DNA of 63,402 bases, filler included, from an uncultured Methanosarcinales archaeon (GCA_964587045.1; 3 parts of 3 records of this genome joined end to end with filler, not necessarily neighbours in it); one strand, 5' to 3'. Shown: positions 1 through 63,402, counted from the whole stretch's first letter. Notes: generated by a model not told the origin, from the sequence alone. Program-made: numbers and translations.

Positions 1-36
1 AATGAGCATGACAGCAAGGATCAAGGATTTTTTCAT
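1..36 (-). CDS. 5' end of a secreted/membrane protein (runs off the window)
   Basis: ATG at 36 gives MKKSLILAVMLI, a signal-peptide-like start; open to the window edge. Confidence 0.55.
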   Translation of the reverse strand, partial: MKKSLILAVMLI

Positions 37-64
37 CTGTTCACAAAACTGCGCAGTGGTATAT

Positions 65-823
65 TTATTTTTCTGAAACCCATTCGTAGATGAAAGGCCC
101 GAGCCTGCTCTCACGCTCAAGCATCGTTGTGCCGTGGCCCGCGTTCATGTAGGTCTTCAAGCTGATAAGCGGGTTGGCCTTCTTGAAGTCGTTCGCAGAC
201 TCGTAAGCATATGTGTCCTCGAGACTCACCACGATCAGCATGGGCCGCTTGAAAATAGCAGCTTCAGTCTCGATACCTATCCCCTTGTAAGACTTGCCGG
301 GTGAGAGGAGCACAACACACTTGATCGAAGTGTCGTTCATCGCGTACTTCAGCGCGACATTGGCCCCGATGCTCGCTCCTATGATGCAGGTGTTGTCGAG
401 CCCCCTGCTGTCAAGAAAATCCATGACTTGGGCCATATCAGTCACCATGCCTGCGAAGTCGGCGTCGGTGTACTCCCTGTAGTCGCCGAACGACTCCCCA
501 TGCCCTCTCATGTCGATGGCAAGCAGGTTCAAGGTACCGTTGAGGTCTTCGTCCATGAATGGCTTCCAGGTCCTCCTATCGCCTCCAAGCATGTGCAGCA
601 GCACCAGAGTCCGGTATGAGGGATCAATCTCAAGCAGCGTCCCCTTGAGAACGCCGTCAGGGGTCTGGATGCTGACATCCTCGTACTGCGGCGTGTCTTC
701 GAATTGGCCCCGGACCATGAAAGGGTCCACCAGTGGGAGGGGCTTGTCAGCAGGAACCATCTCGGGCTGAGTGCTGCATCCTGCGATGACTACCAGCAGC
801 AGCAAAAAAGGTATGTATCTCAC
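65..823 (-). CDS. Alpha/beta hydrolase, probable lipoprotein
   Basis: GASIG nucleophile elbow, LHMLGG, DMRGHGES, C-terminal GHG; lipobox-like VIAGC; start moved to GTG at 823. Confidence 0.85.
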   Translation of the reverse strand: MRYIPFLLLLVVIAGCSTQPEMVPADKPLPLVDPFMVRGQFEDTPQYEDVSIQTPDGVLKGTLLEIDPSYRTLVLLHMLGGDRRTWKPFMDEDLNGTLNLLAIDMRGHGESFGDYREYTDADFAGMVTDMAQVMDFLDSRGLDNTCIIGASIGANVALKYAMNDTSIKCVVLLSPGKSYKGIGIETEAAIFKRPMLIVVSLEDTYAYESANDFKKANPLISLKTYMNAGHGTTMLERESRLGPFIYEWVSEK

Positions 824-855
824 ACAGTAGCGCAAGGCAGAGTCATTAATAAATC

Positions 856-1704
856 TTACGCGAGTATGTTGTAGAAGACGTCGAAAATGGGCTGGTCGGT
901 CAGAACGGACCGGAATTCCACGTTGAAGTCGTCGCACATGTGCTTGAGATTCTCGATATGGGTGTTGAGGTCGGTGTTCAGGTTCATCTTGGTACGCCTG
1001 CTGATGAAGGTACGGTACAGCTCGTTGGTCTCCGAGTCCTTGAGGATGACGTCACCCTCGTAATCGATTTCCCTCTCAATCGGGTCGAGGACCTGCACGA
1101 CGATTATCTGGTTGCGTTTGAATCTGGTGAGGGTTTCACGCAGCTCCTCGAGGTCGAAGAGCAGATCGGATACTATGACGATGAGCGACGTCGTCTTGAT
1201 CATCTTCTTGAACTCAGCCAGGCACTTGCGGAACTCCGACTTGCCCCTGACAGGGAAAGCCTCGACCCTGTCGACGATGCTCACCAGCTGGTTCTTGCCC
1301 CTGCGCGCTTTGAACGAGTTCAGCTCCTCTGCGAAGGTCGAGAACTCGAACTTTTCGTTGTTCCTCATAGCCATGTAGGAGAACCCAAGGCCTATCATGG
1401 ACGCGTACTCGAACTTGGTTATCTTCCTGCCGAAGTCCATGCTGTTGCTAGCATCCACCAGCACGTGCACCTCGAGGTTGCGCTCCTCCTCAAAGGTCTT
1501 GATGTAGAAGTGCTCGGTCCGGCCGTAAACCCTCCAGTCGATGAGCCTGAAGTCATCACCGGGCACGTAGCTCCTGAAGTCCTTGAAGACCAGGCCCCTG
1601 CCAAAGGAGTGGGAGCGCCGGCCGCCGGAATAGCTTGAGGTTATCCTCTTCTTGATTATCAGCGAGAAGCGGTCCAGGTGCCGCAAAAAGGTGAGATCTA
1701 TCAT
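856..1704 (-). CDS. DUF58 family (MoxR-associated vWA-like) protein
   Basis: GRGLVFKDFRSYVPGDDFRLIDWRVYGRT signature, DASNSM MIDAS-like motif; start at ATG 1704. Confidence 0.9.
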   Translation of the reverse strand: MIDLTFLRHLDRFSLIIKKRITSSYSGGRRSHSFGRGLVFKDFRSYVPGDDFRLIDWRVYGRTEHFYIKTFEEERNLEVHVLVDASNSMDFGRKITKFEYASMIGLGFSYMAMRNNEKFEFSTFAEELNSFKARRGKNQLVSIVDRVEAFPVRGKSEFRKCLAEFKKMIKTTSLIVIVSDLLFDLEELRETLTRFKRNQIIVVQVLDPIEREIDYEGDVILKDSETNELYRTFISRRTKMNLNTDLNTHIENLKHMCDDFNVEFRSVLTDQPIFDVFYNILA

Positions 1705-2408
1705 TTTACTACCATCCCTTCCTTGGTTCTTACCGGCAGACTTATGTTTGCTGATAGGATTCTGCCTCCGAAGTCGTAGTCGTTGCAATGCGTGTAGTTT
1801 ATCAATGGATTGTAGCATCCTCCCAGGACCAATTGTCCTTCATCCCAGTCATAGTAAGTGTAGTTAATTTTCTTTATTGCTGTTTGGTCTCCAGCCCTGA
1901 GTACGGTTTGCGTGTGGTTTGCGTTTATTGTTACTGTATAATGCTCTTTGAATCTTATGTTGTGTAAGCAAAGTTCTTGGAATGTGTTGTTGTCGTCCAC
2001 GCACAGGCACATGGTTCCATTATTGTAGGTTGTTAACGAAATCCAATCTCGTAGCGGGTTTCCTAAGAATATTATATCTTGCACTTTTTGATCTCCTTTG
2101 TCCGCTTTGCGTTGTTTGTCAGTGATTATGTTAATTTGTGCTTTGATCAGGTGTTGTTTTTGTGTTTCCGAACTTAATTTTGCGCTGCCTGTCTTTTCGC
2201 ATACCTCTATAATTTTAATGGTTCCGAAAAGGATTACGATTGCTGTTATTGTTATGAAGAGTATTGTGAAGCCTTTCCACACTTTCGGTTTTTTACTTTT
2301 CAATTATTATTCCTCCTTACAGCTTCTTGCAGAATTGGAAGAACAACCTGTAGGAGAGTGTCATCCCCCTCTTGTTGTGTGGTGAGTTCAATGAGCCAAT
2401 CATTTTAC
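1700..2408. repeat. 10-bp direct repeat ATCATTTTAC (1700-1709 and 2399-2408) flanking an AT-rich insert
   Basis: Exact 10-mer at both junctions; each copy contains the ATGA stop/start overlap. Confidence 0.7.
1701..2303 (-). CDS. AT-rich membrane-anchored protein, possible LamG/ConA-like domain
   Basis: N-terminal TM helix; GGAGG upstream of TTG; C-terminal QLVLGG...DFGGRILSANI resembles LamG-type strands. Confidence 0.5.
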   Translation of the reverse strand: MKSKKPKVWKGFTILFITITAIVILFGTIKIIEVCEKTGSAKLSSETQKQHLIKAQINIITDKQRKADKGDQKVQDIIFLGNPLRDWISLTTYNNGTMCLCVDDNNTFQELCLHNIRFKEHYTVTINANHTQTVLRAGDQTAIKKINYTYYDWDEGQLVLGGCYNPLINYTHCNDYDFGGRILSANISLPVRTKEGMVVK

Positions 2409-3348
2409 GAGATCGCGTATGATGTCGTCAGGCTTCAGACCGTCCTTCTCCGCCTTGAAGCTCAGGATTAGACGGTGCCTGAGGACAGGGTGCGCCATAG
2501 CCTTGATGTCGTCCATGCTGACATACNNNNNNNNNNGCGTTGGCCTTAGCTGCCAGGACCCATCCAATCGATGCCCGGGGTGATGCGCCGTACTCGATGG
2601 TCTCCTTGTTGCTCCTGGTCTTCGTGACGACATCGACTACCTTCTTTTTGTAGTCGTTTGCGATTGGGACCTGTCGGGTGAGGTTCTGCAGCGCCAGAAT
2701 CGAAGCGCCGCTGAGCAGCTCCCTTACGCCCGACTGTGTGATCTCCTTGGTATAGCGCTCCACAATCTCGCGCTCCTCCTCAGGGGTCGGGTAATCAACC
2801 AGTATCTTGAGCAGGAACCTGTCGACCTGCGCTTCCGGCAGGGGGTAGGTCCCCTCCTGCTCGATGGGGTTCTGCGTGGCAAGCACAAAGAAGGGGCGCT
2901 CAAGCGGGAAGGTCATCGATCCGACAGTGACCTGCTTTTCCTGCATCGCCTCGAGGAGCGCGGCCTGCGTCTTGGGCGTCGCCCTGTTTATCTCGTCTGC
3001 CAGGACTATGTTTGCGAACACCGGCCCTTTCTGGAAGCGGAACTGCTTTTTGCCCTCTATCTCCTCTATGATATAGGTTCCCGTGATGTCGGAGGGCATG
3101 AGGTCGGGAGTGTTCTGGATCCTGGAGAACTTGAGCTTGAGCACCTCTGAGACGGTCTTGCACATGAGGGTCTTTCCCATTCCCGGATAGCTCTCAAGGA
3201 GGGCGTTGCCGTCGCAGAGAATCGACACGAGAATCTGGTCGATGACCTCCTGCTGGCCGACGATTACCTTGGCCACCTCTTTGGAAACCTTTGTGAAAGT
3301 CTCACGCAGCTTGTCTATGTTTCGAACACTTGATATGTCCTCACTCAC
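2400..3348 (-). CDS. moxR: MoxR family AAA+ ATPase (spans a 10-N gap)
   Basis: YPGMGKT Walker A, TPDLMPSDITG, VLADEINRATPKTQAALLEAM, ATQNPIEQEGTYPLPEAQVDRF; C-terminus VLRHRL in the other frame after the gap. Confidence 0.95.
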
Positions 3349-3399
3349 CCTTCCTCACCTCAGTAAAGCACGAAAGGCCTGACCCCTTTAAATATCTTT

Positions 3400-4185
3400 T
3401 CAATCCCTCTCGTTAATCCTTGTGAAGTATTCCTTGACTATAGCCTGCTCTTTCTTCGTGATGCCGTCATCGTACGAGGCGTCAGCGACGGCGAAGCCCT
3501 CATCGCCCTCGACTTCCCTGCGGAAGTCATTCTCCCTCAGCGGAGATTCGTCTATCTTGCTAATGTCCACCCCCACCCCTGACGGGTTGACCTCAATCTG
3601 AATCTCCTGGTCGCCGATCGGAAGGGGTCTTGCGTCCCCGTAGATTATGTCATCAGAAGGGCTTATGTCATCCCCAAAGAAGCTGTCAGAAACGAACTCA
3701 GCCGGGGACAGCGCGCCGATGTAATCGCCTATCTGCAGCATTGAAATGCTCATGGAGTGCATGAATATCAGCACGAACACCAGCAGCTGGATGCTGATGA
3801 CCTTGCTGACCATCCGTTTGGGGTTGATGACAGTGTAGCTGGAAACGCTCTTGGCCTTCCTCATGACCTCTGCAAAGAGCCCCTTGACCATGATGTTGTC
3901 CTCGTTCTTGTTGTCCTCGGCCGTCCTGAGTATCTCCCTCATGGCTGGGTTTTGGTCCTCGAACCTGTTTATCCTGGCCTGGGATGCGGTAAGGTAGAAC
4001 GAGACGAGGGCGTAAGCGAGGGCTATGTAGAGCGGAATCATGAAGCCAAGCGGTGTGAAGGAGAGGAAGAGGTACAGGATGAGGAAGACTATGCACCCGT
4101 TGAGTATCGAGTTTATGAGCGCGATCTTAACCAGCTCGAACTTCAACGCCCCGAAGAGGCCGATTATGTTGCTCTCGTGTTCCAT
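3400..4185 (-). CDS. Conserved membrane protein of archaeal MoxR-vWA operons
   Basis: Three TM segments, NPAMREILRTAEDN motif, acidic C-terminus ending IVKEYF; operon context. Confidence 0.65.
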   Translation of the reverse strand: MEHESNIIGLFGALKFELVKIALINSILNGCIVFLILYLFLSFTPLGFMIPLYIALAYALVSFYLTASQARINRFEDQNPAMREILRTAEDNKNEDNIMVKGLFAEVMRKAKSVSSYTVINPKRMVSKVISIQLLVFVLIFMHSMSISMLQIGDYIGALSPAEFVSDSFFGDDISPSDDIIYGDARPLPIGDQEIQIEVNPSGVGVDISKIDESPLRENDFRREVEGDEGFAVADASYDDGITKKEQAIVKEYFTRINERD

Positions 4186-4190
4186 CAGGA

Positions 4191-4742
4191 TCAGCCCGTC
4201 GCGTTGCACTCGTCCATGAGGTCCTCGTAGTCATTCTCCAGGTCCTCATACTTGATCTTCCACTGCTGGGTCTCGTTCAGCTGCTCCAGGTACCATCCGC
4301 GGTAGCGTGTGAGGTTTTCCTCGGTGTTGACGAGCTGCTTGTTCAGTATGACTATCTCTGCCTTCTTGGCGTCCAGCTCCTCAATAGTGTCGTCGAGATT
4401 GTCCTCGAGGTCCTTTATCTCCCCGGTCAACTCGGTGCGTGTCTTGTCCAGCTCGCCTGTCACGTTCATGTACAGCGAATCGTACTTGTCCAGATCGACC
4501 TTTATCGCGTTTAGTTCGTCCGAAGTCTCGTTGAACTTGCTGGAATAGTAATTGAGATTGTCCTTGGTGGAGGCTAGCTCTTGGGTGATCTGGGTTAGCT
4601 CAGTCGCCTTCTGCTGGTACTGGTCAGTGATTCTCGCGTACGACAGAACGTAGTAAACCCCCACCCCAACAGAGGTCAGGATGATAACAAAGACTAGTAG
4701 TAGCATGAAGAAATTGAGGTTCTTTGCCAGGTACTTGCTCAT
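4191..4742 (-). CDS. Membrane-anchored coiled-coil protein
   Basis: N-terminal TM followed by a heptad-rich helical region. Confidence 0.7.
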   Translation of the reverse strand: MSKYLAKNLNFFMLLLVFVIILTSVGVGVYYVLSYARITDQYQQKATELTQITQELASTKDNLNYYSSKFNETSDELNAIKVDLDKYDSLYMNVTGELDKTRTELTGEIKDLEDNLDDTIEELDAKKAEIVILNKQLVNTEENLTRYRGWYLEQLNETQQWKIKYEDLENDYEDLMDECNATG

Positions 4743-4770
4743 GCTCCCACTAAACGATTTGTCCTATTTA

Positions 4771-7212
4771 TTACTTTCCAAAGGTTCGGATCAGGCGGCG
4801 TATGACAACCTCGATGAAGTAAACTACCATCGCTATGATGACGAAGATCCAGGAGAGCGGCACCTTCGTGACCCTGAGACGTCGCGCTCGCGTCCTCGCG
4901 TACTCCAGCATCCCTTCAGCGTCGTCCGGCCGGAAGACCCGCCCTCCGGATGAGGTGATCATGCCATAGAACTCGGGGTCGTTTCCGAGGGCGCTGAATT
5001 CACGCTCGTAGTTGACAGCGTACTCTGCTCCTTCGAGCTCCTGGAAACCCTTCTTGTCAGGCACGAACTCTGAGAGATAGCTGTTGTCCTCGACCTTGTA
5101 GAAAACCAGGTCCCCTATCGCGGGATATGAGGGGCTCTGCACGAAGACCTCTGTCGGCGCGTAGATGCGGGTGTCAGGGACGTCCACGTAGTAATCCTTC
5201 TTCCTCTGCGGGTTGCCGACAGCCCAGTTGACGACCCTCACTATGAACTGCGAGTTCTCCCGAGAAAGCAGAGCGCCCAGAGAGTTCTCCCCAGAGAAGG
5301 TGGTGAGCGCAGCTACCCGCCCGAGACCGTACCGCCACACAGTCAGCGCAGGCTGGCCGTTGTCGAGGGAGACGAGCAGCTTGGCGTTACGCTTGGGGAT
5401 GACTGAGTTGTAGCCAAACATCGAAGCGTCGATGGAAAGGTCGCTGGTTATGTAATGGTCGGAATTCATCACCACCATGCTGTACTTGCCTTCCTCCTCC
5501 TGCGGGATCTCCTCTTCTAAGCTCTCGCCGAAGAGTATCTTTATCTTGCTCGACTCATTCGCGTGGAAGTAGAGTCCGTTCCCGTTGCGGGCTAAGGCCA
5601 GCATGTTCTCCTCGTCGACGATGCTGCCCACACCTATGGTGTACACCTTCACGCCTATCTTGCCCAGCTCGTAGACGTAGTTGATGGCTGCGTTTTTCTC
5701 GTAGTCGTTGGGAAACTGGCCGTCAGACAGCAGGATTATGTTCTTGCTCCCCCTCTTCTCCCTCATGACCTCGTAAGCTCCGTAGAGGCCCACGTAGAAG
5801 CTGGTTGCGTAGTTTTCTCCCTCCTTCCATGTGAGCGGGTCCAGGTGGGTTATCTTTTCCTTGATCAGCTCCTTCTTGTTGAGCAGGCCTGTTACGTCGG
5901 ATATCACGACATACTTGTTGTAGAATCCCAGCACTCCGACATTGCTGCTCTCCTTGATGTCGTCGATGATTCCAATCGCCAGGGCCTTCTCCCTGTCTAT
6001 GTCAGGGATGAGGCCATAGCCCTGGCGCAGGTAGCCGGTACTAGGCGAAACGTCGATGAGGAGCACTATGTTCACGTCCCCCTCGAAGTCCTCTTCGCCC
6101 TGACCTATGTTCACAGGCAGAAGGGTCTCGAAACGCGAGCTCTCGTATCCTCCGAAATTGAAGGATTTGAAACCCCCAATCACAACCAGGCCGTTACCGT
6201 CGTTTGCGAAAGCCACCAGGTCGTCGACATGCTCCTCGACAGCTTCGATGGGCAGGTCGTTGAGAACGACCGCGTAGTAGGCGGAGAGGTCGTCCGGAAT
6301 GCTAGTGCTGGTCGTGACGTCGTAGAGGCGCTCGAAGAACGTGTCGAGCGAGGTCGACCTCTCAGAAACCAGCAGTATCTCAGGCTTGTTGAGAATCTGG
6401 ATGGTCTTGTAAGCGACGTTGTTTTGCAGGAAGTAGTCCTCTCCTAGAACTGACTCAATCCTTGCGGATATTCTGTGGTAGCCCTCGCCGATCCAGCCGT
6501 AGCGCAGGGTGGTGACCGCGCTGTCGGTGTCCTTGTTGATGACGGTCCTGTCATCCACGGTCACGATCAGCCTGTACTGCGACATCTTTCCTGAGGATGT
6601 CACCCTCACGGTGAAGACGTTTTCTACGTCAGCCACGGACTGGGAGGGTCCGTCGATTGCTATTGCCAGGTCGGAATGGCTCGGTGTGAGGTTGAGCGTG
6701 CTTATGGACGCATTTAGGGTCTGCGAGTAAAGGGCGACGTCGCCGAGGTCGCTTCCTGTATTGGCCCTGCCGTCGCTAACCAGGATGATGTTCCGGTCCA
6801 ACCTGAGGGTCGAGAGCAGGTCGTCTCCCAGCGGCGACCTGGTCGCCCCGCCGGAATACAGTACCTCGACAGGTATCCTATCGGAAAGCCCGGCTATCAG
6901 CTCGTTGACCGGCGTGGTGTTGTACAGCTCAAAAGAGCTCGAGTTGTCGATGATGAAGGTCAGGGAAGGCTCACCTGCCGTGACCTCGTGAATCTCGTAG
7001 TAAGGCCTTGCAGCTGCAATGGCCAGCAGGAGTATCACAACGAAGTGGAAGACTATTATGATGAACCTGAGGGTCATCCTCCTCCTGCGGGCATAACCCC
7101 TGTCATCGAGCTTGACCATGTCCCAGCGGAGCAGCAGCACGATGGCGATCATCAGCGGCACTATCAGCGTAAGCATCCAGGGGCTCTCCAGGGCGAATGT
7201 CTCCAGCATCAC
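4771..7212 (-). CDS. Double vWA-domain membrane protein with glutamine-amidotransferase-like middle domain
   Basis: DNSSS and DVSPS MIDAS motifs, ILLSDG, WRYGLGRVAAL, N- and C-terminal TMs. Confidence 0.85.
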   Translation of the reverse strand: MMLETFALESPWMLTLIVPLMIAIVLLLRWDMVKLDDRGYARRRRMTLRFIIIVFHFVVILLLAIAAARPYYEIHEVTAGEPSLTFIIDNSSSFELYNTTPVNELIAGLSDRIPVEVLYSGGATRSPLGDDLLSTLRLDRNIILVSDGRANTGSDLGDVALYSQTLNASISTLNLTPSHSDLAIAIDGPSQSVADVENVFTVRVTSSGKMSQYRLIVTVDDRTVINKDTDSAVTTLRYGWIGEGYHRISARIESVLGEDYFLQNNVAYKTIQILNKPEILLVSERSTSLDTFFERLYDVTTSTSIPDDLSAYYAVVLNDLPIEAVEEHVDDLVAFANDGNGLVVIGGFKSFNFGGYESSRFETLLPVNIGQGEEDFEGDVNIVLLIDVSPSTGYLRQGYGLIPDIDREKALAIGIIDDIKESSNVGVLGFYNKYVVISDVTGLLNKKELIKEKITHLDPLTWKEGENYATSFYVGLYGAYEVMREKRGSKNIILLSDGQFPNDYEKNAAINYVYELGKIGVKVYTIGVGSIVDEENMLALARNGNGLYFHANESSKIKILFGESLEEEIPQEEEGKYSMVVMNSDHYITSDLSIDASMFGYNSVIPKRNAKLLVSLDNGQPALTVWRYGLGRVAALTTFSGENSLGALLSRENSQFIVRVVNWAVGNPQRKKDYYVDVPDTRIYAPTEVFVQSPSYPAIGDLVFYKVEDNSYLSEFVPDKKGFQELEGAEYAVNYEREFSALGNDPEFYGMITSSGGRVFRPDDAEGMLEYARTRARRLRVTKVPLSWIFVIIAMVVYFIEVVIRRLIRTFGK

Positions 7213-9080
7213 ACGTCACCCCTGAACTTGATGAAGAAAATCTCGACTAGCATTAGCAGAACCAGGGCAGCGAGCGCCTCCATGAGGAAGCCCTTCTGGA
7301 CCAACACCATGCCGTCACCTTGGCCGACCCCTCCTGCCTGGCTCACGTGGGGGGGTGCGAGGACCTTGGACTCGACTTCGCTGAGGAGGTTGACTGCCAC
7401 GGTCTTGTCGTTGAACTGGTAGAAACCCGCATCCTCGAGCACGAGGACCTTGCCCTTCCACTGGCCTCTAGGGGTGGTCACGGTGACGTCGTCAGGGAAC
7501 TGGAGGATCCTCCCTGTCCTCATGTTCAGGCTGCCGAGGTCCTCCTTCCTCATGAAGCTGGTTATCAGCTGGTTCCAGAAGAGGGGGTAGTCAGGGCTCA
7601 GCCTGAAGTCCGAGAGGTCGTCGTATATGCCGTAGTACATAGAGATGCCCTCCCCGTACGTCTTGTAGGCGATGATGGGGACATTGTCGGAAGTGCTCGC
7701 AACCACGGCAGTCCCGTCCTCGGCCTGCACCACCAGGTGCTTTGCTACGTAGCCTATCTCTATGTCCTTGGTAAGCGCGCTGGTCTCATCGGTCCAGACC
7801 GTGGTGCTGTTGCCCCGCGCGACGAACCGCACCGGGTTCATGCCGTAGTACTCAACCGAGAAGATGTCATCCTGGACGACCATTATGAACGTCGCGCCAG
7901 CGAGCACCTTCTCCTGGATGTCCCGCAGCGTCCCGGGGATTATCATCTCAGACCTCACCTGGTTGAGTATGATCACGTCATAGTCAAGCGAGGGTATTAT
8001 GGGCGGGTTTGCGTAGTCCACCTTGACGTTTGGAAGGGATAGGAGCGCGTCTGCGATGTAGCTTTCCTGCCTGTTGGTGATGATCAGGACCCTCACATCC
8101 TTTTTCTCCGGCGTGCTGAGGTAGGCTGTGTCGTCAGCAGGGAAGATGTCCTTGAACTCTCCCCCTCCGTGCGACACGGTAATCTCCGCGTTGCCCGGCG
8201 GCGTCTTGAAGCTCACGGGCACTATCTGTCCGGGCATGGCCTCGATCGTCTGCGCGGTCTGGCCGAAATTGATGGTTATGTCGTGCCTGACTGGGTCATA
8301 GTTCTTGGTGTACACCACAGTATTGTCGTCATCCACCTGCAGGTCTATTATGCCTATGTTGCCCCTGGCCTGGTAGCCCGATTCCTTCCCGGTCTCGGGG
8401 TCGATTATGGTCACAGTGCTTCCCTTGGACTCTATTATCCTGCGGGTGATGTCGAAGTCCTCCCCGACGCCCTGCATGTCTGAGAACACCACGACCCGGC
8501 CAGCCCTGGTGCCGAGGACGTCTTCGGCCATATCGAGCGCATCCTCAAGGCTCGTGGTCATGTCGGTCGGGTGCAGCTCAGAGAGCGCTTTTCGGGCGTC
8601 GGCCCTGCCTGCGTCCTGGACCACGAGCTGCGCGAAGCTTCCGGCTGATATCACGCTGGTCACGTCCCCTACGTAGCTCTTCGCGGTCTCAACTGAGGAT
8701 TCGAACCTGGTCTCGCCGTCGATTCTCACCTTGCTGCTTGCGGAGACGTCGACGACCAGCACAGTCGCTTCGCCGTAAAGGTCCTTTTCATCTAGGATGA
8801 AGGGCACAGCTGCTGCTACTGCGAAAGCCGCCAGCACCAAAAGCTGGATTATGACGAGCCAGTCCTTTATTAGGAACCTGAAGAGGGAGTACTTCTTCAT
8901 CTTCCCCTTCTCCTTTAGGAGGAACATGAGGGAGGGTATGGTCTTGCGGAGGGGCTTGGGCCTGAGAAGGTAGATGAGGATCAGGGCAGCCAACGCGGCA
9001 AGGCTGTACAGGGCCTTCGGGAAGATGAAATGCGAAGCAAACTGGGCGGCGTAGCTCGGGATCGTCTCTAGAATCGGCAT
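7209..9080 (-). CDS. BatA N-terminal/vWA domain protein
   Basis: ILIYLLRPKPLRKTIPSLMFL BatA-type start, VVDVSASS MIDAS, C-terminal TM. Confidence 0.85.
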   Translation of the reverse strand: MPILETIPSYAAQFASHFIFPKALYSLAALAALILIYLLRPKPLRKTIPSLMFLLKEKGKMKKYSLFRFLIKDWLVIIQLLVLAAFAVAAAVPFILDEKDLYGEATVLVVDVSASSKVRIDGETRFESSVETAKSYVGDVTSVISAGSFAQLVVQDAGRADARKALSELHPTDMTTSLEDALDMAEDVLGTRAGRVVVFSDMQGVGEDFDITRRIIESKGSTVTIIDPETGKESGYQARGNIGIIDLQVDDDNTVVYTKNYDPVRHDITINFGQTAQTIEAMPGQIVPVSFKTPPGNAEITVSHGGGEFKDIFPADDTAYLSTPEKKDVRVLIITNRQESYIADALLSLPNVKVDYANPPIIPSLDYDVIILNQVRSEMIIPGTLRDIQEKVLAGATFIMVVQDDIFSVEYYGMNPVRFVARGNSTTVWTDETSALTKDIEIGYVAKHLVVQAEDGTAVVASTSDNVPIIAYKTYGEGISMYYGIYDDLSDFRLSPDYPLFWNQLITSFMRKEDLGSLNMRTGRILQFPDDVTVTTPRGQWKGKVLVLEDAGFYQFNDKTVAVNLLSEVESKVLAPPHVSQAGGVGQGDGMVLVQKGFLMEALAALVLLMLVEIFFIKFRGDV

Positions 9081-9160
9081 GGCCAAGGATAGGTATGCCT
9101 CCTTTAAATACTTTTGTCAAAGATAAGTTTTTTATAATCATCTTTTCAGAGAGAAATATC

Positions 9161-10747
9161 ATGGTTACAAGGAGAAGGAGATCCGCCAAAAAAAGCGCAA
9201 GAGAAGAGAAGCTGGAAGACATGGTCACAATCAAGCTCCAAGAGCAGAAGATCGCCGATCTGATCGAGAAGAACAGGCGGCTGAGCGAGAGAGACGATGA
9301 GATTTCCCAGCTGTATGAAGAACTCTGCGAGGACTACAGCGACTTGGAGTCAAGGGCGGCGGATGTCATACAGAAGAACCAGGAGCTTGCCCACCAGCTA
9401 GGCAACATGAGCACAGTGATGGAAGAGGTGGCAGGCGGGAAGGCCGCGCTCGTGAGATCGCCTGAAGGCATATCCTTCGTCAGGAGCGACCAGCTCTCGG
9501 CACCGAGGAACCTCAAGGCCAAGGATTTGCGGCAGTCCGTGATAGGACTTGAGGATAATCTGAAGAGGAGGATCGTGGGTCAGGATGAGGCCATCCACGA
9601 ACTGGTGCACCACATAAGGATGATGGTCACAAGGGAGACCATTGACAGGCCCAAGGTGCTCAAGTTCCATGGACCCCGCGGCGTCGGGATATCCTACACT
9701 GCCGAGAGCCTGAACAGGCTGCTGTTCGATGGAATCGAGCAGGAGGAGATACCGATACTCAAGCTGGACTGCTCGGATTATATGGACCGCTACGACTACA
9801 ACTCAGCAAGCACGCTCCAGAACGCGCTCGAAGACGACGTAAGGACCATCAGCTCCTACCAAGAGAGGTATCCGGGATTCGGCATCATTATGCTCGACCA
9901 GTACATGTACGCAAACGCCAGGCTCAAGAACTTCCTGAGGACGCTTTTCGAGATGGGCGAGACTTTCAAGGGAAGCGAGCATTACAATTACAGCCAGAAG
10001 CTCTTCATCCTCCTAGACAGGAGCAAGGAGAGCAGGGAGGGTATTGGTTTCCACCCAGAAAAGGACAAGCAAGAAAATCCCTCAGTCCTCGGACACCTGT
10101 CATCTACGATAAGGTTCAGATTGCTCGGCAAGGACGACGCGCGAAGCATCTTCGAGCTCGAGGTCTCGAAAGTGGTGCGGGACTTCGGGGTCAACGTCGA
10201 CTTCACAAAAAACGCAAAAGACAGGATCATAAGCAAGGGCTTCTCTGAGCAGTACGGCGTGCACGGGCTCCAGCCAGCAATCGAGAAGGCCTTCGATCCT
10301 GTGGCAGAGAAGGTCCTGAACAAGAAGTTTTCCATTGACGACATGGTGGTCATAGGAGTCAAGAACGGCTCCTATTCCTACGAGTACGGGAAGGCGCCGC
10401 CCCAGAGGATCTACCCTACAGAGATTAGCTCGCCCATCAACTTCATGAGGCTCCTGGACAGGAACAAGGAGCCTGTCGGCTTCAGGTGCATAGCGAGCAA
10501 TGAGGATGACAGGATCCTGGTCTCGTACACCTTCAGGAAGGACAAGGAAGCGGTCCTGACCTACAGGAAGGGTGCCGACACCTACCAGATACAGGACAAG
10601 GACGGGAAGCCCGGAACCGTGGTCCTGAATGACAAGATTCTGAAAGACGAGGTACTTGAGCGTTTCGAGCCTGGAGCAGAGTACCTGCTAGCCACCTTCC
10701 GGGAGAAGTTCGGCATCACTCAGAGGCTCAAGGAGCTGGGCCGATAA
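9161..10747 (+). CDS. Coiled-coil plus degenerate ClpA/B/C second AAA+ domain protein
   Basis: LEDNLKRRIVGQDEAI, GPRGVGIS, IIMLDQ, GFSEQYGVHGL align to Clp NBD2 with substituted catalytic residues. Confidence 0.75.
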   Translation: MVTRRRRSAKKSAREEKLEDMVTIKLQEQKIADLIEKNRRLSERDDEISQLYEELCEDYSDLESRAADVIQKNQELAHQLGNMSTVMEEVAGGKAALVRSPEGISFVRSDQLSAPRNLKAKDLRQSVIGLEDNLKRRIVGQDEAIHELVHHIRMMVTRETIDRPKVLKFHGPRGVGISYTAESLNRLLFDGIEQEEIPILKLDCSDYMDRYDYNSASTLQNALEDDVRTISSYQERYPGFGIIMLDQYMYANARLKNFLRTLFEMGETFKGSEHYNYSQKLFILLDRSKESREGIGFHPEKDKQENPSVLGHLSSTIRFRLLGKDDARSIFELEVSKVVRDFGVNVDFTKNAKDRIISKGFSEQYGVHGLQPAIEKAFDPVAEKVLNKKFSIDDMVVIGVKNGSYSYEYGKAPPQRIYPTEISSPINFMRLLDRNKEPVGFRCIASNEDDRILVSYTFRKDKEAVLTYRKGADTYQIQDKDGKPGTVVLNDKILKDEVLERFEPGAEYLLATFREKFGITQRLKELGR

Positions 10748-10786
10748 TCATAACCTTTAAATAAGGCTCCTACGACCCTTCTGCAC

Positions 10787-12220
10787 ATGAACGAGCTAGG
10801 GCTGACTGTCAAGAAGAAGGATGACATGGTGGAGTGGTATTCCCAGATCGTCCTTAAGAGCGAGCTTGCGGACCTCGCGCCAGTCAGGGGATGCATGGTC
10901 ATCAGGCCTGACGGCTACGAGCTTTGGCAGGCCATCACAGACTACTTCAACGGCCGCCTCAAGGCGATGGGCATAAGGAACGCCTACTTCCCAATCTTCA
11001 TACCTGAGTCGTTCTTTCGGAGGGAGTCCAAGCACGTGGAGGGATTCGAGCCCGAGGTGGCTTGGGTCGCCAACAAGGACGAGGAGAAGGGCGAACGGCT
11101 GGCGCTGAGGCCGACCTCTGAGACCATCATGTACGATTCCTATTCGCGGTGGATCAGGTCTTGGAGGGACCTGCCCCTGCGGATCAACCAGTGGTGCAAC
11201 ATAATCCGCTGGGAGGTGAAGGATGTAAAGCTATTCCTGAGGAGCAGGGAGTTCCTCTGGCAGGAGGGACACTGCGTCTACGAAACAGAGGAGGAGTGCG
11301 ACAGGGAGACCATTATGATAATAAAAGAGTACCAGCGCCTCTCCGAAGAAATTCTGGCCATCCCGGTTCTCATGGGCACCAAGACAGAGAAGGAGAAGTT
11401 CGCCGGAGCCAAGTACACCACGACCATCGAAGGATTCATGCCAGACGGCAAGGCCCTTCAGATGGGGACAAGCCACAACCTTGGGCAGTCGTTTGCCAAG
11501 GCATTCGGAATAGAATACATCGGAAAGGATGAGAAGAAGCACACCCCGTGGCAGAACAGCTGGGGCTTCTCCACCCGCCTTCTCGGCGCGGTGGTCATGG
11601 TACACGGGGACGACAAGGGCCTCGTTCTGCCTCCCAGGCTCGCCCCGCACAAGCTCGTGATAATCCCGATACTCACCAAGAAGGACAGGGATGCGGTCGT
11701 GAAGGCAGCCCAGAAGCTGGGAGCGGACCTGTCCCAGTTCAACCCGCTATTCGACGAAAGGGAGGAGTACAGCCCAGGGTGGAAGTTCAACCATTGGGAG
11801 CTCAAAGGGATACCGCTCAGGCTAGAGCTGGGCCCAAAGGACCTCGCCGCAAAGCAGGTTGTCTTAGTCCGCAGGGACACCGGCGAGAAACTGGCTGTGA
11901 AGCTTTCTGAAGTGAAGAAGTCCATAAAAAAGCTGCTGGAATCGATGCACGCCGACATGCTCGCCAAGGCCCGCAAGACAATGGAGGACAGCACTTTCGA
12001 GACAGCAGACTGGGACGCGTTCATGGACCTCATCCAGTCGCGCAAGCTGGTGAAGACCTACTTCTGCGGGGAGAGCGAATGCGAGGACTGGATCAAGGAC
12101 AAGACAGGAGGTGCGACCAGCAGGTGCACGCCGCTCGGGTCGAAGCCTCCCAAGTCCAAGAAATGCGTCCATTGCGGAAAGGATGCCAAGGTCGAGATAT
12201 ACTTCTCTAAGAACTACTAG
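10787..12220 (+). CDS. proS: Proline--tRNA ligase, archaeal/eukaryotic type
   Basis: LRPTSET, FLRSREFLWQEGH, QMGTSHNLGQ, HGDDKGLVLPP, C-terminal Zn-binding CxxC and FSKNY end. Confidence 0.98.
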   Translation: MNELGLTVKKKDDMVEWYSQIVLKSELADLAPVRGCMVIRPDGYELWQAITDYFNGRLKAMGIRNAYFPIFIPESFFRRESKHVEGFEPEVAWVANKDEEKGERLALRPTSETIMYDSYSRWIRSWRDLPLRINQWCNIIRWEVKDVKLFLRSREFLWQEGHCVYETEEECDRETIMIIKEYQRLSEEILAIPVLMGTKTEKEKFAGAKYTTTIEGFMPDGKALQMGTSHNLGQSFAKAFGIEYIGKDEKKHTPWQNSWGFSTRLLGAVVMVHGDDKGLVLPPRLAPHKLVIIPILTKKDRDAVVKAAQKLGADLSQFNPLFDEREEYSPGWKFNHWELKGIPLRLELGPKDLAAKQVVLVRRDTGEKLAVKLSEVKKSIKKLLESMHADMLAKARKTMEDSTFETADWDAFMDLIQSRKLVKTYFCGESECEDWIKDKTGGATSRCTPLGSKPPKSKKCVHCGKDAKVEIYFSKNY

Positions 12221-12267
12221 CGCCTCGTGAGAAAATTTTATATAGGCATTAAGCTAAATGGTTAAAC

Positions 12268-12636
12268 ATGAATTTCTGCCCTAACTGCGGAACGAGGCTC
12301 CAGCAGGGCTGGAAGGCATGCCCCAAGTGCGGAACGAACCTGATCATGTTCTACAGGGCCCACCACGCGCAGAAGCTGCAGGCAGCCAAGGCCAAGCTTG
12401 AGAGAGCCAAGAAGCTCGAAGAGCTGAAAGACCAAAAGGAGATTGCCGATCTGGAAAAGGAGATCTCCAAGCAGAGGGCCATCGCCCATGCGATAAGCTC
12501 GACTGTGCAAAGCGATCTGGCGCCTCACGAGACCGAGCTGGTCGACCGCAGCAAGCTGAAAAAAATAGCCAAGGTCATAGGGTGGGTAATCGTGCTCGGC
12601 TTTATCGCATACGCTCTGAATGGCCTGTTTGGCTGA
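12268..12636 (+). CDS. Zinc-ribbon protein with C-terminal TM
   Basis: FCPNCG...CPKCG, coiled coil, hydrophobic tail. Confidence 0.8.
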   Translation: MNFCPNCGTRLQQGWKACPKCGTNLIMFYRAHHAQKLQAAKAKLERAKKLEELKDQKEIADLEKEISKQRAIAHAISSTVQSDLAPHETELVDRSKLKKIAKVIGWVIVLGFIAYALNGLFG

Positions 12637-13333
12637 CCCTTCCTTCCTTTACGATCTTCTCGAGCCTGCTCCTCTCCTGAGCTCTTGAGCGGAAGTACGT
12701 CTCCTCCTGCCCGTTCATGCGAACGACGTTCATCTTGCGCATCCTCTCAAGCCTGCCGTCGCGCTCGAAGGCGTCGTACACCTCTGGGAACAGGTAGAGA
12801 GCGTCCTTTTGCAGGTCGACGGGCTTGGGAAGCGCTGCCTTGCCCAGCGTGCCCTGGTAATACAGGAACAGGTCGGGCGCTCTGGTGTCGCCGTCAGGGC
12901 CGCTGTGGTGGAAAGTCGAAGATATCGCGTAGTAGAGGTCATCGTCGATGATCAGCTCGGCGTCAGCCTGGTACCTGCCCTCAGGAACGAAAGGGTAGAG
13001 CCAGTTGTAGTCGTTTGAATGATACGTGTTGTCGTCCCATGTGTACTGGAAGCCCAGGTACTCTCCAGGCTCGAAGCCGTACATGTAGTCCCTGATGATA
13101 AGGCCTGTCAGTATGTAGCTGTCGTCGAATTCGTCGTAGAGCATCGAGTTGAAGGACGGCCACGTGCCGTCAGGCTCCCACTCGACCCATCCGTATACGT
13201 CGCGGTTCTCGACCGGGACCGGGACCTCGACTTCCACTATCTTTTCCTCGTACCTGGTCGGACTGTCGCAGGAGTACAACGCAAGGGATGCTCCGAGGAG
13301 CCCTGCGGCTAGTCCCTTCAATATTCTTTTCAT
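12602..13333 (-). CDS. Hypothetical lipoprotein
   Basis: Signal peptide ending LALYSC; AGGTGA SD; host-like codon usage. Confidence 0.7.
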   Translation of the reverse strand: MKRILKGLAAGLLGASLALYSCDSPTRYEEKIVEVEVPVPVENRDVYGWVEWEPDGTWPSFNSMLYDEFDDSYILTGLIIRDYMYGFEPGEYLGFQYTWDDNTYHSNDYNWLYPFVPEGRYQADAELIIDDDLYYAISSTFHHSGPDGDTRAPDLFLYYQGTLGKAALPKPVDLQKDALYLFPEVYDAFERDGRLERMRKMNVVRMNGQEETYFRSRAQERSRLEKIVKEGRVSQTGHSERMR

Positions 13334-13345
13334 GATATCACCTTT

Positions 13346-13618
13346 CTAGTCGCACCAGCACCCGCACTGGCGCTTGTTTGGGTGGTGGAAGGTGTACTTT
13401 TGGCCTTGGGCCTCGCAGAAATCATTGCATGCATTGAAGCAGCACGTGTTCCAGTCGTCATCGATCTCCACCACACAGTCTTTGACAGTCAGGACCTCCA
13501 CGGTCTTGCTGACCTCCTGGACAGCCATGCCTGTGTGGGAGAACGTTGAGCCCACCCACGCGGCCACGCCAACTATCGCACCGAGCACGACAATCCAGAG
13601 TATGAATGTCTTATCCAT
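13346..13618 (-). CDS. Small membrane-anchored 8-Cys protein
   Basis: N-terminal TM, TGMAV, C-terminal C..CCxxxCxxxC...CxCxC. Confidence 0.75.
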   Translation of the reverse strand: MDKTFILWIVVLGAIVGVAAWVGSTFSHTGMAVQEVSKTVEVLTVKDCVVEIDDDWNTCCFNACNDFCEAQGQKYTFHHPNKRQCGCWCD

Positions 13619-13646
13619 CCGCCACCTATTAGTTGTTTATCACAGT

Positions 13647-13660
13647 CAATACTAGTATTG
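13647..13660. promoter_or_regulatory. Perfect 14-bp palindrome CAATACTAGTATTG in a divergent promoter region
   Basis: Self-complementary; lies between the TATA-like box (about 13664-13671) and the start of the 13618 gene. Confidence 0.45.
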
Positions 13661-13720
13661 CTATTATAAAAGGGTTTCGACGTGCAAACCTTTAAAAATA
13701 AAGGGGGAAGAGGTGACTCA

Positions 13721-14152
13721 ATGGCCAAGACAATAAAAGACATAATAGAGGAAAATGTGACGAACGGGAATGGCTATGAGACCAACGGGGAGCTGCTGCA
13801 GCTCAGGTACTTCTACCAGCTGCTCGAGAGGGTGGCTCAGTCCCTTCAAAACAGGTATGAGATGAAGGTCGGCCTCGTAAGGGCAGAGACTAAACTGGTA
13901 GCTGAGATTGCGATCTCAAGGGTCAAGGACAAGGCCAATGATTACCTCAACAGGATTAACGCGGAGAGGAAGACAGAAGCCGCGTTGATATTGCTATCAA
14001 TATATGCCAGGCACAACGAGCGGGTACAGGTGCACAACCCTTACGACCGCGACGCTGAGAAATTGAGGACCCTACAGGCTCTGGCTGACTGCGTAAAGGA
14101 AGACCCTCATTTCAAAGTGGAGGACTGCATCCACAAGCCGTGGTTCGTGTAG
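13721..14152 (+). CDS. Hypothetical protein
   Basis: TATA-like TTTAAA and AGGTGA SD before ATG 13721. Confidence 0.7.
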   Translation: MAKTIKDIIEENVTNGNGYETNGELLQLRYFYQLLERVAQSLQNRYEMKVGLVRAETKLVAEIAISRVKDKANDYLNRINAERKTEAALILLSIYARHNERVQVHNPYDRDAEKLRTLQALADCVKEDPHFKVEDCIHKPWFV

Positions 14153-14194
14153 CAAGTTTTAAATACCCTCATTCTAATAAAATCTCCAAAAGAG

Positions 14195-15826
14195 GTGGTG
14201 GCCCTGAAGTACGGCCAGCTTACTAAATACGTCAAAAAAGAGCTCGACCGCGGATTCTCCCTCGACAGGATAAAAGAGAAGCTCATACTCGCAGGCTACG
14301 ACGACGAGGCCATCGACCACGTCATCCACAAGGTCGCTGACGAAAAGGAGGACGTCGTAAAGGAGTACTACTTCCACACCTACGTCTTCGAGTACCTAAA
14401 GAAGCTATCCTTGGGGATCGAGGAGATAATAATCTTCCTCATCATCGCACTGAACGTGCTTGATATCACGGGCAACCTCTTCGGCGAGCTCGACTTCCTA
14501 AAAAAGGTCATCTCGTGGACAGCGATAGGCTACGTGTTCGGCCGCCTCCAGATATCCAGGGTGCTGTTCGGCCACAGGAACAAGACGCGCGACCGCCTGA
14601 TCCTCGCCACCTTCTTTTTGCTGGTGATAAAGGGATTCGTCCACTACTTCGCTGCAGACGAGACGCAGGCGCTGTCCAGCATCTTCACCATCATCTCAAT
14701 CTACTCAGCCCAGATACAGTTCTATTCCTTTACCCTCGGCACCCTCCTGCTCATAGTAACCTCAGTAGTCATCGGGCTGAGGAGCCACTTCGCAGAGCCT
14801 AGCATCCTTGCCATGCTTATAGGCACCGGAGACCCGCCTGACAGCCTTGGAAAGAAGCTGCTGCGGGTGTTCCTCGTGCTGTTCGTGCTCACGAGCTTCT
14901 ACCTGTTCATCTTCGATCCCATCATGGAATGGCTCTCGATAGCGGTAGACGCGCCGCTGCTCATGATCGCCCTGTTCTACTACCTGCTCATGTACAAGAA
15001 GCACCACGAGACTTCCATCATCCACAGGGCGGGCGACGCGGGCGACAGGTTCATCCAGCAGTTCATCAACCTCTTCCTGTCCAAGCGCACCCTCTTCCTG
15101 GGCGTGGCAGGCCTGATATGCCTGCGCGTTTTGGTAGACCTCTCCGTCTTCATCATCCCCTACATCACCGGCGTGGTCAACCCCTACTACTTCGCGGGGC
15201 TCGACCCTGCGACGCACGTGCCACTGGTCAGGATAGCCGCGCACCACGTGGGAATCACCGCGCTGCCTGACGCCATAGGGCTCGCGGCCACCTACCTGTT
15301 CACCATACTGGCCGTGGTCGGGGCATCGCTTTGGGTGCCGATGCTTTGGGCAGTGCTCAAGAACGGAAGGGCGCCCAGGATTCCCGCCTGGCTGCTCTCG
15401 ATCTTCCTCGCGTCCCTTACCAGCCTAATACTGAACCCGGCTCTCGCCTTCAAGCCGATGATCGCCGAAGGCCTGGTCGGGGTGGACATCACCACCTTCC
15501 CGGCGCCTTACATAGGAACGGCCTTTGCTGCTGCCCTTTTCGTCTTCATCGCATCGCTGCTCGCCCACCACATGAGGCGCCTGCTGATAGGCCTGGCGAC
15601 GGCCGCATCCCTGCTGCTGTTCACAGTGTACAACCTCTACTTCCTGCAGTCCATAATGGCGTACTACTACTCCCTTCTCGAGATGCTTGCTGGGACGTGG
15701 TACTACCACCTGATGTTCGCAATCGTCCTGTTCATGGTGACGACTGCGCTCTTCTACCTGTTCGGCTACGTCACATTCCTCGTAGAAACAGTCAGGAGCG
15801 TCAGGATGCTTTCTGAGCCTGCTTGA
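14195..15826 (+). CDS. Polytopic membrane protein with a small N-terminal helical domain
   Basis: More than 10 hydrophobic segments; N-terminal KYVKKELDRGFSLDRIKEKLILAGY. Confidence 0.8.
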   Translation: MVALKYGQLTKYVKKELDRGFSLDRIKEKLILAGYDDEAIDHVIHKVADEKEDVVKEYYFHTYVFEYLKKLSLGIEEIIIFLIIALNVLDITGNLFGELDFLKKVISWTAIGYVFGRLQISRVLFGHRNKTRDRLILATFFLLVIKGFVHYFAADETQALSSIFTIISIYSAQIQFYSFTLGTLLLIVTSVVIGLRSHFAEPSILAMLIGTGDPPDSLGKKLLRVFLVLFVLTSFYLFIFDPIMEWLSIAVDAPLLMIALFYYLLMYKKHHETSIIHRAGDAGDRFIQQFINLFLSKRTLFLGVAGLICLRVLVDLSVFIIPYITGVVNPYYFAGLDPATHVPLVRIAAHHVGITALPDAIGLAATYLFTILAVVGASLWVPMLWAVLKNGRAPRIPAWLLSIFLASLTSLILNPALAFKPMIAEGLVGVDITTFPAPYIGTAFAAALFVFIASLLAHHMRRLLIGLATAASLLLFTVYNLYFLQSIMAYYYSLLEMLAGTWYYHLMFAIVLFMVTTALFYLFGYVTFLVETVRSVRMLSEPA

Positions 15827-18800
15827 TGGCCTGGTTAACCAGGTGGGAGGGCCACCCGCTCTCCTCGAGCCGCTTCCTGATGGCCTTGTCGCCGCCGCCC
15901 ATCTCCCTGGCCTGCTCGACGTACTCGATGAGCATGCCCATGTGCTCGTCCATCTTGACTGTGTGGGGCGAGAACCGGTGAAAGAAGATGAAGAACACCG
16001 AGACAAGGGGTATTATGAGCAGCGGCCACAGGTCGAACATTGATATCCCCACAGTCTGGCTGGTTATGGTCCCTGCGACCGCGACGGTCGACGCGCCCCT
16101 CACCTTGCTCGATGAGACGTCTCCCTTCACCGAGTAGGTTATCTCGATCTCCTGGTCGACTTTTGCAAACGACCAGACGATAAGCGGGTCGCTCTCGATG
16201 ACCGTGAAGGGGTGGTTGCTCTCGATCTCAGATGCTGAGTACGCAACGTCTTTTGGGATGTCCTCGTAGACAGAGAAGTTGTACAGAACGACCTCAGGAT
16301 CGATCCTGATCCTGATCTCGGTCTCGTTCTTCTTCTTGACCTGCTTGACGCTCTTTGATATGCTTGCGCGCTTCTGGGTGGCCTGGGCCCTGGCCTCGAC
16401 GCGCGAAACCTCATTTGCCACGTCCTCAGACCCGGCCTGCGGCTGCGTCCGGGCGATATCCTTTTCGATGGCCCGCCTGACAGCCTCGAAGTCGGCAGTC
16501 ACCGGCACCTCCTCCTCGCTCCTGATGCTCTGGACCACCGAGTCGAGGACCTTGACAGTTCCTGCCAACAGCTCAATCTTGGGCTTGTAGACGAAGAATA
16601 TGTCCTGCTTGATGAACTCCTGCGAGTATGGGTCCTTGCACATGACCTCGAGGAAGTTCTCGCCCTTTACAGGATTGAGGGGAAGCCCAGTGACCAGGTC
16701 AGCCTCCTGCCCCTCGTTTAGCCTGAACCTGCACAGCCCGAAAGACCTGGCCTTCAGGATCACGTCAGAAGAGTAGGTGGTGCCGTTCTCCGGTGACAGC
16801 ACCTCCAAGGTGAGATTGTTCGAGACTATCCTGAAGGTGCGCCTCACCTCGTACCTCACCACGTCGTTGACCGTGTCGTACAGCGTGACCTTGACCTGCT
16901 GCTCGCCGTCCCTGTCGAACCTCACGGTCTGGCCGGGGTTTATAGTCCTCTCAGCGTCAGCGGTCTCTATGCGCATCACGATCGCGTCGCGGTCGAAGTC
17001 CACACCCGGCTTTTCGTATATGAAGTTGAACGGGACGTCCAGCGTCCTGACAGTCTCGCCTTCGGCCGGCATCACGGCGAACCTCTCTGCAACCGGCTGC
17101 TTGGGCTTTTCAACCGTGAATTCGATTACCTCGGACTTGGCAGATACCCTGCCTGTCTGGTCGTACCCGCGGAACCAGACTTGATGCCTGCCTGCGGCGA
17201 CGTACTGCGCCCTGCTCCTGCTCCTCATCTGGTAGCCTTCTTCGTCGAGCATCATGGAAAGTATCAGCCCGTCGGGCGCGCTTCCCACCTCGAAATTCAG
17301 CGTGCCTTCGGGATAGGTCCCGCCCTGCGTGGGGCTCTTCACCGCGATGAGGCCGGTCTGGATCCGGTCCTCCACAGGGTTTATCACCACAATCAGGACG
17401 TCAAAGATGTTGGTGTTCATGGTCGCCAGGTTAGTGACAGACACCTTGAAGTCGTTCTCTCCCGCGTCGCTCGCAAGAGGCGTCCATGAGAACCTGCCCA
17501 GCTCGTCGACCCTGAACCTGGGCGGGTCAACCTCGACGTTGACGCCCGTCTCGGGGACGAAAGGCAGCGTCGCAACGAGTTTTTGGCCGGCCTCAACCCT
17601 GTAAACCTGAGTCTCAGGCATGTCAGTCGTTGGCCGGACCAGAACGCGGATGGTCAGGTTGGCCATCGCGCCCTTTGAGTCAACCGCGATCACGGCCAGG
17701 GAGAACGGGTCTGAGGCGTACACTTCAGGGGTGAAGCTCCTGGTGCTCCACTTCCCCACTTGGGTGACAGAGATTTGGTCGCCGTCAGGGTCCCGCACCA
17801 CGTAGTCAAGGTCGACCTGCTGGCCGACGTAGGTCTCGTAGTAGGTGGTTCCACCGATCACCGGCTTCTGGTTGCTCACAGTACCGGTCACGTTGATGCA
17901 TCGGTCGCCGAACCACGTGCCCTCGCAGGGGCAGCCTGTGGAATCGACATACCCCCCGCCGTTGTCGTACCTGCAGCTGTCGTAAGGCTCGCACTGCTCC
18001 TGGTCGTAGTATCCGTCGCTGTCCGCATCGGTGCATGCGACGCCTTGGCTGCACTGGAGCGCGGTCTCCCGGCTCTCGACGCAGTGGTTCCGGACGCATG
18101 AGTACTCGGTGAGCACGTAGGCGCCGTCGCAGTAGTCCATGAAGCTCTGGCCGGCTGGGTCTGTGCACGTCCCCCTCACAGTTAGAGGATTCGCAGCTGT
18201 GGAATCAGTGTCTGAGCAGTCGCCGTAGACCGACTCGCAGGAGTTGTCCACGCAGTCGTAGCCCATCGCGCAGTCTGATGTCTCACGGCACTCGACGCAC
18301 ACGTTGTCCTGGCAGAATCCTATCGGGCACTGAGCGTCATAGGAGCACTGCACGCATTCGTGAAGGGTTTCATCGCAGCGGGTGTTGTAGGCGTTGGAGG
18401 AGCAGTCCGGGTCTTCGAGGCACTCGACGCACGCGCCGTTGAAGCAGGGGCAGATGGTGGTTGTGATGTAGGTCGGGCAGGCGCCTGACGTATCGCAGAC
18501 CACAACTGAGCTTTTGTCTTCGTTGCACGCGGTCGCACCTGCTGTGCAGTCGTTTCCGCAAAGGGCTTGATCCTCTGAATAGCACTCGCCCCCTGAACTG
18601 ACCGACATTTCCGGGTGCGGGCAGCAGACCGAGTCTGAGGCGAGGTATTCACCCTCATTGTCACCGCAGCAGCCCTCCTGCCCAAATGAAGTGTATGACC
18701 CAAACGGTTCATCACTACCTGAAACAGCTACAGTATTGCCGCACTCAGTGCAGTACTGGCCGTCAGAACCGCATGGTATGCAGACGTGGTTGCTCGTGCA

Positions 18801-19223
18801 CAAGGGTTCTGTTGGCGGGCAGTGGCTGTTCTGGGTGCACTGCACACACACACCATAGATGCATATTGGGTACTGGTCAGGGCAGTTGTCTTCCTCGCGG
18901 ACCAAGCATCCATGCTCGTCGGCCTGACACGTCCAATAAGATGTCTCATTGCTGCATTGTTTTTCACCAGCTGAGCAGGTGTCAGTGCATGCCTCTGCTT
19001 CGGCGCATTGCTGGCGGAGGTCATCGCATGCCGTGTTGTCTGAGGTGCAGTACTGGACTTCGCAATCAGTCGTGCAGTCGCATACGTAGTCATCAAAGCA
19101 GGTCACTCCATCAGACTGGCCGCATATCTGCAGGCAGCGAGTCGATGTCGTGCAAGGATCCGATTTCGCAAATGGTAGAAGTAGTATTGCTAGGACTAGG
19201 AAAACGTACCTCTTTTCTCCCAT
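15801..19223 (-). CDS. Large Cys-rich surface protein with Ig-like domains and C-terminal TM
   Basis: Signal peptide, CVEC/CVQC repeats, DPDGD, Ig-like strands, TM plus cytoplasmic helical tail. Confidence 0.85.
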   Translation of the reverse strand: MGEKRYVFLVLAILLLPFAKSDPCTTSTRCLQICGQSDGVTCFDDYVCDCTTDCEVQYCTSDNTACDDLRQQCAEAEACTDTCSAGEKQCSNETSYWTCQADEHGCLVREEDNCPDQYPICIYGVCVQCTQNSHCPPTEPLCTSNHVCIPCGSDGQYCTECGNTVAVSGSDEPFGSYTSFGQEGCCGDNEGEYLASDSVCCPHPEMSVSSGGECYSEDQALCGNDCTAGATACNEDKSSVVVCDTSGACPTYITTTICPCFNGACVECLEDPDCSSNAYNTRCDETLHECVQCSYDAQCPIGFCQDNVCVECRETSDCAMGYDCVDNSCESVYGDCSDTDSTAANPLTVRGTCTDPAGQSFMDYCDGAYVLTEYSCVRNHCVESRETALQCSQGVACTDADSDGYYDQEQCEPYDSCRYDNGGGYVDSTGCPCEGTWFGDRCINVTGTVSNQKPVIGGTTYYETYVGQQVDLDYVVRDPDGDQISVTQVGKWSTRSFTPEVYASDPFSLAVIAVDSKGAMANLTIRVLVRPTTDMPETQVYRVEAGQKLVATLPFVPETGVNVEVDPPRFRVDELGRFSWTPLASDAGENDFKVSVTNLATMNTNIFDVLIVVINPVEDRIQTGLIAVKSPTQGGTYPEGTLNFEVGSAPDGLILSMMLDEEGYQMRSRSRAQYVAAGRHQVWFRGYDQTGRVSAKSEVIEFTVEKPKQPVAERFAVMPAEGETVRTLDVPFNFIYEKPGVDFDRDAIVMRIETADAERTINPGQTVRFDRDGEQQVKVTLYDTVNDVVRYEVRRTFRIVSNNLTLEVLSPENGTTYSSDVILKARSFGLCRFRLNEGQEADLVTGLPLNPVKGENFLEVMCKDPYSQEFIKQDIFFVYKPKIELLAGTVKVLDSVVQSIRSEEEVPVTADFEAVRRAIEKDIARTQPQAGSEDVANEVSRVEARAQATQKRASISKSVKQVKKKNETEIRIRIDPEVVLYNFSVYEDIPKDVAYSASEIESNHPFTVIESDPLIVWSFAKVDQEIEITYSVKGDVSSSKVRGASTVAVAGTITSQTVGISMFDLWPLLIIPLVSVFFIFFHRFSPHTVKMDEHMGMLIEYVEQAREMGGGDKAIRKRLEESGWPSHLVNQAIKQAQKAS

Positions 19224-19337
19224 GGGCTATAAATCTGGGGGGCTTGCTTTATATAGTTTTTCCTTGGCCTGTTAGAGGGTAAAGTTTATATATAACCCTC
19301 TTGTGATGAAATCCAACTTAATCGGGGGTGAAATTAG

Positions 19338-19874
19338 ATGAAGAAATTTTTAGTTATAGGCGTGATACTTACGCTGCTCCTCATGAGCACCTCAATGGCT
19401 ATCACCGCGCCAGAACAGGAGGCTGAGGATGGGTTTAGATGGGGCGACAGGCTCGAGCCGGTCGCTGCTAACCAGCTGGAGCTGGCAGCTGAGACGATAG
19501 CGGAAGCCGAGGCGTACATACTGGGTATGGAAGCGCAGGGCTACGATGCAAGCGCAGCTTGGGATATCCTTGAGCGCGCTCAGATCAACTACGACAGGGC
19601 TGAGTACTTCTATAACAATGGCAGGTACTTGCTGTCGATTACGTTCTCGAGGGTTGCTTACCGGCTGGCGCTGTTTTCGATGGACGACCAGAACTTCGTG
19701 CCTGGCTCCTCAGGCGGTCTTCCGTACGGTGCATCATGCAATGACAACTCGGAGTGCGAGAGCGGGATCTGCCTTGCTGCTGGGACGTGTGGATGTTCGA
19801 GCAATGCAGACTGCTCATATCCACAGACTTGTGATATTAGCGGTTTCTACGGAACACCTAATGTTTGTGTGTAA
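19338..19874 (+). CDS. Secreted protein with helical core and Cys-rich tail
   Basis: Signal peptide, GGGGTGA SD, GASCNDNSECESGIC tail. Confidence 0.75.
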   Translation: MKKFLVIGVILTLLLMSTSMAITAPEQEAEDGFRWGDRLEPVAANQLELAAETIAEAEAYILGMEAQGYDASAAWDILERAQINYDRAEYFYNNGRYLLSITFSRVAYRLALFSMDDQNFVPGSSGGLPYGASCNDNSECESGICLAAGTCGCSSNADCSYPQTCDISGFYGTPNVCV

Positions 19875-19893
19875 TTTTTCTTTATAATTATTT

Positions 19894-19961
19894 TTACTTA
19901 TTTAGTAAGTATAAGATAGTAAAATTTATATATAATTACTGATATAGTAAGTATATCAGTA
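19894..19961. promoter_or_regulatory. Repeated palindromic operator-like sites around a TATA box
   Basis: TTACTTATTTAGTAAGTATA (19894-19913) vs TTACTGATATAGTAAGTATA (19936-19955), 18/20 identical; TTTATATA at 19925-19932; inverted repeat 19937-19961. Confidence 0.65.
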
Positions 19962-20251
19962 TGGGAAAACCTGTAGTGGGAGAGGAGTTACTGGACCGAT
20001 TGATAGACCAGCTTAGGAAGAAGGGCCTCTCCTACCGTGAGATCTTCTCCATGCTGGACAGCTCGGAGGCCGCTGTTTCTCTTATTCCCATCGAGATCTT
20101 CGAAGATCGGCGCCTCGGCCCTTTGGAAGCTATCATTCTCTACCTCAAGGACCAGCGCGGACTGACATACCACAAGATAGCCTTGCTGCTGAAACGCAAC
20201 GACCGCACCATTTGGACCGCGTACCAGAAGGCCAGGAGGAAGGTACAATGA
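19961..20251 (+). CDS. Small HTH DNA-binding protein (sigma70-r4-like, DPANN-type)
   Basis: IPIEIFEDRRLGPLEAIILYLKDQRGLTYHKIALLLKRNDRTIWTAYQKA. Confidence 0.75.
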   Translation: MGKPVVGEELLDRLIDQLRKKGLSYREIFSMLDSSEAAVSLIPIEIFEDRRLGPLEAIILYLKDQRGLTYHKIALLLKRNDRTIWTAYQKARRKVQ

Positions 20252-23200
20252 GAAGCAGGATAATGCTAGGAATGTGCCTAATAATCCTTCTAATTATCTG
20301 GACTGCTAAGTCCACTGAAGCATTATGCCAATCACAGGATTTAGGAACTGGATGGAATGTGACGAGCGCTGAAAGTTGTTATATCTTCAACGAGACAATT
20401 CTCCTGAATGAGACCCTTTATGTGCGAGGCAATCTTACTCTTGATAGGACAAATTTAAGAATGAACAATGCGGGTTCAAATGGTTCTGTAAACATTATCG
20501 TTGAAACAGGCGGCCGCCTATATATAATAAATGAGTCAAATATTACATATGGCATCAACCCAAATTGGTATTATGGATTTCAGACTAATGGGGAATCATT
20601 GCATATAAATGATAGCTACATTGATCATTGTGGAATAAATAATTCCTATGATTTTGGTGGTATATATATCAACTCTGAAGATACAATAATCTCAAACACA
20701 ACCATAACAAATACCACCACAGCGATATCCATTAATTCCAATTATACCAAAATTCTTGATTCAAAAATTATAAACGCTTCTTTAAGAGGAATCAGGATTT
20801 TAAACACAAATAGTCTTAATGTCACGGTTGAAAATACATTATTATATGATATAGGGTATTATGGAATCACAATAACAGGTAAAAATCACCATATTTATGG
20901 TAACCAATTTAACCATAGTCAGTATGGAATTTATGAAAGCGGAACAAATCCTTCTATCATTGAGTTGGCAAACAACACCTTTGTCGATATAAGTGTCAGT
21001 GATATCAGAATTCAGGACTATCCTTTTTCATTGACCAATGACAACGTCAATAAAAATAACATATTAATTAATGGCCAAGGCAACATCACCTTCAACTGGT
21101 ACGTCCGCGTCAACGTGACCTTCAACAACGGCACGCCAGCACAGGATATCGACGTAGTTGCGTACGACAGCTTCGGCACCAACACATTGAACCTCACAAC
21201 CGATTCATCAGGCCTGAGCAACTGGACCACGCTGCCCGAAGGAATCGCCAGGTACGGCTTCTCAGGCGGCACCCTCAACACCTCGTACAGCCCCTACAAC
21301 TTCACTGTGAACATCACAGGCTCACTGCAGTACTTCCAAGTCGAGGACGTAAACGGGTCCAAGACCATAGACATCGTCCTCCCCCCACCAGACACCTACT
21401 GCGGCGGCGCCTTCTCCAGCTTCGACAGCCTCTGGAACATATCAGAAGGCGAAAGCGTATCATGCACGGATGAGTATATCTTGCTGGACAGGGACCTGAA
21501 GGTCTACGGCAACCTAAGCGTCAGGAACACCACCATAGTGGTTGAGGGCCTGCCCACCCAGAACGGGACCAGCAACATATACGTCGGCCAGGGAGGCCGC
21601 ATGTGGGTCACAGAATCCAGCAACATAACAGGCAATGACAGCTACTACTTCTCCTTCCAGGCCTACGGCGAAGAGCTGCACCTTAACGACAGCTTCTTCT
21701 CCAACATAGGATTCTCTGCAGCACCCCTGGAAAATGAAAGCCTCTACGCCGCCTCAGGTAACGTTATTATCTCAGGCTCAACCTTCACTGGCCCTGCGGA
21801 TTCAGGCGTCCACTTGGTATCCAACCACTCCGTGGTGGAGGACTCATTATTCAGCGGCTTCATGAACAGGGGCCTGCGAATACACCAAAACACGATCAAC
21901 GTGACGGTGCGCGACAACATATTCTCAAACATAGGTGATGGAGACTCAACGCTGGACCAGTGCATCATGCTCCAGGGCAATAACAACACGCTGGTCAACA
22001 ACACTTTTGAGAGCTGCTTCATAGGGATAGGGGAGATGCAAAACGACGACTCCATCAGCACGTCCATGGTCAACAACTCCTTCCAGAACAACGCTATTGA
22101 CATGCGGGTGAGATACAGGGAGATCACCTCGCTAAACGAGAACATCAACAGGAGCAAGGTCGATTGGGATGCGCACGCCGCGAGCTACGAGTACAACGGA
22201 AACATAACCTTCGAGTGGTACGTCCGCGTCAACGTGACCTTCGCCAACGGGACGCCGGCAGCCAATGCCGATGTCCGGGCGTATGACAATTACTCTTCCG
22301 GCGAGTACAGCTTGCCAACAGGCTCATCGGGTGTCAGCAACTGGACCGTGATGAAAGAAGGCACGATTAACCTTGGGTACAACGAATCCAACGGAGGGCT
22401 CCTTAACATATCCTACACTCCGTACAACTTCTCAGTGAATGTCTCAGGATATCCCTTCACTTACCAGATGATTGATGTGGGTGAGTCAAAGACTGTGGAT
22501 ATAGTGCTGCCTTTGTACGAGAGCTTCTGCGGCGGGGCTTTTTCGGATGGTGAGAGCGAATGGGTCGTGAACAGCAGCGAAGATGTCTACTGCCAGGACG
22601 AGATCATACCACTGACCGTGAACCTGACAGTTGACGGCAACCTTACCCTGTACAACACTACGTTGATCGTCAACGGCACAGCCAACGGCAGCATCAAGAT
22701 ACTTGCCAACCCGTCCAGCACCTTATGGATTCTCGCAAGCAACCTGTCCAGCTGGGATCCGGGCGTCCAGTACACGGTGGAAACCTATGGGAACAACCTC
22801 CAGATAAACCAAAGCAGCATCAGCAGCACCGGCTTCGGACCTGTCCCGGACCAAAGCGGGCTCTACGTTGGCGGCAACTTCTCGATAATTTCAGGGACGA
22901 CCATCAAAGACGCGTATTACGGTATCAACGTGGAAGGCAACAACACCGTCATCGAGGACTGCTACCTGGAAGGAATCAGCGAGAGGGGTATAAGGTTCGG
23001 GACTGATGCCCGGAACACCACTCTCCGCAACAACACCATCAACCTCAACTCGTTGGGCACCGCGGTCTGGCTGAACGGCGACGACGCCCACATATACGGC
23101 AACAGGTTCTGGAACGCTTTCAGGGCGATACTGGAGAACGGGGGAACCCAAGGTTACACATTCCTCTCAAACAACACTTACGAAAACATCACCGTAAACG

Positions 23201-24306
23201 ACATCTCGGCGAGCGATGGATGGTTCGAATCGGTAAACGACGGGGTCAACCGCTCGAAGATAACTATAACCGGAGGGGGGAACATCACATTCAAGGGATA
23301 CGTGCGGGTCAACGTTACCTTCTCAAACGGTACCGCTGCGCCAGGGGTGAACGTGACAGCAAACAACTCGTTTGGTGCTTGGAACGATACGACAGGCGCA
23401 TCCGGCCTCACAGGATGGACGACCCTGATAGAGGGCATGTTCCTCAACAGGAGCACCGGATACGATATTTACAACCTAACAGAAGACTACCTGGTAACCG
23501 CCGAGCTTTCCGGCTATCCCGACACGTGGGTCACGCAGAACATCACCCAGAACATGGTGGTAAACGTCAGCCTGCCCGAAGTGCAGAGCTACTGCGGCGG
23601 CGCCTTCCATTCATATGACACGTTGTGGTACATCCCCTTCAACGAGTCGGTCACATGCTCTGGCGAGAGCATCGTGTTGGGTGTAAACCTCTCAGTGTTC
23701 GGCAACCTGACCATACTGAACTCGACTCTTAACATAAGCTCCTACACCAACGGCTCGGTCTACATCAACCTGAGCAACCAGAGCCGCGCGAGCATTGAGA
23801 ACAGCGCTATATTCGCGCACAGCGCCAGGTACGGGTTCGTGACTGACATGAATACCAGCCTAATCGTTACTGCGGCCAACATATCAGGAGTCGGATGGGA
23901 CAACTACTCGCCATCGAGGGGCATGGACCTTTGGGGATACGCAGAGATCTCTGGCTCCAACATATCAGGATACTACTCGGGCGTCGAGCTCAAGAGCAAC
24001 GGCTCGTCGATACGCGGCTCAAAAGTTTCATCATACCTCGACTTCGCAATACGAGCCACCGAACACAACATAACAATCTCCGATGTGGATGTAAGCAGCG
24101 CGTATGGCGGCGTCTTCCTGCTCTACTGCACGAACTGCACAGTGTCTGACAGCAACATATCAGCAGGCTATGAGGCAGTTCGCGTCGAGAACTCTGGATA
24201 CGGACTCTTGCTGAACAACACCATCGACAGCCAGTACGACAGAGCGGTCCGGCTAATGGAATCCCCTGACAGCGTGCTGGAGTACGACGAGATTACATCA
24301 CCTTAC
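20248..24306 (+). CDS. Large parallel beta-helix (NosD/CASH-like) repeat surface glycoprotein, 3' truncated
   Basis: Signal peptide, many N-x-S/T sequons, about 370-aa modules with YVRVNVTF and YCGGAF; ATGA overlap with the HTH gene; ends at the contig end. Confidence 0.85.
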
Positions 24307-24406
24307 NNNNNNNNNNNNNNNNNNNNNNNNNNNNNNNNNNNNNNNNNNNNTTAATTAATTAANNNNNNNNNNNNNNNNNNNNNNNNNNNNNNNNNNNNNN
24401 NNNNNN
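24307..24406. other. Artificial contig linker
   Basis: N-run, TTAATTAATTAA (stops in all six frames), N-run. Confidence 0.95.
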
Positions 24407-24828
24407 CTGGTGGCACAATTTTAGGCGCATTTTTGATGAAATACGCCTATAAAATTGAAGAAAGATTAGGAGTGAAGAAAACAATTTTTTTAACAACCAT
24501 CTTTCCAGGATTATTATATCTTGCCATGGCTTTCTTTATAGGGCCAATAATGTCATTTATTTGGTATATGCTACTTAGAGGAATAAGTAGTCTTAGAGAT
24601 CCTTTATTCTCCCAATACCAAAATGACCATATCAAAAGCCATAATAGGGCAACTGTGTTATCTGTAATTTCAATGATTGTCTCTTTTTATTTAGCAATAA
24701 TGAGATTAGTGTTAGGAAAAATAGCGAATGAAAACTTAATCCTCTCTTTTATTGTAATGGGGGGGATAATTGTTCTAGGTGCTATCTTATTCAGGATTGA
24801 TGAGAGACACATTAAAGTTACCGTATAA
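24407..24828 (+). CDS. MFS transporter, C-terminal part (5' truncated)
   Basis: KIEERLGVKK, IKSHNRATVLSVISM MFS-type motifs; TM helices. Confidence 0.8.
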
Positions 24829-25095
24829 CGGCACAAAATTAAACTCTGCGGTCGCTTCGCTCCTTGCCCCCCTACGTTAAAGGAGAAATGGGAACGGAAG
24901 AATTTCCTGAATTGCTCGATATAATATTGAGCAAATAAGTGTTATTGAGATCGCTGGTAAAAAATATTACTCGAAATCTCTTGTGAGATTTTGCCCCGCT
25001 TCGCTAATTGGAATGGACGCCTGTTAAAAATTACTGTGCTACCCAGTTTTCCAGAACCCTGCATCGCTTTTAGCTAGAGAAGGATTTAACATTGA

Positions 25096-25533
25096 TTATG
25101 CACAATTAGAAATTCTCCTCAAATCCGTAATAAATGATTTGTTCACTCCCACTCTCATGCAGTTCTTTAAGAATCTACAATTCGCGCAAACTTCTTGTAT
25201 GGTTGCCTCATTTACCCTCCCCACAGACAAATTAAAAACATCCTTAGCCTTATGCACTGAACCTTCTACTAATCCTAGATATTTCAGGACTTTTTTATCT
25301 TGTTCAACAACCCACAACCCAATCTTTTTAGATTGAGCGCAAGTCTGGCCATCTCGATGTGGACACTTCATGCACAGAACGTCAGGTTGAGCAACAATAA
25401 CCTTAATCTCTGTATTAGGATCTTTCCGAATATTCATGCAAACTTCTTTCATGTTTACTGAAAATTCTTCATCATATCCACCACGATAAAAACGGGGTAT
25501 ACAAAGCAAGTGATGGGCGCGAACATCAATCAT
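25096..25533 (-). CDS. DUF1284 family Cys/His metal-binding protein
   Basis: RAHHLLC..F...GY..EF, DVLCMKCP, CANCRF...C. Confidence 0.85.
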   Translation of the reverse strand: MIDVRAHHLLCIPRFYRGGYDEEFSVNMKEVCMNIRKDPNTEIKVIVAQPDVLCMKCPHRDGQTCAQSKKIGLWVVEQDKKVLKYLGLVEGSVHKAKDVFNLSVGRVNEATIQEVCANCRFLKNCMRVGVNKSFITDLRRISNCA

Positions 25534-25837
25534 AATAGCATATAGAGAAATACTACTTAAATATATATCTAAAGCAACTTATAAGGCTTAAAAAGGAGAA
25601 TTTCTAACCCACCTCCTTGTCCGTTGTCGATCCCTACAGGGCGCATTTAATTCCTGCTAGTTTCATCTGACTAACGAGAAGAATAAAAGTTAGTGCAACG
25701 ATGCCGAAGGAAAATTTTAGAGTAAGCGGGCGAGCGTCTTTTGGGACGGGTGTCGTTTTATCAGTAGTTACTTTAGAGTAGTAAAATACCGAAACCTTTA
25801 TAAGGTTGGACTTTATTCTATTTTCAAGGTAATCAAA

Positions 25838-26203
25838 ATGGTATTTGAATATGAGACGTTGTCTGGAATCAGGAGAAAGAGAAGTATCTTATTCATCTCA
25901 GATTTTACACCAGAAGAAAGTAATGGGATAATCATAAACTTAGTGGAAAGAATTGAGCGATATGGACAAAATAGAAATATGCAGAAATATTACGACAGAA
26001 TTATGACTGGGGTAGGTGAAAGAATTGTCAGAGCAACAATGAACAGTGAAGATGGTGTTGTTCAAGGTGTGATAACTTACGTACCCCCAAATTTTCTTAC
26101 TGAGGCAAATGCTGAAATAAATGCGACATTTGATTTCATATCAGATGATAAATCATTAAAACCAGAATATCAGGGGTTAGCTAAGATTCTTCGAAAGATG
26201 TAG
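25838..26203 (+). CDS. Hypothetical protein (AT-rich)
   Basis: ORF with its own BRE/TATA (GAAACCTTTATAA) upstream. Confidence 0.65.
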   Translation: MVFEYETLSGIRRKRSILFISDFTPEESNGIIINLVERIERYGQNRNMQKYYDRIMTGVGERIVRATMNSEDGVVQGVITYVPPNFLTEANAEINATFDFISDDKSLKPEYQGLAKILRKM

Positions 26204-26326
26204 GATTATTTGACACCCGCCCTATTTTATTAATGCTTCAATAAGGGATTTTATGCAATTCTCTGATGGGCGCTGAATGGTATCAAAACAACAACATTTA
26301 TTTAATAATCTATATTCTACTTGGAT

Positions 26327-26656
26327 ATGAAAATAATTTTTTCACCAAAGAGCCATCTGGGCAGATTATCCGTTGTATTAATTGTTTTTGTGCCGATATT
26401 TCTTTATGTCGGCATGTCATTTGTAGGTTTTTATGAATCCATCCCGGCCGGTAGAACAATACTACAGGATATTATGGCTAGGCCCGGGATAGCCCTGCCG
26501 ATGTTGGCCGGGTTGGTTTCGGGAATCGCGGCTTTTTTTACTGGTGTTATCGGTATTATAAGAAAGAAAGATCGTTCTATTCTTGTATTTTTATCCGCTG
26601 CACTGGGATTCTTGGTGTTGCTTTGGTGTTTGGCTGAGATAATATTCCCGCATTAA
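26327..26656 (+). CDS. Small 3-TM membrane protein
   Basis: Three hydrophobic helices, KKDRSILVF, ends EIIFPH. Confidence 0.75.
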   Translation: MKIIFSPKSHLGRLSVVLIVFVPIFLYVGMSFVGFYESIPAGRTILQDIMARPGIALPMLAGLVSGIAAFFTGVIGIIRKKDRSILVFLSAALGFLVLLWCLAEIIFPH

Positions 26657-26686
26657 AATATTTCCCGAAAAGGGTATATTCATCGT

Positions 26687-26815
26687 ATGAAAGAACAAAT
26701 TACGCGGGTTCCAAAACACACGATCCGAGAGTTCTACAATATCACCTATTTAAGCAAATCCGAAATTGCGCTGATAAAGAAAGCTCAGAATAAGTTCAAA
26801 CGAAAGAAATTGTAA
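26687..26815 (+). CDS. Possible 42-aa basic microprotein
   Basis: MKEQITRVPKHTIREFYNITYLSKSEIALIKKAQNKFKRKKL; below the ORF-track cutoff. Confidence 0.3.
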   Translation: MKEQITRVPKHTIREFYNITYLSKSEIALIKKAQNKFKRKKL

Positions 26816-26903
26816 TCTTCCATCATCGGACTTTATTTTCAACACACATAAAGATCCATAACTCTCCGAAAGTTTTTTATACTGAGACCTTATCATCATC
26901 CAA

Positions 26904-27476
26904 ATGATCGACCTGCGCAAGATTGTCATCATCTTCGTCATAGCGGTCCTGTTCGCAATCTTCGTCCACACATTCATACAGGCAGTCTATCCTGCGCCTG
27001 ACTGGAACGACTACTGCAGCAGCGCGGTGAAGCCCAGAGCGACCCCTGTGCGGGAGAACTGCAGCGTCTTCAACGTCCCTGAAGAGCAGTACGCCTCATG
27101 CGGCAACCAGGGAGGGTACATCGAATTCCTCTATGACAGCGAAGGCTGCGCATCAGGCTACACCTGCAACACCTGCAACGTGGGCTATGATGAAGCCAGC
27201 AGGAAGCAGGGCCAGGTCGCTTTCTACCTCTCAGCCCTCCTGAGCCTGATTGCAATCGTAGTCGGGCTGTTCCTTCCCGTGAGCAAGCACCCCCTCAACG
27301 AGTGGATAGGGACTGGGCTCATGCTCGGCGGCCTGTTCAGCCTCTTCTTCGGGACCGCAAGGTACTTCTCTGACCTCAGCAGGATCCTCAGGCCGGTCAT
27401 AATGCTCGTCGAGCTCGCTATCGTGATATTCGTCGCCTACAGGAAGCTCGACCAGAACAAGCCCAAGAAGAAGTAG
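26904..27476 (+). CDS. Conserved 4-TM protein with Cys-rich extracellular loop
   Basis: YPAPDWNDYC, CNTC, IGTGLMLGG. Confidence 0.8.
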   Translation: MIDLRKIVIIFVIAVLFAIFVHTFIQAVYPAPDWNDYCSSAVKPRATPVRENCSVFNVPEEQYASCGNQGGYIEFLYDSEGCASGYTCNTCNVGYDEASRKQGQVAFYLSALLSLIAIVVGLFLPVSKHPLNEWIGTGLMLGGLFSLFFGTARYFSDLSRILRPVIMLVELAIVIFVAYRKLDQNKPKKK

Positions 27477-27478
27477 AC

Positions 27479-27994
27479 TCAATACCTGACCCTGATTTTC
27501 TCCTGCCTGACCAGCACCTTCCTGTTCGAGATGCTTTTCGCATCATCAATGGATGTGTCTATCTCAGACACCTCCCTGTAAATTCTCGACTTGACCCTGA
27601 TCACCATCACGTCGAAACCAAACCCTTCAAGCAGCCGCATGCATTCGAGCTGGTGGTCCTTCAGCTGCTCGTGCTCGAGCTTCACCTCGACGAAAATGCA
27701 TCTTCTAAGACGCCTGTGCCAGGCGAAGTAGTCAGGCAGGCCCGACTCGAGACTGAGCCTGAACTCCTTAAGCCTCCTGCCCAACTTGGCCCTGAGTATC
27801 CTCTCTAGCCTGTTATATTTCCTCTTGACGTTTGGGTAGGTGTGGTAAGCCAGGGAGTGCTCCCTCCCCCTGACTGTGAACCCCTTGAAGACCTCGAAGC
27901 CGCGTCTCTCAAGCCACCTTCTCGCCAACCTCTCCGAGAGTCCTCTGCGCGACCTGTAAGGGTACTGGCGCAGCCTGATCTCCTTTTGTATCAT
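27479..27994 (-). CDS. VRR-NUC family PD-(D/E)XK nuclease
   Basis: SE(RLA), GLPDYF, FVEVK, LKDHQ..C..LLEGFG. Confidence 0.85.
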   Translation of the reverse strand: MIQKEIRLRQYPYRSRRGLSERLARRWLERRGFEVFKGFTVRGREHSLAYHTYPNVKRKYNRLERILRAKLGRRLKEFRLSLESGLPDYFAWHRRLRRCIFVEVKLEHEQLKDHQLECMRLLEGFGFDVMVIRVKSRIYREVSEIDTSIDDAKSISNRKVLVRQEKIRVRY

Positions 27995-30068
27995 CGGTAA
28001 ACGGGGCGAAGATGTGGTCTGCCGCAAGCCTCGCGAGCCTCGCGTACTCCGCGCTGTCGTAAGGGCAGCCGTCGCCCTCCACCGCGTACCTAGCAGCAGG
28101 CACCGCGGCGCCTCTGTGGGACACGAAATAGCTGAGGTAGTGCCCGGGCTGGGGAGAGAAGCCTCTTTGCCTGAGCTTTGACACCACGACCGCCTGCGGC
28201 AGGGTGGACTGGTACGAAGCCTTTGATATGCCCTTGGTTATGAGCAGCTCTCCCTGCAGCGCGTTTCCAGAGACGATGCGCCTGGTGGTGCTCTCGAGAT
28301 GGCGCTTCGCGCTGCGCATCAGCTTCCTGAAATCAGCGAGGCTCCTGGCAGGGGCCAGCTCCTCGATCATGCGCAGCTGCATCTCCTTGATGATCGCTGG
28401 GGTGTCGTGCCTGCGCAGCTCGATGCCTCGGCACTTCAGCTCCCCTGACTCGAAAACCCCATAATACCTGGTCGGCACAGGCACCTCGCTGTTCTGCGTC
28501 GAAGGCAGGAAGGCTATCCAGCGGTAAATCCCCTCGATCTTGATGTCAAATCCCAGCTGGGCCTGGATGTCCATGCAAAGATTGCGCACATCGTCCTCGC
28601 TGATGCCTTCCTTTTGCACCCACAGGCTGTCGATGTAGCCGTGCAGGACGCGGAAGCCGCGCTCCTCTGCTATCCTGGAGGCGGCGAGCAAGGTCTCCCT
28701 CGCGTAGGCCTGTATGGCCTGGTGCGCCTCGATCCGCGCGAACTTGCTCTTGCGGAAGCCCATGTAGCCAAAAGACGTCACGAGGAGGCCTTTGAGGGCG
28801 TTCGCCTTGTGAAGGCTCAGCTCGTCGCCCTTGGACTTGTAGGACAGCCTCTGCCTGATGAGGGGCTCGAGCAGCTCGGGGATGATGCCTCTCCTCTTGG
28901 TGCAGATGTTCATCGCAAGACCCGGCACCCTGTTTTGCCTGCAGCACCTGCAAAAGAGGGTCTCGGTCGATATGTTGTGCCTGACCATGATGCTTGGGAA
29001 CATGCTGGTGAAATCTACCTCAGCGACTTGGGTGTGGAAGCCTGTGCGCGGCTCGTAGATGAGGCCGCCGCGGTCAGCGTTGAATAGCTCCACGCCGCGC
29101 TTCCACGTCTCTGCGCAGGTCGACTTGTTCGGGATAAGGTAGCCGCGCCTCATCGCGTGGTAGAGCTGCAGGTTCGCGACGCCGAATCCGACGCTGCGGT
29201 GGTTGACCTTCTGCGCGGACACACGGCAGATGCGTGCCAGCTCGAAAGGGTAGTGGAGGTTCCACATGCCGTACAGCACGCCTCGGCGCTGCAGGTGCAG
29301 GCGGCCCTTGAGGTAGACGGCCCTCTGCTTGTAGATGGTCTGGCCGTACGAGGTGTAAGTGCTGCCGCCAGTCCTGAAACTGTCCCTGCCGAACCTGGAG
29401 AACGAGAAGGAGGGGTCAACCTCCCTCAGAATGGGCAGCAGGTAGGGGAGGGACAGGGTCCCGTCAGAGGTGATGATGATGTCTGGGTCTGCTTTCTTGA
29501 ACCTGGCGATGAACCTTTCCAGGAGGTCAGGCCCGAACTCCTCGCCGTCCAGGCTGACTGCCAGGAGTCTGGCGTTGAGGTCTTTGGTGAGCGGATAGGA
29601 CGTCTTGACCTCCAGGCGCACCGAGCGCATCTCCGGAAGCGAGTATTCGTCAGTCGGTTTTTCCCGCGCGGACATGCTTGACACCTTGCCATTGGCGGTC
29701 TTCAGGCTGACTTCGCAGGTCGGGAAGACGTGCCTTGAGAAGAGGTAGTGCTCCTCCAGCGGCAGGTCTGCGTGGAAAAGCTCGACGCCGTGGCGGGTGT
29801 GCCTTTCCAGGTCCCTCACCAGGCCCTTGAAGCCGCTGATGGCGGATGTTATGGCAAGCACCCTCTTGGTGCCCTTCAGGGTGGTCCGCCTCTCAAAGGA
29901 GGTGGCAAAACCGAAGCCTGACAGCACCCTGGCAAGGCCGTCTAGCTCCCTTGCGGAGGCGTATGCGTATATGGTGGGTTCGAAGCCGCACTCTAGGAAG
30001 AGGTTCTTTCCGTCGTGGAGCCATGCGTACAGCTTGCCGTCATACGCGAAGATGTCGATCAATCGCAC
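27909..30068 (-). CDS. polB2: Family B DNA polymerase, PolB2 (Dpo2-like) group
   Basis: DRGGLIYEP, DFTSMFPSIM, KANALKGLLVTSFGYMG, motif C as HGYIDS, KCRGIELRRHD; degenerate Exo motifs. Confidence 0.92.
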   Translation of the reverse strand: MRLIDIFAYDGKLYAWLHDGKNLFLECGFEPTIYAYASARELDGLARVLSGFGFATSFERRTTLKGTKRVLAITSAISGFKGLVRDLERHTRHGVELFHADLPLEEHYLFSRHVFPTCEVSLKTANGKVSSMSAREKPTDEYSLPEMRSVRLEVKTSYPLTKDLNARLLAVSLDGEEFGPDLLERFIARFKKADPDIIITSDGTLSLPYLLPILREVDPSFSFSRFGRDSFRTGGSTYTSYGQTIYKQRAVYLKGRLHLQRRGVLYGMWNLHYPFELARICRVSAQKVNHRSVGFGVANLQLYHAMRRGYLIPNKSTCAETWKRGVELFNADRGGLIYEPRTGFHTQVAEVDFTSMFPSIMVRHNISTETLFCRCCRQNRVPGLAMNICTKRRGIIPELLEPLIRQRLSYKSKGDELSLHKANALKGLLVTSFGYMGFRKSKFARIEAHQAIQAYARETLLAASRIAEERGFRVLHGYIDSLWVQKEGISEDDVRNLCMDIQAQLGFDIKIEGIYRWIAFLPSTQNSEVPVPTRYYGVFESGELKCRGIELRRHDTPAIIKEMQLRMIEELAPARSLADFRKLMRSAKRHLESTTRRIVSGNALQGELLITKGISKASYQSTLPQAVVVSKLRQRGFSPQPGHYLSYFVSHRGAAVPAARYAVEGDGCPYDSAEYARLARLAADHIFAPFTDDTKGDQAAPVPLQVAQRTLGEVGEKVA

Positions 30069-30297
30069 TTTTGAGCCTCTCTATCTTCTTCTCAAGCTCA
30101 AGCATCGCTGACCACTGCATGAGCTCTTGGGGGTTGAGCGGGTTTGCGTAGGTTATGGATGAGTAGTGCTTCCTGACGCCCACTGCCAGCCGGTCGAAGG
30201 GCTCCCTGTCCTCCTTGCGAAGGCTTGTGATGTAGCGCCGCAGCTCGTCCATCTGCGCGTCGACCTCGTATCTCATAGGTATCACTGTCCTTCCCAC
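30040..30297 (-). CDS. PolB2-associated small protein (PPB2/arCOG07300-like)
   Basis: MGRTV..R....LRKEDREPFDRL signature and position directly upstream of PolB2. Confidence 0.85.
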   Translation of the reverse strand: MGRTVIPMRYEVDAQMDELRRYITSLRKEDREPFDRLAVGVRKHYSSITYANPLNPQELMQWSAMLELEKKIERLKSAIDRHLRV

Positions 30298-30728
30298 TTT
30301 CTCACACCTCCGATGGCGAGCAGGCTGTCGGCTGTCGCCTTTTTCTGAACGCCGACGATGAAGTCGCAGCGCATGTGTCGTGCTGAACGGAGCATCGCAT
30401 CCCGTACGGATTCCAGCTCGAAATCGTCCCTGGCCTCGTCGTCGAAGCGGTCGAGCGAGGATATCAGCACGGTCGAGCCTTCCTTGAGGCCCAACTTGTT
30501 CAGGCCAAAGACCTTATCGCGCAGCTGGTAGAGCGTGAAGGGGCGCGACACCATGAGGTGATGGAGGACCACGCGCGCATGCGAGACGTCTCGGCGGGAC
30601 AGGTAGTAAGGGTCGAAGATTTGCAGCGAGTCGATCAGCCAGATGCGCTCCTCCTCAGCCCGCATGCGCGCGTAGTCGAGGAAAATGCGTTTGATCTCGC
30701 TTCTCGTACCTATGCAGACATTTATCAT
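30282..30728 (-). CDS. Inactivated RadA/RecA-like protein (iRadA)
   Basis: LIDSLQIFDPYYL, VSRPFTLYQL; no Walker A; first gene of the PolB2 operon. Confidence 0.8.
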   Translation of the reverse strand: MINVCIGTRSEIKRIFLDYARMRAEEERIWLIDSLQIFDPYYLSRRDVSHARVVLHHLMVSRPFTLYQLRDKVFGLNKLGLKEGSTVLISSLDRFDDEARDDFELESVRDAMLRSARHMRCDFIVGVQKKATADSLLAIGGVRKWEGQ

Positions 30729-30750
30729 GCTAAAGGGTCGATCGCCGTGC

Positions 30751-30787
30751 TTTTATAGCTCACGAGACCATGTCCAATGTCCAATGG
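30751..30787 (-). promoter_or_regulatory. PolB2 operon promoter with tandem ATTGGAC repeat
   Basis: Minus strand reads CCATTGGACATTGGACATGG, then TATAAAA about 25 bp before the ATG. Confidence 0.5.
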
Positions 30788-30788
30788 C

Positions 30789-31349
30789 TCACTTGCCTTT
30801 GGCTATGTCCTTTATGTCCTGCCAGATCGCGCTCTTGCCGGGCTCGTAGGTTATGTACCAAATCACCACCAAGAAGACTAGCATTGAAAGCAGGCCAATA
30901 TCCACCAGCCTCTCCCAGAAATCGACCAGCATATCTAACCCTCCCGGAACGGCTCTGCCGAAAATCAGGCTGTACACCACAATATCAGGCGTTAGCAGGT
31001 CGATGACAATCAGCAGGAAAAGGAACCTCATGAAGCTTATCCTCAGCCCGAAGATGCCTGCGAGCAGCCCTGCGCATATGATGCCCACAATCAGCAGGCT
31101 TAGGTACGGGAAGACTAGGTATATCATCCTGACAGGGTCCCAGGCTCCGTCGTAGCCGTACACGTAGTGGGGCACTATCGCGATGAATGCGAGGGCCAGC
31201 GCGATTCCGGTGTTGGCGCCCTTGGCGTCCGCGAATTTGATCTTCTCAAGCGTCGCGTAGAATACTGTGAAGAGGAGGAGGAACGGAAGCGCTGGCTCTA
31301 GGTAGGTGTAGGTGTGGACGAACGAGGGGAGCAGCAGGCCTTCCATCAT
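30789..31349 (-). CDS. Conserved archaeal membrane protein
   Basis: LPFLLLFTVFYATLEK start, 5 TM segments. Confidence 0.75.
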   Translation of the reverse strand: MMEGLLLPSFVHTYTYLEPALPFLLLFTVFYATLEKIKFADAKGANTGIALALAFIAIVPHYVYGYDGAWDPVRMIYLVFPYLSLLIVGIICAGLLAGIFGLRISFMRFLFLLIVIDLLTPDIVVYSLIFGRAVPGGLDMLVDFWERLVDIGLLSMLVFLVVIWYITYEPGKSAIWQDIKDIAKGK

Positions 31350-31395
31350 ATAGGCTTGCTGGTTCCGGAATTATTAAGTTTTATGATAAAAAAAA

Positions 31396-32157
31396 TTAAA
31401 ATTGCACCTGGCTGACCTTAAGTGAGAATATTTCAGGTCGGTGAGGCTTGGCCTGATAGGTTTCCTTGCGGTGCTGCCACGAGAATAGCTCTCCGACAGA
31501 CCCGTAGATGGTCACCTGCTTATGCTGCATGGCTGCGTTGGCTAAGAGCGCGGTCTGCTGGTTGTCCTTGCCTTCGATGATTAACTGGCTGGTGTGGTCC
31601 TTCACCGCCGGCAGAGCGAGGAGATAAGTGTCTCTGTCTTGGAACTTCACCTGGCCTGTAATCTTCACCAGATCCCCTTCCTTTACGCCCCAGGATTCCT
31701 TCTTGTTGTATGCGAAGCTTCCTTCCAGAGGCTTGTATGCCGCCAGCTGGCCCGCAGACATGGGCGGCGGCGGAGGCACAAACTTGTCAAAGCTCTCCAT
31801 CGAGTTATCATATAGTATCTTCTCTGGCATTATGTAGCCTGGCGCGGTCTGGTCCGACGCGAGATATTTCACTGTCAGCTGGCCTGAGAGCTTCTTTGCG
31901 TCATCGGCATCCGGCAGCACTAGGATCCCCCTCTCGGTCGCCACGAAGCGGCCGTAGACGTAGGGCTGCTTCACAATCTGCTCGAGGACGGGCTCTTTTG
32001 GGAATAGGGTCTTGGTGACGGGTCCGTTAAACGTGTAGTCAGCTCCGGCAAGCGCCGCCAGAAGAATCAGACCTCCAATCCCCACCCTTCTGTTGGTCTT
32101 CTTGGCCTTCTGTCTCTGTGCTTCAACATACTCTTCATGCGTTTTGTATTCAACCAT
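31396..32157 (-). CDS. Membrane-anchored hypothetical protein, possible OB fold
   Basis: AGGTGA SD, N-terminal TM, EGDLVKITG and KQVTIYGSV strands. Confidence 0.65.
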   Translation of the reverse strand: MVEYKTHEEYVEAQRQKAKKTNRRVGIGGLILLAALAGADYTFNGPVTKTLFPKEPVLEQIVKQPYVYGRFVATERGILVLPDADDAKKLSGQLTVKYLASDQTAPGYIMPEKILYDNSMESFDKFVPPPPPMSAGQLAAYKPLEGSFAYNKKESWGVKEGDLVKITGQVKFQDRDTYLLALPAVKDHTSQLIIEGKDNQQTALLANAAMQHKQVTIYGSVGELFSWQHRKETYQAKPHRPEIFSLKVSQVQF

Positions 32158-32201
32158 TTCTCATCACCTTCAAACCACTGAAAGCACCTTATTATTAAAG
32201 G

Positions 32202-32558
32202 TTACTGTAGTGCCTCGCGGTCCAGCTCTGTCTTCTTCCTGTGGCAGCTCCTGCAAAGAGTGCGCAGGTTGTCCTTGTCGAAGAGCTTGCCCCCCATCTG
32301 GACAGGTATTATGTGGTCGACGTCGAGCTCGCGCTTCCTGAAGCGCTGCTTGCATATCGAGCAGCGGTAGCCGTCCCTTCGCAGCACGTCTTTTCGCACC
32401 CAGAACCACCTGTTCTCGCGGTTGAAGCTCTCCATGCACTCGTCAGAGCAGTAGTGCCGTCTGCCCTTGGGGACAGGATTCTTACAGTTGCGGCAGATAA
32501 GCCTCCCTTCGCTGTCGACTTCGTTTTTCACGTCGCTTATGCGCGGGTAGCGGGGCAT
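32202..32558 (-). CDS. HNH endonuclease with N-terminal Zn finger
   Basis: CRNC..YCSDEC, RDGYRCSIC, VDHIIP, NLRTLCRSCH. Confidence 0.9.
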   Translation of the reverse strand: MPRYPRISDVKNEVDSEGRLICRNCKNPVPKGRRHYCSDECMESFNRENRWFWVRKDVLRRDGYRCSICKQRFRKRELDVDHIIPVQMGGKLFDKDNLRTLCRSCHRKKTELDREALQ

Positions 32559-32645
32559 GCCCCACCAAAAGGTGTTCTCATATATTAACTTGGACCAAAA
32601 CATATATAAATCTCCCGCCGATTTTCAACGCCAAGGGGGTGGCCA

Positions 32646-34631
32646 GTGAGCACTTTGTACCAGTGGGAAGCGTTCATAAATGACGACAAGCCGAAGAAGA
32701 AGCTTAGTTCTTGGAGCCCTTCCTTTGGGCCCGTTGTCACCAAACGCGAGAAGGGCAAGGCCAAGAAGGTCAGATTCTCGGTCCTAGTAGACAACCCCAA
32801 GACGCGCGTCTTCATAATAGGCAAGTTCAACCGCTGGGGCAAGGGGTACCTGGGAGACTTCGAGCTGGTGCCCGACGACAACTTCATATTCGCGTCGATA
32901 GAGCTCGACTGCGTGTCGCACAAGGACCCGTACAAGTTCCTGGTCAGGCAGGGCACCAAGGAATTCGTGCTGCAGGACCCGGCCGGGCAGTACTTCGACG
33001 GAGATGGCAACACGGTCTTCTGGGACTTCGACGACCCGTCTGCGTACAAGCAAAAACACAGGTTCATCAACACCATCGAGCGCCCGACCAAGATCATGCA
33101 GACAGACCTGCCAGGCCTCATAGTGCACTGGGCGGACAAGGAAGGCAGGTGCGGCAGGGACGTGCCTAAAAACGAGTACTACCGCTTCATTGCCGACTCC
33201 GGGGTGCTCGAGCACGTAAAGAGCCTCGGCTTCAACACCGTCCAGTTCCTGCCGTTCGCGCAGAGCATCGACGGGGACAACTGGAAGTTCCGCTACCTGG
33301 TGCCTTTCCAGTACGCGGTGCAGAAGAACTGGGGCACGCCTGACGACTTCGCCTACATGGTCGACGCCTGCCACAAATTGGGCATCGCGGTCATAGGGGA
33401 CTTCGTGATAGGGCACCTGCCCAACAAGGACTTCCGGGTGTTCGGCCTGGACTGGCAGGAAAACGGGATTCACCAGTGGAAGAACCGCCACGGCGTGAAT
33501 CTGTACATGAAGGAGCCTACGCCCTGGGGCACGATGCGCGTCGACACAGACAACCCCTTCGTCAGGCAGTTCTTCGTCGAGAGCTTCCTGCACTTCATGA
33601 AATGCTACAGGGTCGACGGCTTCCGCATCGACAATGTCGACGGCATACTCAGGTACGGGCCTAACGGCGACGGCGAGGAGAGGCCCAACGGCCGAACCTT
33701 CCTTCGGGAGCTGAACCAGTCCATCTACGAGCACAACCCTCACGCGCTCATCCACTTCGAGGCCCACTACTTCTACAAGGACAACGCCAAGATGCTCGTC
33801 GTTCCTTTCGACAACGATCCGCGCGCTCTCGGCGCGACTGCTTACAACAGCTCCCGGATGACCTATTACTTCCACACCGAGTACATGCCAAAGGACGCGG
33901 AGAAGATAACCCCTTGGAGGTTCAGGGACATCACCGAGGAGAAGGAGTGGGGGCAGTCCAACTCGACCGTCGCGGACTTCCACAACCACGACGCAGCATC
34001 AGGCCTGATACCCATGAGGTGCACTGGTAGCTACGCATACGACACCATGACAGTCAAGCAGCCGCACAACCACCTTCACGCGATCGGTAAGATCAAGGTC
34101 ATGGAGGCCATCATATCCTTCTGCGCCGAAGGCAGGACGCTAGACCTGATACAAAGCTTCCTGTTGCAGACCGGAACGTTCGAGCACGACTCTTCGGTCC
34201 AGTGGTTCCTGACCTTCACCCAAAGCAACTGCAACATGGTCGAGTACAAGAGGAGGGTCAACGAGATAATGGAGGACCCTGCTTTCTGGCCGCTTTACAC
34301 GAAGAACCGAGCCTTCCTCAACGTAGACGACAAGGATAAGGTAATGGTCGTTGAGAGGAGCGCGACCCACAAGGGCAAGAGCTCGAAATTCGTCATCGTC
34401 ATCAACCTGTCATCATGGGTCCATTACGACTACAGCGTCGGGGTCAAGGGCTCAAAGGACTACGAGGTGGTCATGAACTCAGACCTCTTCGACTATTCAG
34501 GCCTGGGAGTGACCTCCTACCCGCACATCCTCAAGAACAATCCGAGCACCAGCTTCGAGCTTTTCGACCGCGAGGTGAAGCTTTCCAAGCTTGCCCCTTA
34601 CGGGGTGCTGGTGCTGAAAGAAAAAAATTAA
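32646..34631 (+). CDS. glgB: GH13 1,4-alpha-glucan branching enzyme-like protein
   Basis: GKFNRW CBM48-like region, WGTPDDF, VDGFRIDNVD nucleophile, FEAH, NHD. Confidence 0.8.
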   Translation: MSTLYQWEAFINDDKPKKKLSSWSPSFGPVVTKREKGKAKKVRFSVLVDNPKTRVFIIGKFNRWGKGYLGDFELVPDDNFIFASIELDCVSHKDPYKFLVRQGTKEFVLQDPAGQYFDGDGNTVFWDFDDPSAYKQKHRFINTIERPTKIMQTDLPGLIVHWADKEGRCGRDVPKNEYYRFIADSGVLEHVKSLGFNTVQFLPFAQSIDGDNWKFRYLVPFQYAVQKNWGTPDDFAYMVDACHKLGIAVIGDFVIGHLPNKDFRVFGLDWQENGIHQWKNRHGVNLYMKEPTPWGTMRVDTDNPFVRQFFVESFLHFMKCYRVDGFRIDNVDGILRYGPNGDGEERPNGRTFLRELNQSIYEHNPHALIHFEAHYFYKDNAKMLVVPFDNDPRALGATAYNSSRMTYYFHTEYMPKDAEKITPWRFRDITEEKEWGQSNSTVADFHNHDAASGLIPMRCTGSYAYDTMTVKQPHNHLHAIGKIKVMEAIISFCAEGRTLDLIQSFLLQTGTFEHDSSVQWFLTFTQSNCNMVEYKRRVNEIMEDPAFWPLYTKNRAFLNVDDKDKVMVVERSATHKGKSSKFVIVINLSSWVHYDYSVGVKGSKDYEVVMNSDLFDYSGLGVTSYPHILKNNPSTSFELFDREVKLSKLAPYGVLVLKEKN

Positions 34632-35362
34632 TATTTCGGCTCGAAGTAGCCCGGAAGCGACCTTTCGAAACCGCTGTAGTTGCCTGACTGCTGCGCCTGC
34701 CTGTAGACCGATGCTATCTGCCTCATGGCTTCAGGACCCTGCTGGGCGGCCAGCTTGTCGTTGAACTTGGGGAACTGGTGCTTGATCTGGTCCATGTAGC
34801 CCTTCAGCTTGTCCTCATCGATCTGCTTTAGGAGCGAGTCCTGCTCAAGCTGCGCCAGCGACGGCCCGATCCTCTGGGTGTTCTGCTGCCAGACCTGGTT
34901 GGAAAAGCCCTGCGTCGGCCCGAGCGACACCAGCCTGTCGGCGTCGAATCCGAGAGTCGCGTTGACCATGTTGTTGATCAGCGCCAGCCTCTTGTTGGCG
35001 TCCTGCCTCAACTCGGGGGTCGCGTTCGCGTCCATCGACTTCTTGAACGCGTCGTCGTACATGCCGTCGATGCCGATGTCCAGGGCTTTCACGATCTTGC
35101 TGCTGTAGTCGTTCACGAACTGTCGGGAGAGCTTCTCGTTGAGCTTGTAACCGTTCTCCCTCATGATCTCGACCTGCTTGAAGGGGTCTGCGGTGTTCCA
35201 CTCACCGCGCTTGCCTTCAGGCAGCTGCTGCGGGTAGTATTTCGCAAGCGCCAACGAGCGGGATTCGCTGACCATCTCCTGCAGGTCCTGGCCTTTCTGG
35301 CCGATCCCCGGGCTGTTTGCCTTGTCTAGTATCGAATTTATTCCTTCTTCCATTGGGTTCAC
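34628..35362 (-). CDS. Gln-rich helical hypothetical protein
   Basis: AGGTGA SD, host-like codon usage. Confidence 0.7.
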   Translation of the reverse strand: MNPMEEGINSILDKANSPGIGQKGQDLQEMVSESRSLALAKYYPQQLPEGKRGEWNTADPFKQVEIMRENGYKLNEKLSRQFVNDYSSKIVKALDIGIDGMYDDAFKKSMDANATPELRQDANKRLALINNMVNATLGFDADRLVSLGPTQGFSNQVWQQNTQRIGPSLAQLEQDSLLKQIDEDKLKGYMDQIKHQFPKFNDKLAAQQGPEAMRQIASVYRQAQQSGNYSGFERSLPGYFEPKY

Positions 35363-35455
35363 CTACAGCCGGTAGTGGCAGTGCCATTTTTATGTATTTT
35401 AGAAGTGTGGAGGAGGGGTGTGTGCCAATCCTGTCAAGGGATGATGCGGCTAGGG

Positions 35456-36781
35456 CTATGCTGGCCTCATCAGGGCGAAGGACACGTTCGACGGGTTGAG
35501 GATCTCTGCTGCGTAGCTGTTGACCAGCCCGCTGGGGATTTTCTCGACCCGTTCAAGCATGACTTCGTAGTTGCGCGGGTCGCCTGTCAGCACCCCCCAC
35601 CTGACCATCTCGTCAGCGTAGTCAAACACCCTGTCCCAGCTCTCGTCTGCGTAGGTGAGCAATGACATGCGGGCGTAATCGAGCTCCTCTTGTGGTATGC
35701 CGTGTTTGCGGACCCTTTCAGCCTCATTGAGTACCAGCATCCGGAACTTCTCGGGATCGTCGGTCTTTCCTTCGAACCAGACGTCGCCGTGCTCCCTGAA
35801 TGGGAGGTAGTCACCGACGAAACTGAGCTGCTCCATGCCCTTTTTGGTCAGGCGCTCCCTGGACCTGCTTCCGTAGCCGAAGAGGGACAAGGCTATCAGG
35901 TTGGATGCGACGTGCCTGTCAAGCGCGTTTTTGCCATCCATCATTATCTTCCACATGCCCAACACCGAAGGGTGCGCTATGTCTTCCCTGATGAGAGGGT
36001 GTGCAAAGTTGTCAGGCTCAACCACGCTTGCCGGCTCTTCGACAGGCTCCCTTCCAGGCGGCGGCATGTAAGAGCCCTTGCCCATCGCTTCGAGCCTGTC
36101 GCTGGCAACCTGCATCAACTCCTCATGCCCGACATTCCCTGACGCGAGAAGGGTCATGTTCGATGGCCTGTAGAAAGTGTTGTGGACGGACAAGACGTCT
36201 TCCAACGACATTGATTCGATGCTCTCTTCTGTCCCGAGCGTTGAGAAGCGCGCGCCGTGCCTGTGGTATAGCTGCCTGCAGAGGGTGCGGTACAGCTCCG
36301 AGTCCGGATTGTTCATATCCCGCCTGAGCTCGTCGAGTATAATCCCTTTCTCCTTCCTGAAGCTGTCCTGCGGCAGGTAGGGAGTGAAGACGTAGTCCAT
36401 CATAATCCCCAGGTTTTCGAGCTGGTTTTCCCTTGAGGCCATCCAGTAGTTCGTGACGTCGTCCCAGGTGTAAGCGTTGCCGCGGATGGCGCCGTTGACG
36501 GCGAGCAGGCTCAGCCCGTCGATGAGGTTGCGCTTGGTCTTTGGGGTCAGCGTCCTGTACTTGATGGGTCTGCCGTCCCTGCCCAGGGGAGGGAGCGTGA
36601 AGAGGACGTGCTCGAAGTAGTGTGCGGTTCCCGGCTGGAGGCTCACCCCTTTCTCGCCGTCGCTGAAGTATAGGTCGTTTCCGCCGAAGGGCGTGTATAG
36701 GGAAAAGAACGTGAAGGGCGAGTCGGTGCTGTGGGTGAAGACCTTGAGGCCCGACCCTGTCACTCCAGCCTGCCAGCTCAT
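35456..36781 (-). CDS. M16 family zinc peptidase, catalytic subunit (YmfH-like)
   Basis: GTAHYFEH inverted Zn motif, NAYT, EKGIILDE, FYRPSNM. Confidence 0.9.
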   Translation of the reverse strand: MSWQAGVTGSGLKVFTHSTDSPFTFFSLYTPFGGNDLYFSDGEKGVSLQPGTAHYFEHVLFTLPPLGRDGRPIKYRTLTPKTKRNLIDGLSLLAVNGAIRGNAYTWDDVTNYWMASRENQLENLGIMMDYVFTPYLPQDSFRKEKGIILDELRRDMNNPDSELYRTLCRQLYHRHGARFSTLGTEESIESMSLEDVLSVHNTFYRPSNMTLLASGNVGHEELMQVASDRLEAMGKGSYMPPPGREPVEEPASVVEPDNFAHPLIREDIAHPSVLGMWKIMMDGKNALDRHVASNLIALSLFGYGSRSRERLTKKGMEQLSFVGDYLPFREHGDVWFEGKTDDPEKFRMLVLNEAERVRKHGIPQEELDYARMSLLTYADESWDRVFDYADEMVRWGVLTGDPRNYEVMLERVEKIPSGLVNSYAAEILNPSNVSFALMRPA

Positions 36782-38118
36782 CTTGCGCCGCCCTTCCAGT
36801 AGGTTAGTATCTGGGAGCTGTCAGGGTCTATGAATTCCTGCGCCGTGCTAATGACGCTCTCCTTGTCCAACCCTCCGATCTTTGCATAAGCCACCTCAGG
36901 ATCCTCCAGATCAATTGCCAGCACCTCACGCTTGAAGGCAGCCTCAACCCGGTACTCGGGACTGTTGCAAGCGAGATCGGACCTCCTCTTGAGTATGTAG
37001 CTGTCCATGACCTTTTTCTTGGCCGTCTTGAACGTCCGGTCAGAGAATTCGCCTGCCACGACGTACCTGACCACATCCCCAGATATCCTTTCGATCCTGC
37101 TGAAGTGCTTTGCCTCGTGCTGTGTCTTTAAGAGAATTGCGTTCAGGTAGCGGTAGTCGTGTGAGCTTATGCTGTAAACCAGGCTGTGTTTTTCCCTCAT
37201 CACGGTGTTGAGCTCCCCGCCAAAACCGCCCCCGAGGACCGAGTTGAAGACGCCCAGCCTGTACCTTTCCTCGTGGGTCTTTGGGATTTTCCTCAATGGG
37301 TACCCTCTCAGGAAGATCATCTGTTCTGAGGGTCCTTGCTTGTGGTACCTTGGTCCGGGAGCGCTCATGAGGTCTATTGGGGTTTCCCTCACCGAGGCCT
37401 GGTCGCCTCTGGGTCTCAGGGCGCTGACGACTCCCTCTAAGCCCTGCCACACCGTATCCGGGCTTAGCTCCCCTGAATGTATTATTGTGGGGTAGGAGGA
37501 AGAGATGAACCCTTCGAACAGGTTCCTCACCTGACTCATTCTTGCGTTCCGAATGATGTTGGCCATGTCCCCTATGTCCAGCGCCCTGGTGTTTTTGTAG
37601 AACCTTCGTTCGAATTCTTCAGAGGCCTGCTTCACGTGTTTTGAATTGTCGTCATCAATCTCTTTAAGCTCCTCGGCCCTTGCCTGCTCGAACAATCGTT
37701 CCCCGCCACGTGCGTTCAGCAGGGAGTCGGTGAACAGCTCAATGATTATGTCGCTTGCAGTTCGGAGCGAGGTTTTGCCTGCTTTGCCAGGTGCTAGAAC
37801 CAGGTACATCGTGAGAATCAAACGGTTGGGGGTGTGGCTTACTGCCGCGCCCGGGTTCTCGGTTCTGGAGCTTCGTACAGCGCGGATTATCGAATCCACC
37901 GACGGGTGTTTCCTGGTTCCCCTGCTTATGGCGTTTAGGTATAGATCAAGGAGGAGCTTTTTTTCTTGTGTTTCCCTTACGTTTGGGGTGGGCGCGGTGA
38001 AGGAGAGCGAGACCTGCTGGCGCATCTTCTCGGATTGGTTGTGGAACAGTCTGACGCCGCCGTACTCATGCTTGGAAAATCTAGTCTTCCTGAGCAGCTG
38101 AGCAATGTCCTCTTGCAT
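36778..38118 (-). CDS. M16 family non-catalytic subunit (YmfF-like)
   Basis: No HxxEH; FNSVLGGGFGGEL..MREKHSLVYSI; ATGA coupling to the partner gene. Confidence 0.8.
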   Translation of the reverse strand: MQEDIAQLLRKTRFSKHEYGGVRLFHNQSEKMRQQVSLSFTAPTPNVRETQEKKLLLDLYLNAISRGTRKHPSVDSIIRAVRSSRTENPGAAVSHTPNRLILTMYLVLAPGKAGKTSLRTASDIIIELFTDSLLNARGGERLFEQARAEELKEIDDDNSKHVKQASEEFERRFYKNTRALDIGDMANIIRNARMSQVRNLFEGFISSSYPTIIHSGELSPDTVWQGLEGVVSALRPRGDQASVRETPIDLMSAPGPRYHKQGPSEQMIFLRGYPLRKIPKTHEERYRLGVFNSVLGGGFGGELNTVMREKHSLVYSISSHDYRYLNAILLKTQHEAKHFSRIERISGDVVRYVVAGEFSDRTFKTAKKKVMDSYILKRRSDLACNSPEYRVEAAFKREVLAIDLEDPEVAYAKIGGLDKESVISTAQEFIDPDSSQILTYWKGGAR

Positions 38119-38194
38119 CGCTCGCCGGATAAAACAGCAATATTTAAGGCTTCTCAAAAAGGTTAAATAAGATTAAAGAGCCCAGGTTCTGCCC

Positions 38195-38539
38195 ATGGTT
38201 TATGCAGTCCCGATCAACGAGTTCCCCTACAGGAGCTGCATCGAGAACCTTTGCCGCGCCGCACATAACCGCAAGCTGGCCTCCGTGATGCAGGGAGGCA
38301 GCGGTTCGCAGTTTGAGACGTATGCAAAGGAACTCCAACAGCACGCCCAGCAGTTTTATGGTCTTGCGAAATGGGGTGAGGCCGCTCTTGAGGCCCTCGC
38401 AGCTGAGGGAGACCTCGAAGGAATTTCAGCATTCCAAGGAAAGACAGGCAAGAATGTTCAGGCGCTTATTAGGACATTGAATGAAATCAAATTGCCGCTT
38501 TACGATGATGGAACCAGCCGGCACCCTTCTGATCGATAA
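38195..38539 (+). CDS. Hypothetical protein
   Basis: ORF with a TATA-like element upstream. Confidence 0.55.
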   Translation: MVYAVPINEFPYRSCIENLCRAAHNRKLASVMQGGSGSQFETYAKELQQHAQQFYGLAKWGEAALEALAAEGDLEGISAFQGKTGKNVQALIRTLNEIKLPLYDDGTSRHPSDR

Positions 38540-38597
38540 TTTAAAACTTGACAGTGGTAAACAGCTTTGATATATCAGGACTGATTACCCATCTCCT

Positions 38598-38762
38598 ATG
38601 GAAAATCTTGAAAGGAGGCTGAAGGTGTTTGGCCGCTTTTACCCCATCAGGAAACGGCTAAGGCGACAAAAACACTATTATCGCGCCAACTACAAAAGGA
38701 TGCTTAGATACGACGGCCCTTACATGGGGCTGAAGAGAGAATACCGCTCGCCTGATATTTAA
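38598..38762 (+). CDS. Possible 54-aa Arg/Tyr-rich microprotein
   Basis: MENLERRLKVFGRFYPIRKRLRRQKHYYRANYKRMLRYDGPYMGLKREYRSPDI; TTGATATA about 25 bp upstream; fills the intergenic gap. Confidence 0.45.
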   Translation: MENLERRLKVFGRFYPIRKRLRRQKHYYRANYKRMLRYDGPYMGLKREYRSPDI

Positions 38763-38763
38763 T

Positions 38764-39159
38764 TTATTTGTAGTCCAAGCCTTCGACGAAGCTGTCGATG
38801 ACCTTCTTGGTAGTATCGTAGACACGCTGAAAGTCAGGCAAGAATCTCACCGCAAACATTGCTTGGGTGACATCTGCATTGACCAAGGCGACAAGGTCTT
38901 TGAAGGCCTCCTCATCGCTAAGCGACCAGTTGGATCCCTTCTTTGAGACGAATTTTTCAAGGCTCGGAATCATATTGATTAATGTGAATCTGCCTTCAGT
39001 TCCCTTCACAGAATCCACGAAATAGTGCAACAGGCACTTTACCTTGGTCTTGTCACCAACATCAAGGCCTGAGTATTTTCTGCCGTCCTCCCTACAGGTG
39101 GTGTAATGCTCTGATAAAAATTCCCTTGCGTCCTTATCGTCTTTCTTGAAGCTTGCCAT
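38764..39159 (-). CDS. Hypothetical protein
   Basis: ATG 39159 about 25 bp after TTATAAAT. Confidence 0.6.
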   Translation of the reverse strand: MASFKKDDKDAREFLSEHYTTCREDGRKYSGLDVGDKTKVKCLLHYFVDSVKGTEGRFTLINMIPSLEKFVSKKGSNWSLSDEEAFKDLVALVNADVTQAMFAVRFLPDFQRVYDTTKKVIDSFVEGLDYK

Positions 39160-39220
39160 GGCAGGAGAGAAACCGAAGATATTTATAAGCTTTACGTATT
39201 TTACCACTATAAAATGACGA

Positions 39221-39604
39221 TTATCTAGGCATGCTGGTGATGAATTCCTTGAAGGCTACGTATGCCAGACGGTCCCTTCCCACCTGGATGCCCTTTATTT
39301 GCGTTATCAGGTTGGCCTGCCATTCCTTCTTGCCGTTAAGGTACTGAACAAAGATCACTGGCAAGCTGTGCTTTCTGTACACCTTCTCCCTGTATTTCTC
39401 AAGTTCCTTTATTTTATCGCACACCTCCACGAAGATGCCGAATTCAGGTAAGAAGAAAGCGGGTGCCCATGCGCGCGGACGCTTCTTTTCATCCGATACG
39501 ACCACCGGGTGCTGGTAGATCCACGACAGTTTCCGCGTGTTGAGGAACTGCGCCACCTCCAGCTCGGATTTCGACATGTCCTTGTAGGCGATCTTCTTTG
39601 GCAT
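39221..39604 (-). CDS. Restriction-endonuclease-fold (PD-(D/E)XK-like) protein, probably inactive
   Basis: SKSELEVAQFL..WIYQ..PAFFLPEFGIFVEV, where the family typically has PDFYLP. Confidence 0.7.
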   Translation of the reverse strand: MPKKIAYKDMSKSELEVAQFLNTRKLSWIYQHPVVVSDEKKRPRAWAPAFFLPEFGIFVEVCDKIKELEKYREKVYRKHSLPVIFVQYLNGKKEWQANLITQIKGIQVGRDRLAYVAFKEFITSMPR

Positions 39605-39781
39605 TCAATCAACCCCCAGACCCGAATACCGAATCCTCTTATTTAATCTTTTCGCTGAATAGAATGTTTCCACCGTTGGACCCGGCTCCGGGCCCAATAT
39701 TAGACGGGTACGACACGCTCTTCAAGCGGCAGCCCCTTTTTTTCGATAAAATTTTTATAGGTGGTTCGCTGGATAAGTAAT

Positions 39782-40251
39782 GTGGGCTGGCTTAAGGGGA
39801 ATGAGGAGGAAGGCATCTTTAATAATTTCATCAAGAGCGGAGTTTGGGACTTCATCATCATCGCGGCGATCGTGGGTGCCCTCTACATGTACTTCCACCT
39901 AGACATGGTCCTTGACATATTCATAACGCTGGCAATCTTCATCTACACCCTTATCCTGGGCTTGGTCGCGCTTTTCATCGGGGTCGTTGCCATCATAAGC
40001 CTGCTCAAGAGGAAGATGATGCTCCATTCTGCGATCTCACTTGCGCTGTCGCTGATGGTTTTCGGCTTTCTAGTTCTGATNNNNNNNNNNNNNNNNNNNN
40101 NNNNNNNNNNNNNNNNNNNNNNNNNNNNNNNNNNNNNNNNNNNNNNNNNNNNNNNNNNNNNNNNNNNNNNNNNNNNNNNNATTCTGCGATCTCACTTGCG
40201 CTGTCGCTGATGGTTTTCGGCTTTCTAGTTCTGATTTTTGCCTTTGGATAG
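39782..40251 (+). CDS. Small membrane protein interrupted by a collapsible assembly gap
   Basis: TM helices; merging the 55-bp duplicate flanks gives ...FGFLVLIFAFG-stop at 40251. Confidence 0.7.
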
Positions 40252-40288
40252 GAAGGAATAAATATAGTGGGTTGGAAAGCATTTGATT

Positions 40289-40885
40289 ATGGAAAAAATC
40301 GAAGAGCTTTTCTGGATGGAGTATGACAACTCAGTCTATTTGCGACACGGATTCATGGGGGTTGGAAGGATCATCAAAGGTAACAGGCCGTTCCTCTATG
40401 AATTCTTCCATAACAATTTGAAGGACTACATATACTTCAGGTACATCGATCAGGCAAAATCTTTCCTGGAAGAGGGAGTCCGGGAATTCTCCGACCTCAT
40501 AGGAAACAGCCTTGAGTCCGGCGTAAGCGAGAACCCAAGTAAAAAGCTCTATTGGAAGACAGATGAGGGCAAAAGTGAGCTCATCCTTAAAGTGAGTGAC
40601 ATACCTCAAAAACTCAATATTGCGACCTTGACCTATTGCCAAGGGCTTGTGGGCGGCATCCCAACAGGGAAGTATGAGCGCGTGCAAGGGGTGCTAATGG
40701 AGAGGTGCCTTCCTGTAGGAAACGGAGAGTCCAGGTGGGACATCTCGAGCAAAATCAACAACTACGGTTTTACAGAAGAGTTCCTCGAACTTCAGGATGC
40801 GAAAGACTTCTTCCTAAAGCAGCTCGAGATTTTCAGGGAAGGCTGCCTTGTATCGACAATCCTGAAATCTAGGCAGAGCTCCTAG
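40289..40885 (+). CDS. Hypothetical protein
   Basis: About 198-aa ORF with TAAATATA upstream. Confidence 0.6.
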   Translation: MEKIEELFWMEYDNSVYLRHGFMGVGRIIKGNRPFLYEFFHNNLKDYIYFRYIDQAKSFLEEGVREFSDLIGNSLESGVSENPSKKLYWKTDEGKSELILKVSDIPQKLNIATLTYCQGLVGGIPTGKYERVQGVLMERCLPVGNGESRWDISSKINNYGFTEEFLELQDAKDFFLKQLEIFREGCLVSTILKSRQSS

Positions 40886-40954
40886 AATGGAAGGTGCCGC
40901 AGCCCGACACCGAACTCAAACTTCAAACCACCCTCATACTTCTCCAGGTTGTAG

Positions 40955-41194
40955 TTTCGATACACGAGCCCTAGCGAGACGAAGAGGTCCCGAAACAGCT
41001 GCGGCATCTACGTGGACGCTTCATCCAGCGGCACCTACATCGCTGGCAACAGCGTTTGGGATAACGCCGAAAACTACTGCGACAACGACGAGAGCTCATT
41101 CGGCGAGCCTGGGGACATCCCGGAGTTCACAGCGATTGGCGCTGGTCTCGCGCTTCTCGGCGCAGGTGCAGTCATCCTCCGCAAGCGGAGGTAA
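40955..41194 (+). pseudogene. C-terminal remnant of a beta-helix surface protein with PEF-CTERM sorting signal
   Basis: NSCGIYVDASSSGTYIAGNSVWDN then IPEF-TM-RKRR; in-frame TAG at 40952; no signal peptide. Confidence 0.7.
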
Positions 41195-41218
41195 TCTTTT
41201 CTTCTTTTTTTCCCTGTT

Positions 41219-41335
41219 CTACTTGTAACGGTCCTTTTCGGTCCTCTTCCAGGTTTTGCCGTCATTGCCCGCATCGATGCGTGAGAAGTGGGTCGAATTG
41301 ATTTTTTTTCCGGCTTTGCTCTTTTTCTCTTTCAT
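41219..41335 (-). CDS. Possible 38-aa basic microprotein
   Basis: MKEKKSKAGKKINSTHFSRIDAGNDGKTWKRTEKDRYK; TTTATTATA about 25 bp upstream. Confidence 0.4.
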   Translation of the reverse strand: MKEKKSKAGKKINSTHFSRIDAGNDGKTWKRTEKDRYK

Positions 41336-41445
41336 CCTAAAAGGTAGAATAAGTCCGGATTATAATAAACCTGGGTTTAAGCTATAAAAACTGGGGGTGA
41401 TTAATCATTGAACTGCTCTTCTATGAGCTTTCTGTAGGGCTGGTA

Positions 41446-41766
41446 TTACTTGGCCCCGAATTCGCCGTCCCACCACTCAATCATCACCGTGTCAGTTAGG
41501 GATCTGAAGAGGTGTGGCGTGTTGGGCGGGATTATGATGAGTTCATTGTCTTTTTTATGGATTACGACGTACTCGCCGCCTTTTCGCAGCGTAATCTCGA
41601 ATTCCCCTTTCAGGATCAGGTCGTATTGGGTGTTTGGGTGGTAATCCCCGCTACTTAGAGCGCCCTTCTTGGTGTAGAGGACGTTGTACTTTGTGCCTTT
41701 GAACTCATACCTATGTATTTCTCCTCTCTTATCGACATGTACATCATCAAGAGGGCCCTTTTTCAT
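41446..41766 (-). CDS. Cupin domain protein
   Basis: SGDYHPNTQYDLILKG and IPPNTPHLF cupin motifs. Confidence 0.8.
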   Translation of the reverse strand: MKKGPLDDVHVDKRGEIHRYEFKGTKYNVLYTKKGALSSGDYHPNTQYDLILKGEFEITLRKGGEYVVIHKKDNELIIIPPNTPHLFRSLTDTVMIEWWDGEFGAK

Positions 41767-41851
41767 GGTGGAAATCCGATAATCCCCACTTATTTAAATG
41801 GTTTTTTATCAAGGGATGATGTATAGGTTTAAATATCTGGATTACCTGTCT

Positions 41852-42019
41852 ATGAACATGAAACCTGTTTATCTGATTTTATCTGTTGTCATCCTGGGAT
41901 TGGCCGTTTTGTTTTTCTTCCCTGAACCGGAAACCAATTACCTCGCATATGTCGGAACTGCCTCATTCTTCCTGGCAGTGGTAATATTCTTGCTTATCCG
42001 GGGAAGAAGGAAGCCTTAA
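41852..42019 (+). CDS. Small 2-TM protein
   Basis: Two hydrophobic helices, basic tail, TTTAAATA upstream. Confidence 0.6.
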   Translation: MNMKPVYLILSVVILGLAVLFFFPEPETNYLAYVGTASFFLAVVIFLLIRGRRKP

Positions 42020-42199
42020 GATTATTAACGCGACCACTTTCCAGCAAATTGAAAAAATCACGGACCAGCTCATGCATATCTTGTGATTAACGAATTTCTT
42101 CGTTCGGGGTGGTTGTGGAAGCCCATAAGACTTACGCCATCAAACTTTCTGGAACACTGGTGAATCAAAAGTTGGAAATCGCGTACGGGTCAATACGCC

Positions 42200-43003
42200 T
42201 CATGATATTTCGAAATCCGAATCTTCTTTATATTCAGGATTGAACTCGAGAAGCATAGGATGGCGCTTTATTAAATTCAGACATCCGCCAGGGCAGCCTC
42301 CTGCTATCGAAGTGCCGTATATCTCTTTAGCCCCACTCTTTTGGCAAATCTTCATCACTTCGATTATGCTTTTGCCTCCGACTATCCAGTCTTCGACTAC
42401 AAGTACATTTTTCCCTTTGAGGTGCTGCAAGTAGTCTTTACCCGCCCTTTTTGGCAGGACAACTTTCCTGTCGTCGTTCCTGTAATGCGAGAATCTCATT
42501 ATTGTTATGTCAGGCTTGCCTAACAATGATTGAAGAAGCATGGCAGGTTCGTTTCCCCCTCCGCTCACTGAGACGATTTCATCAATGCATTTGATGCATG
42601 GGTCAGTTTGCAGGGTGTTGGCCCATCGCCTAATCTCTTCTGCCTCTGCCACGCCCATTAGGTGCCTAACATTGACGGTCTCATACCTAATGGTGGCAAG
42701 GAATAAACCTTCATTCTCTTTTACGGTCTCTTTGACGGACTTGGTTTCCGGTCTGCCTTTGTAGAGTGAGAGTGTGTATTCAGCCACTGCCTTCTTTAGA
42801 TGGTTGAATCCGTCATTTGGGTATTTCATGTCAAACGAGCATAACATGTTGTAGTAGGAGTTAAACAAGTTGTGGACTGGCTCTCTTAGTTCGAATGGAT
42901 CGTCCTCTGCTTGGACGAACTTGAGCATCCCTTCGATTGTTATCAAGTTGCTGATTCTTGATTCTTCGTACAGCTTGGTCATCCTTTTCCTTAGCTTTTG
43001 CAT
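42200..43003 (-). CDS. Phosphoribosyltransferase-domain protein with N-terminal helical extension
   Basis: LKGKNVLVVEDWIVGGKSI PRPP-binding loop. Confidence 0.8.
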   Translation of the reverse strand: MQKLRKRMTKLYEESRISNLITIEGMLKFVQAEDDPFELREPVHNLFNSYYNMLCSFDMKYPNDGFNHLKKAVAEYTLSLYKGRPETKSVKETVKENEGLFLATIRYETVNVRHLMGVAEAEEIRRWANTLQTDPCIKCIDEIVSVSGGGNEPAMLLQSLLGKPDITIMRFSHYRNDDRKVVLPKRAGKDYLQHLKGKNVLVVEDWIVGGKSIIEVMKICQKSGAKEIYGTSIAGGCPGGCLNLIKRHPMLLEFNPEYKEDSDFEIS

Positions 43004-43202
43004 GCGGGTTTTGGGATTATAACTTCTATAAAAATCTTTCTATAATTTACTACTAATAAGTAGTATATTTTGATATTTTTTACCTTAGAGAAACCCTTTA
43101 GAAAATCTCAAAGAGATCAAGGACGCTCTAGACAACAGTGAGAAAATAAAATTAGTATGAAACGCAAGGTGTAAATAGAGAAATATGAACAAAATGATAC
43201 AA

Positions 43203-43274
43203 AGCCCCTGCGGAGACTTGAACTCCGGACCTTCCGCTTACCAAGCGAACGCTCCACCACTGAGCTACAGGGGC
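43203..43274 (-). tRNA. tRNA-Thr(GGT), no encoded CCA, no intron
   Basis: GCCCCTG acceptor stem, TAGCTCAGTGG D-arm, TTGGTAA anticodon loop, GTTCAAGT T-loop; CGAAAGCTTTAAA promoter. Confidence 0.97.
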
Positions 43275-43366
43275 GCTTCACGACTTCTGGACTTCTGAAG
43301 AGAATTTAAAGCTTTCGCCGCTTCCAAACCATTATTAACACCACCAGATAGTAGTATCAAAACGAA

Positions 43367-43921
43367 ATGTTTAAAAGGAAGCCCAACACCCTCATCTTAG
43401 GTGATATGATGAACGACCTTGAAGCACAGATACGAAAAGACCGAGCTGAGGTAGAAACCGACCTGACAAGGATAACTGGCCGGGTTAACCTCGATTACCC
43501 CCAGATAAGGGAGACAGTCAAGGACCTACTGCGATGGGAGAGCCACCTCAAGAGGTATCATGAAGGCAGGAGCCTCAAGCTCAACCAGCACTACAACTCA
43601 AAAGATAATGTCTATGAATACTCATTGAATGAGGACCGGGAGTTCAATGTGCTCGAGCGGCACAACGGCTTCTTCGGCTCGGTCAGGAAAGCCGTCGACA
43701 GGTTCCAGCACGGGCTCAACGAGATGCTGAATCCCGACACCCTATGCAAGGTATCTGTGCGGCTCAAGGACTCAAAGCTCCTCATCGATGTCGTGTACCA
43801 AAACATCAAGGTAAACGACTACCTTCATCTCAGCGGGACCTTCAGCGGACTAAGGTCAGTGCTGCAAAGCAAGGGTTACGACTTCCGGATGTACGAGTAC
43901 GGCCACAAACCCGAAGAGTAA
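43367..43921 (+). CDS. Hypothetical protein
   Basis: 184-aa ORF, host-like codons. Confidence 0.65.
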   Translation: MFKRKPNTLILGDMMNDLEAQIRKDRAEVETDLTRITGRVNLDYPQIRETVKDLLRWESHLKRYHEGRSLKLNQHYNSKDNVYEYSLNEDREFNVLERHNGFFGSVRKAVDRFQHGLNEMLNPDTLCKVSVRLKDSKLLIDVVYQNIKVNDYLHLSGTFSGLRSVLQSKGYDFRMYEYGHKPEE

Positions 43922-43960
43922 AACGCCAGATTTTTATTCCCTCATATTATTCTTAGGTTC

Positions 43961-44986
43961 ATGAAGCCCCGCATCATCATAATAGGAGCCGGATTCGCTG
44001 GACTCTCAGCCCTCATCACCCTTGAGAGGCATCTCGACGCGGACATCCTGCTCTTCGACCGTGACCCATTCTTTGAGTATACGCCTTCGCTCCACCTTGT
44101 GCTGGGCGACAGGGGCAAGGAGGGGAACATCATCCTAGACCTCAAACGGTTTCCCCAGTTCAGGCATGAGGAGGTCCTGTCAATAAGCAAGGACAAAGTG
44201 CACACGGCAGGGGCGACCTACCCGTTCGACTACCTCATCGTCGCGACCGGCTCAGGCCCGAACTTCTACGGCAACACAAGCTTTGAGGAGAACGCGATAC
44301 CCTTCAAGCGCCTGAAGGATGTGAGGCTGATCAACGCTAAGCTCGTCAGCGCAAAGAATATCGCAGTCGTCGGCGGAGGTTACACCGGAGTAGAGGTTTC
44401 GTCAATCCTCGCGTCGCTCCCGGGCAAGCATGTCCACCTCATACACGCTGGGGCGAAGGTGCTCGACAGCATTGAGTCGGACGCCGGAGCCAAAGCGACG
44501 TCATACCTCCAGCGAAAAGGCGTCAGGCTGCACCTGAACAGCCGCGTCGAAAGATGTGCCAGAGGACGTATTGTCCTTGACTCGGGGTTCTCGTTAGCGT
44601 CAGACCTCACCATTATGACCGCTGGCGTCAAGCCCAACGACACCATGCTTCAGCGCCCGGAGCTGGACACGAATCTCGCCCTCAAGGCCAACGACCGCAT
44701 ATTCCTCGCGGGCGACGCAGGGAGGAGCGGTCTTCTCCTGACTGCCCACAACGCGATGATTGAGGGGAGGGCTGTCGCAGCCAGTATCATCAAGCGCGAA
44801 ACCAAAAGGGAAGTCAAGCGCGAACATAAGGACTGGCGCACCCTGGCAATAGCCCTGGGCAGGTACAACGGCATCATCACCTTGGGCAAGAGGGCGCCGC
44901 TGCTGCCCGTGGTCGGATTTGGCAAATGGCTGATCGAGAGGGCTGTCATGTTCGAGTTCGTGCACGGCCTGGAAAAGCCGATTTGA
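43961..44986 (+). CDS. FAD-dependent pyridine nucleotide-disulfide oxidoreductase (NDH-2/AIF-like)
   Basis: IIGAGFAG, YLIVATG, VVGGGYTGVE, IFLAGD. Confidence 0.9.
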   Translation: MKPRIIIIGAGFAGLSALITLERHLDADILLFDRDPFFEYTPSLHLVLGDRGKEGNIILDLKRFPQFRHEEVLSISKDKVHTAGATYPFDYLIVATGSGPNFYGNTSFEENAIPFKRLKDVRLINAKLVSAKNIAVVGGGYTGVEVSSILASLPGKHVHLIHAGAKVLDSIESDAGAKATSYLQRKGVRLHLNSRVERCARGRIVLDSGFSLASDLTIMTAGVKPNDTMLQRPELDTNLALKANDRIFLAGDAGRSGLLLTAHNAMIEGRAVAASIIKRETKREVKREHKDWRTLAIALGRYNGIITLGKRAPLLPVVGFGKWLIERAVMFEFVHGLEKPI

Positions 44987-45992
44987 AGGACCCAACACCC
45001 GCATTGCCGCCCGTGAGGCAGGACGTATGATGAGAATACGGCGAAGTGAAACTGTATTGATTCTTGAATTTGACGCCGTGCACCTCAAGACCTGCGAACA
45101 CCACTGAGAAGTACCTCTCGCCTGCCTTCAGCAGCTTCACCAGGTTGTGCGCAGAAACCTGCTTTTTCTTGGCTGCCTCCATGTTGCACTTAAGGTCGAT
45201 TGGATAGACCTTGCGCTGGGTGATATACTGGTAGTCGGGCACCTTAATATTGTTGTTCCACCTGCTCACATATCTCATGATCTCATCATCTACGAGGAAC
45301 AGAACTCCAGGCGCGTTGACCTTCTGTTCTATCCTAAAAGCGATGTCGTTAGGGCTTGCTACCTGGCGGAAGCGCTTGAAAAAGTAGTCTTCAAGGCTTT
45401 TACCGAACATCCTGGCATGCCCCCAGTTCACACTCTCCCTCAGGAGGTGGTTTAACCTGTCCATGCCGTGCGGCAGGTGCATTTTGGGCAGCGACTCCTT
45501 GATGAGCCTGTAGGCGAAAGCGTGAAGCGCGTACAGGTTCCTTGACACACCTGATTTAGCCGCCAAGGCCATGAATTTTCTTAGCAACGAATCGATGTTG
45601 GAATCGACGTAATCCACGTATTTCTGTTTGAAGGTTTGGTGGTATGAGTGCAGACCCTGCAGCTCGTTCCTGAAGTGGTACAGGAAGTAGGCTTTCGAGA
45701 AGAAGAAGGCGCACTTTGCGGCCCTCTCGAATTTTTTAAAGTCGTGCGGGTTGAATTCGGACCCAAAAAACGTCGCGACGGTGTTGTAGAAAGCCGGGTA
45801 CTGCTCGCGGAAGAGGTCGTTGTAGGTCTTCTGCAGGAAGATCACCCGGTCAGGGGTCATGATGTTAATCTTGTCATAGAGCGTGATGAAAAAACCGTCA
45901 GCCGGAGAAAGCACAGACCCTTGCTGGAGGCGAATCATCTCCCTTACTATCCCGTTCCTGCTCGCTACGTGGCGCCATGTGAGTATCTTCAC
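44946..45992 (-). CDS. Hypothetical protein with possible C-terminal PD-(D/E)XK motif
   Basis: 348-aa ORF; LE(DYF)...VPDYQY...PIDLK. Confidence 0.55.
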   Translation of the reverse strand: MKILTWRHVASRNGIVREMIRLQQGSVLSPADGFFITLYDKINIMTPDRVIFLQKTYNDLFREQYPAFYNTVATFFGSEFNPHDFKKFERAAKCAFFFSKAYFLYHFRNELQGLHSYHQTFKQKYVDYVDSNIDSLLRKFMALAAKSGVSRNLYALHAFAYRLIKESLPKMHLPHGMDRLNHLLRESVNWGHARMFGKSLEDYFFKRFRQVASPNDIAFRIEQKVNAPGVLFLVDDEIMRYVSRWNNNIKVPDYQYITQRKVYPIDLKCNMEAAKKKQVSAHNLVKLLKAGERYFSVVFAGLEVHGVKFKNQYSFTSPYSHHTSCLTGGNAGVGSFKSAFPGRARTRT

Positions 45993-46037
45993 AGACCATA
46001 CGTTCGGTACTTGATTATAAAAGTTTTTCTCATCCTA

Positions 46038-46655
46038 TCACCAGCTGATGGCTTGTCTGAGCTTTCTTAGGGCTTCGGCCGCATCATCGGCTGACTGCAG
46101 GTACGACCCGACCACGAAGCGGTTGGCTCCCGAGAGGTAGGCGTCCACTATGGTGTCTGGGTTTATGCCGCCGTCCACCTCGACGTGCTCGAACCTCTTG
46201 CGGGCCATCGCGACCTTAAGGAGCGCGCTTGGAAGGAACCTGGCTCCGTACGACCCCGGCTCGACAGTCAACACCAAGGCCAGGTCCAGCTCGTGCTGGT
46301 AGGGGTAGAGCGCATCTGGGGGCGTGCGTGGGCTTATGGCCATTCCGGCCCTCCTGCCGTACCCCCTAATCTTTTCTATGACCAGATCAGGCCTGGGAGC
46401 GCCCTCGTAATGGAAGATTATCGTGCCTGCCTTGTCCTTTGCCCAGCTCACCCACTCTATCGGGTTGACCACCATCAGGTGGGCTTCCATATTGTCGATG
46501 TCCCCAATCTCGAAGTCGAAGTCTAGGGAGTGCCGGCCAACGAACTTGCCGTCCATTATATCAAGCTGCATGCCGGATACCCGGCCGGCCACCTTTGCCA
46601 TGCGCTCCTCGAGCTCATTCCCGGAAGACGCTATGATTGAAGCTACTATGGACAT
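46038..46655 (-). CDS. rpe: Ribulose-phosphate 3-epimerase
   Basis: QLDIMDGKFV, EAHLMV, LTVEPG, EVDGGI, VVGS. Confidence 0.92.
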   Translation of the reverse strand: MSIVASIIASSGNELEERMAKVAGRVSGMQLDIMDGKFVGRHSLDFDFEIGDIDNMEAHLMVVNPIEWVSWAKDKAGTIIFHYEGAPRPDLVIEKIRGYGRRAGMAISPRTPPDALYPYQHELDLALVLTVEPGSYGARFLPSALLKVAMARKRFEHVEVDGGINPDTIVDAYLSGANRFVVGSYLQSADDAAEALRKLRQAISW

Positions 46656-46700
46656 GGCTAAATGGTATTGTGAAGCGTATTAATAGGTTGTCTTTAAGGG

Positions 46701-47015
46701 TTAGATAGAGTCGATTTTTGCAGCGAGGATGAAGTCGTTCTCTGTTAGGCCTTTGTGGTCCTCTGACCAGATGTACACCTCGACCTTGCCCCAGCTCAGG
46801 CGGATTTCCGGGTGGTGGTCCTCCTCCTCTGCGAGCGCTCCCACATCTATTGTGAAGTCGAGGGCCTCCTTGAAGTTCTTGAAGATGAAGGTCTTGAAGA
46901 TTTTGGGCCCCGAAACCTGCTCCCAGCCCTTCAGGCGGGTCATGAGGGCGTCGATCTGGTGCTCGCGGAGTCGCGGCCTACCAGCCTCGCAGTCCTTCTT
47001 GGCGAGTTGCTCCAT
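46701..47015 (-). CDS. Pterin-4-alpha-carbinolamine dehydratase
   Basis: FKNFKEAL, AEEEDHHPEI, GLTENDFILAAKID. Confidence 0.95.
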   Translation of the reverse strand: MEQLAKKDCEAGRPRLREHQIDALMTRLKGWEQVSGPKIFKTFIFKNFKEALDFTIDVGALAEEEDHHPEIRLSWGKVEVYIWSEDHKGLTENDFILAAKIDSI

Positions 47016-47069
47016 GGCAGAACAGTAAGTGGAACGACTATAAAAAATTTGTCAATAAAAAAAAAGAAA

Positions 47070-47288
47070 TTATTTGGCCCTGTCGGCCGCTTTGCCGACC
47101 CACAACGTGGCCAACACAGCGACGATGGTAACGACCACCGCGTAGATCAGGAGCGGCCCGATGCCGGTTGCTGTGCCGAAGACTGCCAAGAAAATCGCCT
47201 TTATCGTGTCGTTCCATGCCAAAGCCGCGACGAGGCCGAATGCCGCAGTTATCAGTGCGGCCATCTTATCTATTACTACCTTCTTCAT
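47070..47288 (-). CDS. DUF5654-like small 2-TM protein
   Basis: LITAAFGLVAALAWND..K; GGGGTGT SD. Confidence 0.8.
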   Translation of the reverse strand: MKKVVIDKMAALITAAFGLVAALAWNDTIKAIFLAVFGTATGIGPLLIYAVVVTIVAVLATLWVGKAADRAK

Positions 47289-47388
47289 GATTACACCCCC
47301 TTGATGCCCGTCCTGATTCATTACAGATTTATAAAAATTCCTTTTTTTCAGCACAATATTTAAAAACGCTCCGGCGTTCCTCTCAACT

Positions 47389-47997
47389 ATGTCAAAATCC
47401 CTCTTTTGCAAGAACGATCCGGAAGGGTACAAGGACAACGTGAAGAAGATAGTCGTCCAGCTCCTCGAGGCAGTGGGAGAGGACCCAAAGAGGGACGGCC
47501 TCCGCGACACGCCCGACCGGGTGGCCAGGATGTACAGAGAGACGCTCTCAGGCTACTGCGAGGAGCCCAAGATAACAGTTTTCCCCAACGATGAAGGATA
47601 CAACGAGATGATTCTCGATGAGAGCTATTTCTTCAGCTACTGCGAGCACCACATGGTGCCGTTCTTCGGCAAGGCGTTCATCGCGTACATCCCAGGAGAC
47701 AAGCTGATAGGCCTATCGAAGCTGACCAGGGTCCTCACCTTCTTCAGCAGGAGACTTCAGGTGCAGGAGCGCCTGACCAAGCAGGTCGCGGATTACCTGA
47801 CAGATAAGATCAAGCCGAAAGGGGTTGCGGTCGTGCTGCACGGAAGGCACCTTTGCAGGGAGATGCGCGGCGTGGAAAAGCACGGCGCGGTCATGACGAC
47901 ATCCCAGCTCTCGGGCGCTTTCGCAGACGACGTTAAGACCCGCCAGGAGTTCATGTCCTTCATCCAGGCGAGGCTGCCTTCCTTTTCAGGACTCTGA
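47389..47997 (+). CDS. folE: GTP cyclohydrolase I
   Basis: GLRDTPDRVA, CEHHMVPFFG, GLSKL, RRLQVQERLT, HLCREMRG. Confidence 0.96.
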   Translation: MSKSLFCKNDPEGYKDNVKKIVVQLLEAVGEDPKRDGLRDTPDRVARMYRETLSGYCEEPKITVFPNDEGYNEMILDESYFFSYCEHHMVPFFGKAFIAYIPGDKLIGLSKLTRVLTFFSRRLQVQERLTKQVADYLTDKIKPKGVAVVLHGRHLCREMRGVEKHGAVMTTSQLSGAFADDVKTRQEFMSFIQARLPSFSGL

Positions 47998-48337
47998 ATG
48001 CGTTGATTGCGATCAGCGCGAGCATCGTCACAAGAACTGCAGGCGTCAGGATGTTGAACTGCAGCGCTGCCGACAAGTTGCCATGCAGCAGGTTGGACAT
48101 GCCGCGGGTCAGGCCGCACGCGGGGCAGGAGCAGCCAGGAGTCGGGCAGTGCCCAGCGAAGACTGCTGGGAATATCACGTTCTTGAAGACGCAATAGGAC
48201 CTGCCGGATTCGACCCAGCTGGTCGGAACCGCCGCCAGGTAGACTAGGATCCCGCTAAGGTTGACCACTATGGCCCTGGGGCTACCGAAGCTTAAGTGTT
48301 CTAAAAAGAGCTCTTTTGCTCGCTTCAGTCTACCCAT
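47960..48337 (-). CDS. DUF2752 family membrane protein
   Basis: CVFK...CPACGLTR...LHG..AALQFN. Confidence 0.85.
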   Translation of the reverse strand: MGRLKRAKELFLEHLSFGSPRAIVVNLSGILVYLAAVPTSWVESGRSYCVFKNVIFPAVFAGHCPTPGCSCPACGLTRGMSNLLHGNLSAALQFNILTPAVLVTMLALIAINAFRVLKRKAASPG

Positions 48338-48380
48338 TGGATTCCGTCGAACTTGTGCTTGGTCGCGATGAGGATGACAT
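48325..48380 (-). CDS. 3' end of a gene, possibly TM2-domain protein
   Basis: ...VILIATKHKFDGIQWVD-stop overlapping the DUF2752 start; cut by the contig end. Confidence 0.35.
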
Positions 48381-48480
48381 NNNNNNNNNNNNNNNNNNNN
48401 NNNNNNNNNNNNNNNNNNNNNNNNTTAATTAATTAANNNNNNNNNNNNNNNNNNNNNNNNNNNNNNNNNNNNNNNNNNNN
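48381..48480. other. Artificial contig linker
   Basis: N-run, TTAATTAATTAA, N-run. Confidence 0.95.
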
Positions 48481-49417
48481 CGTCGGCGAATATGTAGACG
48501 TCATAATCCCCGGCAAGCACGTTTGGGATGGAGTAGAATCCGAGGCCGTTTGCCTGGACCAGCCTGCCGTTGAAGTAGACGTCCGCGTTCGGGACTGGGT
48601 TTGTTCCGTCGGTGACGGTTCCCTGGACGGTGTGCTTGATACCAGAAATCTGGCTGCAGTATCCTGGATCTCTGCACTGGAGGAGAACATCGGACTGCGT
48701 TATCCAAGCCATATCCCTGGTATTCTGCCAATCATTCGGATCGATGAAACCGGGAGGCAAAGCACCAGTGCCATAACTCAGGCATACGGCTTCCTGTGCT
48801 TGTTCGCACCATGTTTGGTCGCTGTAATAATTGTCATCGTATGTGTAGATGCAGCAGCCGGGCACGCATTCCTCCGGTGCCTCAGGGTCCGTCTCTCCCG
48901 GATAGAATGTTCCGGTGAAGGCGTTGCATTCGGCCCTAGACTTAGAAGCCTCGCACCTGAAGACCTGGTTTGCGTCGGTGTACGCGCAGACCCCTGTCTC
49001 GCAGAACGGGTCGCCGCTCGCCTGGATGGTGGCGCAGTCGTCGCCTGCCTGCCACATGTAGTTTGCGCAGTAGTCGAAATCAGGGCCGCCGAAGGTGCCG
49101 AAGCGTCCGCAGCAGCCCCCGAGGGTGTGGTCGGGCAGGTTGGTGTCGCATTCGCAGCAGCCGTCGTCGGTCAGCTCGTAGAGGTAGCTGATCGGCTGCA
49201 CAAGGTACGAGGTCGTCGGCGCAGGGGCTGCCTTTGAGGGATGGTCAGAGAAAGGCAGCCTCCCAAGCGCGACCACGACGAGAATGAGTGCGAGTAATCC
49301 TAAGAGATGGACAATTCTTTCAGATGTCACAAGGCCCCTCCTACGCCTCCCCACCCTGAAAAAGTTGACTATAGAGGTGTGACTACTAAAAAAAGACCAT
49401 CCCTCTTTTTTACCCAT
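48481..49417 (-). CDS. Cys-rich surface protein with carboxypeptidase-regulatory-like domain (3' truncated)
   Basis: RRRRG then TM, GCC repeats, VQGTVTDG..VPNADV..GFYSIPNVLAGDY. Confidence 0.8.
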
Positions 49418-49515
49418 TTTATGTTTGTCGAGAATATTGGGTATGTTCCTTTATATATTTTTCGATTCATATGGACGAATATAGATTTCTATTGATGCCG
49501 TTTGGCAGAAGAAAA

Positions 49516-52500
49516 TCAGCACGTACTCGATGGATTGGTGCAGGTCGAACAAGGACAGTCGTTGGGATCTGGTGTTGCTGCGCAGTCGGATTCGAGAGTC
49601 AGCACGCCGGTCAGTCTCACATCCTTGCACACAGCCGGCGCCTCATTGCCCACATTGTCCCTGGCCAGGTAGCACACCCTCCTGTCCGCGCTGAAACCTC
49701 CAGAGCTCACCGTCCGCTGCAAGCCAGGCACTGAAGGGATGCAGTCCACGCTGATAGCAGACTCGCAGGAAAGAACCTCAGCAAGACCTGATTGGTACAA
49801 GCCGGGATCGTCTGCCAGGAAGCTGAACTGATAGCGCGTGGTCACGAACGGGTTGAATATGTAGTTGATGTAGTTGACCTCGCACTCAATGTCACCATCA
49901 TTGTCCGTGTCCCGCGGAAGCTCGACAGTCGGCTCGTCGATGTCCCAGAAGCCGGTCGAGGAGGTGCCCGCGAAATGCCCCTCATGGTCCTCGCAGTAAA
50001 TCGAGAAGATGTATTGCCTCGAGACGCTCGGGTCTGAAGGTATGAAATCTACTGCTCCGCTGACAGTCTGTGTGAAGAGCGCTTGCGAACCAGCTGCAGG
50101 GTCGCGGTCGAATTCTGTAGGTCCGCCTCCCATGTTGTACATGAGCGAGCAGTAGGCGATGCCCGAGCCAAAGTCGGTACCCGACCACGCGATGCGGAAT
50201 AACTCGTTCGAGTACTGCGGGCCGGACGCGGGGTACTCGCCTGTTACTGTTAGCGTGACCGTCGGGTTGCCCATGTCGATGAAGATGGGAGTGCACACCG
50301 GAGCCCCGCCCATGTTCCCGGCGTAGTCCATCACATCGACGCACACAGACAGGGAAGCGTCCCCGGCCAATCCGGTGTCGAGCGCAATCACCTCATCGAT
50401 ATCATTTGCGACAGGCGAGATCTCGTACCCTGCGTCGATGAGAACAGCCCCTGTGAAGGTGTCTGTGACCGTGTAGTTGATGGCGGCGATTCCGTTGTCG
50501 TCCCAGTATGGCGAGGTCCGTGGAGTGTCAGATGCCTGCACGTGCAGGTGTATCAAGGGGTTGGTCGATAATGTCCCTTCAGTCAGCTCGAAGAGGTCCA
50601 CAGTCGGAGGATCGCGGTCGATTCGGAAGTACACAGGGAGGACGAAGCTTCCGACGTTGGGATCCGCGTTGGCAGGGTTCTGGGAAGTCTGGTCCCTGCA
50701 CTGGACCTCCATCTCATATATGCCGCTAGGCGATGCGAGCGGAACATCTGTCACGCAGAACCGCCTGTACATGTCCGCGCCTGTGCAGCCTATGTGGTCA
50801 GACGGGTACTGGTTGGGATTGGGATTGGCATAGACCTCACTTTCGTAATAAGGACCGTAATTGGCTGCGTCGGTCGGTCCGTACCAGGGAGACCATGGGG
50901 GGTTGCCTGGCGAGAGGGTGCCTTGCGGGCCGTACCTGAACCTGCATTCACTGTAGGCCCTGAACTCAGGCAGCACGTATGCCGGATTGAACGACGGAAT
51001 GTAGACCCCGGTACCTATCCTCCTTATCGGCGCGTTGTCGTTCATGGAGACGCGCATGTGCAGCATGTCCGAAATGGGCTTCCTTCCGATGAAGGTGTTG
51101 CCAGGCCCGAGCGAATTGGTCTGTATGGGTCTCGGATTGGACGTTCCCGTAAGCTCCCCGTCGTACATGTAGACGTTCGCCACGCTCGGCGGAGTCGTGT
51201 CGATGTTGAAGTAGCAAGTGTCATCGCTCATCGGACCAGCTCGGCGCACGCCGTCATAGGCCTGAGCTATCGCCCGGTAGTAGCCGTCCGTCAATCCGTT
51301 GGAAGGATTGGGGACAGATGCCGAAATCGGCGGGTCAGCTACGACAGTCCTGTCTCCCACAAGCGTGGCAGGCACTCTCGGGTAAGCCCAACTGCAGGAG
51401 AAAGGGGGCGTCACCCCGATTGGATTTGGCATGCATGCTATCGGGTACTGCACCATGTTTTCCCTTCTCTGGTAGAGGAGGAAGTAACCTTCAACTTCTG
51501 AGAAGTCCCCGCCGTAGACGCCAAGCGAGAACTGGAAGCCGTCGTCGAAGTTGAACCACAGGGCCGTGTCCCTCGTGCCGCATGTGAAGGTATCAGGATT
51601 ACCCGACGACTGGATAGTAGCCTGCGGTGGCGGGGTCTCATCGCAAGACCCGCCGTAGACGTACGGGCCAGAACAGCACCTCATGTCCATACCCAGCGGG
51701 TCAAGCCAGTCCTGGTAGCAGCCGTAGTCTCCTGTGTAGCCGTCGCCGTCGTAGTCGTTGCATTCGAAGTCTGTGCTGCAGGTGTTGCCGATATCCCTGT
51801 CAGGGATGCACCAGTCACTGTTGCCGTCCGGCAAGACATCGCTGCAGAAACCGCTGAAAACTGAGTTGCCCGGGGTTCCGACCTGTGCGGGGTCGTCGCT
51901 TATAACTGGGCAGTCGCCGAGCCCTCGGAAGGTGCAAGACGGCCCTCCGAGCGCCGGGTCGCACTGCACGCCGCCGCTGCAGTAGGTGTTGATGTGGTCC
52001 GGTACCTCGCATGGGTCCTCGCACCTGTCGAAGTCGACGCCGCTCTCGATGCAGCACTCAGTCGCTCCGCACGCCTGGCTCGTGAGAGCAAGCGGGTCGG
52101 TCACAAGCCCGTCCCCCTGGTTGCACCACGAAGAGCCAGTTTGGTCCGGGTCCTCGCAGCCCTGGAACTCAAGCGTGTTGGGCACGCCCATGGTATCTGC
52201 GGGCTCGCAGGTTGAGGTAGCAGCCTGGCACCTGAACTCGCGTATGTAGCCGTTCTCCTCATCGCAGAAGAAGTACTCGTTTGGCACCTGGTTGCCTGAG
52301 GTGGGGCCGCCGGCGGGCATGCCGTAGTCGTTGCAGACTTCGCACACCCTCGCAGAAACCGCGGTGCACGAGCCGTCAGCGCCGTTGCAGGTCGCCCGGC
52401 ATACTGAGTTGGAGAGCGACGCGGCCAGGCCGTTTAGGGCGACGTCATCGTAGGTGGACGCTCCTGCCGGGTAGCTGGAGCATCTGGGAATGTCGATGCA

Positions 52501-55287
52501 CGCTCCGTCAGGGAGGTTCCCAGAGCGGTCGCGGAAGTAGGTGTCCTTGAAATCAGCAGGCAGCGGGGAGTTGACGTAGTTCCAGTGCTCCCACGTGTCG
52601 CCCGAGAATACCCTGCATGTCGCCTGCGTCGGGTCGGTAACGCTCTCGCCGTACCCGACAGAGCAACCGCCGCAGCGCTCGCCCTGGTTAGCAGCCAGGG
52701 GAAAATCGCAGCTCTCGATCTGCGGAGTTGAGGGATTGATGTCGTACTGTTCGTAGACGTCGAATACCGTGCCGTTGCAGATGTTTCCGCGGGGCTGGAA
52801 CGCTCCTTGGGTAGGCACAGAACCGGTCGGGTAGGGGTCGACCGCCTCGCGGTCGGCAGGGTCTCGATCCGGCGTGACAACGCCGCAGTACTGCGTGTAG
52901 GTCCTCACGTAATAGTCGTTGTCGTGGTCCTCGTTGGTGAATCCCGACGGGTCGGCATTTAAGATGAACCTCCTGTTCCTGGGGAGCGGGAAGTTCGGAA
53001 GCGGGAAACCCGCGCCGTCAAGCGCGCCGTGGATGACGTACATGTCATACACCCAAGGCTGGAAGCCGGTCCAATCCATGTCCTGGTCTGCCATGATGTA
53101 GTTCGCGGGCGGCAGCGCCTCGGACAGGGTGTCCGATGCCAGGGGGGCTCCGCATGTGAATGAGACGAACTGGTAGCAGGGAGTCGCCGGTGCCTGGTAA
53201 GTGCCGTCAGGTGCGCAGCACGTGTGGTTGGCAAGGAACGGGTCGAGGACAGTCTTGTTGTAGAAACGGTCAGGGACGCCGTCGAGATCGACGTCTATCT
53301 CGTCATCGTTAGTGAAGGGTCTTGTGGCGTTCGAGTAAGGCCAGGCAGCAGCCCAGGGGTCGTAGTGCGGCAGGCACTGCTTGACATCCACCTGGAGCAG
53401 GTCAGCGCCGCTCGTGCCCGTGCCGTACGCCGTTAGCAGCACATTGTGCATGCCAACAGGCTCAGAGTACGGCGCGCTGACGTTCCAGATGCTGAAATAG
53501 CCGTCGACGTCCAGGTCGGCAGGTATGCGCAGGAACGGGCTGGGCCCGTCGTACATCGGGTTGCTCAGGTCGTAGGGGTTGCCCAGCAGGTCATGCACCT
53601 GCTCGTCCACCCACCTGAACATCAGCTGGCCTGAGGAAGAGAAGTCGTCACGCGTGTTCGCAGCGTCAAGGACGTAAAAGTCTTCGAGCGATGCCCAGTC
53701 ATTCCTCACGTCCAGGTACTGGTTGTAGCCGCGCGCGACCGCGACGATGATGTCGTCGATGAGTATGCGGACGGTCTGCCAGTCGCTCAGGTTGCCGTCG
53801 GTCACCGTCACCGTGACGTTGTGCGGCCCCAGGTCGCTCCCTGAAATCGAGAGGTTCGCGCACATGCCTGCCGTGTCGCCATCGCCGTAAGGGTCGCACC
53901 CTTCGCCGGAGTCGAACATCTCGGAGTGCATCCAATCGTATGCGCGCCAACCCGTGTAGGTGTAGAACAGCTCGTCCTCGTCAGGGTCCCAACCTCTCGG
54001 GCTGATGCTGATCGAGCTCTCGTTCTCGTAGGCTATGATCTCGTACATGTTGTTGGCCTGGTAGTCGATGGCGTCGAGTATGGGATACCTGTTCTGCCGC
54101 GCGAAGGCGAAGATGAAGGGCCTGCCCTCGATGAGCGAGCGCTCGTCCTTGATGATGATTATGTCATCGTAGCCGCGCTCGTGCTTGGTCAGGTACATGT
54201 AGTTGGGAACGATGTTCCTGGCCTTGGTGTCTGCAACCATGTCGTATTCCAGGTCGTTGACCTCCGGGATGAGCATCCTGTAGGCCAGGGTGTATGCCTC
54301 GAGGAACCTGACCGGCTGGGAGTTGTAGAAGTACAGCAGCTTGGTGACAGGAGGCCTGCCCTGTATGGTTATGATGATTGGGAACTCGAGGTTGACTCCC
54401 ACGATGTTCCTGCCGAAGCTCACCTCGGCGAAGGCGTCCTCGCCCTCTGTTATCGTGTAGGTCTCGTTGATGCCCGGGATGCTCTCGAACTCGACGCAGT
54501 CCTTGACCAGCTGGGTTATGTACGAGCCGAGCGTGGCGTCGATCCTCGGAGGGTCGCCTGTATACGGGCAGAAGGTCGCGGTCCTGGTAGCTGACGTCTG
54601 GCACAGCCCCTTAAGGTTGAACTGGCCGTACGAGTAGAGGTCGAGGTCTGGGTTCAGCATGGGATCGTTGACCCACCCGCACCATAGGGGCTCGTGGCCG
54701 TAGCCGAGGCTGGTCCTGCATGGGTAGACGTCAGGGGGCAGCACCTCGGAATAGTCTCTGGACCTGGTTATCAGGTAGCTCACGTTGTAGCTCCTCCCCT
54801 CATAGGTGAAGTTGGAGTAAACGGGAACGTCCTTCCAGCCGTACGGGTCGGGGTCGCCCGCCAAGAAGAAGGTCCCGTCCTGGTACTTGTACACGTAGCC
54901 GCCCTGCATCCCGAACCGCTCGATCGCTGTCTTGACCGACTTGTCAAGGCACAGCGTCACGTAGTAGTTGAGCGCGTTGGTCTGCATCATGTCGGAGACC
55001 AGCTTCTCGTTCTGCTTCTCCAGCTGTATCTGCGATATCTTGGACTGGGCCTGTATGAGGAATCCGGTCACGGCAATCATGACTATCCCCAGGATCATGA
55101 ACACGGTTATCTGGCCCTTTCTGGTGGAAAGGCCTGGGCGCCTGCGCAAAGCCATCAGCCCGGCGAGGAGCAGCACGTAGTATACGAGTAGGAAGACAGC
55201 GGGCGGTGCGATGAAGAACGGCAAGGCGACTAGCTCCAGGAACGCGATTATCAGGAGAAGTACCCCTACCACCTTGTTATTCCCCAT
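49516..55287 (-). CDS. Giant (1923 aa) Cys-rich adhesin-like protein with class III signal-peptide motif
   Basis: RKGQITVFMILGIVM, YVTLCL, DxDxDG motifs, Ig-like DTTPP and D.AGN repeats. Confidence 0.85.
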   Translation of the reverse strand: MGNNKVVGVLLLIIAFLELVALPFFIAPPAVFLLVYYVLLLAGLMALRRRPGLSTRKGQITVFMILGIVMIAVTGFLIQAQSKISQIQLEKQNEKLVSDMMQTNALNYYVTLCLDKSVKTAIERFGMQGGYVYKYQDGTFFLAGDPDPYGWKDVPVYSNFTYEGRSYNVSYLITRSRDYSEVLPPDVYPCRTSLGYGHEPLWCGWVNDPMLNPDLDLYSYGQFNLKGLCQTSATRTATFCPYTGDPPRIDATLGSYITQLVKDCVEFESIPGINETYTITEGEDAFAEVSFGRNIVGVNLEFPIIITIQGRPPVTKLLYFYNSQPVRFLEAYTLAYRMLIPEVNDLEYDMVADTKARNIVPNYMYLTKHERGYDDIIIIKDERSLIEGRPFIFAFARQNRYPILDAIDYQANNMYEIIAYENESSISISPRGWDPDEDELFYTYTGWRAYDWMHSEMFDSGEGCDPYGDGDTAGMCANLSISGSDLGPHNVTVTVTDGNLSDWQTVRILIDDIIVAVARGYNQYLDVRNDWASLEDFYVLDAANTRDDFSSSGQLMFRWVDEQVHDLLGNPYDLSNPMYDGPSPFLRIPADLDVDGYFSIWNVSAPYSEPVGMHNVLLTAYGTGTSGADLLQVDVKQCLPHYDPWAAAWPYSNATRPFTNDDEIDVDLDGVPDRFYNKTVLDPFLANHTCCAPDGTYQAPATPCYQFVSFTCGAPLASDTLSEALPPANYIMADQDMDWTGFQPWVYDMYVIHGALDGAGFPLPNFPLPRNRRFILNADPSGFTNEDHDNDYYVRTYTQYCGVVTPDRDPADREAVDPYPTGSVPTQGAFQPRGNICNGTVFDVYEQYDINPSTPQIESCDFPLAANQGERCGGCSVGYGESVTDPTQATCRVFSGDTWEHWNYVNSPLPADFKDTYFRDRSGNLPDGACIDIPRCSSYPAGASTYDDVALNGLAASLSNSVCRATCNGADGSCTAVSARVCEVCNDYGMPAGGPTSGNQVPNEYFFCDEENGYIREFRCQAATSTCEPADTMGVPNTLEFQGCEDPDQTGSSWCNQGDGLVTDPLALTSQACGATECCIESGVDFDRCEDPCEVPDHINTYCSGGVQCDPALGGPSCTFRGLGDCPVISDDPAQVGTPGNSVFSGFCSDVLPDGNSDWCIPDRDIGNTCSTDFECNDYDGDGYTGDYGCYQDWLDPLGMDMRCCSGPYVYGGSCDETPPPQATIQSSGNPDTFTCGTRDTALWFNFDDGFQFSLGVYGGDFSEVEGYFLLYQRRENMVQYPIACMPNPIGVTPPFSCSWAYPRVPATLVGDRTVVADPPISASVPNPSNGLTDGYYRAIAQAYDGVRRAGPMSDDTCYFNIDTTPPSVANVYMYDGELTGTSNPRPIQTNSLGPGNTFIGRKPISDMLHMRVSMNDNAPIRRIGTGVYIPSFNPAYVLPEFRAYSECRFRYGPQGTLSPGNPPWSPWYGPTDAANYGPYYESEVYANPNPNQYPSDHIGCTGADMYRRFCVTDVPLASPSGIYEMEVQCRDQTSQNPANADPNVGSFVLPVYFRIDRDPPTVDLFELTEGTLSTNPLIHLHVQASDTPRTSPYWDDNGIAAINYTVTDTFTGAVLIDAGYEISPVANDIDEVIALDTGLAGDASLSVCVDVMDYAGNMGGAPVCTPIFIDMGNPTVTLTVTGEYPASGPQYSNELFRIAWSGTDFGSGIAYCSLMYNMGGGPTEFDRDPAAGSQALFTQTVSGAVDFIPSDPSVSRQYIFSIYCEDHEGHFAGTSSTGFWDIDEPTVELPRDTDNDGDIECEVNYINYIFNPFVTTRYQFSFLADDPGLYQSGLAEVLSCESAISVDCIPSVPGLQRTVSSGGFSADRRVCYLARDNVGNEAPAVCKDVRLTGVLTLESDCAATPDPNDCPCSTCTNPSSTC

Positions 55288-55323
55288 CGGAGAAGTTACA
55301 ACGTCGAAGAGATATAAACTTTT

Positions 55324-56181
55324 CTACCGAAAGACGATGCTCGCGTAGCCCACAGCATTCGCGTAGTCGTTGATTACATCGCCGGAGGTGTAGTACATCA
55401 TCAGGTCGACCTTTTCGGCCCGCAGCGCGGACAGCAGCACCCCTATCCCTACCTGGCCGCAGATGGTCGCGCCAGTCTTGTACACGTAGTCCATGAATCC
55501 CTGCACGTCCTGCTTTAGGATGTACTCGATGGCCTTGCCGTCGAGATCGTAGAGCTGCTTGGGCACGTCGAGAGAGAACGGGATGTAGTGATAATTCCTG
55601 CCGTAGTGGGTGAAGTCGCTCGAGACCACGATGATTGCCTTCCTCTTGTTTTCCTCAAGCGCCCTGGCGATGTCCCTGCCCAGCTCCGCGTAGTCGGTCG
55701 CATGCGATACGAGTATTGGGAGTATCTTGAGCCTCTCGATGTCCTTTCTGTTGACGTACTGCAGGAAAGGCAGCTGCACCTCTACCGAGTGCTCGAACTG
55801 GTGCGCCTGCGGGTCCATCTTGATCCCTGCCTGCGCTGCGAGGGCTTTGCCGAAAGCCTGGTCGGCCCGAACTACGCCCAGCGGGGTCTCGAACGAGTCT
55901 ATGCTTATGCAGGTGTCAGCACCCTGATGGCTCGGGCCGATTATGATGTAAAGGTCCGGAAGCTGGGCCTCGGCGATCTCCTTGTAGGCCCATGCGGCGG
56001 CAGGGCCTGAGAAGAAGTAGCCGGCATGCGGCACTATCACCGCCTTGAGCTTCTTTTCCCTCTTCGATATGGGCAGGTCTCCCGGTCCGCGCTCGGACCT
56101 GAAGCATTCTTCGATCTCCTTGGTCAGCTGGTCGAAGTCAGCCTCGTAGAACTGTCCTGCAACTATCGGCTTCCTTATCAT
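55324..56181 (-). CDS. MEMO1 family / AmmeMemoRadiSam protein B
   Basis: RKPIVAGQFY, PHAGY, EHSVEVQLPFLQ, SSDFTHYG, TICG, VGYAS. Confidence 0.95.
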   Translation of the reverse strand: MIRKPIVAGQFYEADFDQLTKEIEECFRSERGPGDLPISKREKKLKAVIVPHAGYFFSGPAAAWAYKEIAEAQLPDLYIIIGPSHQGADTCISIDSFETPLGVVRADQAFGKALAAQAGIKMDPQAHQFEHSVEVQLPFLQYVNRKDIERLKILPILVSHATDYAELGRDIARALEENKRKAIIVVSSDFTHYGRNYHYIPFSLDVPKQLYDLDGKAIEYILKQDVQGFMDYVYKTGATICGQVGIGVLLSALRAEKVDLMMYYTSGDVINDYANAVGYASIVFR

Positions 56182-56214
56182 GGGTTCATGCAAAGGTGCG
56201 CATGTATAAATAAG

Positions 56215-57726
56215 TTACACTTTCTTGAACTTGTAGGTGAATAAAATAATGCACATGAATATCGCGATCAGCACGCACGGGATAACGAGCAGCAGCAGCT
56301 CCTTCTTTATCCACTCCGGCTCAACCTCTGGTTCTGCCTCCGGCTCAGGCGCCGGCGCCGGCTCAGGGACCGGTGCCTCCTCGGAGGTCAGGACAGTCAC
56401 TTCCTGCTCGATCTCCTCAGTGAGCTTCTCGCCGTATTCTGTGTAGTAGTCGACCGATATCTTCAGCGACTGGGTCGAATGGTTCACAGGCACAGTGGAC
56501 AACGCATACTCAAACTCGTGGTTGGTGAGCTTGGAGAGCTTTGGGAATGTCTCGTCCTCAAAGTCCAGGGGGATCGTCGTCACCAAGCGCGGGGTTATGT
56601 TGTAGAACGTGTTGGCAGTGGGGTTGATGAACTGGAAGACGAGCTCTCCCCCTTCCAGGTCAAGGACGCCTTCCTTTATCCTGGTCTGGATGAAGCCCCG
56701 CTCGATGGATGCTGTCAGGGAGGCCGAAGATTCCACCGACGAAGAGACGCTCGAGAGGCGGTAGTCCAAGCTCGCAGTCGCTTTCTGCTCCCCGGTGCGC
56801 GTTGCTTTGGCCAGGAAGCTCATCGAGGTAGGCTTGTTGACCGTGCCCTCATAGGTGTATTCCGGGGCTTCGAAGCCATCCGGGGCCTCCACAACCGTGA
56901 TGCCCTGTGGAAGGTTGAGCCTGAGCGCGTCTATGTAGATTATCTGGGTGGGGTTCAGCGACAGCGTTATGTTGAACTGGTCGCCGACCCCAAGCGTGGT
57001 ATTGGTGAATGTCACCGACAGGGTTATGGGGTGGGAAGAGACCACGACATCCGAGCTTGCGAAGCTGGCGGTCTTGGCATAGGCGTCGTCCGTCCAGCTG
57101 GCGTTGGCCTGTATCCTGTAGGTACCGGGCACCTTGCCTGTTACCTTGTACGAGCAGTCTGCCTCCTGGTTTGGATTAAGCACGCCCTGCCACTTGACTG
57201 TGCTGCCCGAAAGGGTGCAGTCGGTTATCTGCGTGACTTTGAGCCCGTCAGGTACGAGCTCCATGAAGGACACGTTAAGCGCCGGAAGTTCTCCTGTGTT
57301 CTTGAGCGTGGTTTCCACTTTGGCCTCGCCGTCGGGCGGAAGCGTCGGGTTAGGGATGGACCTCGAAAACGAGAGGGCTGATGTCGAGGTGCGTATGGAG
57401 ACGCTGTACTGGTAGAGCACGGTGTAGGTGGTGTGCCTGTCAGGATCCGGCGTTTTCCAGTCGTAGCCAGAGTGGCCGACGTTCCACAGGCATATCCTCA
57501 TCGAGTTCTTCTCGTCGCACGTCCCGTTGTAGAGGTAGAAGGACTGGCCGCCGTAGAAGTAGACCATGGCGCGCTCTGGGTCCGGCGAGCCGAACACGCT
57601 GAAGGTGAGGCCTGAAGTGGTGGTCGCATTGATGCCGGGGCCTAAAGTACCGTTGTAGATGGTGGTGGCAGCGCTGACAGTGGTTATCGTGAGTAAGAAA
57701 ACTAACAGCACTGCTGCCCCTCTCAT
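56215..57726 (-). CDS. Surface protein with DUF11/BatD-like Ig domains and C-terminal TM
   Basis: Signal peptide, LKNTGELPALNV..E.VP.G, PEPAPAPEPE linker, TM. Confidence 0.8.
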   Translation of the reverse strand: MRGAAVLLVFLLTITTVSAATTIYNGTLGPGINATTTSGLTFSVFGSPDPERAMVYFYGGQSFYLYNGTCDEKNSMRICLWNVGHSGYDWKTPDPDRHTTYTVLYQYSVSIRTSTSALSFSRSIPNPTLPPDGEAKVETTLKNTGELPALNVSFMELVPDGLKVTQITDCTLSGSTVKWQGVLNPNQEADCSYKVTGKVPGTYRIQANASWTDDAYAKTASFASSDVVVSSHPITLSVTFTNTTLGVGDQFNITLSLNPTQIIYIDALRLNLPQGITVVEAPDGFEAPEYTYEGTVNKPTSMSFLAKATRTGEQKATASLDYRLSSVSSSVESSASLTASIERGFIQTRIKEGVLDLEGGELVFQFINPTANTFYNITPRLVTTIPLDFEDETFPKLSKLTNHEFEYALSTVPVNHSTQSLKISVDYYTEYGEKLTEEIEQEVTVLTSEEAPVPEPAPAPEPEAEPEVEPEWIKKELLLLVIPCVLIAIFMCIILFTYKFKKV

Positions 57727-57752
57727 GGTAAAAAGAAAAAAATTTGGCCTGT

Positions 57753-58211
57753 TTAGGCCCTGCCAGTGATCGAACCCACAGCCGCGTGTGAAAGGTTGGT
57801 CTCCTGGTTCACGTAGTTGACTGTGATATCACCGCTCACACGTCCTGACAACGCTGCGTTGCATGTCAACGCGATTGTCGCTTGGGCGTTGTTCTGGACC
57901 GTCTGAGGTGGCGCCAGACCGTTGACTGTAACACTGTTGTTGGCTGTCAGAGTGCACGCATCCGTCGTGACACTCGAGATAATCATCGGGTAGCCAATGT
58001 TGTTCTTCACTGCGACACTGATACTTGTTCCACTTATTGCGGGTTTATCGATGCAGTCCAGTCCTGACGGGAAAGTGCATTTCTCTGGGAGAAACTTGTC
58101 AGGGCTAAGGACGCCAAAGTATGCCAGGGCTCCGATTGCCGCGAGCACGACCAGGATGGCCCACCCATAGGTCATCAGGAACTCCATGGCTGCCTGTCCT
58201 CTCCTATTCAT
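57753..58211 (-). CDS. Archaeal type IV pilin
   Basis: MNRRG/QAAMEFLMTYGWAILVV class III signal; own promoter and GAGGTGA SD. Confidence 0.92.
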   Translation of the reverse strand: MNRRGQAAMEFLMTYGWAILVVLAAIGALAYFGVLSPDKFLPEKCTFPSGLDCIDKPAISGTSISVAVKNNIGYPMIISSVTTDACTLTANNSVTVNGLAPPQTVQNNAQATIALTCNAALSGRVSGDITVNYVNQETNLSHAAVGSITGRA

Positions 58212-58302
58212 GAGATCACCTCTTATTATGATTAATTGCTACTTATATCAAGTCACCTATTTAAATATTTCGATTTATTATATTAATATACTCTTATGTA
58301 TA

Positions 58303-59496
58303 TTAAATGAGGCCGCTCATGAAAACCCCAAGGAACCTGACGGCCAGCATGTATATTAGCAGCGATATGAGAATATATGTCGGTATGTAGCGCAACCCCT
58401 CAGTTATGTTTCCCTTCTTGATTACCGAGATTATCATGGATGAGAAGAGTGCCGTGACAGACAGCGCCACCATGGAGAAGGTCCTGAAGTCGCTTAGGGA
58501 TATGCTGTCAGCCGACACGTTGAACCCCATGCCCATAGAAGAGGTCGTCGCCGACATGTCCAGCGTCGACACGATGGAATGGATCACCGTCAGCAGCTGG
58601 TAGGCCAGGCCGAACATGAAGGGGGCGGCAACAATGGAAGCGAAGGTGATGAATATCACGTAGGTCGTGACGTTCGCCGCCATCTCCTTCCTCATTATCC
58701 TGCTCTCCTGGATGTCGTTTGCGATCTTGTCCAGCAGCTCCCCGACCTCGCCCCCGGCCTCGATTCCTTCGATGAGGAGGTTGATCGATCTGCTTAGAAT
58801 GAGCGAGTCGAACTTCTCGGTGAAGACGTGCAGCGAGGCGTACAGCTCTTCGCCGACCAGCGTGCGCTTGGCGACGTCCTCAATCTCCTTTGCCAGCACC
58901 CCGAAACGCGGCCGGACAGCGAACCACAGCGCCCGGTCGATGGGCATGCCCGCCCTGATGTTCGCGCTGGTGAGCTGAAGGAAGTCGGGCAGCACCTCCT
59001 CGACCTCCTTTCGCCTCTGGTATATCTTCATGTCCAGGTAGACATGGAAGACCCCCCAGCTGATCATGAGAATCAGCAGGAACCCGAAGCTCCAAGTGAC
59101 GATTAGCATGATAATCGAGTACAGGATGCCTGGCTTGTCTATGGAGAACCTGACCATCAGGTATATCGAGAGCAGGAATGCCATAACGATGCTCGCGTTG
59201 AATATGCTCTTGGAGAGGACGCGGTACTCGATTTCTATGCCGGCCTTCTCTAGGAACAGGTTGAGGGTCCTGCGGCGCTCGGCCGCAGACCTGCGCCTCT
59301 TGGCCTGCACCTTCTTCTTCTTCTTGGCCTCCTTCTCCTTCTTGGTCTCCATCATCACCTTCTTCTTGAGGTGCCAGGTCCTTATCTTCTGGACGACGCT
59401 CCTCTTGTGCACCTGCTTCTTTAGGTCAGCCACCTCCTGCTTCTTCTGCTCGATTGTCTTGTCCAAGGCTTTTTCGGTCAGGGTCTTCTTCGCCAT
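58303..59496 (-). CDS. Type IV pilus membrane platform protein (TadC/T2SSF)
   Basis: LPDFLQLTSANIRAGMPIDRAL, RPRFGVLAKE; start at ATG 59496 (TGATG overlap). Confidence 0.9.
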   Translation of the reverse strand: MAKKTLTEKALDKTIEQKKQEVADLKKQVHKRSVVQKIRTWHLKKKVMMETKKEKEAKKKKKVQAKRRRSAAERRRTLNLFLEKAGIEIEYRVLSKSIFNASIVMAFLLSIYLMVRFSIDKPGILYSIIMLIVTWSFGFLLILMISWGVFHVYLDMKIYQRRKEVEEVLPDFLQLTSANIRAGMPIDRALWFAVRPRFGVLAKEIEDVAKRTLVGEELYASLHVFTEKFDSLILSRSINLLIEGIEAGGEVGELLDKIANDIQESRIMRKEMAANVTTYVIFITFASIVAAPFMFGLAYQLLTVIHSIVSTLDMSATTSSMGMGFNVSADSISLSDFRTFSMVALSVTALFSSMIISVIKKGNITEGLRYIPTYILISLLIYMLAVRFLGVFMSGLI

Positions 59497-60317
59497 CAGA
59501 AGTCCACCGCCGGCCGCTGGGCCCTGATTATCTGGAAGAACATGAACTGCACGAAGCCGAGGAAGGCTGCCAGGACCAGCAGCACGATAAGGGAGAGATT
59601 GAATCCCATGAAGGTCGCAATCACCATGAGCATCGTCGTGCCCAGGGAAGGGACGATCACAGCCAGGATCATGTAAAACATCGCAAGTGGGTTCAGCTTC
59701 CGACCGTACTCCTTTATCAGGATCTGCTGCTCCTTGGTGATCTGCTCGAGAACGCTCTTGAGAGGCCTGGAGACATCTGAACCCGTGCGGAGGGAGTTCA
59801 ACACCTGCCAAAAGACCTTGCGCAGGTCCCTCGAAGGCGTCAGCTCAACTGCCTCGTTGATGGCGTCCTCCATGGTGGTCCCCATGTTCACCTTGTCAAT
59901 GATCTCTGCGCAGTACTCCCCCACCACCTTGTAGCTCTTGGATATGTTTATCAGCGCGTTGTACAGCGGGACGCCGCTCTCCAGCTCGATTATCAGGAAG
60001 CGGATGGCGAATACTATCTCGCGCCCGATTTCCTTCTCCCTCCTAAGGATGACCGCGTCAGGGTAGTGAAGGAAGTAGGAGAACATGATGATGAAGGCTA
60101 CTGGGAGCAGCACCAAAAGCACAATCAGCTTCTGCACAGCCTCCATGTTCTTTAGGAAGAGGAAGATGATGGCCTCGAAAATGATGCTCAGGTAGACGCT
60201 CGTTATGAATATGCGCTTGACGAAGGCCTCAGGCTCCTCGAAAAGCCTTGCTCGGCGGAGCTGTGTCCTGAGATACGGCATCCTCTGCGCGATGCGCCTG
60301 AATAGGTTGGTGGCCAT
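59496..60317 (-). CDS. Type IV pilus membrane platform protein (TadB/T2SSF)
   Basis: LESGVPLYNAL, NSLRTGSDV, EYGRKLNPL. Confidence 0.9.
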   Translation of the reverse strand: MATNLFRRIAQRMPYLRTQLRRARLFEEPEAFVKRIFITSVYLSIIFEAIIFLFLKNMEAVQKLIVLLVLLPVAFIIMFSYFLHYPDAVILRREKEIGREIVFAIRFLIIELESGVPLYNALINISKSYKVVGEYCAEIIDKVNMGTTMEDAINEAVELTPSRDLRKVFWQVLNSLRTGSDVSRPLKSVLEQITKEQQILIKEYGRKLNPLAMFYMILAVIVPSLGTTMLMVIATFMGFNLSLIVLLVLAAFLGFVQFMFFQIIRAQRPAVDF

Positions 60318-60318
60318 T

Positions 60319-62217
60319 TCATTCCACGAACTTCTTGTTCTTGTTGACGTACGACATGAGGTGGTCAGGGTTGGTGTAGAACTCAGCCATCACCCTTCCG
60401 ACCGCGTCGATGCTCTGGATATCATGCTTTACCATCCACTTCAGGATCTTGACTTTTTCGGCCAGGAGCTTGCTAAGCTCGCCTTCAGAATAGCCCGTGT
60501 AGAGACGCAGGGTGGAAAGCAGGCTTTTGGACTTGTTCACATTTTCCAACACATCCTTCTTCCCGTCATATTGCATGAGCAGGTTGGGCGAGGCGTCAGG
60601 CAATATCTCTGCGATCTGGAATGCGCGGCGGATGCCGGTCCGCCTGTTCCTGAACTGGATGAGTATCATCGATATGGCAGGGAGCATGGTCTTGGGCACG
60701 TCTATCGGAGGGTTGGTAAGCCGGTCGATCGCCTCCTGGACGTTGTTGGCGTGGAAGGTCGCGTATACCGAGTGGCCGGTGTGGATGGCCTCGAAAAGCG
60801 TCTCAGCCTCGCGCTTGCGCCTCACCTCTCCCACCAATATTCGGTCGGGACGCTGCCTGAGCGCATTGACCAAAAGGTCCTCCATGGATATCTCCCCCTT
60901 GCCCTCGCTGTTGGGCAGGCGCGTTGACATGGGCACCCAGTGCAGGAACTTGGGAAGCCGGATCTCCCTCGTGTCCTCGATCGAGATGATGCGCTGGTTG
61001 GGCGGGAAAAAGTTGGCGAGCACGTTGAGGGTCGAGGTCTTGCCGGAAGCCGTGCCTCCAGCGATTATCGCTGAGAGCTCGAACTGCATGGCCGTCCAGA
61101 CCAGCGCTGCGGACTCGGGCGACATCGTCCGCGACTTGAGGAATCTCGTTATGGTCCATGGGTCGCGGGAGAACTTTCGGATGGTCATGGTGTTGCCCCG
61201 CGTCGATATTGGTATGAGCGTGGCGTTCACACGGTCGCCCTCTCCCAGGTGGGCGTCCAGCAGAGGCTCAAGTACAGTTATCTGCCTCCCCACCTTCCTC
61301 GCGATCATCGTGGCGTAGTGCTTGGTCTGGGACTCCTCGTTCATCATGAGGTTGGTCTTGAGCCAGCCGTGCTTCTTGTGGTAGACCCAGACTGGCTCAG
61401 ATGCTGAGTTGATGACGATCTCCTCGAGCTGCGGGTCGTCCATCAGAATCTCTATGTTGCCCAGACCAAGGGATTTCTGGATTAGGTAGGTGGTCAGGAA
61501 GCCCTTGGTGTCGTCATCGATGTCTGGGAAGTATCGGTCGATCATGTCGCCGATGGTCTCGCGGAACCGCTCCTCTACCGCGTCCTTCTTCTTGAAGTCG
61601 GTGATCTCCATCATCCCCAGGTTGACTCGCCTGATCAGCTCCTTCCTGATGCGCTCGAGCAGTATCTCCGTGGTCGGGGATATGCTGGATATCTGGACCT
61701 TGTAGACGGGTACGAACTCGCCTTCCTTCCGGTAGACGAAGATGGTGATGGGCATCTTGTTCGAGAAGAAATCGTACTTGTCGAGGTTCTCGAGGATCTT
61801 CTCCTCCTCTTTCTTCTCCTCGGGCTCAGCCTCCTCAGGCCCCTCCTCCTTGAGCTTGTCGACCTGGGCCTTCAGGTCAGACTCCTTGAGCTTCTTGGGA
61901 CTAAACGGCTTTACTTCCTCGCCAGCCTTCTCCTTGGCCTCAGCCTTGGGCTTCCCTTGCTGCCGGGCCTCCACGCCAGCCTTCCCACCTTTGCCTTTGG
62001 GCTTACTTTCCGGCTTGGCCTCCTCCTTTCGCTTCTTGAACTCCTCGAACCTCTTCTTCAGGTCTTCAGGCGAGGCGGGTGAGGCAGGCTTCCTGGCTAC
62101 TTTCGGGCCCGACGGCTTAGTAGGCTTCTTGGGAGCGGACCTCTTAGGTCTCTTTGCCTTCGGCCTGGCGGCTGCTGACTTTCTAGAACTCTTCACCCCT
62201 TTTCCCATGATAATCAC
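60319..62217 (-). CDS. Type IV pilus assembly ATPase (VirB11/CpaF/FlaI family) with Lys-rich N-terminus
   Basis: GGTASGKT, SIEDTRE, ALRQRPDRILVGEVR, TGHSVYATFHA. Confidence 0.95.
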   Translation of the reverse strand: MIIMGKGVKSSRKSAAARPKAKRPKRSAPKKPTKPSGPKVARKPASPASPEDLKKRFEEFKKRKEEAKPESKPKGKGGKAGVEARQQGKPKAEAKEKAGEEVKPFSPKKLKESDLKAQVDKLKEEGPEEAEPEEKKEEEKILENLDKYDFFSNKMPITIFVYRKEGEFVPVYKVQISSISPTTEILLERIRKELIRRVNLGMMEITDFKKKDAVEERFRETIGDMIDRYFPDIDDDTKGFLTTYLIQKSLGLGNIEILMDDPQLEEIVINSASEPVWVYHKKHGWLKTNLMMNEESQTKHYATMIARKVGRQITVLEPLLDAHLGEGDRVNATLIPISTRGNTMTIRKFSRDPWTITRFLKSRTMSPESAALVWTAMQFELSAIIAGGTASGKTSTLNVLANFFPPNQRIISIEDTREIRLPKFLHWVPMSTRLPNSEGKGEISMEDLLVNALRQRPDRILVGEVRRKREAETLFEAIHTGHSVYATFHANNVQEAIDRLTNPPIDVPKTMLPAISMILIQFRNRRTGIRRAFQIAEILPDASPNLLMQYDGKKDVLENVNKSKSLLSTLRLYTGYSEGELSKLLAEKVKILKWMVKHDIQSIDAVGRVMAEFYTNPDHLMSYVNKNKKFVE

Positions 62218-63359
62218 TTCCGAACCATCTTGATCAAGTCGCCGAGCCTCTTCTCGAAGCTTTCCTTCTTCTTCTCGACGTCCTTGAACTTCTTCTCAAG
62301 CTCTGATATGTGCTTCTTCACCTCTGAAGACTTGGACATGAGGTTGAACGCTATCGCCTTTCTCACGAGCCCGGCGAGCTCGCTCTTGAGCCCCTCCCTC
62401 TCCTTCTCAAGAGTGGTTAGGAGCTGCTCCACCTTGCTCTTCTTGGCGAAGAACGACTTGATATGGGCGGTCTTGGCCTTGCCTTCCTCGATGTAGCCGT
62501 CGATCTGCTTGCGCCTCTCCAGCACCTTCTTCATGACGCCCTCCTGCAGCTCCAGTATCTGCTTCTCCTTCTCCTTGCTCTCCTTGATGAGGGCGTCGAT
62601 CATCTTCCTCTTGGACTTGACCTCGGTGGATATGTTGTTGGCCATTCCGTCGAGCTTTGCGATGTGCTTGTCCGATACGTCAATCAGCTCGTCCTCGAGC
62701 TTGATCTTCTGCTTGATAGCGTCCACCATGCCCATGAAGTCCTGGAGGCGCTTGGTGATTCTCTCCTCTTCCTTCTCGAGCGTCTCCGCCTCGCCGTGCT
62801 CCTCTGAGAGCTTGGCCTTCTCCGCATCGACCTCGGCCAGGATCTCCTCGTAGCGCTTCTCCTCCCTGGATATCTGGCTGTCCATCTCGCGGATCTTGTC
62901 CTTGAACTCCTGCTGCTGGCTGATCATCTCCTTGTCGATGTTCTTCTTGAGGTCCTCGAACTTCTCAAGCTCCTTCAGCTGGCTCTGGACGCCGTCGATC
63001 TCTCCGCCGAGGTCCTTCTTGATCTTCTCGAACTCCTGCTTCAAGTTGGTGAGTCCTTCGGCTTCTCGGTCGATGGAAGATGCTGCAGTCTCAACGCGGC
63101 GAACGAACGATTCCTTCTTGCCCTCGAACTGCTTGGCCTTCTCCTCGACCTCCTCCTTGGATAGCCTGCGCTCAACCAGGAAAGTCTTGGCCAGCTTGTA
63201 CTGCAGAGAGATGATGCCCTCCTCTTCGAGGAAGTCAGCCCATTCCTCCAGCACAGGGACAGCCACTCCCAGCTCCTTGGCAGCCTCAGGCACAGAAATT
63301 CTCTTCCTTCTGTTGACAAGCCCTACTAGCTTGTCCACCCCTGTCTCAATCTTCCCCAT
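62214..63359 (-). CDS. N-terminal wHTH plus long coiled-coil protein
   Basis: ETGVDKLV..ISVPEAAKELGV..LEEWADFLEEEGII followed by about 300 aa of heptads. Confidence 0.8.
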   Translation of the reverse strand: MGKIETGVDKLVGLVNRRKRISVPEAAKELGVAVPVLEEWADFLEEEGIISLQYKLAKTFLVERRLSKEEVEEKAKQFEGKKESFVRRVETAASSIDREAEGLTNLKQEFEKIKKDLGGEIDGVQSQLKELEKFEDLKKNIDKEMISQQQEFKDKIREMDSQISREEKRYEEILAEVDAEKAKLSEEHGEAETLEKEEERITKRLQDFMGMVDAIKQKIKLEDELIDVSDKHIAKLDGMANNISTEVKSKRKMIDALIKESKEKEKQILELQEGVMKKVLERRKQIDGYIEEGKAKTAHIKSFFAKKSKVEQLLTTLEKEREGLKSELAGLVRKAIAFNLMSKSSEVKKHISELEKKFKDVEKKKESFEKRLGDLIKMVRK

Positions 63360-63402
63360 GACGTCTAAGAAAAGGGGTGGAGGGTTTAAAAATGTTTCTG
63401 TT

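Follow-up and report, generated by a model that had tools for sequence, protein, structure and literature searches.

Class II Clp ATPases such as ClpX and HslU consist of a single NBD2-like ring preceded by a variable N-terminal part, as described in the accessible portion of PMC9133912. The loops of ClpA, ClpC and ClpX dock in the H-sites of ClpP, which they share with the ADEP antibiotics (PMC9035409, accessible portion). Bodies of Clp descent may also serve without a motor. The Torsin partners LULL1 and LAP1 are dead AAA+-like proteins of the Clp clade whose bodies lack working Walker motifs, and LULL1, in which the small domain is absent, activates Torsin by donating an Arg finger (PMC4999309, available text). 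The plant SMXL/D53 proteins have a ClpB-derived body that is apparently regulatory; both of their NBDs have Walker motifs and, within the accessible portion of PMC9133912, they are described as having no IGF/L loop.

The gene described here lies in the window, by which we mean the whole stretch of DNA that was analysed (63,402 nucleotides, filler included), and encodes a protein of 528 aa, hereafter P0001 (Table 1). It is carried by contig C27 of genome G000, which amounts to 1.6 Mb in 50 contigs, is rated 100% complete, and belongs to a lineage that we would place, from gene content among others, in the Woesearchaeales (DPANN).

Table 1. Features of the P0001 locus, in positions of the window.
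Feature	Position	Strand	Basis or remark
Operon BatA/vWA, vWA, coiled coil, DUF7502, MoxR, DUF58	856..9086	-	divergent from P0001
TATA-like box TTTTATAA	9130..9137	+	24-31 nt 5' of the P0001 ATG; by eye
P0001, whole ORF, 528 aa: coiled coil, ATPase-dead ClpB/C-type NBD2, orphan C-terminal domain	9161..10747	+	
Basic N-terminal tail and long amphipathic helix or coiled coil, aa 1-85	9161..9415	+	AF2
Segment aa 84-107, faint likeness to the initial strands of the OB domain of PAN	9410..9481	+	
AAA+ large (alpha/beta) domain, ClpB/C NBD2 type, catalytically dead, aa 117-321	9509..10123	+	
Degenerate Walker A, GPRGVGIS (Lys to Ile177, Thr to Ser178)	9671..9694	+	alignment
Walker B, Asp246-Gln247 (Glu to Gln)	9896..9901	+	alignment
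IGF triad I295-G296-F297, at the position of the ClpP-docking loop	10043..10051	+	alignment
AAA+ small (D2-small) domain; sensor 2 dead, GVH in place of GAR (His368)	10124..10390	+	PF10431, alignment
Orphan C-terminal domain, 118 aa	10391..10744	+	beta-meander then helix in two low-confidence models
TATA-like box TTTAAATA, 5' of proS	10756..10763	+	same spacing to proS as at P0001; by eye
proS, next gene after P0001	10787-12220		Pfam name

P0001 resembles each of these systems in part. With the NBD2 of ClpB and ClpC (T. thermophilus 1qvr/4fcw, and ClpC of B. subtilis and S. aureus) it shares the fold of the large and the D2-small domains, and its IGF triad stands at the same ClpP-docking position as in ClpC. 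It differs from these class I Hsp100 proteins in having an extra C-terminal domain and no ClpP found in its genome, in the deletion of the helix after the IGF triad, and in the loss of the catalytic and pore residues except the Walker B Asp. The single NBD and the IGF-type loop are reminiscent of class II Clp proteins, but the NBD is ClpB/C-like instead of ClpX-like, and dead. LULL1 and LAP1, as far as the available text of their source goes, provide a precedent for a dead Clp-like body acting as a binding partner, which is what we propose for P0001; in contrast to LULL1, the Arg-finger position of P0001 is taken by His312, the small domain is present, and the genome provides no active Clp protein to pair with. 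It is also comparable to SMXL/D53, as these are presented in the accessible portion of their source, in being a repurposed offshoot of ClpB, and differs from them in its single NBD, its dead motifs, its IGF triad and its archaeal origin.

The assignment to the Clp family does not depend on the lost motifs. Residues 117-410 are aligned by phmmer with the NBD2 of T. thermophilus ClpB (1qvr, E 4.8e-16), the small domain is above the cut-off of the Pfam family ClpB_D2-small (PF10431) at aa 322-392, and a Foldseek search with the AlphaFold2 (AF2) model, of mean pLDDT 57.6, retrieves the ClpB NBD2 chain 4fcw with an E value of 2.8e-17 and a TM score of 0.74 on the target. The Clp NBD2 identity proposed in the earlier note therefore stands. 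PDB and NCBIfam matches are all to the ClpA/B/C/Hsp104 types, those in NCBIfam with 23-67 bits against cut-offs of 885-1900. There is only one NBD, since neither the Clp N-domain (PF02861) nor NBD1 gave a match in P0001.

The motifs of this domain were compared with those of 19 other rows, i.e., 14 single-NBD2 homologues and five full-length Clp proteins. The following residues are invariant in 19/19 rows and lost in P0001: the Walker A Lys (I177) and Thr (S178), the pore Tyr (N221), the Walker B Glu (Q247), the sensor-1 Asn (R287), the Arg finger (H312) and the sensor-2 Arg (H368). The pore-1 motif G-Y-x-G has become Q220-N221-A222-L223, without an aromatic residue in the Tyr column, and the sensor-1 motif T-S-N reads L285-D286-R287. 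Against invariant columns, we found each of the changes that the earlier note lists for Walker A, the pore loop, Walker B, sensor 1, the Arg finger and sensor 2. Its statement that every catalytic element has been replaced holds for most of them and is slightly too strong: P0001 retains the Walker B D246, the P-loop residues G171, P172, G174 and G176, the G140-Q141 box and the glycine of the IGF triad, and the Thr to Ser change is conservative. Contigs of public salt-marsh runs are identical to the window at Walker A (X1) and at the pore loop and Walker B (X1, X3 and X4), so assembly errors are not at the origin of these changes. This coverage excludes positions 10016-10303, with sensor 1, the IGF triad, the Arg finger and sensor 2, and X1 may be the source sample itself. 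The public runs show a single difference, synonymous, in one shallow contig. By the chemistry of AAA+ proteins, losses of such residues rule out ATP hydrolysis and the threading of substrates. Hence, P0001 should be unable to hydrolyse ATP and, lacking both hydrolysis and a pore loop, unable to thread substrates, and its description as a pseudo-ATPase of the ClpB/ClpC NBD2 type is well supported.

The relatives of P0001 are distant. No close homologue was found among the best 7998 candidates of a word search over ~5.8 billion proteins, nor among JGI metagenome contigs, and 1.84 billion representatives gave no match beyond 1e-30, the best relative being 31% identical. Four of the top matches (P0070, P0072, P0073 and P0088, of 435-458 aa) have an N-terminal coiled coil and a single NBD2 whose motifs are intact. 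When a profile of P0001 and these sisters was run, with the best four candidates of each genome scored, 15 of the order's 401 genomes (G000 among them) gave a match at E<1e-13. Reading of the loci revealed nine complete single-NBD2 proteins in eight genomes (G013, G214, G376, G346, G312, G026 and G208 once, G162 twice), one cut single-NBD2 protein (G265), full two-domain ClpB/C proteins in four genomes and one fragment (G155). The complete gene is thus patchily distributed (8/400 relatives). About 170 weak matches of the same profile were set aside, those that we read being clamp-loader-like or ClpX-like. In a draw of 401 genomes from the whole phylum, there were five matches at E<=1e-15, and every one of them came from this order. 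Genomes flagged as unpublished enter only the order-wide tallies and the ClpX-like proteins of G374 and G370; none of them is a single-NBD2 carrier.

All these single-NBD2 relatives, to which P0085 must be added, have a lone NBD2 with an IGF-like loop. They differ from P0001 in their intact motifs (the Walker A Lys and Thr, the pore Tyr, the Walker B Asp-Glu, the sensor-1 Asn, the Arg finger and the sensor-2 Arg) and in lacking its C-terminal domain, and no ClpP was found in those of their genomes that are known. In a tree of 49 NBD2 rows, P0001 is the sister of the four coiled-coil proteins (96/90), within a single-NBD2 clade of 12 rows, i.e., P0001 and 11 of these relatives (98/96); L009 falls outside it. 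The tree leaves out the ClpX-like rows, L017 and L047 (dropped by a motif filter), and most canonical matches, which were subsampled. An AU test, whose group was named after the tree had been seen and with sisters that had been picked as top matches, rejects a grouping of P0001 with the canonical ClpB/C proteins (23 rows, p-AU 0.015). In a FastTree run with the ClpX-like rows, P0001 is placed outside the clade, next to the root. It has the longest branch of the 49-row tree, with 2.0 changes per site, a length that also fits relaxed selection. We regard P0001, on this tree, as a long-branched member of the single-NBD2 Clp clade, whose position may be affected by long-branch misplacement.

No second dead copy was found in the searches of proteins, of representatives, of the 401 genomes of the order, of the 401 of the phylum and of JGI contigs, nor among the genome-contig matches listed (bacterial records); scans with sister proteins, P0088 against viral DNA and P0070 against metagenomes, gave no match. 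The earlier note had asked whether homologues share the dead motifs, and had named homologues with intact Walker motifs as a sign of recent decay. Such homologues do exist, and all 14 that were aligned keep every catalytic residue, but they are only 16-31% identical to P0001, which speaks for a death specific to its lineage instead of a recent decay. The loss of catalysis would then be old and, as far as the sampling goes, private to the lineage of P0001. Because the protein is a singleton, neither its dead motifs nor its C-terminal domain are demonstrably conserved.

A dead and isolated gene could be a relic. Under this explanation, the Clp domain would have become idle after its acquisition, for want of ClpP, P0001 would drift rapidly under weak selection, its IGF triad would be a leftover, and only the coiled coil or the C-terminal domain would have any function left. 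The gene is indeed a singleton on the longest branch of a patchy clade (8/400), its NBD has suffered deletions, and roughly half of the conserved columns without a catalytic role differ too. Overall, P0001 keeps 18 of 40 conserved columns, as compared with 33-40 of 40-45 in the other 19 rows. Yet the losses are biased to functional residues: of the eight canonical catalytic or pore residues P0001 keeps one, and of the 32 remaining conserved columns it keeps 17 (Fisher p 0.044); with a wider functional set chosen after the fact, the figures are none of 16 versus 18 of 24. The frame has no internal stop over its 528 aa, whereas under simulated neutral evolution of the NBD stretch (300 runs) the probability of a stop-free frame is down to 0.003 by the time identity reaches 60%. 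Codon use is host-like, as the earlier note had also remarked of this intact ORF: among 563 long ORFs of the genome, the gene is at the 74th percentile for codon adaptation (CAI) and at the 70th for GC3, and the part encoding the C-terminal domain is at the 93rd for codon adaptation. There is also a TATA-like box upstream. An open frame when the best relative is 31% identical, together with such codons, argues against simple decay and supports continued selection on the frame. Hence, we consider the relic unlikely, although it is the alternative to which we give the most weight.

The retained residues of the P-loop could mean that the domain still senses nucleotides. In such a non-canonical switch, the pocket would bind ADP or ATP by means of G140-Q141, the P-loop glycines, S178 and D246, and the new Arg173 and Arg287 could replace the lost Lys; it would hydrolyse little of the nucleotide or none, and would regulate the C-terminal domain. 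Alignment A3 has seven columns without variation across its 14 rows, and five of them (Q141, G171, G174, G176 and D246) line the nucleotide pocket in the established anatomy of ClpB. These residues are also structural, though, and the replacement of the Walker A Lys by Ile with loss of both arginines, as in P0001, normally abolishes nucleotide binding. The AF2 model (pLDDT as given above) is too coarse for an assessment of side chains. We regard such a switch as very unlikely.

Another element to have survived is the IGF triad. In P0001 the stretch between sensor 1 and the Arg finger is down to 26 aa, versus 42-49 in the 14 single-NBD2 homologues; about 20 residues have been deleted on both flanks of the triad, including the helix before the Arg finger, which may disturb the assembly of rings by P0001. 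In this shortened loop the triad is still aligned with those of the homologues, in agreement with the earlier note, which saw an IGF retained at the ClpP-docking position. As to the conservation of the triad, which it had proposed to test, a pattern [ILV]G[FIY] is found at this position in 14/14 single-NBD2 homologues, and [ILV]GF in 11 of them. Among 15,997 random 18-aa windows of the genome's long frames, the frequency of [IVL]GF is 1.1% and that of the looser pattern 5.7%.

The protease that such a loop should dock to was not found in the genome. ClpP (PF00574) has no match in G000, whose completeness (100%, in 50 contigs) was noted above, while the control was positive in 12 of 14 genomes. 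In the order, 6/401 genomes have a match at E<1e-12, and none of them is a single-NBD2 carrier; no match of ClpP length was found in the nine carrier relatives (75-100% complete) or in G000. The 138 weaker matches were not retained as ClpP, most of them covering positions ~28-98 of the model in frames of ~300 aa; by eye, the one in G013 looks like SppA and that in G312 is of the same kind. G000 yielded no active Clp ATPase, and none of any kind other than the dead P0001. The genome does encode the alpha and beta subunits of the 20S proteasome, PAN, DnaK and a PF01343 protease, so that the search for clpP and proteasome genes suggested in the earlier note came out negative for the former and positive for the latter. 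Two of the roles it had proposed are left without a target inside the cell, because there is no ClpP on which an ATP-independent adaptor or activator could act and no active Clp ATPase that a dominant-negative inhibitor could inhibit.

A target could exist in another cell. P0001 could be passed to a bacterial host, where its IGF loops would occupy the hydrophobic H-sites of ClpP, either opening the gate without ATP, as ADEP does, or displacing ClpX or ClpC; alternatively, as a dead subunit, it could poison the ClpB or ClpC rings of the host. By the same logic, its active relatives would be unfoldases that borrow ClpP from the host. This could explain why the IGF-like triad persists in 14/14 homologues across long branches when neither the carriers nor G000 have a ClpP-length PF00574 match, and why it survives in P0001 between deleted flanks at a position where chance would rarely provide an [IVL]GF. 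The H-site is shared by IGF loops and ADEP (PMC9035409, accessible portion), and Clp ATPases are annotated in large bacterial phages, too. In addition, matches to lytic transglycosylases (SLT), enzymes that in Woesearchaeota have been taken to indicate that bacteria are preyed upon (PMC9723730, available part), are present in seven of the nine carrier relatives, and G000 has two of them. This count comes without a background rate and five of the seven positives are a single family (f133). Moreover, ClpP is rare across the whole order (6/401), so its absence from the carriers is expected anyway, and IGF-like loops are also found in the full-length ClpC-like proteins of ClpP-less genomes of the order, so that no visible partner is needed for the loop to persist. 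In P0001 the loop may be too short to reach ClpP, and the protein has neither a signal peptide nor a transmembrane stretch (highest 19-aa hydropathy 0.65), and thus no export signal. Overall, a host-directed modulator seems to us improbable, more so than the relic. The same doubt applies to its broader version, in which an order nearly devoid of ClpP would keep a clade of Clp proteins with docking loops for the ClpP of its bacterial hosts or prey, with P0001 acting as a proteinaceous mimic of ADEP or as an inhibitor.

The proteasome is present in the cell, and P0001 could be an adaptor or regulator of PAN/20S that pairs with PAN by means of a coiled coil followed by a PAN-like start of an OB domain. 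The N-terminal helix is modelled by AF2 over aa 2-91 with fair confidence (block pLDDT 66-85 over aa 11-50), and by eye the coiled coil is also present in the four sister proteins. An alignment hint from phmmer, by which this helix would be a ClpB middle domain with its linker, was discarded, as 20% of shuffles score as high against a profile of 168 linkers. For the segment that follows, the likeness to PAN proposed in the earlier note can be seen, and in the same register: a profile of 23 PAN N-termini aligns with aa 86-107 of P0001. It is borderline, with 22 positions and 1.9 bits, a score equalled by 3% of 1000 shuffles, and it does not extend to a full OB domain. A pairwise comparison of the segment with PAN gave p 0.29, and the AF2 model has pLDDT <50 over aa 92-118. 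The match covers 22 of ~60 OB positions; the rest of the OB fold and the PP-L hinge of the PAN alignment are absent, and the Pfam PAN-OB family has no match in P0001 at E<=1. HbYX is the C-terminal motif by which the gate is opened, and P0001 ends in ELGR instead. Its AAA domain is also of the ClpB/C type and not of the classic clade to which that of PAN belongs, and its gene is not adjacent to those of the proteasome. The presence of 20S alpha, beta and PAN in G000 notwithstanding, a role at the proteasome is the least likely of the possibilities that we considered.

The extra C-terminal domain of ~120 aa described in the earlier note is present, with 118 aa, and no convincing homologue of it was found among shorter proteins, in the Atlas, in Pfam or in 401 genomes. 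In these genomes, the best match (G009, E 3e-4) and nine weaker ones were dismissed as unrelated-looking frames, e.g., DnaK and eRF1; one of the ten, L040, has an internal stop and was excluded from reading. Structure prediction is equally uninformative, with a pLDDT of ~40 in the two models (38 for the domain modelled by AF2 from its single sequence), the best fold match (Z 5.5) not being meaningful. By eye, the domain resembles the C-terminal domain of a ClpX-like protein encoded by G023, but the likeness lacks significance (p 0.235), and the G023 domain has no further copy in 301 genomes.

The neighbourhood of the gene points to no partner. The TATA-like boxes ahead of P0001 and of proS, judged by the usual spacing of archaeal promoters, indicate that the gene is probably monocistronic, and the placement of its own box suggests a separate, leaderless transcript. 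P0001 is divergent from the MoxR operon, as the earlier note stated. A functional link with this MoxR/vWA operon was considered and set aside because the homologues do not share the context: the related Clp genes sit among unrelated genes, and by eye G021 has the same MoxR operon with a pseudouridine-synthase-like gene upstream in place of the Clp gene. The operon is probably an incidental neighbour.

Taken together, we favour the view that P0001 is an ATPase-dead, non-threading binding scaffold, with a probability of about one half. Its ancestor would have been a single-ring Clp-type unfoldase, with a variable N-terminal part and one ClpB/C NBD2 bearing an IGF loop. In the lineage of P0001, the motor would have been switched off entirely, with neither hydrolysis nor pore loop left but the AAA+ fold preserved, and a new C-terminal domain would have been gained. 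The coiled coil and the AAA+ body could hold subunits together in an oligomer, and the IGF plug, the C-terminal domain, or both, could bind a partner protein other than a ClpP of this cell. The analysis shows the fold, the missing catalytic residues, the membership of the clade, the selection on the frame and the failure to find ClpP; the scaffold role, the formation of oligomers and, by AAA+ chemistry, the absence of hydrolysis are what we infer.

We found no published account of a fully dead archaeal NBD2 or of a ClpP-less clade of single-NBD2 proteins with IGF loops, in a search that left most subscription journals outside, nor any paper on the Clp proteins of these archaea in the literature searched; the main text of PMC8204110 does not contain the term "Clp," and its supplements may list such genes. 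As a singleton, P0001 may yet prove to be a lineage-specific curiosity. It is nevertheless a natural pseudoenzyme of a well-studied motor, kept as an intact gene by an archaeon, and it led us to a clade of single-NBD2 Clp ATPases that bear IGF loops in genomes where no ClpP was found. The conservation of a docking loop in the absence of ClpP bears on the question of what these archaea live on. If the host-directed explanation were true, P0001 would be an archaeal effector aimed at bacterial proteostasis.

Annotated Clp ATPases occur in several large bacteriophages, NC_029057.1 (L192) among them; the one examined is 724 aa long, and these proteins provide a precedent for Clp ATPases borne by parasites. 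The archaeal genome that carries the window (G000) has two matches to the lytic-transglycosylase family PF01464. The match on C40 lies in a protein of 185 aa whose N-terminus is hydrophobic, and its gene and the PAN gene of this genome are convergent neighbours.

Several other genes of the window are of note. The MoxR gene is out of frame beyond its run of N, which is probably an assembly gap. The 1140-aa cysteine-rich protein is probably a surface protein, and the large repeat protein has the appearance of a beta-helix.

Features of the window, of its genome (G000) and of other genomes of the order
Feature	Location	Strand	Remarks
MoxR gene	window 2428-3348	-	short run of N near 3' part
Cysteine-rich protein, 1140 aa	window 15801-19223	-	hydrophobic stretches at N- and C-terminal ends
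Large Asn/Ser/Thr-rich repeat protein	window 20212-24354	+	reaches end of contig C27
PF01464 match 1	G000:C40:4115-4402 (L005/L187)		lytic transglycosylase
PF01464 match 2	G000:C2:55470-55805 (L188)		lytic transglycosylase
Stand-alone ClpX-like ATPases	L021 853-2397 (G023), L023 (G004), L027 (G374), L028 (G399), L029 (G370)		G374, G370: unpublished genomes
Single-NBD2 Clp ATPases	L008, L010-L013, L015, L017, L019		genomes G013, G214, G376, G346, G312, G026, G208, G265

The same order also contains ClpX-like ATPases that stand alone and have an unusual domain at the N- or C-terminal end. The one of G023 combines an IGF loop with a C-terminal domain unique to it, whose likeness to that of the ATPase-dead Clp protein of the window was judged by eye only. 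A bacterial-looking clpP and clpX pair occurs in another genome of the order (L128, G040:C24), reflecting either a recent transfer or a binning error.

The ATPases with a lone ClpB/ClpC-type second nucleotide-binding domain look active, and they have IGF-like loops. Their N-terminal parts vary, and a Pfam scan of five of them gave no match there; ClpP was not found in the eight genomes that encode them. This clade, with its IGF-like loops, merits a separate study.
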